Positions 1-32,000 of a DNA stretch of 32,000 nucleotides are shown here, one piece after another. Each line of letters starts with the position of its first letter. Within the stretch, counting starts at the first letter, position 1. This stretch comes from an uncultured Opitutales bacterium (GTDB lineage Bacteria; Verrucomicrobiota; Verrucomicrobiia; Opitutales; UBA9783), in contig CAKUSQ010000001.1 of NCBI GenBank assembly GCA_934691225.1, positions 210,001-242,000 on the forward strand. Reading direction: 5' to 3'. The translations under genes and the position numbers were made by a program. The notes under the pieces are model-generated. The model was not told the DNA's origin, ran no database searches, and saw nothing but the letters and a program-made list of their open reading frames with translations.

Positions 1-138
1 CACATGAGTGACTCAGTTCTATCACCGGACATTCGTTATGCGGAATGTTAGGCCATAATATACGATACAGATAAATTGGCATGAAAATATTGTAATAAAA
101 ACCTATTTTATTTTCAAGAAACTTCCAAAAATTTTGAC

Positions 139-609
139 TTAATCCAAATCTAATTGACAGGGTAAATCATTAGAACCAATCTTTACAAAAAATCCTGCGT
201 TTCCTCCTGCAGCTTTCCTTTCTTGTACCATTTTCACAGGGCTAATAGATCGTTCAATCCAAACTACAGGATTCGCTTCAAATGTAAAATGTTTTTGAAA
301 TAAAGGCGTATGCATAAATAATCGCCCCAAATTTGAAAAAAGAAAATGTGACATATCTTTCGTCACTTCACCTTCTAATTTTACTTCCCAGTTAGAATAT
401 GAACAAAAATTATACACGGTTTGAATGCAATCCGAACGCATATCCCACAAGAAATTTATTGTATCATTTGAACCTTCTTGAAAAGAAATTCTCGTATCTG
501 TATCAGGCAATAATAACAATGGAAGCTCTTTAACAAACGGCTTATTTACAAAACACTCATAAGTAAAGAAGCAAAAAAACAGCCCACAAATCCAAAGTAC
601 AATTTTCAC
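139..609 (-). CDS. hypothetical membrane-anchored protein, last gene of the ExbB/ExbD-type cluster (possible TonB/TolA-like partner)
   Basis: 156-aa ORF. GTG start overlaps the exbD-like stop (GTGA at 606-609). N-terminal hydrophobic helix IVLWICGLFFCFFTY. No motif I recognise in the rest. Confidence 0.45.
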   Translation of the reverse strand: MKIVLWICGLFFCFFTYECFVNKPFVKELPLLLLPDTDTRISFQEGSNDTINFLWDMRSDCIQTVYNFCSYSNWEVKLEGEVTKDMSHFLFSNLGRLFMHTPLFQKHFTFEANPVVWIERSISPVKMVQERKAAGGNAGFFVKIGSNDLPCQLDLD

Positions 610-1046
610 AATTCTACCACTGAAACAACCACTGATTTATACCCAAAAACCTTAGCTTTGTCTATAATAGCTAAAACATTTTTTAATGCCACACTTTCAT
701 CAACCTGAAGCATCAATCTTTCAATATTACACGTTCTTACATCAAATAAATGCTCTAGTTGGTTAAAATTATAACATTTTCTGTTAAAAAAAATTCGCAA
801 TTGTCCATCCACCATTAACACATCACCTATTGGCAAAGCCGAAGTGTAAGCTGTTCCCGATGAGACTTTGGGTAAACTCACCTGTAACCCCGGCGGACAT
901 AACCATTTTGAACTCAGCAAAAACAAACCTAATCCCAATGTTAAAATATTAACGAACGGAACCCAACGCAAAGGCAAAGCATTTACATTCAATAGCTCCA
1001 ATTGTGATAATAAACCTAAACGTTCAAAAGAATTAATCAGCTTCAT
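606..1046 (-). CDS. ExbD/TolR-family biopolymer transport protein
   Basis: 146 aa. ATG at 1046. Single N-proximal TM (VPFVNILTLGLGLFLLS) followed by a small periplasmic domain, which is the size and topology typical of ExbD/TolR. Overlaps the upstream exbB-like gene by 14 nt. Confidence 0.75.
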   Translation of the reverse strand: MKLINSFERLGLLSQLELLNVNALPLRWVPFVNILTLGLGLFLLSSKWLCPPGLQVSLPKVSSGTAYTSALPIGDVLMVDGQLRIFFNRKCYNFNQLEHLFDVRTCNIERLMLQVDESVALKNVLAIIDKAKVFGYKSVVVSVVEL

Positions 1047-1662
1047 TTTGATGCTTTACATCCTTTTTTAAGAATAACAATAAATCGCTCACAGCCCATT
1101 CCATGTCAAAAATCAAGGCACGAACTCTTCCCATTAAAAAATGATATGCCGCATAAAACAAAAACATTTCTAATAAGCCCAAAAAAGTTACTGATAATGC
1201 CGAAATGATGTACGGAGAAAAACTAGTTAGTTGCGTATAAGCTTGTAAAGAACCTAATGTCCAAAAACCTTTTAATAAAAAAAATACAGTCCCTATCAAA
1301 CCAATTAACGAAGAAAATTGTCCCATAACACGCAACGATTCAATACGCTTTCTCAATAAAGGCAATTCCAACAATGCATTTTTCTGTAAAATTGCTTCTA
1401 AAACTACCGGCGACTCATTTTCATTTATGAGTGCAATCTTCATTAAGCGTGCAACTGCACCTGGCGTTTCTTCACACAAAGTAATGGCTTCCATTATTCT
1501 ATTTTTCAGTAGAAGATTTTTAATACCTTGCAAAAAACCTTCAGGACGCACCTGCCCTTTATGTAAAAAAATAAAACGCTCTAAAAAAAATATAATGCCT
1601 AAACCACCCAAAATCCCTAAGGGATATACAAACCACTCTATTGTTTTTACAATGTCTAACAT
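1033..1662 (-). CDS. MotA/TolQ/ExbB-family proton-channel protein
   Basis: 209 aa with three hydrophobic segments. Contains the conserved-type segment SSLIGLIGTVFFLLKGF typical of ExbB/TolQ. Starts 3 nt after the upstream TPR gene stop. Confidence 0.8.
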   Translation of the reverse strand: MLDIVKTIEWFVYPLGILGGLGIIFFLERFIFLHKGQVRPEGFLQGIKNLLLKNRIMEAITLCEETPGAVARLMKIALINENESPVVLEAILQKNALLELPLLRKRIESLRVMGQFSSLIGLIGTVFFLLKGFWTLGSLQAYTQLTSFSPYIISALSVTFLGLLEMFLFYAAYHFLMGRVRALIFDMEWAVSDLLLFLKKDVKHQNEAD

Positions 1663-1665
1663 GGT

Positions 1666-2691
1666 CTAATTTTTACTTGTCGGCTTATAAATGACACGAC
1701 CAAAACAACGATCTGCCCATGTCATAGGCATAACATTTTCTGAATTAGCACTATCCATTCGCTCTTCAGCCACATCAGCCACTTTCGAAATAGGTGCGAT
1801 CAAACGAACTTCATTGTAAAAAATAACAGCACCTTGCGGATAACTTCTACGCTGTAAGAAAAAATCTCCTAAAACCAGCCGACTCTCCGCATACAATTCC
1901 AAAGCTTTCTGCAACCCTTGCTTTGCTTGTTCTGTTTCTATCTTCAAATGTTCATCCTGCTCAAAAAATTGCAAATAATCCTCATAACAAAGAATAGCTT
2001 TTCTCGTCATTCCCTGATCATTTTGCGGACCATTAACAAAAGACAAATAAATCTCTGCTTGAAACAAATAAGCTTGAGGTACCCATTCGCTTCCTGGGTA
2101 ATTTTCAATTAAGCGATCTAAAGCCTCCACTGCTTTTTGCTTATTGCCTGAGACGTACTCAAGTTTTGCCATAAAAAAAAGTGCTTTAGGTGCATTTTCA
2201 GAACGAGGCGCCATCGTTATAATATGATTAAAACAATCAATCGCAGGCTGTGCATCCTTAAACCATGATAACCACTTCTTAGATTTTACTTGTTCATAAT
2301 ATTGCATCAATTTACACGCAACCTCGAATTCTTCAACGATAACCTCACTATAATGATCGTAAGCAATATAATTTTTAGTAACAAATTTCAACTTTTCAAA
2401 AGCTTGCTCGTAACGACCTAATGCTTTTAATGCATGGCCCCAAGCATGAAAAACAGATGGCGCAATATCTGTTTCTAAATAATGTTTTCCGACATACGAA
2501 TACTGTTTAAAAGCACCCTCAAAATTGCCTAAGTCCTCTAATCGCTTACCTTTCTGAAACCTTTCAACAGCGATCTTTTCTCGAGCAACACTCTTCATGG
2601 AAATCTGAGAAGGCGGGATATCGTTATGAACTGTTTTAAAACATCCTGATAATAAAACACATCCTAAAATTAAAAACAAATTTGATTTCAT
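1666..2691 (-). CDS. TPR-repeat lipoprotein (BamD/YbgF(CpoB)-like)
   Basis: I prefer the start at 2691 (MKSNLFLILGCVLLSGC has a lipobox LSGC). That ATG overlaps the fabH stop as ATGA (2688-2691). Multiple TPR-like repeats and the segment LIENYPGSEWVPQAYLFQAEIYL resemble BamD/YbgF proteins. Confidence 0.7.
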   Translation of the reverse strand: MKSNLFLILGCVLLSGCFKTVHNDIPPSQISMKSVAREKIAVERFQKGKRLEDLGNFEGAFKQYSYVGKHYLETDIAPSVFHAWGHALKALGRYEQAFEKLKFVTKNYIAYDHYSEVIVEEFEVACKLMQYYEQVKSKKWLSWFKDAQPAIDCFNHIITMAPRSENAPKALFFMAKLEYVSGNKQKAVEALDRLIENYPGSEWVPQAYLFQAEIYLSFVNGPQNDQGMTRKAILCYEDYLQFFEQDEHLKIETEQAKQGLQKALELYAESRLVLGDFFLQRRSYPQGAVIFYNEVRLIAPISKVADVAEERMDSANSENVMPMTWADRCFGRVIYKPTSKN

Positions 2692-3686
2692 TCTGTATAT
2701 CTTATTAAAGTTGCACCCCACGTTAAACCTCCACCAAAAGCGACTAAAACAATGTAATCACCTACTTTGAAATGCCCCTGCTCTTTAGCTTGTGCAAATG
2801 CAATTGGAATAGAAGCTGCAGATGTGTTTCCTGTTTTATCCAAATTACAGAAAACATGCTCCATAGGCAAATCCAACATTTGTGCTAACGATTGAATAAT
2901 TCGCAAATTTGCTTGATGTGGAATTAAACAAGCGATATCCGATTTCGACAAATGATTACGCGCTAACAAATCATTAACCGATTTAGCCATTAACCGCACA
3001 GCCATCTTAAAGACTTCTTTGCCATTCATCGAAATATAATGTAAATTCTCTGCTAAAGTTTCTTGTGAAGTTGGTCGAAGAGAACCACCCGCCGGCAAAC
3101 AAAGCATATCCGGTTGCGATCCATCAGCACCTAAAATTCCATCTAAAATTCCAACACCCGACATCTCTTGCTTTTCAAGTACAAAAGCTCCTGCCCCATC
3201 ACCAAACAACACACACGTTGCCCTGTCTTGCCAATTTACAATGGAAGACAATTTTTCACTGCCTATAACCAGTGCGCGCCGATAATATTGGCTTTTCAAC
3301 AAATGCGCCGCCACTTCTAAAGCGTATAAAAAACCTGAACACGCCGCATTTATATCCAACGACATTACATTTCTCAATCCCAATTTAGCCTGCAAAATAG
3401 CGGCTGTTGAAGGGAATGGCATGTCAGGCGTAACAGTAGCAACTATTAAAAGATCAATATCTGAAGGTTGAACATTTGCATCCTTTAAAGCTTTTTCAGC
3501 CGCTTGAAAACCTAATGAAGAACAAGATTCATCCCCCGCAGCAATATGCCGTTCAACGATTCCTGTACGCGTACGGATCCATTCATCAGAAGTGTCTACT
3601 CTTTTAGCTAAATCATCGTTCGTTAATACACATTTAGGTAAATAATATCCAACCCCTTTAACTAAAACTGAAAATTTATCACTCAT
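2688..3686 (-). CDS. fabH: 3-oxoacyl-ACP synthase III
   Basis: 332 aa. Active-site Cys context DINAACSGFLYAL, the HQAN His motif and the GNTSAAS Asn motif. Sits directly after plsX. Confidence 0.95.
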   Translation of the reverse strand: MSDKFSVLVKGVGYYLPKCVLTNDDLAKRVDTSDEWIRTRTGIVERHIAAGDESCSSLGFQAAEKALKDANVQPSDIDLLIVATVTPDMPFPSTAAILQAKLGLRNVMSLDINAACSGFLYALEVAAHLLKSQYYRRALVIGSEKLSSIVNWQDRATCVLFGDGAGAFVLEKQEMSGVGILDGILGADGSQPDMLCLPAGGSLRPTSQETLAENLHYISMNGKEVFKMAVRLMAKSVNDLLARNHLSKSDIACLIPHQANLRIIQSLAQMLDLPMEHVFCNLDKTGNTSAASIPIAFAQAKEQGHFKVGDYIVLVAFGGGLTWGATLIRYTE

Positions 3687-4764
3687 GCTTATTATCCTCG
3701 GTAGAATTTATAAGTACATTGGCTGCTGAAATATCAGCTTCAACATCCTTAAAATCACACACGTCTAAACAATTTAAACAAACATTTAAAGCACCCGCAA
3801 CTGCACTTGCCTTACTGGCTCCATGCGATTTAAACACCCAACCATTAAGCCCTAATAAAGGAGCACCACTGAATTTATCAGGTGAAAATTGGCACTTCAT
3901 ACAATCAAAAACACCACGTGCAAGCACAGCCCCCAGCTTTCGAATATAAGAACGATTAAACTCCTCACGAAGAAATTCCTTCAAATTCAAAAACAATGAC
4001 TCACACACTTTTAGTAAAATATTGCCAACAAAACCATCGCACACGACAACATCCACGTTATCTGCAAATAAATCAAAGCCCTCTATCAATCCTTTGTAAT
4101 TTAACCGATCACCCTCCAAAGCTTTTAGAATTTCATGTGTTTTTTGCACCAATTCGTTTCCCTTGCCTTCTTCCGTACCTATCGTCAAAAGACCAACTCG
4201 AGGGCTTGAATGATGCAGAACCGCTTTGGCAAAATGTGCTCCCAAAATGGCATTATGAACTAAATTATGCGTTGTTGTATTTGGGTTAGCTCCCACATCA
4301 ATTAAAACAAAACGATGTGTACGCGTTGGAATAACACTGGCTAACGCAGGCTTTATAACACCAGGCATCGTTCGCAGCGTTAATGTACTTCCTGCCATCA
4401 AACTACCTGTATTCCCACAGCTTAAAACAGCCTCTGCTTCACCCTGTTTGACGAGATTTATACAGCGAAACATCGATGCATCTTTTTTATGTTTCAATGT
4501 ATGCATCGGTTTTTCATCCATCTCAATGAATTGCGTGGCTTGAACAACCCCTATCTTATCGCAATTTAGCAAATCATTTTCCTTCAATAAAGGATCAATA
4601 ACTGCTGGATCACCTACCAAAAAAAGCTTACCAAATCGCTGAGCTTCCGCACTTAAAGCCATCCGAACACCCGCAATTATCTGCTGAGGTCCACCATCAG
4701 ACCCCATAACATCTACTGCGATCCGCGGTAATTTTTTCTGCGGATGCTCATCATTTGATTGCAT
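3679..4764 (-). CDS. plsX: phosphate acyltransferase PlsX
   Basis: 361 aa. Motifs VDVMGSDGGP and CGNTGSLMA. Classic rpmF-plsX-fabH order. Confidence 0.93.
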   Translation of the reverse strand: MQSNDEHPQKKLPRIAVDVMGSDGGPQQIIAGVRMALSAEAQRFGKLFLVGDPAVIDPLLKENDLLNCDKIGVVQATQFIEMDEKPMHTLKHKKDASMFRCINLVKQGEAEAVLSCGNTGSLMAGSTLTLRTMPGVIKPALASVIPTRTHRFVLIDVGANPNTTTHNLVHNAILGAHFAKAVLHHSSPRVGLLTIGTEEGKGNELVQKTHEILKALEGDRLNYKGLIEGFDLFADNVDVVVCDGFVGNILLKVCESLFLNLKEFLREEFNRSYIRKLGAVLARGVFDCMKCQFSPDKFSGAPLLGLNGWVFKSHGASKASAVAGALNVCLNCLDVCDFKDVEADISAANVLINSTEDNKHE

Positions 4765-4773
4765 GAGAAATAC

Positions 4774-4953
4774 TTACAATTCCACGTCTATAACCTGACG
4801 ATCGCGGTACATACCGGTCTCAGGATTAACTCTATGTGGCATCACTAAACTTCCATCCGCTGGATCTTTAGCCAATATCGGCATCTTAAAATTGTGAGCA
4901 CCACGCCTTAAACGACTGCGCATTTTTGATTGTTTTCTTTTAGGTTGTCCCAT
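4774..4953 (-). CDS. rpmF: 50S ribosomal protein L32
   Basis: Not in the ORF track because it is 59 aa. My hand translation is MGQPKRKQSKMRSRLRRGAHNFKMPILAKDPADGSLVMPHRVNPETGMYRDRQVIDVEL. It has the L32-type N-terminus PKRKxSKxRxxxRRxH, a GGAG just upstream of the ATG, and lies 9 nt upstream of plsX. Confidence 0.85.
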   Translation of the reverse strand: MGQPKRKQSKMRSRLRRGAHNFKMPILAKDPADGSLVMPHRVNPETGMYRDRQVIDVEL

Positions 4954-4983
4954 AATGAACTCCGTTACTCAATAATAAATAGT

Positions 4984-5012
4984 AGTAAAACCTCCCTATT
5001 TATTTTCGTCAA
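4984..5012 (-). promoter_or_regulatory. candidate sigma70-type promoter for the rpmF-plsX-fabH unit
   Basis: On the minus strand: TTGACG (5012-5007), 17-nt spacer, TTTACT (4989-4984). It lies about 30 nt upstream of the rpmF ATG. Confidence 0.35.
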
Positions 5013-5024
5013 GTTTTATTTTAC

Positions 5025-5040
5025 ACAGATAAGTATCTGT
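5025..5040. promoter_or_regulatory. perfect 7+2+7 palindrome ACAGATA-AG-TATCTGT (possible operator)
   Basis: Read directly from the sequence. It sits 12 nt upstream of the candidate -35, between tRNA-Pro and rpmF. The 2-nt centre is too short for a stable RNA hairpin loop. Confidence 0.25.
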
Positions 5041-5071
5041 TACTAAAAATGACATAGGAAATATTTTTACT

Positions 5072-5148
5072 TGGTCGGGATGACCGGATTCGAACCAGCG
5101 ACGTCTACGTCCCGAACGTAGCGCTCTACCAGACTGAGCTACATCCCG
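5072..5148 (-). tRNA. tRNA-Pro (anticodon CGG)
   Basis: Reverse complement folds as a 77-nt cloverleaf. Acceptor CGGGATG/CATCCCG, D arm GCTC/GAGC, anticodon stem CTACG/CGTAG with loop TTCGGGA, T loop TTCGAAT, and an encoded ACCA 3' end. Confidence 0.93.
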
Positions 5149-5177
5149 CAAACAAACTCAATAACAAAACAAAAACA

Positions 5178-5657
5178 TTAATCGATCAAGCTTTTTAATG
5201 AGAAAAAATAACACAATGCAGCTGCCATTGCATCCGATTCATCCGGTGGCAAAACAGAAGAAAGTTTCAATATTTGCATAACCATTTTCCCTACCTGATC
5301 TTTTGTAGCTTGTCCTACACCAACAACTGCTTTTTTTATACGCAAAGGAGGAAACTCTTTAACAGGAACCCCATGCAAAGCCACTGCACTTAAACAAGCT
5401 CCTCGTGCGGATCCCAACACGTGTGCAACCTTAAAATTTTGAACGTAAACTGTCTCTTCTAAACCAACCGCCTTTATATTGTACTGTGAAAAAAAACGTT
5501 CTGTTGTTAAAAAAATTTCTCCTAAACACTCAACAAAAGATTTTCTAGAGGACAACTTCAATGTTAACGAATCTACGCAACGCATAGCACCGCTTTCAGA
5601 AACCTCCAATACACCAAAACCAGAACCTCTTAAACTAGGATCTATTCCTAAAATCAT
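5178..5657 (-). CDS. ruvC: crossover junction endodeoxyribonuclease RuvC
   Basis: N-terminus MILGIDPSLRGSGFGV is RuvC-like, and there is a C-terminal acidic motif DESDAMAAAL. The ORF track extends to 5750. I prefer the ATG at 5657 (alternative 5678) by analogy to the RuvC N-terminus. Confidence 0.88.
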   Translation of the reverse strand: MILGIDPSLRGSGFGVLEVSESGAMRCVDSLTLKLSSRKSFVECLGEIFLTTERFFSQYNIKAVGLEETVYVQNFKVAHVLGSARGACLSAVALHGVPVKEFPPLRIKKAVVGVGQATKDQVGKMVMQILKLSSVLPPDESDAMAAALCYFFSLKSLID

Positions 5658-5742
5658 CCCAGAAAAACCTGCACGCATCGCAAGTAAAGGCTTACGTTTT
5701 GAAGCTTTACCCAACAATTTTGCCGTCCATAAAGCTCGACGG

Positions 5743-6468
5743 CTACTCATTCGATGAAGACCTTTGTGAATTTTTTAAAGGAGGAATACGCAACTTCATC
5801 CCTATCTTTAAACTGTTTGCAGACGGCAAAACATCCCGATTAGCATCGTAAATGACGTTCCATTTTACGGCACTACCATACATTTTTAAACTAATTTTAG
5901 ACAAAGAATCTTCATTTTGAACAACATAAATACGTTCTTTTGTATTCGATTCTTTAGCTACCGGCACCACTTCTCCAACATTTTTTGTCGCTTTCTCTTT
6001 AGCAACACGTGACTTTACCAATTGCAACTTTAAACGCGCATTCTCAGCACGTACCTGTTTTAAAACTTCAATCAAATTTAAATACTCAGGCGATTCAGTA
6101 TAGCGATCGTTTAACGGCAATGTCCTTGCAAATTCTTTTTTAGCCGTTTCAATCATCTGTAAAACCAAATGCGCACGTCTACCTTCCGGCGCCTGAATTA
6201 AATACTGACGAAAATGATAAATCGAAAATATAGGATCTTTTCTTATACTTAAATACAACTGTCCCAACTCAAAATGAGATTCAGGGCATGATGCTGGACG
6301 CGATTCAACCACACGATTAAATAACTTAAACGCTTCTTCATCGCGATTTTCATTCAAATACTGCTGAGCTTTCTGGAACGAAGGATCATTTGTTTCATCA
6401 ACATTTTCTCCACTTTTATGGCAGCCCCACAAAAAACTACAAACAGCGAGTATTAGAAAACGACGCAT
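5743..6468 (-). CDS. lipoprotein with TPR-like/coiled-coil region and C-terminal LysM domain
   Basis: I prefer the start at 6468 (MRRFLILAVCSFLWGC has a lipobox). The C-terminus YVVQNEDSLSKISLKMYGSAVKWNVIYDANRDVLPSANSLKIGMKLRIP matches the LysM pattern. Confidence 0.75.
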   Translation of the reverse strand: MRRFLILAVCSFLWGCHKSGENVDETNDPSFQKAQQYLNENRDEEAFKLFNRVVESRPASCPESHFELGQLYLSIRKDPIFSIYHFRQYLIQAPEGRRAHLVLQMIETAKKEFARTLPLNDRYTESPEYLNLIEVLKQVRAENARLKLQLVKSRVAKEKATKNVGEVVPVAKESNTKERIYVVQNEDSLSKISLKMYGSAVKWNVIYDANRDVLPSANSLKIGMKLRIPPLKNSQRSSSNE

Positions 6469-6556
6469 CTTTATTAACTTCACACAATGCAAAAAAAACT
6501 GCAAGACAAAAATCCTAATGAAAGCGAACTTTACTTTATCGTCCGCTTTCACTTTA

Positions 6557-8407
6557 TCATTTCCGCATAGATTCTGGCAACAAACGATCCTTAATTTCCG
6601 TCTTTAAAAGCTCTATAATCGACTCAACTGAATATACACCTTCACGACTTGGTTGGCAACGTGAACGTACGGAAACAGAATTTCCATCACGCTCCTTAGC
6701 ACCTACCACAAAAACGTAAGGAACTTTTTCGCTTTCTGCCTGTCGTATCTTTGCACCTAATTTTTCTGAATGATCATCCACAGAACAACGAATTCCTTCG
6801 GCACGCAGACATTCATAAATTTTATCAGCGTAGGGAATTAATTCATCGTTAATCGGCAAAATACGAACTTGTTCTGGTGATAACCACAATGGGAAATCTC
6901 CACCAAAATGCTCTATAAGCAAACCACAAAAACGCTCCATGGAACCAAAAGGCGCACGATGAATCATAATAGGAACGTGTGGTTGATTATCTGAACCCAC
7001 ATAAGAAATCTTGAAACGATAAGGCAAATTATAATCTACCTGTATCGTTCCCAACTGCCACTCGCGACCTAATACATCTCGGACAATAAAATCTAATTTC
7101 GGACCATAAAATGCCGCTTCACCCTTAGCTTCAACAGCCGGTTTTGCTAACTGTTTAGCCGCCTTACGCAAACCATCTTCAGCTTTTTCCCAAAGCGCAT
7201 CATCACCAATATATTTATTAGAAGCAGGATCTCTCAATGAAATACGAACACGATAATCACTCATACCTAGCGTCGTGAAAATGATGTTAATCAACTTTAA
7301 ACATCCCGTCAACTCATCTTCCAACTGATCTTCTCGACAAAATATATGCGCATCATCTTGCGTAAATCCACGCACACGCGTTAAGCCACCTAATTCACCT
7401 GATTGTTCCCAACGATAAACCGTCCCAAATTCGGCCATGCGTACAGGAAGATCTCGATAAGAATGCGGTTGTGAAGCATATAAACGCACATGCATTGGAC
7501 AATTCATAGGTTTTAGCAAAAATCCTTCTACATCTACCTTTTCTTCCAAATGCTCACGCAATTCCTCGCATGATTGCGAACTTTCTAAAACTTTATTAAA
7601 ACTATCACGATCCCAAATCGGTGCAAATTGTGAATCCTTATAATAAGGATAATGCCCTGAAACTCTGAACAAATCCAACTTACCTATGTGTGGTGTCATC
7701 ACCTGCACATATCCTTGCTTATCCAATTCACTTTCCAAAAACGATTGCAGTTGCTTTCGTAAAATAGTCCCCTTCGGAGTCCATAAAATAAGACCCTGTC
7801 CAACTAAATTATCAATCGTAAATAAATTCAATTTTACACCTAATTTACGATGATCATGCTCCTTAGCTAATTCTAATTGCTTCAGGTACGTTTCTAATGC
7901 TTCCTGCGAAGCAAAAGCTGTTCCATAAATACGTTGCAATTGTTGTTTGTGTTCATCTCCACGATAATAACATCCAGCGATACTCAACAACTTAACAGCC
8001 TTGACAGCTCCTGTACGCGCAACATGGGGTCCACGACATAAATCTAAAAAATCTCCATTACGATACAGTGTTACCGTTTCATCTTCAGGAATATCAGCTA
8101 AACGTTCCAACTTATACGGCTGTTGCAAGGCACGCATTTGTGCTTCTGCCTCCTGGCGCGAAACTTCTATGCGCTCAAAAGGATAATCGTCCGCAATAAT
8201 TTTTTTCATTTCCGCTTCGATCGCTTCTAAATCTTTTGCGGTTAACGTTCGAGGCAAATCAAAGTCGTAATAAAAACCATTATCTATCGCCGGTCCAATA
8301 TCGTACTTTGCGGACGGAAATAGCCTTAAAACAGCGGCACCCAGTATATGTGCTGCAGAATGCCTCAACTGCTTTAAATCCTCATTTTGCCTTTCATCCA
8401 TATTCAT
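6557..8407 (-). CDS. thrS: threonyl-tRNA synthetase (no N-terminal TGS domain)
   Basis: Motifs RHSAAHILG (editing domain), KPMNCPMH, RVRGFTQDDAHIFC, AFYGPKLDF and HRAPFGSMERF. The track start at 8425 is TTG. The first ATGs are at 8407 and 8401. Confidence 0.93.
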   Translation of the reverse strand: MNMDERQNEDLKQLRHSAAHILGAAVLRLFPSAKYDIGPAIDNGFYYDFDLPRTLTAKDLEAIEAEMKKIIADDYPFERIEVSRQEAEAQMRALQQPYKLERLADIPEDETVTLYRNGDFLDLCRGPHVARTGAVKAVKLLSIAGCYYRGDEHKQQLQRIYGTAFASQEALETYLKQLELAKEHDHRKLGVKLNLFTIDNLVGQGLILWTPKGTILRKQLQSFLESELDKQGYVQVMTPHIGKLDLFRVSGHYPYYKDSQFAPIWDRDSFNKVLESSQSCEELREHLEEKVDVEGFLLKPMNCPMHVRLYASQPHSYRDLPVRMAEFGTVYRWEQSGELGGLTRVRGFTQDDAHIFCREDQLEDELTGCLKLINIIFTTLGMSDYRVRISLRDPASNKYIGDDALWEKAEDGLRKAAKQLAKPAVEAKGEAAFYGPKLDFIVRDVLGREWQLGTIQVDYNLPYRFKISYVGSDNQPHVPIMIHRAPFGSMERFCGLLIEHFGGDFPLWLSPEQVRILPINDELIPYADKIYECLRAEGIRCSVDDHSEKLGAKIRQAESEKVPYVFVVGAKERDGNSVSVRSRCQPSREGVYSVESIIELLKTEIKDRLLPESMRK

Positions 8408-8457
8408 AACACTAACATGACACAAGCTTAAATAACTTGCAAGTTGTTTTAACGAGT

Positions 8458-10761
8458 TTATTCAAATTCCTTTAATGTTTTTTCAATTAAAGGTAAAAGC
8501 AGCTCCCTTGCATGCTTATTTAAAATAGGACTTATGTAAATATGTAAATACTTAGATGGTAACTTTATTGTTTTTAATGTTGAAATTTTCAAAAAAGGCC
8601 CTCCAGCTCCATGTAAAAGAATATTCGTATTGCTGTGTTGTTTCATTGGCACATAATAATGACGTTTTAAATCAGGACAACGATGCGCCTTTTCTAACAA
8701 ATTCTTCCAACGAATATCATACAACCAATTTTCAGAAATGATAATTTCTAAGATAAGTTTTTCGCTTAACATAGAATCGAAAGACGATTTTTTACCGAAC
8801 AATATTTCTCGCATAAGTCGCTCTAGATTCCACTCTACATCTGTTTTCAATTTCCTATCTATCTGATTTTCAACTACATCAAAATAATTCAAAACTTTTT
8901 CTTGTATCGCTTTATTATCTCTCAAATAACAAATTAAATCCGGTTGAGATAAAACCACATTAGGCTGCACAAACGTCACAAACGCCAACCATTCATCGTA
9001 CAAATCATACTTTTTAAAATGCTGTAAAACATCTAACAATTGAACGTATGCCATAGTATGATGTGGTAAACACAAAATAGCTTTACAATAACAATCAACT
9101 CCTTGCTTCAATGCATTATCACAAACGTACAAAGCTCCTAAACTCTCTAAAATTTCTGGCTGGTACGGATTTACTTTCAAAGATTCCTCATAATACGATA
9201 TTGAACGCTGAGCTAAATCTCGACTTTTCCGAAATCCACTGCAAGAAAAATAATACCCACCATGATTCAAATAATACAAATTATGCGGATCATTATCGAT
9301 AGCCTTTTTCAAAAAAAACTCACAATTTGTATCTTTATTACTAGCACATGTTACAAATTTCTTAAAATAGTAACGTCCTAAAACATCTTTAACACTAAAA
9401 AAAACAACGATTAAAAAAAGACACAGCGAAATGATTTTTAAAAGAACAAACAACGTCTTACTTTCACTTTCCTTAATTGCATCACTATAAACAAATTTCA
9501 ACTTAAGTATAAATCCAACGATAAGACAGAAAAAACACGAAATACAAAAAATATCCCATGATGATTCACTCATAAAAGATAAGTAAGAAAAAAAACTTAA
9601 TAAACATCCTCCTAAAACTATTTTATCAATCCTAGGAACATTGTTTTTTCTTAAAATATAAAAACCACTATAAATTATATATCCCAAACATAAAAAAGCA
9701 AAAATTCCTCCAATAAATCCAAACTCTATTAAAAATTGAACAGGTGCTACATGCAATTGCCAACAATGATGTACAATATCTGGAGAAGATTTTAAATAAT
9801 GTAACGGCGTAGTTGTAATACCATGGCCTGTCCACGGACTCGTTTCAACTAACGACCAACCATCTTGTGCCAAATACCACCGCTCCCCACAAAATGACTT
9901 TATACGACCCTTACATAATAAAGTTAAAATAACGCGCGTTTTTGGATTTAAATAAACAATAAAAAAAACCAATGACATTACACATAAAGGAATTATCCAA
10001 TATTTTTTCAAATATTTAACCCCTCGTTTGGCCCATATAAAAAATAGCAATAACAAAATAAATATCGAACTTAACCACGCTCCTTTACATTTCGATACCC
10101 ATAAAACACTAAATGCGTACACTAAGCCTAATAACCACACGTATTTTAACTTTTTCCGTTTATCTGCTAAAAAAAGTCCGATAAAAAATGGCCAAACAAT
10201 AGCTGCAAACATTCCAGCATAATTTGAATAATCAAATGGATTTCGGATCGTATCTAAAGTTAAAAAATCAAATAAATTAGCCGCATTTAACAAAAAACCT
10301 AAAAACAATGCACTCCATGGATATGAAAACTGTGCTTGGCTATAAAAACACGCCAATGTTAAACAAATGGAAAAATGTAAAAAAATAACAACAATAATTC
10401 CTAAAAACCTTAAAGAATCAAGGAATGCTTCTTTTTTAATTTGCCAAAATAAAAAACTTATTGCCATTGAACATAACATTATATCCAATTCACTCCCAGA
10501 TCGCACACGGTAATGACTAAAAAAAATGGACAATAACAATGCAATTTCAAAGCCCAACAAACACCCAATAAAAATTTTATCTTGTTTTTTTACACCAGAT
10601 CGCATCAATCGATACATACCCCACCCACAAACACTTAAATAAAAGACCTTAAGTCCCCATGCATATTCAAACACAAAACGATGTGCAGGATAAATTCCAG
10701 ATAATATTAAAATTATTAATCCAATAAAAAAACATCTTTGGTTTTTGTTAATAAAATTCAT
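8458..10761 (-). CDS. polytopic O-antigen ligase/polymerase-family (Wzy_C-like) membrane protein with C-terminal TPR domain
   Basis: 767 aa. About 12 or more hydrophobic helices in the first ~450 aa. Periplasmic-loop segment GHGITTTPLHYLKSSPDIVHHCWQLHVAPVQFLIEFGFIGG resembles the Wzy_C/WaaL/PglL signature. The C-terminal ~300 aa carry TPR-like repeats (SISYYEESLKVNPYQPEILESLGALY...). Confidence 0.65.
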   Translation of the reverse strand: MNFINKNQRCFFIGLIILILSGIYPAHRFVFEYAWGLKVFYLSVCGWGMYRLMRSGVKKQDKIFIGCLLGFEIALLLSIFFSHYRVRSGSELDIMLCSMAISFLFWQIKKEAFLDSLRFLGIIVVIFLHFSICLTLACFYSQAQFSYPWSALFLGFLLNAANLFDFLTLDTIRNPFDYSNYAGMFAAIVWPFFIGLFLADKRKKLKYVWLLGLVYAFSVLWVSKCKGAWLSSIFILLLLFFIWAKRGVKYLKKYWIIPLCVMSLVFFIVYLNPKTRVILTLLCKGRIKSFCGERWYLAQDGWSLVETSPWTGHGITTTPLHYLKSSPDIVHHCWQLHVAPVQFLIEFGFIGGIFAFLCLGYIIYSGFYILRKNNVPRIDKIVLGGCLLSFFSYLSFMSESSWDIFCISCFFCLIVGFILKLKFVYSDAIKESESKTLFVLLKIISLCLFLIVVFFSVKDVLGRYYFKKFVTCASNKDTNCEFFLKKAIDNDPHNLYYLNHGGYYFSCSGFRKSRDLAQRSISYYEESLKVNPYQPEILESLGALYVCDNALKQGVDCYCKAILCLPHHTMAYVQLLDVLQHFKKYDLYDEWLAFVTFVQPNVVLSQPDLICYLRDNKAIQEKVLNYFDVVENQIDRKLKTDVEWNLERLMREILFGKKSSFDSMLSEKLILEIIISENWLYDIRWKNLLEKAHRCPDLKRHYYVPMKQHSNTNILLHGAGGPFLKISTLKTIKLPSKYLHIYISPILNKHARELLLPLIEKTLKEFE

Positions 10762-10824
10762 TTATTTGATATTATCATTATTAACTAATTTTTGTCTATA
10801 AAAATCATCTATCTCCCTATTTTA

Positions 10825-10853
10825 TTGACAAAACGACGACTTTTAACATTATT
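10825..10853 (+). promoter_or_regulatory. candidate sigma70-type promoter for the Cys/Tyr-rich protein gene
   Basis: TTGACA (10825-10830), 17-nt spacer, ATTATT (10848-10853), then only 11 nt to the ATG at 10865. No Shine-Dalgarno is visible. Confidence 0.45.
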
Positions 10854-10864
10854 AAATTTTAATT

Positions 10865-11602
10865 ATGAATATTAAAATATTAAAATTCTGTTCGTTAGTT
10901 GCTGCACTTATAAGCACTAATATCGCTAATGCCCATTGGTGTCAAATATGTCATGAATATCATCGAGGTCGTTCCTGCCCTTACGTTTATTTAGGGCTAT
11001 CTTGTAATGATGGTTTTGGATGTCACTATTATTATGATGATGCTTATGATTGTTACGATGATGGTAATTCAGATGATGAAGAAGAAGCTTTAAGGCAACA
11101 AGAAGCACGTTTGAGAATGGCAAGAGAAGAACACAGGCAACGTCACCTAAGAAGACTTGCAAGTTCGGTTTCTAGCATTCATACAACAAACGATGCTAAT
11201 ATCGCTTTAGATCGTATTGCAGACCGTATCCAATCTACACATTACAATTGCAACCCAATTGAGATTAATCCTTACATTTTAGCCAACCTAACTAAAAACG
11301 CTTCTAACAATCTAAACGGTTTCAATGCAATTATAACTAACCTTCAAAATCGAGCTCAACAGTTTGGTTTTCGTTACAACCAAGCAACAGGACGTTTTAC
11401 AGCTCAACAACCTTTTTACAACTGTCAAGAATACCCTTTCGGTTGCAAAGATGATTATGGCTACAATTGCAATTCATACGATTCCTACGGTTGCCAAGAA
11501 CACTATGGTTACAGCTGTGAAGATGATTATCGATATGGTTGCAATTCATATGGGTATGATTGTTCAGACCATTATAGATACAGTAATCCCTACGGTTGCT
11601 AA
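10865..11602 (+). CDS. secreted Cys/Tyr/Asp-rich repeat protein, unknown function
   Basis: 245 aa. Sec-type signal peptide ending ANA|HW. Cys/Tyr/Asp-rich N- and C-terminal modules flank a charged helical core (EALRQQEARLRMAREEHRQRHLRRL). Own promoter and strong terminator. Confidence 0.8.
   Translation: MNIKILKFCSLVAALISTNIANAHWCQICHEYHRGRSCPYVYLGLSCNDGFGCHYYYDDAYDCYDDGNSDDEEEALRQQEARLRMAREEHRQRHLRRLASSVSSIHTTNDANIALDRIADRIQSTHYNCNPIEINPYILANLTKNASNNLNGFNAIITNLQNRAQQFGFRYNQATGRFTAQQPFYNCQEYPFGCKDDYGYNCNSYDSYGCQEHYGYSCEDDYRYGCNSYGYDCSDHYRYSNPYGC
11444..11599 (+). repeat. in-frame tandem repeat with an 8-codon period (C-x3-Y-x-Y-x), arranged as two ~24-codon super-repeats
   Basis: Peptide units: CKDDYGYN CNSYDSYG CQEHYGYS / CEDDYRYG CNSYGYD CSDHYRYSNPYGC. 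At DNA level the shared blocks gatgattat and tgcaattcata recur about 72 nt apart. Confidence 0.8.
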
Positions 11603-11623
11603 TAAAATTTAACACAACTAAAA

Positions 11624-11656
11624 ATATCCTTCTATAAAAGAAGGATATTTTTTTAT
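11624..11656 (+). terminator. rho-independent terminator
   Basis: 10-bp stem ATATCCTTCT/AGAAGGATAT (11624-11633 with 11639-11648), 5-nt loop, then a T-run (tttttttatttt). Confidence 0.75.
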
Positions 11657-11703
11657 TTTCATATTGCTTTTTTAAAAAAAATATCTTTTTATAGAATCTA
11701 CGT

Positions 11704-11789
11704 GCTTGAGTGGCGGAATGGTAGACGCTGAGGACTTAAAATCCTCTGATCGAAAGATCGTACGGGTTCAAGTCCCGTCTCGAGCACCA
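11704..11789 (+). tRNA. tRNA-Leu (anticodon TAA)
   Basis: 86-nt class II tRNA. Acceptor GCTTGAG/CTCGAGC, D arm GCG-GAATGGTAGA-CGC, anticodon stem GAGGA/TCCTC with loop CTTAAAA, long variable arm GATC-GAAA-GATC, T arm ACGGG-TTCAAGT-CCCGT, discriminator A plus encoded CCA. Confidence 0.92.
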
Positions 11790-11833
11790 TCTGCTTAAAA
11801 TTTGTTAAAAGTTTCGTTAGTTTACATCAATTT

Positions 11834-12364
11834 ATGTGTTTGGTACAAAAAAGCATCAGAATCATTTTATTAAATCAGAAAAATGAAATTGGCTTAATCC
11901 AAGCAGATGATGCTTCTTTAAAAGATAATTCCGGAAAATACAATGGGAAATTTTGGTATTTAATTGGTGGTCAAATCGAAGCTAATGAAACGTTACAAGC
12001 GGCCGCTCAACGAGAACTTTATGAAGAAACAGGGCTCCAATCTCAAGATGTAATTTGGGGTCCTATCGTTTGGGAAGGCATAGTTCATTTACAAAAAAAC
12101 AACGCTCCATTAAACATTCACCAAAGCTTTATTGTTGCTAACACCCATAATAATAACATACATCTGCATCAACTGGATGCTTGGGAACAGGATCATGTAA
12201 AACAATTGCGTTGGTTTTCTCTTGAAGATATAACACATTGCACAGAAATCATTTATCCGGTTGTTTTAAAGGATTTGTTACCTCCTATTTTACTAAAACA
12301 ATACCCTACTACTCCCATCACCATTGATCTAGATAAAAAACCTAATTTTACAAATTTATCATAA
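11834..12364 (+). CDS. NUDIX-family hydrolase
   Basis: 176 aa. Contains the Nudix box GGQIEANETLQAAAQRELYEETGL (GX5EX7REUXEEXGU). Confidence 0.85.
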   Translation: MCLVQKSIRIILLNQKNEIGLIQADDASLKDNSGKYNGKFWYLIGGQIEANETLQAAAQRELYEETGLQSQDVIWGPIVWEGIVHLQKNNAPLNIHQSFIVANTHNNNIHLHQLDAWEQDHVKQLRWFSLEDITHCTEIIYPVVLKDLLPPILLKQYPTTPITIDLDKKPNFTNLS

Positions 12365-15300
12365 TCAGTTCCGATTTGCCCATGACCTCAGTTCTTTTTT
12401 TGGGAAGGGCGTAATGTCAATGGGTAAAATCTCTAATCCATAAACAGCTGGATGGGATCGCAAAAGCTTTATATCTTCCAAGGATAATTGTGTTCGGGCT
12501 CCAAATGGCAAAGTACCTTCTAAAGCATACGTCTCATCGATGCAAAAACTTACTTTCATTTCCATAGAACCATCGTTTTTTGAAATCAACTGTCGTAACT
12601 TTGTAAAAAAATCAATAGCATTCTCATTGGGGTATAAAATCCAATGCAACGATTTAATTAAATAAGGAAAATTTTTGTAAAAATCTATAACACGTTGCGT
12701 ATTTAAACTGTACCCTTCCGCAGTTTTTCGAACAGTACCTTCAACGATTATCAAACTACCTTCTTGCACCAACGAACCAAACTTTTCAAAATTATCAGAA
12801 AACAGTTGCAAATCGTAACGCACTTCTTTTGTGGATAAAGTAAAGGCTAACCATGGACGATTATTCTTTTTAGAAATTCGTTTAGATACATCTTCAACAA
12901 CACCACAAATCCTAAAACTTTCTCCACCAGGCACCAATGGAAATTCATCTATAGTATAAGTCTGAAAGACTTTCTCCATACCATTTAATGTATCTAAAGG
13001 ATGCCCTGAAAGATAAAACCCTAACAATTCACGTTCATATTTGAGTTTTTCAAATAGCGGCATAGGTTTATTTATACGCGTTTCTGCTTTTTCAACCATC
13101 CGGTCACCTAGCATTTCATCAAAATCAAATAAAGCAGCCTGTCCGCGTTGAAAATCTTGTTGCGCCACCGACGCAGACTTTAATAATGACTCCATGTTAT
13201 CCAATAAATACTGCCGATCTTCACCAAAATTATCAAAAGCTCCTGCTTTGATTAAATTCTCAACGACACGCTTATTAGAAGCTTTAGAATCTACACGCTT
13301 TGCAAAATCCACAAAAGATTTAAATTTTCCGTGCAGATTTCGCTCCTCTAAGATACGTGAAGAAGCTGCATCCCCTACCCCTTTGATGGCTGATAAACCA
13401 AATCGTATCTGTTTTTTTTGTGAATTTATAACCGGTGTAAAAACATTCAATGACTCATTAATATCAGGACCTAAAATTTCGATATTAATATTCGAACGAC
13501 AATTGTCGATATAGTAAGATAATTTATCTGCATTTCCTAATTCTGATGATAGGATAGAAGCCATAAATTGCGTCGGATAGTGTGCCTTTAAATAAGCAGT
13601 TTGGTAAATAATAATGGCATAAGCATCCGAATGCGATTTATTAAAACCATAACCCGCAAATTTAGCTAATACATCAAAAATTTCATTTGCTTTCCCCTCT
13701 GGAATTCCGTTATGTTCCCAAGCTCCTTTTACAAAAACTTCACGCTGGGCATTCATAACTTCTACTTTTTTCTTACCCATAGCACGACGCAAAATATCTG
13801 CACCACCTAAACTGTATCCAGCAATCACGCGTGCAGCTTGCATTACTTGTTCCTGAAACACTAAAATTCCATAAGTTTTTTTGCAAACAGGCTCTAATAA
13901 AGGATGTATATACTTTATTTGTTCAGGATGTTTTTTACCATTAATATAATCCGGGATCCATTCCATCGGTCCCGGCCGATTTAATGCACTTAAGGCACTA
14001 ATCTCATCGATAGAATTGAGTTCAAATTGCTGACAAATTTTTTGAACAAAAGGCGATTCCAACTGAAAAACCCCCACAGTCTCACCTTTATTTAACATTT
14101 GAAATGTAAGTTCATCTTCAAAAGGTATATTGTGGATATCGAATGTCGGATCTACCTGATCACGAATTAATGTTTGTGCATCATTGATAATCGTTAAAGT
14201 TTTGAGGCCCAAAAAATCCATTTTTAATAAGCCTAAACCTTCTACATATTCCTTAGAGTATTGCGTCGTCAAAGCTCCTTCTTGCAATGTAGTTGGCACC
14301 AACTCATCCAATGGTTTATCCCAAATAATAATGCCACAAGCGTGCGTACCGGAATTGCGAGCGACTCCTTCGATCACTTGACCTTCCTTGAATACTTTTT
14401 CGGCCATCGGATTGGACTCAACTTCCTGTTTTAATTCCAAAGACTTTTCTAAGGCCCCTGAAAGTGTGATCTTCAAATCATCCGGAATCATTTTAGACCA
14501 ACGATCGGCTTCCGCGTAAGGGACATCGTAAACACGTGCCAAATCACGAACTACCATTTTTGCCCCTAAGGTACCAAACGTGATAATATTTCCAACATTA
14601 TTTTGACCATAAATCCGGCGAACATATTGGATAACTTCTTCACGTCTACGCATACAAAAATCAATATCGATATCTGGAGGCGAAACACGTTCTGGATTCA
14701 AAAAACGCTCAAAAAGCAAATTAAAACGTATTGGGTCTGTATCCGTAATGGTCATAACATAAGCCACCAGAGATCCTGCAACAGAACCACGCCCAGGACC
14801 TACCGAAATTCCTTGTGTTTTAGCCCAATGGATAAAATCCCAAACGATCAGAAAATAATCTGTAAATCCTGTTTGATCGATAATTTTCCATTCGTATTTC
14901 AATCGATCAACCACTTCCTTGGCTGTAAGGCCAAAAACATCTGGACCTTCTTCGGTAGAAAAATCAATATTGTAACGCTTTTTTAATCCTTGAATGCACA
15001 GATCATAAAAAAGTTCTTTGTTATCCGCGTATTTTTTTTGATAAGCCTCTGGCAAATGTTCAAAATTAAATACCGGGAAATGATTATCTCCAAAAGGAAG
15101 CGTTACATTGCAACGTTCTGCTACTTCTAACGTATTATCTAAAAGCTCTGGATATTCCTTAAACGCTAAAGCTATTTCGTCCTTTGATTTTAAGTAAAAC
15201 TGATGCGTTGGCATCCTCATTCGTTGTTCATCCATAACTTTATTGCCTGTTTGAATGCACAACAACGCATCCTGAGCTTCCCAATCCGATGCACGAACAT

Positions 15301-15940
15301 AATGTACATCGTTAGTCGCGATACATTTTACCCCGAATATTTTTGCAAGCTTTAATAAACCTGGATTAATTTCTTGCTGTTCGGGCATACCTTGATTTTG
15401 TATCTCTACTAAAAAATTTTCTTTTCCGAAAATATCAACCAAAACCCCCAATGCTTTTTCGGCTTTACCAAATTCATTCCGCAACAAAAATTGAGATAAA
15501 ACACCGCTGATACATCCTGATGTTGCGATAAGTCCTTTGCTATATTTTGCTAATTGCTCTAAATCGGTTCTAGGCTTATAATAAAATCCATTGACATGAG
15601 CATCGGATACTATTTTTGTTAGATTTCGAAAACCATCCCAATCTTTAGCCATTAAACATGCATGTGCCAATTTAAGTGACTCTTCACCTTGTGATCTTTG
15701 CTTTACCAAACGAGATCCTTCGTAAAGCATATAAATTTCACATCCTAAAATAGGTTTAATTCCTACCTTTTGAGCCGCTTTATAAAACTGAGGAATTCCA
15801 AATAAATTCCCATGGTCCGTTAAAGCTAGAGCTGGCATACCCAATTCAGCTGCGTACTCAACCAATCGTTCCACTTTACATGCGCCATCTAACAAACTAT
15901 ATTCCGAATGTACATGCAAATGAACAAAAGATTTTTTCAT
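12365..15940 (-). CDS. dnaE: DNA polymerase III alpha subunit
   Basis: PHP domain FVHLHVHSEYSLLDG and LALTDHGNLFG. Core motifs GLLKMDFLGLKTLT and FNKSHSDAYA. The track start at 15955 is TTG. I prefer the ATG at 15940 (MKKSFVHLHVHS). Confidence 0.95.
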   Translation of the reverse strand: MKKSFVHLHVHSEYSLLDGACKVERLVEYAAELGMPALALTDHGNLFGIPQFYKAAQKVGIKPILGCEIYMLYEGSRLVKQRSQGEESLKLAHACLMAKDWDGFRNLTKIVSDAHVNGFYYKPRTDLEQLAKYSKGLIATSGCISGVLSQFLLRNEFGKAEKALGVLVDIFGKENFLVEIQNQGMPEQQEINPGLLKLAKIFGVKCIATNDVHYVRASDWEAQDALLCIQTGNKVMDEQRMRMPTHQFYLKSKDEIALAFKEYPELLDNTLEVAERCNVTLPFGDNHFPVFNFEHLPEAYQKKYADNKELFYDLCIQGLKKRYNIDFSTEEGPDVFGLTAKEVVDRLKYEWKIIDQTGFTDYFLIVWDFIHWAKTQGISVGPGRGSVAGSLVAYVMTITDTDPIRFNLLFERFLNPERVSPPDIDIDFCMRRREEVIQYVRRIYGQNNVGNIITFGTLGAKMVVRDLARVYDVPYAEADRWSKMIPDDLKITLSGALEKSLELKQEVESNPMAEKVFKEGQVIEGVARNSGTHACGIIIWDKPLDELVPTTLQEGALTTQYSKEYVEGLGLLKMDFLGLKTLTIINDAQTLIRDQVDPTFDIHNIPFEDELTFQMLNKGETVGVFQLESPFVQKICQQFELNSIDEISALSALNRPGPMEWIPDYINGKKHPEQIKYIHPLLEPVCKKTYGILVFQEQVMQAARVIAGYSLGGADILRRAMGKKKVEVMNAQREVFVKGAWEHNGIPEGKANEIFDVLAKFAGYGFNKSHSDAYAIIIYQTAYLKAHYPTQFMASILSSELGNADKLSYYIDNCRSNINIEILGPDINESLNVFTPVINSQKKQIRFGLSAIKGVGDAASSRILEERNLHGKFKSFVDFAKRVDSKASNKRVVENLIKAGAFDNFGEDRQYLLDNMESLLKSASVAQQDFQRGQAALFDFDEMLGDRMVEKAETRINKPMPLFEKLKYERELLGFYLSGHPLDTLNGMEKVFQTYTIDEFPLVPGGESFRICGVVEDVSKRISKKNNRPWLAFTLSTKEVRYDLQLFSDNFEKFGSLVQEGSLIIVEGTVRKTAEGYSLNTQRVIDFYKNFPYLIKSLHWILYPNENAIDFFTKLRQLISKNDGSMEMKVSFCIDETYALEGTLPFGARTQLSLEDIKLLRSHPAVYGLEILPIDITPFPKKELRSWANRN

Positions 15941-15994
15941 ATATTCTAATTTCAAAGGTATTGAAGAGAAGGTCTAGTCAAAAAGAAAGATTTT

Positions 15995-17569
15995 TTAAGG
16001 TTCTTTTACTTTCCTGATTTCAGAGATATCATGTTTCTCCCACACCATCTCTCCAGCTTTTTCGGTTCTTGTTACAGCGGTGATACGATGACACACATCT
16101 TTAGAATTGCCTTGTTTCAACCAAACATCGATGACAAAATCATCCGTGCGTGCCGATAAATTCTGAAACAAATGAAGTTTCTCCTTAAAATTCCCTTGTA
16201 TTTGCTTTATAAAACTAAATCCATCCACAAATATCTGTCCACTTACAATTTCCTCTGTAATTAGACTTACATCATCTTCATTTAAATCATTCCCAAAAAT
16301 ATGCTGCAATTGTTGTTCGATATACAATCTAGGTGCATTAAAATTAATGAAAGGTGCTGTTTTATCGATAACCATTCTATTCCAAACCCAACGATTCAAA
16401 GATTTACAAGAATCTTTAATAAAATTTCCAATTTTTTTGTAAGGACTTCCATCAGGAAAAAACAAACAAGCATTTAATTTTTCAATCCATGTATCTGTAT
16501 AAAAAATAGTATGATAGTTTTCCATCACAATTTCCTTTGTAGTCCAAAACGATTTCGCTTCATCAGAATTTATACTCCATGCATTTCCATCACTCTTTAA
16601 CGCGCCCTCATATAACCAAAAATCCATGCATAACTCATTGGGAACATCTAAATAATATTTACCACTACTTCCCACGATTTTCAAGTTTACAAAAACAAAA
16701 TCACCTGTTTTTATAAAAAACGAATCTGTGTAGCCAATACCTACTTCAACATTTCCTCCTTTTTCTATATTAACATCCAAAATCTCTTCTTCATCTTTGC
16801 TACTTAATCCTGCAAAGCCAAATGTTGCTCTGTTACAAGAACAAATTTTAGTATAAGCTATTTTTAATTGACCTGTTAATCTTCTATCGTACGGATTAAA
16901 AAATTTCAATGTAATCTTTTGATTGCTTATGTCATCAGATACCTCCACCCCTATCAAAAAAGGAAAAAATAAACTCACTGGCAAAGCCTCTGTTTTGTCC
17001 CTTTTCAAAGCAACCCAACGCTTTTTAGCTAATTCAACCAATGTAGCCAATGTAAATTTCGTTTCATCTAAATGCGTTTCATCTAAACTTCCCTTCAAGA
17101 CACTTTCTAAGTCATGGTTATCCAAAGCCATCCAGTCATCCAATTGCTTACGATAACCCGTTTGTTGAAATTCAGGAAAACTTTTTGGAAATTCGTCAAA
17201 AACAGCAGAAATTTTATATCCCAACTGCCCATTTTCAAAGTTTTTATCCAAAATTCCTAAATCTTCTATAGGTTGAACACTCGTATCAAAAAAATGCAAT
17301 CCATCACTTTTAATTACAGGAATTATCGAGTTACTCGAAGCCATCGTTTTTAAAGATTCGTAAGCTATTGTTGATAATATCATCCATTGCTTTTCTACAA
17401 GATCTCGTTGCAAACGCTTCTTCTCTTTATCGTAATTTCCTAAATAAACAAATGTATAAGTCGCAATACCTCCACTTAACGTTCCTAGGAGCATTAAAAC
17501 CAGTAATATATTACCTCGTTCATAAACGTTTTTCCAACGGCATTTCTTTTGACATGAAATGTTTTCCAT
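15995..17569 (-). CDS. unknown bitopic membrane protein with a large periplasmic domain, translationally overlapped with the upstream secretin gene
   Basis: The track start at 17653 is TTG. I prefer the ATG at 17569 (MENISCQKK...), which has GGTGG 6 nt upstream (17576-17580). The alternative ATG is at 17575. Basic N-terminal stub, one TM (ILLVLMLLGTLSGGIATYTFVYL), then about 480 aa rich in aromatic and acidic residues with no motif I recognise. Confidence 0.6.
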   Translation of the reverse strand: MENISCQKKCRWKNVYERGNILLVLMLLGTLSGGIATYTFVYLGNYDKEKKRLQRDLVEKQWMILSTIAYESLKTMASSNSIIPVIKSDGLHFFDTSVQPIEDLGILDKNFENGQLGYKISAVFDEFPKSFPEFQQTGYRKQLDDWMALDNHDLESVLKGSLDETHLDETKFTLATLVELAKKRWVALKRDKTEALPVSLFFPFLIGVEVSDDISNQKITLKFFNPYDRRLTGQLKIAYTKICSCNRATFGFAGLSSKDEEEILDVNIEKGGNVEVGIGYTDSFFIKTGDFVFVNLKIVGSSGKYYLDVPNELCMDFWLYEGALKSDGNAWSINSDEAKSFWTTKEIVMENYHTIFYTDTWIEKLNACLFFPDGSPYKKIGNFIKDSCKSLNRWVWNRMVIDKTAPFINFNAPRLYIEQQLQHIFGNDLNEDDVSLITEEIVSGQIFVDGFSFIKQIQGNFKEKLHLFQNLSARTDDFVIDVWLKQGNSKDVCHRITAVTRTEKAGEMVWEKHDISEIRKVKEP

Positions 17570-19214
17570 TTTCATCCACCAAATTAGCTGTAACAAAAAT
17601 AACAAGATTTTTCTTTTGCGAAGTTTGCCCCTTTGAAGTAAACAACTTTCCAAACAAAGGAATAGCGCTTAAAATTGGAATCTTATCATTCGTTTCTTTG
17701 ATTTCTTCTCGCGTTAATCCGCCCATAACTAACGTGGAACCATCTTTCAAAGAAACCTCAGTTTTAATTTTTCTCGTTGAGAATATAGGTTGATAATACC
17801 CGGATTCAAATGCTTGGCTTTTTGTTGCAAATGTCACAACATTGGAACCACCGTATTGAACAAATCCTTCAAACTCCGTCACACAAGGCTCTAATGTTAA
17901 GTGAATTCTATTATCTCCCTCAACCAAAGGAATTACGGTCATTTCAACACCAATATTTCTTGTGGTAAAATTTTCAGGAACACCAGCTAATATGGTAGAT
18001 CCTGCAGAACTATTTTTTTCTGATTTTGAACCAACATCGCTTCGACCATCACGGTAACTTTCAGGATAACGTAATTCCTGAGCTACTACAATTTCAGCTT
18101 TTCTTCCAGACAAAACGGTTACTTTAGGTGCACTCATTAAGTCGGCATCCGAACGCTGCTCTATTGCTTTCAATAAAATATTCATTTGATATTTGTTCAA
18201 GATAGCATTGGCATCCAAAAAATTTCCAATAGAACTTCCTAAATTCAAAATATTCGGAAATTGAGGCATTAAAGAAGTATTTTCACTGTTTTTTAAGTAC
18301 GATTTATTATAATGCAATTGTGCTAAATCTCTTAAACTTGTTTTGGTATCAATTTTTACTTGATTGTTTGCACCAAAGTTTAATTTTAATCCCAATTCTT
18401 CCAAAACGCCTTGCTGCACCTCAAGAAATTTCGTTTCTATTGCAATTTGTTTGCTCTGACGATAAAGTTCTATAACTTTTTCTATTTTTTGTAAACAATC
18501 GATACGATGCGAGACAATAATATTTTGACCATCATAAGCAAAACCAACACCATTTTCCAAAAAATTAATACCGAGTTTTGCGAAAAACATTCGCAATTTG
18601 TCTTCTTCACTTTGTTCATTCTCAGGCTTGTCAACCTCTCGTGCAGTATAACTTAACAGCTGCAAAATACATCCCCGTGACACCGGAAAAACTTTCGTTA
18701 TTACTTTTACAACCTTATTTACTGGGTCACGAAATATAACAGAATTATCTTCAAAAGACATTTCAAAATTCGTCATTTCACGCAAATAATCAAGCAATTT
18801 AACACACGAAATCGACTGAACATTTAAATCAACTGTGGGGGCTTTGTGTTCCGCATCAATTAATATAAAATTCACACCGTCACCTTCCATATCATGAATG
18901 CGGACAATATCTGTTATCACTTTCAATGCTTGATTAAAAGGTAAATCACTAATAGATAATTTAGGAATGATAATGCGGTTTAAACGTTGCTGCAAAGTTA
19001 AAGGTGCAGGTACTTGTTCCAGCGGCTCACTTTCAACAATCTCCTGTTCTTTTACTTGTAATAACGGAATTTGCCAAGTTGATTGAACTTCCTTTAATAA
19101 GGCAGCCTTGGTAACGAAATGCATACTCTTTTCATTACCCAAAACGGTTTGAATAAATATAAAAAAAGTGAGTAAAAAAATCTCACACATCCTATTTTTG
19201 TGCACAAAGTCCAT
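17520..19214 (-). CDS. secretin-family outer-membrane channel (GspD/PilQ-type), copy 2
   Basis: 564 aa with an N-terminal signal sequence. C-terminal secretin signature GSTLVMGGLTREEIKETNDKIPILSAIPLFGKLFTSKGQTSQKKNLVIFVTANLV. Confidence 0.85.
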   Translation of the reverse strand: MDFVHKNRMCEIFLLTFFIFIQTVLGNEKSMHFVTKAALLKEVQSTWQIPLLQVKEQEIVESEPLEQVPAPLTLQQRLNRIIIPKLSISDLPFNQALKVITDIVRIHDMEGDGVNFILIDAEHKAPTVDLNVQSISCVKLLDYLREMTNFEMSFEDNSVIFRDPVNKVVKVITKVFPVSRGCILQLLSYTAREVDKPENEQSEEDKLRMFFAKLGINFLENGVGFAYDGQNIIVSHRIDCLQKIEKVIELYRQSKQIAIETKFLEVQQGVLEELGLKLNFGANNQVKIDTKTSLRDLAQLHYNKSYLKNSENTSLMPQFPNILNLGSSIGNFLDANAILNKYQMNILLKAIEQRSDADLMSAPKVTVLSGRKAEIVVAQELRYPESYRDGRSDVGSKSEKNSSAGSTILAGVPENFTTRNIGVEMTVIPLVEGDNRIHLTLEPCVTEFEGFVQYGGSNVVTFATKSQAFESGYYQPIFSTRKIKTEVSLKDGSTLVMGGLTREEIKETNDKIPILSAIPLFGKLFTSKGQTSQKKNLVIFVTANLVDENGKHFMSKEMPLEKRL

Positions 19215-19251
19215 TATCTATAACAAGAAACATTGACACAAAAACCCTGTA

Positions 19252-19284
19252 CGTTAAAAGATGTAGATTACATGTAAAATCTAC
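19252..19284 (-). terminator. weak hairpin with short U-tract between the pilin and secretin genes (possible attenuator or partial terminator)
   Basis: Minus-strand GTAGATT-TTACATGT-AATCTAC (19284-19263) followed by ATCTTTTAAC. The 7-bp stem is AT-rich, so the signal is weak. Confidence 0.3.
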
Positions 19285-19307
19285 TCAAGCAAAATGTAAA
19301 AAAATAT

Positions 19308-19886
19308 TCAATAATAACGATTTTTATATATTTCCAATTCGTTTTTTATTAATTTCAAATTTATTTCATTAAAAAGAACCGTATTATCATAACAACTACC
19401 AGCTCCATATCGTTTGTTTAATAAATTTTTCTTTTCTTGATTGTTCCAGCCATAAATACCCAATCCAAATGCAAACAGATTAATACCACTTGCATAATTG
19501 AGCCAATTCTCAAAATCATACCCTGTCCCCTGATAAGGTACAATTTTAAACGTATACTGACCCTCGCCATTATCTTTTTTATCGGTTATATAACCGGGGA
19601 AAGCCCAAGCTATTGCGCCCTCAAGTTGCCCTGTATTTCCATCTTTAGGAAACTCATTGTGAATCAAATAATACGAACGAAAACCATTTATTAAGATATC
19701 AATTTCTTCAAAGGTTGTTTTCATCTTCATATCTTGGTAACATTTTCGAAATGAAGGAACTGCCACTGAACTTACAATAGCAATAATACCAATCACAACT
19801 AACATTTCAATAAGGGTAAAACCACCATGTTTTGAGGTATGTTTAGCTAAAATGCTACCGTGTTTAGACAATATTACAGCACACAT
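19308..19886 (-). CDS. prepilin-type N-terminal cleavage/methylation domain protein (type IV pilin / pseudopilin-like)
   Basis: 192 aa. MCAVILSKHGSILAKHTSKHGG|FTLIEMLVVIGIIAIVSSVAVPSF gives the canonical G|F-T-L-I-E processing motif and hydrophobic alpha1 helix. It lacks the GspG-type core motifs I know. Confidence 0.85.
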   Translation of the reverse strand: MCAVILSKHGSILAKHTSKHGGFTLIEMLVVIGIIAIVSSVAVPSFRKCYQDMKMKTTFEEIDILINGFRSYYLIHNEFPKDGNTGQLEGAIAWAFPGYITDKKDNGEGQYTFKIVPYQGTGYDFENWLNYASGINLFAFGLGIYGWNNQEKKNLLNKRYGAGSCYDNTVLFNEINLKLIKNELEIYKNRYY

Positions 19887-19892
19887 AGTGTT

Positions 19893-19921
19893 AGTATAAT
19901 CAAAAAACAGGCGTTTTACAA
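19893..19921 (-). promoter_or_regulatory. candidate sigma70-type promoter placing the TSS on the pilin ATG (leaderless configuration)
   Basis: On the minus strand: TTGTAA (19921-19916), 17-nt spacer, TATACT (19898-19893), then 6 nt (AACACT), then the ATG at 19886. Confidence 0.45.
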
Positions 19922-19946
19922 GTGCTTTAAATTTTTGTCATGAAAA

Positions 19947-20318
19947 TCATTCTAAAATGGCTACTGCTAAAGCAAAATCAACCGAATGTGACAATGATAT
20001 ACGAACTCCTTTTATCCCTAACGTTTGCGATAAATTTTTACCCAATGCATCCAAAACTACATATGGACACCCTAATTCATTGTTAAGGATCTCCGCAGAA
20101 TTCCATTTAAAAAGACTCCCCATACCTACGCCGAAAGCTTTAGATACAGCTTCTTTAGCAGCAAAACGAACAGCTAAACTTGGAAAAGGATTTATCTTCT
20201 TGTAACAAAACTCCCATTCCCTCTCCGTAAAAATGCGTCCTTTACAAAAATCACCATACTTTTGAACAAAGTTTTTTACACGTCCAATTTCTATAATATC
20301 TGTACCAACGGCTACCAT
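19947..20318 (-). CDS. acpS: holo-[acyl-carrier-protein] synthase
   Basis: MVAVGTDIIEIGRV N-terminus, plus FAAKEAVSKA and ISLSHS motifs. I prefer the ATG at 20318, 1 nt after the prfB stop. The track's longer ORF would overlap prfB by about 100 nt. Confidence 0.88.
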   Translation of the reverse strand: MVAVGTDIIEIGRVKNFVQKYGDFCKGRIFTEREWEFCYKKINPFPSLAVRFAAKEAVSKAFGVGMGSLFKWNSAEILNNELGCPYVVLDALGKNLSQTLGIKGVRISLSHSVDFALAVAILE

Positions 20319-20319
20319 T

Positions 20320-21456
20320 TTATTGACGTGTACGGGGTTGACCTCCACGCAACCAAGCTTCAATGAACAAATCGATATCGCCATCCATAACCGCTTGTAC
20401 ATTACCAGTTTCAACATTCGTTCTCAAATCCTTCACCATTTGATAAGGTTGAAATACGTAACTTCGAATTTGATAGCCCCAACCAATTTCTCCTTTTTCA
20501 CCATAAAAACGCTCCATCGCAGACCGTTTTTCATCCTGCATTTTCTCATAAATACGAGCCTTCAACACTTTCATTGCAGTAGCTCGATTCTTGATTTGCG
20601 AACGTTCGTTTTGACAAGTAACAACAATACCTGTAGGAAAGTGTGTAATGCGAACGGCAGACTCTGTTTTATTAACATGCTGACCACCTTTACCACTTGC
20701 ACGATAAGTATCAACACGAATATCTTTATCTTCAACCGGTACCTCAATATCATCGTTCAATTCAGCCACCACATCAACGGCACAAAACGAAGTATGCCGT
20801 TTTCGATTAGCATCAAACGGACTGATTCTTACTAAACGATGAACCCCTCTTTCGGCTTTCAAATACCCATATGCATTAGGCCCTGAAACCACAAAAGTAA
20901 CCTTACTGATACCCGCTTCCTCACCATCTTGAATAGCTTGAATATCGGTAATAAAACCTTTACGTTCCGCCCAACGGAGATACATTCTAAAAACCATCTG
21001 GGTCCAATCACAAGCCTCGGTTCCACCGGCTCCCGCATGAATAGTTACAATTGCATTATTAGCGTCCATTGGTCCTGACAAAAAAGCTTGCAATTCCATT
21101 GTATCCACCAGTTTTTTTGCTTTTTCAATCGATGCATCTAGTTCTTGTAACCAAACTTGCTCTTCATCTGCCTGTAAATCGTTACCTTTGCACATTTCAA
21201 AGATTTCTTGTAAGTTTTCAAAAATCTTCTTTCCATCTTGTACAATCATCAAAGAACGTTCTAGTTCTTTTGCCTCCTTTTGTAAGGCTTGCGCTTTCTC
21301 CAAATTATCATTCTGCCAAAAGGTATCATCTGCCAACTGATTTTGAATATCCTTCAGGCGTTGTTCTCGATTCTCTACTTGAAAAAAAGCTAAAATCTTA
21401 CTCCAACGCTCTGACAAAGTTGCCATAATTTCCTTTTTATCAACATCTAATATCAT
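20320..21456 (-). CDS. prfB: peptide chain release factor 2 (single uninterrupted frame)
   Basis: SPF tripeptide (RISPFDANRKRHTSF) and GGQ motif (RASGKGGQHVNKTESAVRITH). The N-terminus aligns in length with E. coli RF2 from the ATG at 21456 (alternative ATG at 21426). There is no in-frame stop at the usual frameshift position. Confidence 0.92.
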   Translation of the reverse strand: MILDVDKKEIMATLSERWSKILAFFQVENREQRLKDIQNQLADDTFWQNDNLEKAQALQKEAKELERSLMIVQDGKKIFENLQEIFEMCKGNDLQADEEQVWLQELDASIEKAKKLVDTMELQAFLSGPMDANNAIVTIHAGAGGTEACDWTQMVFRMYLRWAERKGFITDIQAIQDGEEAGISKVTFVVSGPNAYGYLKAERGVHRLVRISPFDANRKRHTSFCAVDVVAELNDDIEVPVEDKDIRVDTYRASGKGGQHVNKTESAVRITHFPTGIVVTCQNERSQIKNRATAMKVLKARIYEKMQDEKRSAMERFYGEKGEIGWGYQIRSYVFQPYQMVKDLRTNVETGNVQAVMDGDIDLFIEAWLRGGQPRTRQ

Positions 21457-21570
21457 AAGCTACTCTTGAAACGCTCTTTAAAAGATAACATACGCCAAAA
21501 ACATACGTCAAGCTTTAACCTTAACACATAATTTAATACCTTTTTCTCTCGTTAAATTTTCGAAAAATGA

Positions 21571-21600
21571 TTTACAAAAAGTTATCAAACGTTCTAAATT
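21571..21600 (+). promoter_or_regulatory. candidate promoter immediately upstream of the 163-aa ORF (leaderless or near-leaderless)
   Basis: TTTACA (21571-21576), 18-nt spacer, TAAATT (21595-21600), then 6 nt to the ATG at 21607. Alternative: 17-nt spacer with CTAAAT. Confidence 0.35.
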
Positions 21601-21606
21601 TGAAAT

Positions 21607-22098
21607 ATGGCAAAAGTAGATTTAGAATTGGTTAAGCGCATACTCAAACGGGCTGACATAGAAAACAACATTTTAAGTGAAATTATGGGTGAGCTGCAAT
21701 CGGCTGTTAATGAAGATAACACTACCGATGAACCCAAAGCAATTCCTCAGAAAAAACAATTTGTTGTATTAGTTGCTGACAACGAAGGCGTTTTATCAGA
21801 CAAAGAACTGGTTGGCTGGGTTCTTCAATTGCCAGAAGATGAACCTATGACATCCGTTTCTGAAAAAATAACACGCGTTGCCAAAGCCTTCAATTTATCA
21901 AAAAAAGGACGGCGTTATCCAGTAGCTACCGTTGGAGAAACTTGCGAAAATGTATCTAGCCGCATTTTCAAAGAACAAAAACTATGGTTAAAAACCAAAG
22001 AACCTGTGTTGCTTGTACCTATTCAAAATCAACTTGAATTAGATAAAGTTGAACTAAAAGATTTTAATGACAATTTCAGTCATGAAGATGTTTTTTAA
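21607..22098 (+). CDS. hypothetical protein
   Basis: 163-aa ORF, soluble and acidic, with no motif I recognise. First gene of the plus-strand block ahead of tRNA-Leu and serS. Confidence 0.55.
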   Translation: MAKVDLELVKRILKRADIENNILSEIMGELQSAVNEDNTTDEPKAIPQKKQFVVLVADNEGVLSDKELVGWVLQLPEDEPMTSVSEKITRVAKAFNLSKKGRRYPVATVGETCENVSSRIFKEQKLWLKTKEPVLLVPIQNQLELDKVELKDFNDNFSHEDVF

Positions 22099-22192
22099 AT
22101 CAAACACAATGTTTAATGCATGTTAAAATTTTTCACTTTAGCATTGCGTTTAACATTTATGTACTTTTTACTCAAATATAACCCTTTTATGT

Positions 22193-22276
22193 GCTTAGGT
22201 GGTGGAATGGTAGACACACACGTTTGAGGGGCGTGTGCCGAGAGGCGTGGGGGTTCGAGTCCCCTCTTAAGCACCA
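22193..22276 (+). tRNA. tRNA-Leu (anticodon GAG)
   Basis: 84-nt class II tRNA. Acceptor GCTTAGG/CTTAAGC, D arm GTG-GAATGGTAGA-CAC (parallels the Leu-TAA gene), anticodon stem CACGT/GCGTG with loop TTGAGGG (U33, G37), variable arm GCC-GAGA-GGC, T arm GGGGG-TTCGAGT-CCCCT, discriminator A plus CCA. Confidence 0.85.
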
Positions 22277-22283
22277 GAATCTT

Positions 22284-23552
22284 ATGTTAGACATTCATCA
22301 ATTTCGTTCGTCGTTTGACGAAGTTCAACGTGGAATCTCAACCAAACACTTTCAATGTGATTTAAATAAAGTTCGTACGTTAGACCAGCAACGTATCTCT
22401 TGTCTAAAAGCATTCGAAGCTGCACGGGCTCAGCAACAATTAGCTAACAAAACTATAGCTGCTTTGGACAAAAAATCAGAAGCATTTCGTTCTGCTATTG
22501 CTCAACTTAAAACTTTATCGGAAGAAACTAAACGTCTTGAAGAAGCTTATAAATCAGCGGATCAAGCGTTTATGCAAGAATGGTTAACAGTTCCCAATAT
22601 ACCCGACGTCTCTGTACCTATCGGCAAAACGTCTCAGGATAATCAAGAACTTTATCAGTGGCATCCTAAAAAAGAAGATTTTCAATATGCGTGCCCTCAT
22701 TACGACATTCCTAACTTCGATCGTTGGTTGGACTTTGGTCGCGGGACAAAAGTTATGGGTGCAGGATTTCCTTTTTATGTAGGACCTGTAGCACGTCTTG
22801 TACGCGCACTTATCACATTTTTCCTGGATGAAGCTCGAAAAAATGGATACACGGAATTATTAACCCCTTTATTAGTTAATGCAGCGAGCGCAACTGCTAC
22901 CGGTCAATTACCGGATAAAGAAGGACAAATGTACAGCACAGGTGATGGCTATCTTATACCCACGGCGGAAGTTCCCGTTACCAATTTTATTCGCAATGAA
23001 ATTCTGAATGAAACAGATTTGCCAAAAAAATGTTGTGCTTACTCTTCTTGTTTTCGACGAGAAGCAGGAAGTTGGGGCAAAGATGTTCGCGGCCTTAATC
23101 GTCTACATCAATTTGACAAGGTTGAACTCGTGCAATGGGTTCATCCTGAAAAAAGTTTGTCGGCGCTTGAACAATTACGTAAAGATGCTGAATCGCTTCT
23201 ACAAAAACTTGAACTGCCATATCGTGTATTAGCTATTTGTACGGGTGACATGGGATTTCCGCATGCTAAACAGTACGATCTAGAGGTTTGGGCCGCTGGA
23301 CAAAAGCGCTGGTTAGAAGTTTCAAGTTGCAGCTGTTTTACCGATTTCCAAGCACGTCGTGCAAATATTCGTTACCGAACAAAAGATGGAAGTTTACAAT
23401 TTGTTCATACCCTTAACGGTTCCGGATTAGCTGTACCGCGCGTCTTAGCAGCTATCCTTGAAAATTATTATCAAACATCTGGTTGCGTTAAAATTCCTAC
23501 CGTCTTACACAAATGGCTTCCAGAGGAAGAAATCAATTTCTCAGATAAATGA
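22284..23552 (+). CDS. serS: seryl-tRNA synthetase
   Basis: N-terminal coiled-coil arm. Class II motifs NRLHQFDKVE and TLNGSGLAVPRVLAAILENY. The track ORF starts at a GTG at 22191 inside the tRNA. The true start is the ATG at 22284 (MLDIHQFRS...). Confidence 0.93.
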   Translation: MLDIHQFRSSFDEVQRGISTKHFQCDLNKVRTLDQQRISCLKAFEAARAQQQLANKTIAALDKKSEAFRSAIAQLKTLSEETKRLEEAYKSADQAFMQEWLTVPNIPDVSVPIGKTSQDNQELYQWHPKKEDFQYACPHYDIPNFDRWLDFGRGTKVMGAGFPFYVGPVARLVRALITFFLDEARKNGYTELLTPLLVNAASATATGQLPDKEGQMYSTGDGYLIPTAEVPVTNFIRNEILNETDLPKKCCAYSSCFRREAGSWGKDVRGLNRLHQFDKVELVQWVHPEKSLSALEQLRKDAESLLQKLELPYRVLAICTGDMGFPHAKQYDLEVWAAGQKRWLEVSSCSCFTDFQARRANIRYRTKDGSLQFVHTLNGSGLAVPRVLAAILENYYQTSGCVKIPTVLHKWLPEEEINFSDK

Positions 23553-23600
23553 TTTAAAAATAAGGTTGACCTTTTGCGTAAAAGAACGAATAATATTGGC

Positions 23601-24458
23601 ATGAAATTTGTAAAGCAATTATCATTAATCGGTTCTTCCGTATTGCTAACCTCGCCTTTGTTCAGCGATAATAATGCTGAAGCAAAAGCATCTGCCGAAG
23701 CTGATAAAACAGTTGAAGTAAAGTCTGTCGCTGAAACAGCTGCTAAAGCAACTGAAGTCGAACCTACCCAAGAACAAAAATTATCCTACTTCAAAACATT
23801 GGGTTGGATGACAGTTATGCAAAGCGGAATAAAAAACTTGGGAACTGATGACAAAGAAAAAGAAGCTTTTCTTCAAGGAGCATCGTTAGCCATAGAAGAT
23901 AAAGATTCTCCTTGCAAATTGGGTGATGTAATGGAATCTATGCAAAAATTTCTTCAAAAAAGATCTGAAGATTACGCTAAAAAACATCAAGAGGAATTAA
24001 AAGTGATTGCTGAAAAAAATCGTAAAGCTGGTCAAGAATTTATGACCAACATCAAAAAGAATGATGCGGACATCAAAACAACTTCCACAGGATTAAGTTA
24101 CAAAATTCTTGCCGAAGGTGATAAAAAAATCAAGGCTTCTGATGAAGATACAGTTGAAATTTTCTATACCGGTAAGCTCATTGATGGTAAAGTTTTTGAT
24201 GAATCCAAACATAAAGATCCGATCAGTTTTCCATTAAACGGTGTTGTTCCAGGCATCAAGGAAGGTTTACAATTGATCGGCCAAGGTGGAAAAGTTACAC
24301 TTTACATTCCTGATAATTTAGCTTACGGTGAATACGATATTCCTAGCATTCCCGCAGGTTCACTTTTAGTTTTCGATGTAGAACTTGTAAAAGTAATCAA
24401 AACTGAAAAGCCTGTTGCAGATGCAGGAAATAAAGTTAAAGAAGCCGAAGCTAAATAA
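23601..24458 (+). CDS. FKBP-type peptidyl-prolyl cis-trans isomerase (Mip/FkpA-like), secreted
   Basis: ATG at 23601 gives the signal peptide MKFVKQLSLIGSSVLLTSPLFS. C-terminal FKBP domain VEIFYTGKLIDGKVFDES...VPGIKEGLQLIGQGGKVTLYIPDNLAYG...LVFDVELVKV. Confidence 0.9.
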   Translation: MKFVKQLSLIGSSVLLTSPLFSDNNAEAKASAEADKTVEVKSVAETAAKATEVEPTQEQKLSYFKTLGWMTVMQSGIKNLGTDDKEKEAFLQGASLAIEDKDSPCKLGDVMESMQKFLQKRSEDYAKKHQEELKVIAEKNRKAGQEFMTNIKKNDADIKTTSTGLSYKILAEGDKKIKASDEDTVEIFYTGKLIDGKVFDESKHKDPISFPLNGVVPGIKEGLQLIGQGGKVTLYIPDNLAYGEYDIPSIPAGSLLVFDVELVKVIKTEKPVADAGNKVKEAEAK

Positions 24459-24481
24459 ATTTATTCATGTATTCATTGTTA

Positions 24482-24509
24482 AACACCGAAGTCTATTCGG
24501 TGTTTTTTT
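24482..24509 (+). terminator. rho-independent terminator
   Basis: 9-bp stem AACACCGAA/TTCGGTGTT (24482-24490 with 24496-24504), 5-nt loop, T-run to 24509. Confidence 0.8.
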
Positions 24510-24510
24510 A

Positions 24511-24539
24511 TTGCAAACGTAAACAATAATGTCTTTAAT
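24511..24539 (+). promoter_or_regulatory. candidate sigma70-type promoter for the structured element
   Basis: TTGCAA (24511-24516), 17-nt spacer, TTTAAT (24534-24539). The predicted +1 at 24546 is the first base of the closing helix of the downstream element. Confidence 0.4.
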
Positions 24540-24545
24540 TAAAAA

Positions 24546-24746
24546 GAAGGGTTCGAACTTAGGAAAACGCAGTTCATTAGAGCGTAAAATTATCCTGAGA
24601 TCTATACTTACGGGATTTCCGGTGTAAAATAGCTGTTAAGCCCTCTAGAAGGGACAACAAAAGTTTTACCAAGTTAACCCACCTATAAATACAAGAGGTA
24701 TAATTTTCCCTCTCAAACGTTTTTTTCAGTTCGATTTAAACCCTTC
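24546..24746 (+). ncRNA. candidate structured small RNA, a rod-like ~200-nt imperfect hairpin (6S-like architecture; identity unknown)
   Basis: Nested helices read from the sequence: 24546-24553/24739-24746 (8 bp), 24554-24559/24728-24733 (6 bp), 24561-24569/24718-24726 (9 bp including 2 G-U), 24586-24593/24700-24707 (8 bp), plus an apical hairpin 24641-24644/24650-24653. It lies between two convergent terminators. The G-U pairs favour the plus sense. Confidence 0.35.
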
Positions 24747-24751
24747 CTTAT

Positions 24752-24787
24752 AAAACAAAAAAACTCCAAAGTAAACATACCTTAGAG
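24752..24787 (-). terminator. rho-independent terminator of the secretion operon
   Basis: Minus strand: CTCTAAGG-TATGTTTA-CTTTGGAG followed by TTTTTTTGTTTT. Its two G-U pairs would be C-A mismatches on the plus strand, so the hairpin is strand-specific. Confidence 0.55.
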
Positions 24788-24808
24788 CTTTCATTTAAGT
24801 TATTGTAT

Positions 24809-26023
24809 TTATATCTTTATTGAACTACTAAATTGCATAATACTGGAAACAATTCCTAAAGCTAATATGCTTACCATAAAAAATGCAAAACCAAGTGCAC
24901 ATGAAGTAATCCCATTCGTCAACTTATTGAAACGTTCATCCAACTCTTGATTATGCAAATAATACACTTCTTTAAAACTATCTTGGATATTACCAACACT
25001 TTCACCTACCATAAGGATATCCAGTGCCAAATCGGTAAAAAGTGACATACCCTTGGTTTTAAATGCCATCGTTAAAGCAACACCATCGTTAATCTTCCCA
25101 CGAGCTTCTTGATATTGCTGCCGAAAATAAGTATTTTTAATGGAACGCTCTGTTAAACGCATCGCTTCGGTTAAATTGACACCACTTCCTAACAAGGTAG
25201 CCAATAAATTTGAAACACGACAAATCTCAACATAACGTAAAATAGAACCTAACAAAGGCATTTTTAGCAAAAAAGTATCTACCTTAAGCAATCCTTGGGC
25301 TGATTTTTTACACCATTGTTGGATCACCAAATAAAATACAGCCGAACCTATAAAAACGATTGGAAGACCATACAATAAGACATTAGAGAATCCTATTAAA
25401 ATCTTGGCTGGTAAAGTCAAACCACCTCCCATAGAAGTTAACATGCCTTCAATTCGTGGTAATAAGAAAAACAAGAAAAAAGCAACCACACCGATAGCCA
25501 CCAGAGAAACAACAACTGGATAGGCCATACCAGCAACAATTTTCTTCTTTAATTGTTCGCGTTCAGATAATAAACGAATGATTTCTGTTAACACTGGAGC
25601 TAAATTTCCGGTAGCTTCTGCAGCTTCAATAGGACAAACAATATCATCATTAAAAACATTCGGATAATTTTTAAGCGCTGCCCCTAAACTCTTACCTTCA
25701 CTTAACTCACGCCATAAAACGACGGATAAGTCCCTTAATTTAGGATCTTGGATTCGCGTTTGTAAAATTTTAAGTGTATCACCCAAAGGTAACCCTGCAC
25801 CATGCAACTGCAATAAACGTTTTAAAAAAGGTAAAGCAACTTTGGACGTTAACTTTTTTACATTATCTTGCTGCTGATCCTTTGAACTATCGCGTCCGAC
25901 CAATGTTAAAATCGAAGCCTGAATCCCTTGCCTTGCCAACAAACTCAAAGCTTGCTTCTTATTTTCAGCAAAAATAGTACCTTCTTTGCTACTTCCAGCT
26001 ACCTTATATTTAAACTTCAACAT
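24809..26023 (-). CDS. gspF: type II secretion / type IV pilus inner-membrane platform protein (GspF/PilC family)
   Basis: I prefer the ATG at 26023 (MLKFKYKVAGSSKEGTIFAENKKQALSLLARQGI is a typical GspF/PilC N-terminus), 7 nt after the gspE stop. Two repeated cytoplasmic domains and three TM segments. Confidence 0.85.
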   Translation of the reverse strand: MLKFKYKVAGSSKEGTIFAENKKQALSLLARQGIQASILTLVGRDSSKDQQQDNVKKLTSKVALPFLKRLLQLHGAGLPLGDTLKILQTRIQDPKLRDLSVVLWRELSEGKSLGAALKNYPNVFNDDIVCPIEAAEATGNLAPVLTEIIRLLSEREQLKKKIVAGMAYPVVVSLVAIGVVAFFLFFLLPRIEGMLTSMGGGLTLPAKILIGFSNVLLYGLPIVFIGSAVFYLVIQQWCKKSAQGLLKVDTFLLKMPLLGSILRYVEICRVSNLLATLLGSGVNLTEAMRLTERSIKNTYFRQQYQEARGKINDGVALTMAFKTKGMSLFTDLALDILMVGESVGNIQDSFKEVYYLHNQELDERFNKLTNGITSCALGFAFFMVSILALGIVSSIMQFSSSIKI

Positions 26024-26030
26024 AACCTGC

Positions 26031-27743
26031 CTATTGTTCCGCGGAAGTTTCCGATAAATCCACAGCTGCAAATCTTAACAACGCGCTCCAACTTGTAAGC
26101 CCACGTTTAACCTGCTCCCAACCGTTTTGGTAAAGCGTCCGCATACCTTCTTCAACCGCAATCTTTTTGATATTAAACGCAGATTCTTTTCTAAGAATAG
26201 CTTCATGAATTCGATCTGAAACACTTAACAATTCAAAAATTCCAACACGCCCTTTATACCCTGTATTACCACATTGGTCACACCCAACAGGCTCACGCAT
26301 CAAATGAGCATACTGAATTTCGGAGGCAGGAATCCCTAATTGAGCCATTTGCTCCTCTAACTTCTTTGCGTCTATTTCACAAGCTTTGCAACAATGTGGA
26401 CATAATTTACGAATCAAACGCTGAGCTAAAATTAATTCAACCGAAGAAGTAACCAAAAAAGGTTCAATTCCCATATCCACTAAGCGCGTCAAACCACCTG
26501 CAGCATCGTTTGTATGCAATGAACTCAAAACCAAGTGCCCTGTTAATGAAGCTCTAATAGCGATATCCGCAGTTTCACGATCTCGAATTTCTCCAATCAT
26601 AACAACATCAGGATCTTGACGCAAAATATGACGCAAAGCACTTGCAAACGTAAAACCAATCTCACTGTGCACCTGCGATTGATTTACACCATCAATTTCA
26701 TATTCTATCGGATCTTCAACAGTAATGATGCGCCGCTCAGGCGTACGAATACGACGCACGAAAGCACTTAACGAAGTAGACTTACCGGATCCTGTAGGAC
26801 CTGTAACTAAAATAATTCCATGCGGTTTATGTATGTTTTGATCAATAACTTTGAGATCTTCATGCAACAAACCCAATTCTTCTAAAGTAACAGGACGATT
26901 ACCTTGGCTCAACAATCGTAAGCTGACACTTTCACCGTACATCGTTGGCAATGTAGATAAACGTATATCCAATTCGATAGGTCCCGATGTAAATCGAATG
27001 CGACCATCCTGCGGACGACGCTTTTCAGAAATATTCAAACGAGCCATAATTTTCAAACGCGAAATAATTGCTGCTTGCAATTTCACCAAGTTATCTGGCA
27101 GTTTAACAGGAACCAACTGACCATCAATTCTGTATCGAATTTGAATAGAATTCTTCTGAGGTTCAAAATGAATATCTGTTGCACGATCTGCTACAGCTTT
27201 AACAACAATTTCATTTACAAAACGAATAATAGCAGCGTCTTCATCCTCTTCAACGTTCTCTTCGCTCGTTTCAACTTCGCTCAGTTCATCATCCAAACTA
27301 TCGGAACCCACCCCAAAATTTTGAATAATGGTATTGGCTACATTGCGCGCGTACGTCAGGTACCAAATAACAGGCCGTCCACAAGAAATCTCAATCCAAC
27401 GAATCATTTCATCGCTCGGAGGCCAAACGGTCACTAAATGCAAACAATTTGGATTTAAATTATTTTTCAAATCAATGGGTAAACATTGATATTCATGGAT
27501 CAACCTCAATGGAATGCACTGCTCTGCGTTGCTCAAAACTGAGAAATTTTCCAAAAATGCAAGGCCACAATCCGTAGCAACTTGGTGACAAATGGAATCT
27601 TCCGAACGATCGAGCAGGCTTGCTAATCTCTGCATGCGCTCGTAAGGCGGCAATTTCAGAATTTCCTCTTGTTGTTCCTTATCTAAATGCTCAAAAAGAC
27701 TAGGGATACGAACTCGATAACTGCTTAAAGGATTTATTGCCAT
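26031..27743 (-). CDS. gspE: type II secretion / type IV pilus assembly ATPase (GspE/PilB family)
   Basis: Walker A GPTGSGKST, Asp/Walker B region DPDVVMIGEIRD, His box GHLVLSSLHTND, and tetracysteine CPHCCKAC...CDQCGNTGYKGR. Confidence 0.92.
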   Translation of the reverse strand: MAINPLSSYRVRIPSLFEHLDKEQQEEILKLPPYERMQRLASLLDRSEDSICHQVATDCGLAFLENFSVLSNAEQCIPLRLIHEYQCLPIDLKNNLNPNCLHLVTVWPPSDEMIRWIEISCGRPVIWYLTYARNVANTIIQNFGVGSDSLDDELSEVETSEENVEEDEDAAIIRFVNEIVVKAVADRATDIHFEPQKNSIQIRYRIDGQLVPVKLPDNLVKLQAAIISRLKIMARLNISEKRRPQDGRIRFTSGPIELDIRLSTLPTMYGESVSLRLLSQGNRPVTLEELGLLHEDLKVIDQNIHKPHGIILVTGPTGSGKSTSLSAFVRRIRTPERRIITVEDPIEYEIDGVNQSQVHSEIGFTFASALRHILRQDPDVVMIGEIRDRETADIAIRASLTGHLVLSSLHTNDAAGGLTRLVDMGIEPFLVTSSVELILAQRLIRKLCPHCCKACEIDAKKLEEQMAQLGIPASEIQYAHLMREPVGCDQCGNTGYKGRVGIFELLSVSDRIHEAILRKESAFNIKKIAVEEGMRTLYQNGWEQVKRGLTSWSALLRFAAVDLSETSAEQ

Positions 27744-27748
27744 AAATA

Positions 27749-28324
27749 TTACTTTCTATTATCCCAATCATCTGGCATATCTTCATCATCCAAATCATCT
27801 AACATTGATGCCCAATTGGAAGCACTGCCATAGCCCAAAGATGAATTTTTATTTCCTTCTAAATTAGGCTCTACCTGTGTGATACGAACCAAATTACCAT
27901 TGATTGCATCCTGTACAATTAGTACTCGATCAATGGGCAAAAAATTCCAGTAGGTAATTCCGAATTTACCATCATTTTTTGAAGGTTCTGATGACAACCA
28001 AAATTCCTGCCCTAACGTCTTCTCTTTCAAGCCAAACTCTAGGTGATCCGAATATTTTACGACGCTAAAAAATTCGAAATTAGAAGCTTCAACTGAAGTT
28101 AAACTATCCACACCTCGTTCTGACGTTTTAAAAGGCACAAAAGGATTGTTACTTTTCAAGTTAGCCGACATTTTTTCAATTTCAATCGGTTTAGGATTTT
28201 CTGTTACTTCCACAGTCACAGTGGCAGTTTCATTAGAAACTAACTCAGGATTTGTAGAAGATTCAGATGCAAATACATTTCCAACCCCAATTGAAACTAT
28301 CATATTAAATAATAAACGTTTCAT
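27749..28324 (-). CDS. secreted/periplasmic protein, possibly PilP/GspC-HR-like, with an acidic C-terminal tail
   Basis: 191 aa with a signal peptide. NNPFVPF motif followed by a beta-rich segment (FEFFSVVKYSDHLEFGLKEK...LIVQDAINGNLVRITQ), reminiscent of PilP/GspC homology regions. The ATG overlaps the gspD stop (ATGA at 28321-28324). The assignment is tentative. Confidence 0.4.
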   Translation of the reverse strand: MKRLLFNMIVSIGVGNVFASESSTNPELVSNETATVTVEVTENPKPIEIEKMSANLKSNNPFVPFKTSERGVDSLTSVEASNFEFFSVVKYSDHLEFGLKEKTLGQEFWLSSEPSKNDGKFGITYWNFLPIDRVLIVQDAINGNLVRITQVEPNLEGNKNSSLGYGSASNWASMLDDLDDEDMPDDWDNRK

Positions 28325-30501
28325 TTATTCGACTGATCTATGGATTTTTGTTGACGTAAACGTGCACGTTTCCCATGTAAAGTAGCTTTTTTATTAAGCT
28401 GGGCTGAACGTCCTTTTTTAGGTGTAAATATGCTCTTTTTTGAAAAACGTCCATCGTTTTTATAAGCATCTACTTCTTCCTTCAACACAGGTTCTAAATG
28501 ACTATTAAACGTTTCTGTATCTGATTGTGCTGTTTCTTCATTAGCCAATAGGAAAGGACGTATGAAAATAATCAATTCTTTAACAACCTCTTCCTTTGTT
28601 GTGCCACTAAATAACGCATTTCCAACCAACGGAATATCACCTAAGAGAAACATTTTCTTTTGTTGATCTATAACTTCTTTTTGCTTTAATCCTCCCAAGA
28701 CCAACATCTCTCCTGATTTAACTGAAATAAAAGATTTAGCTTCACGACGATTGATATGCGGCAAAGCAGCTCGACTTCCTGCTAAAGCAGTTGTTTCTGT
28801 TGTAAAATTATCCACTTTTTGATCAATTTCCAACTGTATAACACCATTTAAACCAATTAAAGGTTTAACAACTAACTCAATACCTGCATCCACTTTTTCA
28901 ATGGTCGAGTTAGAAACATCAGGATCACTAGTAGTAGCACCAGCTTTCGTTTGTATACTGCTAAAATAAGGACGTGTTTCTGTAATCTTTAAGGTTGCTT
29001 CCCTAGCATGCGTTGTCAATAACGTAGGAGATGATAAAATAGATATGTTATTATCCATTTTAGCTGTATTAAGTACAGAATCCATATTAATTAAAGGAAG
29101 TTTTAATTTGGATATTTTTAGCCCCGATGTGCCTGAGGATAAAGCAGATGTTGTAATATTTCCAAACGTATGACTTGTTTTGTAAGGGCCATCAGGTAAT
29201 CTAGCATCACCATTATATCCCCTTGAAACGCTATATCCAAAGCTCTCTAAACCACTTGCCTGCCCTTTGGTTAATTTAACTTCAGCAATGATAACTTCTA
29301 TACGCACTTGCGGAAGAATAACATCCAACTGCTTAACCAATTGTTCAACTTGGCGGATATCTGAAGGCGTTCCATAAACAACAATTGCATTCAAACGTTC
29401 ATCGCATTCAATACTCAACTGTTTGCTAAATGTATTTGCATTGTTGGAAGTTGCAGAATTTTCAGTTCCTGTTTGCATCTGCTGCTGCATTAACTTTTTA
29501 ACCAATTCTGTCATTTCTTTGCAAGAACCATGTTGAATTCTAAACACATGATGTTGAATTAAAGGATCTACATTGACATCATATTTTTCAACAAACTGAT
29601 GAATTAATGGTTCATTGCCTTTTGGAGTAATAACAATAAACAAATTTGTATCCTTATCGGCAGCAAAACTCGTATTACCCAATAAATAACACTTCAAAGC
29701 TCCCTGTTGTAATCCTTCAAAATTCTTTTTCAAACTTTCTGCACTTGTATTTTTAGGATTAAAGAACAAAATCGACTCTTGAACATCCCCTACTTTATCA
29801 ATTCGACTAAAAATTTTATCTAATTGCTGAAGATTACTTACATAATCTGTAACAAATAAACTATTTGCTTTATCCAAAGTCACAATCGATGAAGATAATG
29901 GTGTTAACCATGGCGTAATAATACGGGCAGCTTCCCGAGCTGTCAGATTATTTACACGAAATAAACAACAACAAATTTCTTGGCTTCCAGCATGTGCTTT
30001 TAAATCCTCTCTCTTTATGATTTCTGGCGAACTGTTCTTCGCACGATTTAAAGGAATAATACGCAAAGCCTTATCGTTCAAAGGTGTCACACCAATTCCA
30101 TTGGCCGATAATACGCTCTTTAAAACCGAAATAGCTTCTTCACGCGACAATGGCATCGGTATATTTAGGTTAAAAGTCGCTTTAGGCAAATTACTTCCAA
30201 TCACTAAAATGCGATCCGTCCACTTTTCAAGTAACGATAAAACTTGCTGCAAGGATTCGTTTACTAATGTCAGCGAATCAATAAATGCAGGCTCATTTTT
30301 TACTTCAAAATTCGACTGCATCAATGGCATATTATCAACCTGTGCAGCACTTTCTGTTAATACAATATTTGAATTTTCATCCACATTTGTGTCGCCTTCT
30401 CCACTCGCATTAGACGACGATGTAGGCTGAACAACTTCTGCACCAATGAATAAAGAACTCATTAGAGCTGTTGTAATAACAAACGGTTTCATTACCTTCA
30501 T
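28321..30501 (-). CDS. gspD: type II secretion system secretin GspD, copy 1
   Basis: N0/N1-type domains (LQQVLSLLEKWTDRILVIG..., AISVLKSVLSANGIGV...). Secretin domain GEMLVLGGLKQKEVIDQQKKMFLLGDIPLVGNALFSG...ELIIFIRP. The track start at 30522 is GTG and overlaps the upstream gene. The ATG at 30501 gives the signal peptide MKVMKPFVITTALMSSLFIGA. Confidence 0.88.
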   Translation of the reverse strand: MKVMKPFVITTALMSSLFIGAEVVQPTSSSNASGEGDTNVDENSNIVLTESAAQVDNMPLMQSNFEVKNEPAFIDSLTLVNESLQQVLSLLEKWTDRILVIGSNLPKATFNLNIPMPLSREEAISVLKSVLSANGIGVTPLNDKALRIIPLNRAKNSSPEIIKREDLKAHAGSQEICCCLFRVNNLTAREAARIITPWLTPLSSSIVTLDKANSLFVTDYVSNLQQLDKIFSRIDKVGDVQESILFFNPKNTSAESLKKNFEGLQQGALKCYLLGNTSFAADKDTNLFIVITPKGNEPLIHQFVEKYDVNVDPLIQHHVFRIQHGSCKEMTELVKKLMQQQMQTGTENSATSNNANTFSKQLSIECDERLNAIVVYGTPSDIRQVEQLVKQLDVILPQVRIEVIIAEVKLTKGQASGLESFGYSVSRGYNGDARLPDGPYKTSHTFGNITTSALSSGTSGLKISKLKLPLINMDSVLNTAKMDNNISILSSPTLLTTHAREATLKITETRPYFSSIQTKAGATTSDPDVSNSTIEKVDAGIELVVKPLIGLNGVIQLEIDQKVDNFTTETTALAGSRAALPHINRREAKSFISVKSGEMLVLGGLKQKEVIDQQKKMFLLGDIPLVGNALFSGTTKEEVVKELIIFIRPFLLANEETAQSDTETFNSHLEPVLKEEVDAYKNDGRFSKKSIFTPKKGRSAQLNKKATLHGKRARLRQQKSIDQSNK

Positions 30502-30511
30502 AGATGTATTT

Positions 30512-31069
30512 TTATTTTTCACGAGTAATATCTTTCAATTGTAAAGCGCTTAAAGAAAAGTCCACTTCAAGCAATTCAGGGTTAAAAAGATTAGCATGTA
30601 ATTTAACTTTTTCTAAACTTAAATAAGGTTTTTTAGCATAAACATCTTCCTCAAAACGTATCAAAGCATCCATCGAAGCATTTTCACAGTGCAACTGCAA
30701 CGTGTGTGCATTAAAAATATCCCCTCGACGTGTCCTTGGCGAAGTCATCGAATAATTCAAGTCATACACACGAATAATGTTTTCAACTTCACCAGCGAAT
30801 GTAGCACCTGAAAGTGTCTTCTTAGGATCCATAATGTCTAACATTTTATCAAGATTAGCATTAATTATAGATTCATTTTTAATCCAAAAATTAAGATTTT
30901 TCAACTTCGCACTTACTAACTTCCAATTTTGTATAAGCGTCTTAGTTTGATGGCAACAACTGCTCAGCCACACAAGCATAAAAGAAACAGTAAAAAGCAA
31001 CAATAAAAACTTTTCTCGATAATTCAGCTTTAAAAAACGGTTGTGTAAACTTTTAAACCACTGCTTCAT
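30512..31069 (-). CDS. bitopic inner-membrane assembly protein (GspM/PilO-like)
   Basis: 185 aa. Short cytoplasmic N-terminus, one TM (FLLLLFTVSFMLVWL), and a periplasmic domain of about 140 aa. Position and size fit GspM/PilO. The ATG overlaps the upstream stop (ATGA at 31066-31069). Confidence 0.45.
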   Translation of the reverse strand: MKQWFKSLHNRFLKLNYREKFLLLLFTVSFMLVWLSSCCHQTKTLIQNWKLVSAKLKNLNFWIKNESIINANLDKMLDIMDPKKTLSGATFAGEVENIIRVYDLNYSMTSPRTRRGDIFNAHTLQLHCENASMDALIRFEEDVYAKKPYLSLEKVKLHANLFNPELLEVDFSLSALQLKDITREK

Positions 31070-32000
31070 AAAACCTCCTTTAAATTTAGAAAATAAGCCG
31101 GTTGTTTCTCTTTAAAATCACAAGACAATTTAAACTTCGTTCCTAAATTTGAAGCATTGATATTATCGACGGTAACCGCTTCAAATAAACCGCTTTCCTG
31201 TAACGATTGTACATAATCATCGACAGACATCGCATTTTCAGCAACCGCTTCCACTATGATATTATGCGCATTATCGATTATAGCACTCGAAAAATAAATG
31301 CTCTTGGGACGAAATGAGTTCAACAATCCTAAAAGCTCGAAAGGCCGAACTTCTTGCTCCACAATCGTCTGCATTTGTCGAACCAAAAAATCTTTATTTT
31401 CTATTTTTTGTGCCGCTGGCGACAAACGATGAGTTGCACGTTTTTTAACCGCCAACCCCAAATTACCTAATCCTAAAATGCATTGAAAAAGCAACGTCAT
31501 TAGCAAACCAAGACTTGCCCATTTCATTCCAATTCTAGATATCCAGGCCCAATATTTCTGCTTTTTGAGTCCTTGTAATAATTCTTTGCTTCGAATGTCT
31601 GCCATCCATATACATTGAGAAGGAATGGATTGCGTTACCTCTTCTACCGATTCTTGTCCTTCAACACGAATCGTCAGATCACACTTATATTCAAATGCAT
31701 ATTTTTCATATACATCCTTCAATTCTACACGACGCAACGGCAAAGAAAGATATTTTTCTGGCAGCTGAGCCCTTATCGATGCAAAATCATCTGAATCTGA
31801 CTTCAAAAATAAGGACGGCATACCGTCAATAATCACAGAAATAGCTCCATGATGACTAAACATACAAACTTCTGAAGGTTTTGCAAATAACAACCCTAAA
31901 GCACTATGAGGAAACGCATGTCGTGTATTATTAATATCACCTTCAAGAGCTTGAATTCTATCTTTCACCCCAGCAAACCAAACAAATGTGTTACTAGCAT
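31066..32000 (-). CDS. GspL / PilM-PilN-like assembly protein, 5' end outside the window
   Basis: The frame stays open upstream of the GTG at 31968 to the window edge. Cytoplasmic N-domain, central TM (WASLGLLMTLLFQCILGLGNLGLAV), and a PilN/GspL-like periplasmic C-domain (LLGLLNSFRPKSIYFSSAIID...YVQSLQESGLFEAVTV). Confidence 0.5.
   Translation of the reverse strand, partial: ASNTFVWFAGVKDRIQALEGDINNTRHAFPHSALGLLFAKPSEVCMFSHHGAISVIIDGMPSLFLKSDSDDFASIRAQLPEKYLSLPLRRVELKDVYEKYAFEYKCDLTIRVEGQESVEEVTQSIPSQCIWMADIRSKELLQGLKKQKYWAWISRIGMKWASLGLLMTLLFQCILGLGNLGLAVKKRATHRLSPAAQKIENKDFLVRQMQTIVEQEVRPFELLGLLNSFRPKSIYFSSAIIDNAHNIIVEAVAENAMSVDDYVQSLQESGLFEAVTVDNINASNLGTKFKLSCDFKEKQPAYFLNLKEVL

Follow-up and report, generated by a model that had tools for sequence, protein, structure and literature searches.

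A pilin, a short secretin and a membrane-anchored partner protein form a three-gene envelope module near a type II secretion operon in an Opitutales bacterium

Introduction

A prepilin gene, a secretin gene and a gene for a large membrane-anchored protein, here called X, lie together in a 32,000-nucleotide stretch of DNA (the window) from an uncultured Opitutales bacterium. Which machine do these genes belong to, and what is the part of X in it? The preliminary description saw a compact module with no motor of its own and left X unplaced. Here we follow gene content, linkage, predicted structure and evolutionary rates to a tentative answer.

Results

Gene content and setting of the trio

The three ORFs lie on the minus strand at the positions first described. 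The features of the locus are:

19893..19921, minus strand: promoter-like hexamer pair TTGTAA-17-TATACT, 5' of the pilin gene, 9/12 positions matching
19308..19886, minus strand: prepilin, 192 aa, with Pfam and NCBIfam matches
19263..19284, minus strand: weak 7-bp hairpin in the spacer between pilin and secretin genes, centroid fold -6.9 kcal/mol
17520..19214, minus strand: short secretin (secretin2), 564 aa, PF00263
17520..17575, minus strand: overlap of the secretin2 3' end and the X 5' end, 56 nt, read from the sequence
15995..17575, minus strand: X, 526 aa (ATG 17575) or 524 aa (ATG 17569)

The start of X 50 nt within the secretin gene (ATG 17569) is seen directly in the sequence; the alternative ATG at 17575, used by public gene calls (P0001), gives 526 aa and an overlap of 56 nt. 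The flanking genes are confirmed as acpS (true start 20318, 123 aa) and dnaE. The gene string prfB-acpS-pilin-secretin2-X-dnaE runs in one direction, and a complete type II secretion system (T2SS) operon lies about 5 kb away. As had been said, the trio itself encodes neither an ATPase nor a platform protein, peptidase or PilMNOP set. Two smaller signals did not hold up. Promoter-like sites of this kind occur 23 times in the region against 18.4 +/- 4.7 expected from shuffles, and the whole spacer with the hairpin 3' of the pilin gene gives z = 0.52 against shuffles; neither is above chance, and the terminator scan did not call the hairpin. The weak hairpin is no argument against read-through from pilin to secretin2. 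The pilin, the short outer-membrane channel and the membrane-anchored X are a real three-gene envelope module.

The neighbouring T2SS operon as probable source of a motor

The second secretin operon had been described as having GspE and GspF and lacking a pilin. Its downstream half lies in the window and was assigned with Pfam and NCBIfam:

24809..32000, minus strand: downstream half of the T2SS-type operon
31066 to past the window end, minus strand: GspL-like gene
30512-31069, minus strand: 185-aa gene
28321-30501/30522, minus strand: GspD
27749-28324, minus strand: 191-aa gene
26031-27743, minus strand: GspE
24809-26023, minus strand: GspF

GspE and GspF are present as described, and the missing pilin is a window-edge artefact because the operon runs past the window end. 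Locus L006, 100% identical to window positions 20512-32000, extends 9 kb further and supplies the upstream half: GspG, three minor pseudopilins (H-, I- and J-like), GspK and the GspL-like gene. The complete order is GspG-H-I-J-K-L-M-D-x-E-F. The operon GspK, of a 367-aa family, matches NCBIfam T2SS_GspK at 6.6e-6. Upstream of the operon L006 holds a further GspE-family ATPase of 389 aa; the best match of the short ATPases of this family is ComGA-like (5e-62 to 9e-64). Within 5-15 kb of the trio the motor, platform and alignment genes are all present.

Nor does the module stand by itself. In L016, a distant relative, the secretin-X pair lies between two short GspE-family ATPase genes with a T2SS operon adjoining, and the module therefore reads as a satellite of a larger cluster. 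Motor and platform of this satellite probably come from the T2SS operon. The earlier suggestion of one inner-membrane motor serving two outer-membrane channels is plausible. XqhA of Pseudomonas aeruginosa is an orphan secretin able to serve the Xcp T2SS and sets a precedent for one inner-membrane T2SS machine with a second secretin encoded elsewhere, although it stands alone as a GspD paralogue, with neither a pilin nor a partner gene dedicated to it.

It seems unlikely that the trio belongs instead to a type IV pilus or competence system that has nothing in common with the T2SS operon, with its ATPase, platform, PilMNOP and peptidase encoded elsewhere and X in any of the roles proposed. Type IV pilus genes are often scattered, and the region read covers about 41 kb, with no prepilin peptidase gene seen in it, on a contig of at least 848 kb. 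The ComGA-like ATPases near the T2SS operon, which in L016 flank secretin-X, would suit such a system, but they have neither the Zn-binding region found at the C-terminus of assembly ATPases nor the PilT AIRNLIRE motif. Moreover, every longer context has the pair in or beside a T2SS supercluster or among housekeeping genes, with no second platform (GspF/PilC) or PilM gene visible.

The prepilin and the short secretin

The 192-aa prepilin, recognized earlier by its G/FTLIEM motif (the slash separates positions -1 and +1), is confirmed by Pfam N_methyl (6.2e-8) and TIGR02532 (3.5e-7). A 22-aa leader with GG at its end is followed by FTLIEMLVVIGIIAIV and by a globular part of about 145 aa, for which no family match was found. 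The prepilin motif is the sole match to G-F-[TS]-L-[IL]-E in the six-frame translation of the window. Among three strains the prepilin is 93-95% identical, with dN/dS of 0.35-0.42, above the housekeeping neighbours.

The 564-aa protein is a secretin as proposed (PF00263 at 3.2e-36). It comprises a signal peptide, a conserved N-terminal region at about 72-222 and an N3-like plus secretin domain at 223-554, over which hhalign against GspD gives 99%. Its PDB sequence matches are GspD, PilQ and phage pIV. In the three strains it is 96-98% identical, with dN/dS of 0.08-0.11. The best curated family is that of Amuc_1098 (NCBIfam NF042912) at 7e-72 and 242.7 bits, far below the family cut-off of 750 bits. 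These 'PilQ' secretins of Akkermansia and other Verrucomicrobiota are also the best curated family for the L016 orthologue (4.7e-73), and the likeness of both proteins to them spans the secretin domain. Amuc_1098 itself has 907 aa and an N-terminal TPR/BamD-like region (Ottman et al. 2016, PMC4960237). Relatives of this type in 80 metagenomic loci are long and TPR-bearing, whereas secretin2 has 552-574 aa and no TPR.

These loci bear on the reading of X as cargo or a surface protein, not a machine part, whose export or display would need the short secretin encoded alongside and whose hydrophobic N-terminus would serve Sec targeting and temporary membrane anchoring. The gene next downstream of the approximately 900-aa Amuc_1098-type secretins often encodes a 1400-1900-aa protein that is hydrophobic near its N-terminus and carries reprolysin-like, Ig-like and PPC domains, and in other such loci a small protein with a signal peptide and a He_PIG Ig domain. 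It therefore seems common for exported proteins to be encoded beside this type of secretin, and the hypervariable central domain of X suits an exposed protein. However, a search of the 80 loci with the X-family HMM finds no X, leaving an analogy of position alone, and the secretins compared are only 33-45% identical and differ in architecture. X also has no signal-peptidase-type site, its hydrophobic stretch of 24 residues with a helix predicted on to residue 77 is unlike a cleavable Sec signal, and its N- and C-terminal domains are conserved under purifying selection, which suggests fixed protein partners. We regard the cargo role as quite improbable.

Linkage of secretin and X

Synteny, the check proposed earlier, is positive for the secretin-X pair and sets the pilin apart. 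The secretin and X genes overlap in every context found, namely the window, its near strains (L001/L002 and L099/L100), L003, L004, L015, L016 and L017/L018; the overlap is 41-56 nt in L001, L003 (start corrected), L004, L015, L016 and L017. Across these contexts the identity of X drops to 25-31%, while secretin2 holds at 52-58%. The pilin gene adjoins the pair only within the window's own clade, and L004, L016 and L017 have none beside it. The X family is rare, unannotated and always paired with a short secretin in the contexts recovered.

X is an uncharacterised family with a pilin-like N-terminus

X is a real gene: it is kept in three strains, has dN/dS of 0.1-0.4 outside its central domain and has relatives down to about 22% identity. 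The earlier failure to place X holds for Pfam, NCBIfam, PDB sequences and Foldseek against PDB, all without a match. Nothing above noise came from Pfam at E<=10 with 20 members of the family or from a profile search of PDB, and the relatives fall into just 18 clusters in a set of 1.84 billion representative proteins. The AlphaFold2 model (pLDDT 78, pTM 0.75; residue numbers of the 524-aa form) predicts the following order after the N-terminus:

N-terminus: basic leader, then the conserved [RKQ][GA]/[NST][IL][LV][LF] motif and a 24-residue hydrophobic segment
13-77: helix
82-123: beta-strands
143-189: helices
204-325: hypervariable beta-sandwich
361-467: helices
477-522, chain end: three long strands

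The predicted helix 13-77 is unbroken and reaches 58 residues past the Gly, about the length of pilin alpha-1, with short beta-strands directly after it. In 18 of 18 members with an intact N-terminus, Gly or Ala is followed by [NSTH][IL][LV][LF] and about 20 hydrophobic residues. None of the 18 has Glu at +5, and 8 have Ala at -1. Prepilin peptidase substrates seldom have Asn, Ser or Thr at +1, or Ala at -1. N-termini similar in type are found in the GspK of the T2SS operon (RRQG/AILILVLGML) and in E. coli GspK (QRG/VALLIVL).

Foldseek of the X model against PDB found nothing below E 0.06, and neither the full model nor the C-terminal 194 residues retrieved pilin, GspK, CofB or TcpB. A profile comparison did not place X in GspK. 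For the X family against a six-sequence canonical GspK profile hhalign gave 1.9-3.9% probability, on the hydrophobic helix only, and at most 1.1% with that helix removed; the 367-aa GspK family of the operon, as positive control, reached 84.6% (E 6.8e-6). Neither hhalign nor Foldseek thus offers homology in favour of a pilin or GspK assignment. Likenesses between X and GspK seen by eye (INFN with INLN, QPY with RPxGW, LSxRTExFxI with SxYF) appear only in a suboptimal alignment (E 0.3).

The central domain of X evolves fast

Overall dN/dS of X is 0.44-0.79 in the three strains, compared with 0.03-0.11 for its neighbours. Residues 233-345 reach 0.94, 1.18 and 2.01, from small counts (Nd 30.5 and Sd 3.5 in the best pair), and are 59-77% identical in amino acids, compared with 96-99% for secretin and dnaE. 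The N-terminal 130 residues have dN/dS of 0.1-0.2. Over the whole family the central domain shows 13% identity and 46% gaps, and the rest of X 24-37% identity. At deeper divergence X is 27% identical, the minor pseudopilins and GspK 35-44%, the secretin 55% and GspG 82%; the pace of X resembles that of minor pseudopilins and GspK, unlike GspG or the secretin. Such a pattern is usual for those parts of a fibre that are exposed, in contrast to parts of the machine, and the fast middle domain therefore suggests that X is a surface-exposed fibre-tip protein. A dN/dS near 1 may also reflect relaxed constraint.

The rates also bear on the earlier proposal that X replaces GspC or PilMNOP. As an inner-membrane-anchored periplasmic adaptor, X would stay in the periplasm on an uncleaved signal anchor and dock the short secretin to the shared platform, in the role of GspC or PilP/PilN. 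This agrees with the way the X and secretin genes adjoin and overlap in every context, as gspC-gspD and pilP-pilQ pairs do, with the bitopic, N-in topology of X, with the absence of a GspC/PilP-type gene in the trio and with the pairs without adjacent pilin in L004, L016 and L017. It also agrees with the first domain past the helix, which is small, all-beta and well conserved among the strains (dN/dS 0.11-0.19). However, the 20 members gave no GspC, PilP, PilN or PilO family match at E<=10, and no such structure is among the Foldseek matches. A ring partner of a 96-98%-identical secretin is not expected to retain a 100-residue domain with dN/dS of 0.94-2.0, nor to diverge far faster than the secretin to be fitted (27% against 55%), and a plain anchor does not account for the invariant small residue and NILL-type motif where the helix meets the cytoplasm. 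Replacement of GspC or PilMNOP lacks positive evidence and fits poorly because the central domain is near-neutral or diversifying (dN/dS 0.94-2.0) and the N-terminus pilin-like; we consider the adaptor role somewhat unlikely, though a serious rival to the reading favoured below.

Discussion

Comparison with known systems

GspC and PilP sit in the inner membrane and dock to the N0 domain of the secretin. Like them X is bitopic and N-in, has a periplasmic domain rich in beta-structure and is encoded beside the secretin gene. It differs in that HR, PilP and PDZ domains were not detected, in its position downstream rather than upstream of the secretin, in its threefold larger size and in its hypervariable domain with dN/dS about 1 or more.

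GspK/XcpX is the T2SS minor pseudopilin that caps the pseudopilus. Like X it has a short basic leader up to a Gly and a hydrophobic helix without Glu5, and in the AlphaFold2 model X has the order of beta-strands, helical insertion and C-terminal strands known from GspK in PDB 3CI0. The GspK of the operon evolves comparably fast. X is 160-200 residues longer, has the beta-sandwich inserted and follows the secretin gene, not gspJ, and the T2SS operon next to the trio already has its GspK.

In type IVb pili, CofB (about 518 aa) and TcpB (about 423 aa) are single, large minor pilins that sit at the tip, initiate assembly and serve as platforms for adhesins. They resemble X in size and in a pilin-like N-terminus followed by beta-rich domains, and their loci resemble the trio in combining a major pilin, a secretin and one large minor pilin; the 22-aa leader of the major pilin is long, as in type IVb. 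In contrast, X gives no sequence or Foldseek match to them and lacks Glu5, the order here is pilin-secretin-X instead of cofA-cofB-cofC, and at position +1 the major pilin shares Phe with type IVa pilins and T2SS pseudopilins, unlike type IVb. Minor pilin genes normally adjoin other pilin genes and do not lie 3' of a secretin gene.

Proposed role of X

In the reading that we tentatively favour, a satellite fibre makes use of the dedicated secretin and of the motor next door, and X is the tip or initiator subunit of that fibre, pilin-like and exposed at the surface; this is possible, at somewhat less than an even chance. The trio would be a satellite output module of a machine of the type II secretion/type IV pilus class. 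The 192-aa prepilin would be cut by the cell's prepilin peptidase, which may process X as well, and polymerised on the inner-membrane platform encoded nearby (GspE/GspF/GspL-like/GspM-like), possibly aided by the short 389-aa GspE-family ATPase. The fibre would leave through the dedicated short secretin. X, the obligate partner of this secretin, would be a very large pilin-like subunit without Glu5 at the start of the fibre, and therefore at its tip. X would attach to the fibre by its N-terminal helix and the conserved flanking domains, with the hypervariable beta-sandwich in its centre on show at the cell exterior.

Genomic setting of the secretin2-X locus

The 192-aa prepilin, the 564-aa short secretin (secretin2) and X, the ORF that overlaps its end, lie on the minus strand where the preliminary description had placed them. 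They belong to a tight string of co-directional genes.

Genes of the co-directional string (window coordinates)
20320-21456, minus strand: prfB, co-directional with the trio of prepilin, secretin2 and X
start at 20318 (true start), minus strand: acpS, 123 aa, in the same tight string, between prfB and the prepilin gene
19308-19886, minus strand: prepilin, 192 aa, matching Pfam N_methyl and TIGR02532
17520-19214, minus strand: secretin2, 564 aa, matching PF00263
15995-17569/17575, minus strand: X, 524/526 aa, without family match
from about 15940, minus strand: dnaE, after X, at the end of the string

Two start codons are available for X. ATG 17569, the earlier choice, gives 524 aa and a 50-nt overlap with secretin2, while ATG 17575 gives 526 aa and a 56-nt overlap and is the start in the public gene call (P0001). 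The GC content of the module is 0.32-0.345, slightly under that of its neighbours; the genome has about 35% GC and a strong strand bias. The promoter-like site and the hairpin described earlier are both present, but neither is above chance, and they are uninformative in either direction on operon structure.

Several other features of the window were recorded. The listed serS ORF (GTG 22191) shares its first 80 nt with a tRNA-Leu(GAG) gene at 22193-22276 (+), and the true serS start is therefore further downstream. Two more tRNA genes are found, tRNA-Pro(CGG) at 5072-5148 (-) and tRNA-Leu(UAA) at 11704-11789 (+). A predicted secreted protein of 245 aa (10865-11602, +) has Cys/Tyr/Asp-rich ends with CxxC and 'YGC' repeats and no Pfam match. 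The 767-aa membrane protein at 8458-10761 (-), kept in sister strain L001, carries a Wzy_C domain of the O-antigen ligase type and matches a TPR-type model weakly; Wzy_C-type membrane proteins include pilin O-glycosylases. At the window start, a Tol/Ton-type cluster (139-2721, -) combines paired ExbB and ExbD with a TPR/YfiO-like protein and an unknown 156-aa protein.

A complete T2SS-type operon lies nearby

Contig L006, which matches window 20512-32000 at 100% identity and runs 9 kb beyond it, completes a T2SS-type operon in the order GspG, three minor pseudopilins, a 367-aa protein, a GspL-like protein, a 185-aa protein, GspD, a 191-aa protein, GspE and GspF. GspG matches T2SSG at 1.9e-26, GspE has the tetracysteine motif and the 367-aa protein is the GspK of the operon. 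YchF, a 184-aa secreted protein, a 389-aa GspE-family ATPase and dnaA lie upstream. Because the continuation shows the full operon, with GspG and minor pseudopilins, the second secretin operon "without a pilin" of the preliminary description is an artefact of the window edge. Its observation of the three genes is confirmed and its interpretation partly supported: X does belong to an uncharacterised family, but the pilin-free second operon falls away. The larger cluster, to which the trio is a satellite, lies near the replication origin.

The short GspE-family ATPases of L006 and of the relative L016 (365-389 aa; L006:2729-3898, L016:6906-8036 and L016:11416-12513) score best as ComGA-like and have neither the tetracysteine (Zn-binding) C-terminus of GspE/PilB nor the PilT AIRNLIRE motif. 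One of them is kept upstream of the T2SS operon and is followed by the fast-evolving 184-aa secreted protein. Between gspD and gspE, the 191-aa gene (window 27749-28324, -) encodes a protein that has a signal peptide and ends in an acidic stretch, and the 185-aa gene in the GspM/PilO position (30512-31069, -) encodes a single-pass protein; neither product has a family match. A 6S (SsrS) RNA lies between the FKBP gene and gspF (24552-24736, +; Rfam 46.8 against a gathering score of 46.4 bits).

The prepilin

The prepilin call is borne out by PF07963 (N_methyl; Pfam, 6.2e-8) and TIGR02532 (NCBIfam, 3.5e-7). The N-terminus reads GG/FTLIEMLVVIGIIAIV (the slash separates positions -1 and +1), with Gly at -1, a hydrophobic residue at +1, Glu at +5 and about 20 hydrophobic residues. 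The site GG/FTLIEM is canonical and unique in the six-frame translation of the window. Over the globular domain no specific pilin subfamily (GspG, PilA, ComGC etc.) is matched; the NCBIfam matches are confined to residues about 17-82 and fall far under their cut-offs (e.g. GspG, 29.1 against 88.9 bits), and Pfam T2SSG, which matches the GspG of the T2SS operon at 1.9e-26, does not match the 192-aa prepilin. No prepilin peptidase gene is found in the 41 kb examined (window and L006).

Secretin2 is a short secretin

The secretin assignment is confirmed by PF00263 (3.2e-36; 124.9 bits against a cut-off of 27.5 bits), which places the protein in the superfamily. Residues 223-554, which include an N3-like segment, align with GspD (hhalign, 99%), and PDB secretins are matched at 1e-15 to 9e-7. 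Unlike the GspD of the T2SS operon, secretin2 has no Secretin_N or N0 Pfam match; its residues 72-222 are kept within the family and match nothing. The best curated family is the verrucomicrobial Amuc_1098 family (NF042912), but the score of 242.7 bits lies under the cut-off of 750 and covers only model positions about 565-803 of roughly 805, leaving out the N-terminal half of the model with its TPR, and membership was rejected. This match alone points to a PVC or Verrucomicrobiota affinity of the genome. Amuc_1098 is a PilQ of 907 aa bearing TPR (PMC4960237). Secretin2 has no TPR match in Pfam, although its long metagenomic relatives do. A metagenome scan with the secretin2 alignment found long Amuc_1098-type secretins, no short ones and no relatives of X.

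X always follows the short secretin

The pair was compared in the sister strains L001/L002 and L099/L100 (96-97% nucleotide identity), in L003, a 42%-identity relative, and in four distant contexts with 25-31% identity (L004, L015, L016 and L017/L018). X follows a secretin of 552-574 aa in all of them (contig L015 holds only the C-terminal fragment of the secretin), with an overlap of 41-56 nt between the two genes; for L003 this is visible once a miscalled start is corrected. The pilin gene adjoins the pair only in the window clade (window, L001, L099 and L003). In L016 the pair is divergent beside a T2SS supercluster, with a short GspE-family ATPase gene on each side. What is conserved as a unit is therefore secretin2 with X: in the synteny check put forward earlier for the trio, the secretin2-X linkage is kept in every context recovered, whereas pilin adjacency stops at the window clade. 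A prophage (pI/pIV-like) origin of the pair was ruled out because phage genes flank it in no context.

Strict linkage is better explained if X is an adaptor that docks to the secretin in the manner of GspC, as first proposed, than if it is the tip of a fibre. We consider the adaptor a serious alternative, though less probable than the tip; it accounts less well for the N-terminal motif and the evolutionary rates of X described below.

By analogy, X might also be a cargo or surface protein, a weak alternative. Long Amuc_1098-type secretins in marine metagenomes often have a giant downstream protein with a reprolysin-like domain and Ig-like and/or PPC domains, but these long-secretin loci contain zero X relatives. 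In this set of 80 loci (L019-L098, mostly marine metagenomes), the long TPR-bearing secretin is often followed by a protein of 1400-1900 aa; all three that were scanned (L021:7975-12360, L050:7907-13213 and L065:7901-13057) have the reprolysin-like domain with Ig-like and/or PPC domains. Other loci have a He_PIG Ig-domain protein of roughly 125 aa downstream. A long secretin with a downstream exported protein may be a recurrent secretin-plus-cargo pairing.

X belongs to an orphan family

X is a real gene and represents a new, orphan, unannotated family tied to the short secretin. As the preliminary description had it, X has no placeable family, Pfam and NCBIfam both being blank. Across 20 family members no relevant Pfam family appears at E<=10, and the family profile finds nothing among PDB sequences. 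When 1.84 billion representative proteins were scanned exhaustively with HMMER, only 18 related clusters emerged, and two pattern scans with two X-family alignments found no relatives in GTDB species representatives. Outside its central domain, the gene is under purifying selection.

All intact members share an N-terminus with a basic leader, Gly/Ala, [NSTH][IL][LV][LF] and about 20 hydrophobic residues. The motif takes the form [RKQ][GA]/[NSTH][IL][LV][LF] across the family, with Ala at -1 in 8 of 18 and a polar residue at +1; position +5 is Val, Ala, Ile or Thr and never Glu in members with this N-terminus, a class III-type pattern. The AlphaFold2 model (22-sequence alignment; pLDDT 78, pTM 0.75) predicts a single helix (residues 13-77), five short strands (82-123), helices (143-189), a beta-sandwich (204-325), helices (361-467) and three long strands (477-522). 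Foldseek against the PDB gives only weak Ig-like sandwich matches for the whole model and nothing for the C-terminal 194 residues modelled separately (pLDDT 64.7).

Membership of X in the families of known secretin-system components was tried and rejected. The idea of GspK began from motifs spotted by eye. Pfam T2SSK and NCBIfam T2SS_GspK have zero matches in X or 20 relatives, and hhalign gives 1.9-3.9% when the hydrophobic helix is included and no more than 1.1% when it is left out. The hhalign targets were E. coli GspK alone, the operon GspK family, a canonical profile of six sequences (built from E. coli, Pseudomonas, Providencia and Acinetobacter) and a merged profile. As positive control, the family of the 367-aa GspK aligns end-to-end with the canonical profile (84.6%, E 6.8e-6), and the 367-aa protein matches NCBIfam T2SS_GspK (NF037980) at 6.6e-6. 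X is not to be filed under GspK because the profile comparison failed while this control worked. Gene place also disagrees; X always comes after the secretin and never after gspI-gspJ, and the GspK slot is held by the 367-aa protein. For GspC/PilP, the family models that would recognise an HR (homology region) beta-sandwich, T2SSC and PilP, match none of 20 members at E<=10, and no such chain is among the top Foldseek matches. For PilN/PilO/GspL/GspM, Pfam is blank and the domain after the helix is predicted all-beta, not ferredoxin-like. The N-terminal 'NILL' of X resembles the PilN motif 'INLLP', but it sits within the hydrophobic helix. The PilN-like reading was dropped for this reason and because a PilM-like domain is already fused into the GspL-like protein of this genome, which matches PilN (Pfam).

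X evolves faster than the channel and the pilin

Rates were compared among three strains, and protein identities between the window and L016.

dN/dS among three strains
dnaE, prfB, GspF, serS and FKBP gene: 0.01-0.11
secretin2: 0.08-0.11
pilin: 0.35-0.42
X, overall: 0.44-0.79
X, first 130 residues: 0.11-0.19
X, residues 233-345: 0.94, 1.18, 2.01

Protein identity, window against L016
GspG: 82%
YchF: 78%
secretin2: 55%
minor pseudopilins: 42-44%
GspK: 35%
X: 27%

Residues 233-345 of X are just 59-77% identical between strains, and the central domain shows 13% identity with 46% gaps family-wide, against 24-37% identity in other parts. A conserved channel beside a pilin that varies and an X that varies strongly would be expected if pilin and X face outward; the pattern fits a periplasmic ring partner less well. 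The rates of X may instead reflect relaxed constraint, since the substitution counts are small. The X genes of L001 (10001-11554) and L099 (2772-4331) have a synonymous divergence of 0.055, compared with 0.178 for the secretin and 0.112 for dnaE, a hint that the locus has recombined or carries mosaic alleles.

Discussion

We tentatively favour a satellite fibre module with X as its tip subunit, at a probability somewhat short of even. The pilin would be assembled on the platform of the neighbouring T2SS operon, and the fibre would exit through the dedicated short secretin. X would sit at the fibre tip as a large pilin-like subunit lacking Glu5, with its variable sandwich on display. Its likeness to GspK, or to the large minor pilins that occur singly in type IVb pili, would be one of function, with no membership claimed.

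The system is a new variant inside the T2SS/T4P class, not a new machine type. The usual picture of a secretin system is a fixed set of 12-15 parts; in this case, by contrast, a short secretin always goes with one unannotated partner beside a complete T2SS, and has its own pilin in one clade. It is possible, if doubtful, that X represents an undescribed class of secretin-coupled subunit, a single giant protein that joins a pilin-type anchor to a hypervariable domain facing host or phage. With a minimal secretin, and a pilin in some lineages, it would give the T2SS-type motor of uncultured bacteria with reduced genomes a plug-in second exit port and its tip, 'one motor, two outputs' in a minimal design.

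If X is a pilin-anchored tip, the module would amount to an accessory fibre of very small size on a borrowed motor and offer a simple case for how secretins recognise the fibre passing through them. Should X be a GspC-like adaptor, it would solve secretin docking in a new way. The hypervariable domain marks X as a likely contact point with a host, phages or the immune system. This uncultured low-GC lineage recurs in public metagenomes, with the 185-aa gene of the T2SS operon listed in 50 index blocks, and under both the tip and the adaptor readings the X family merits a database name and a model.
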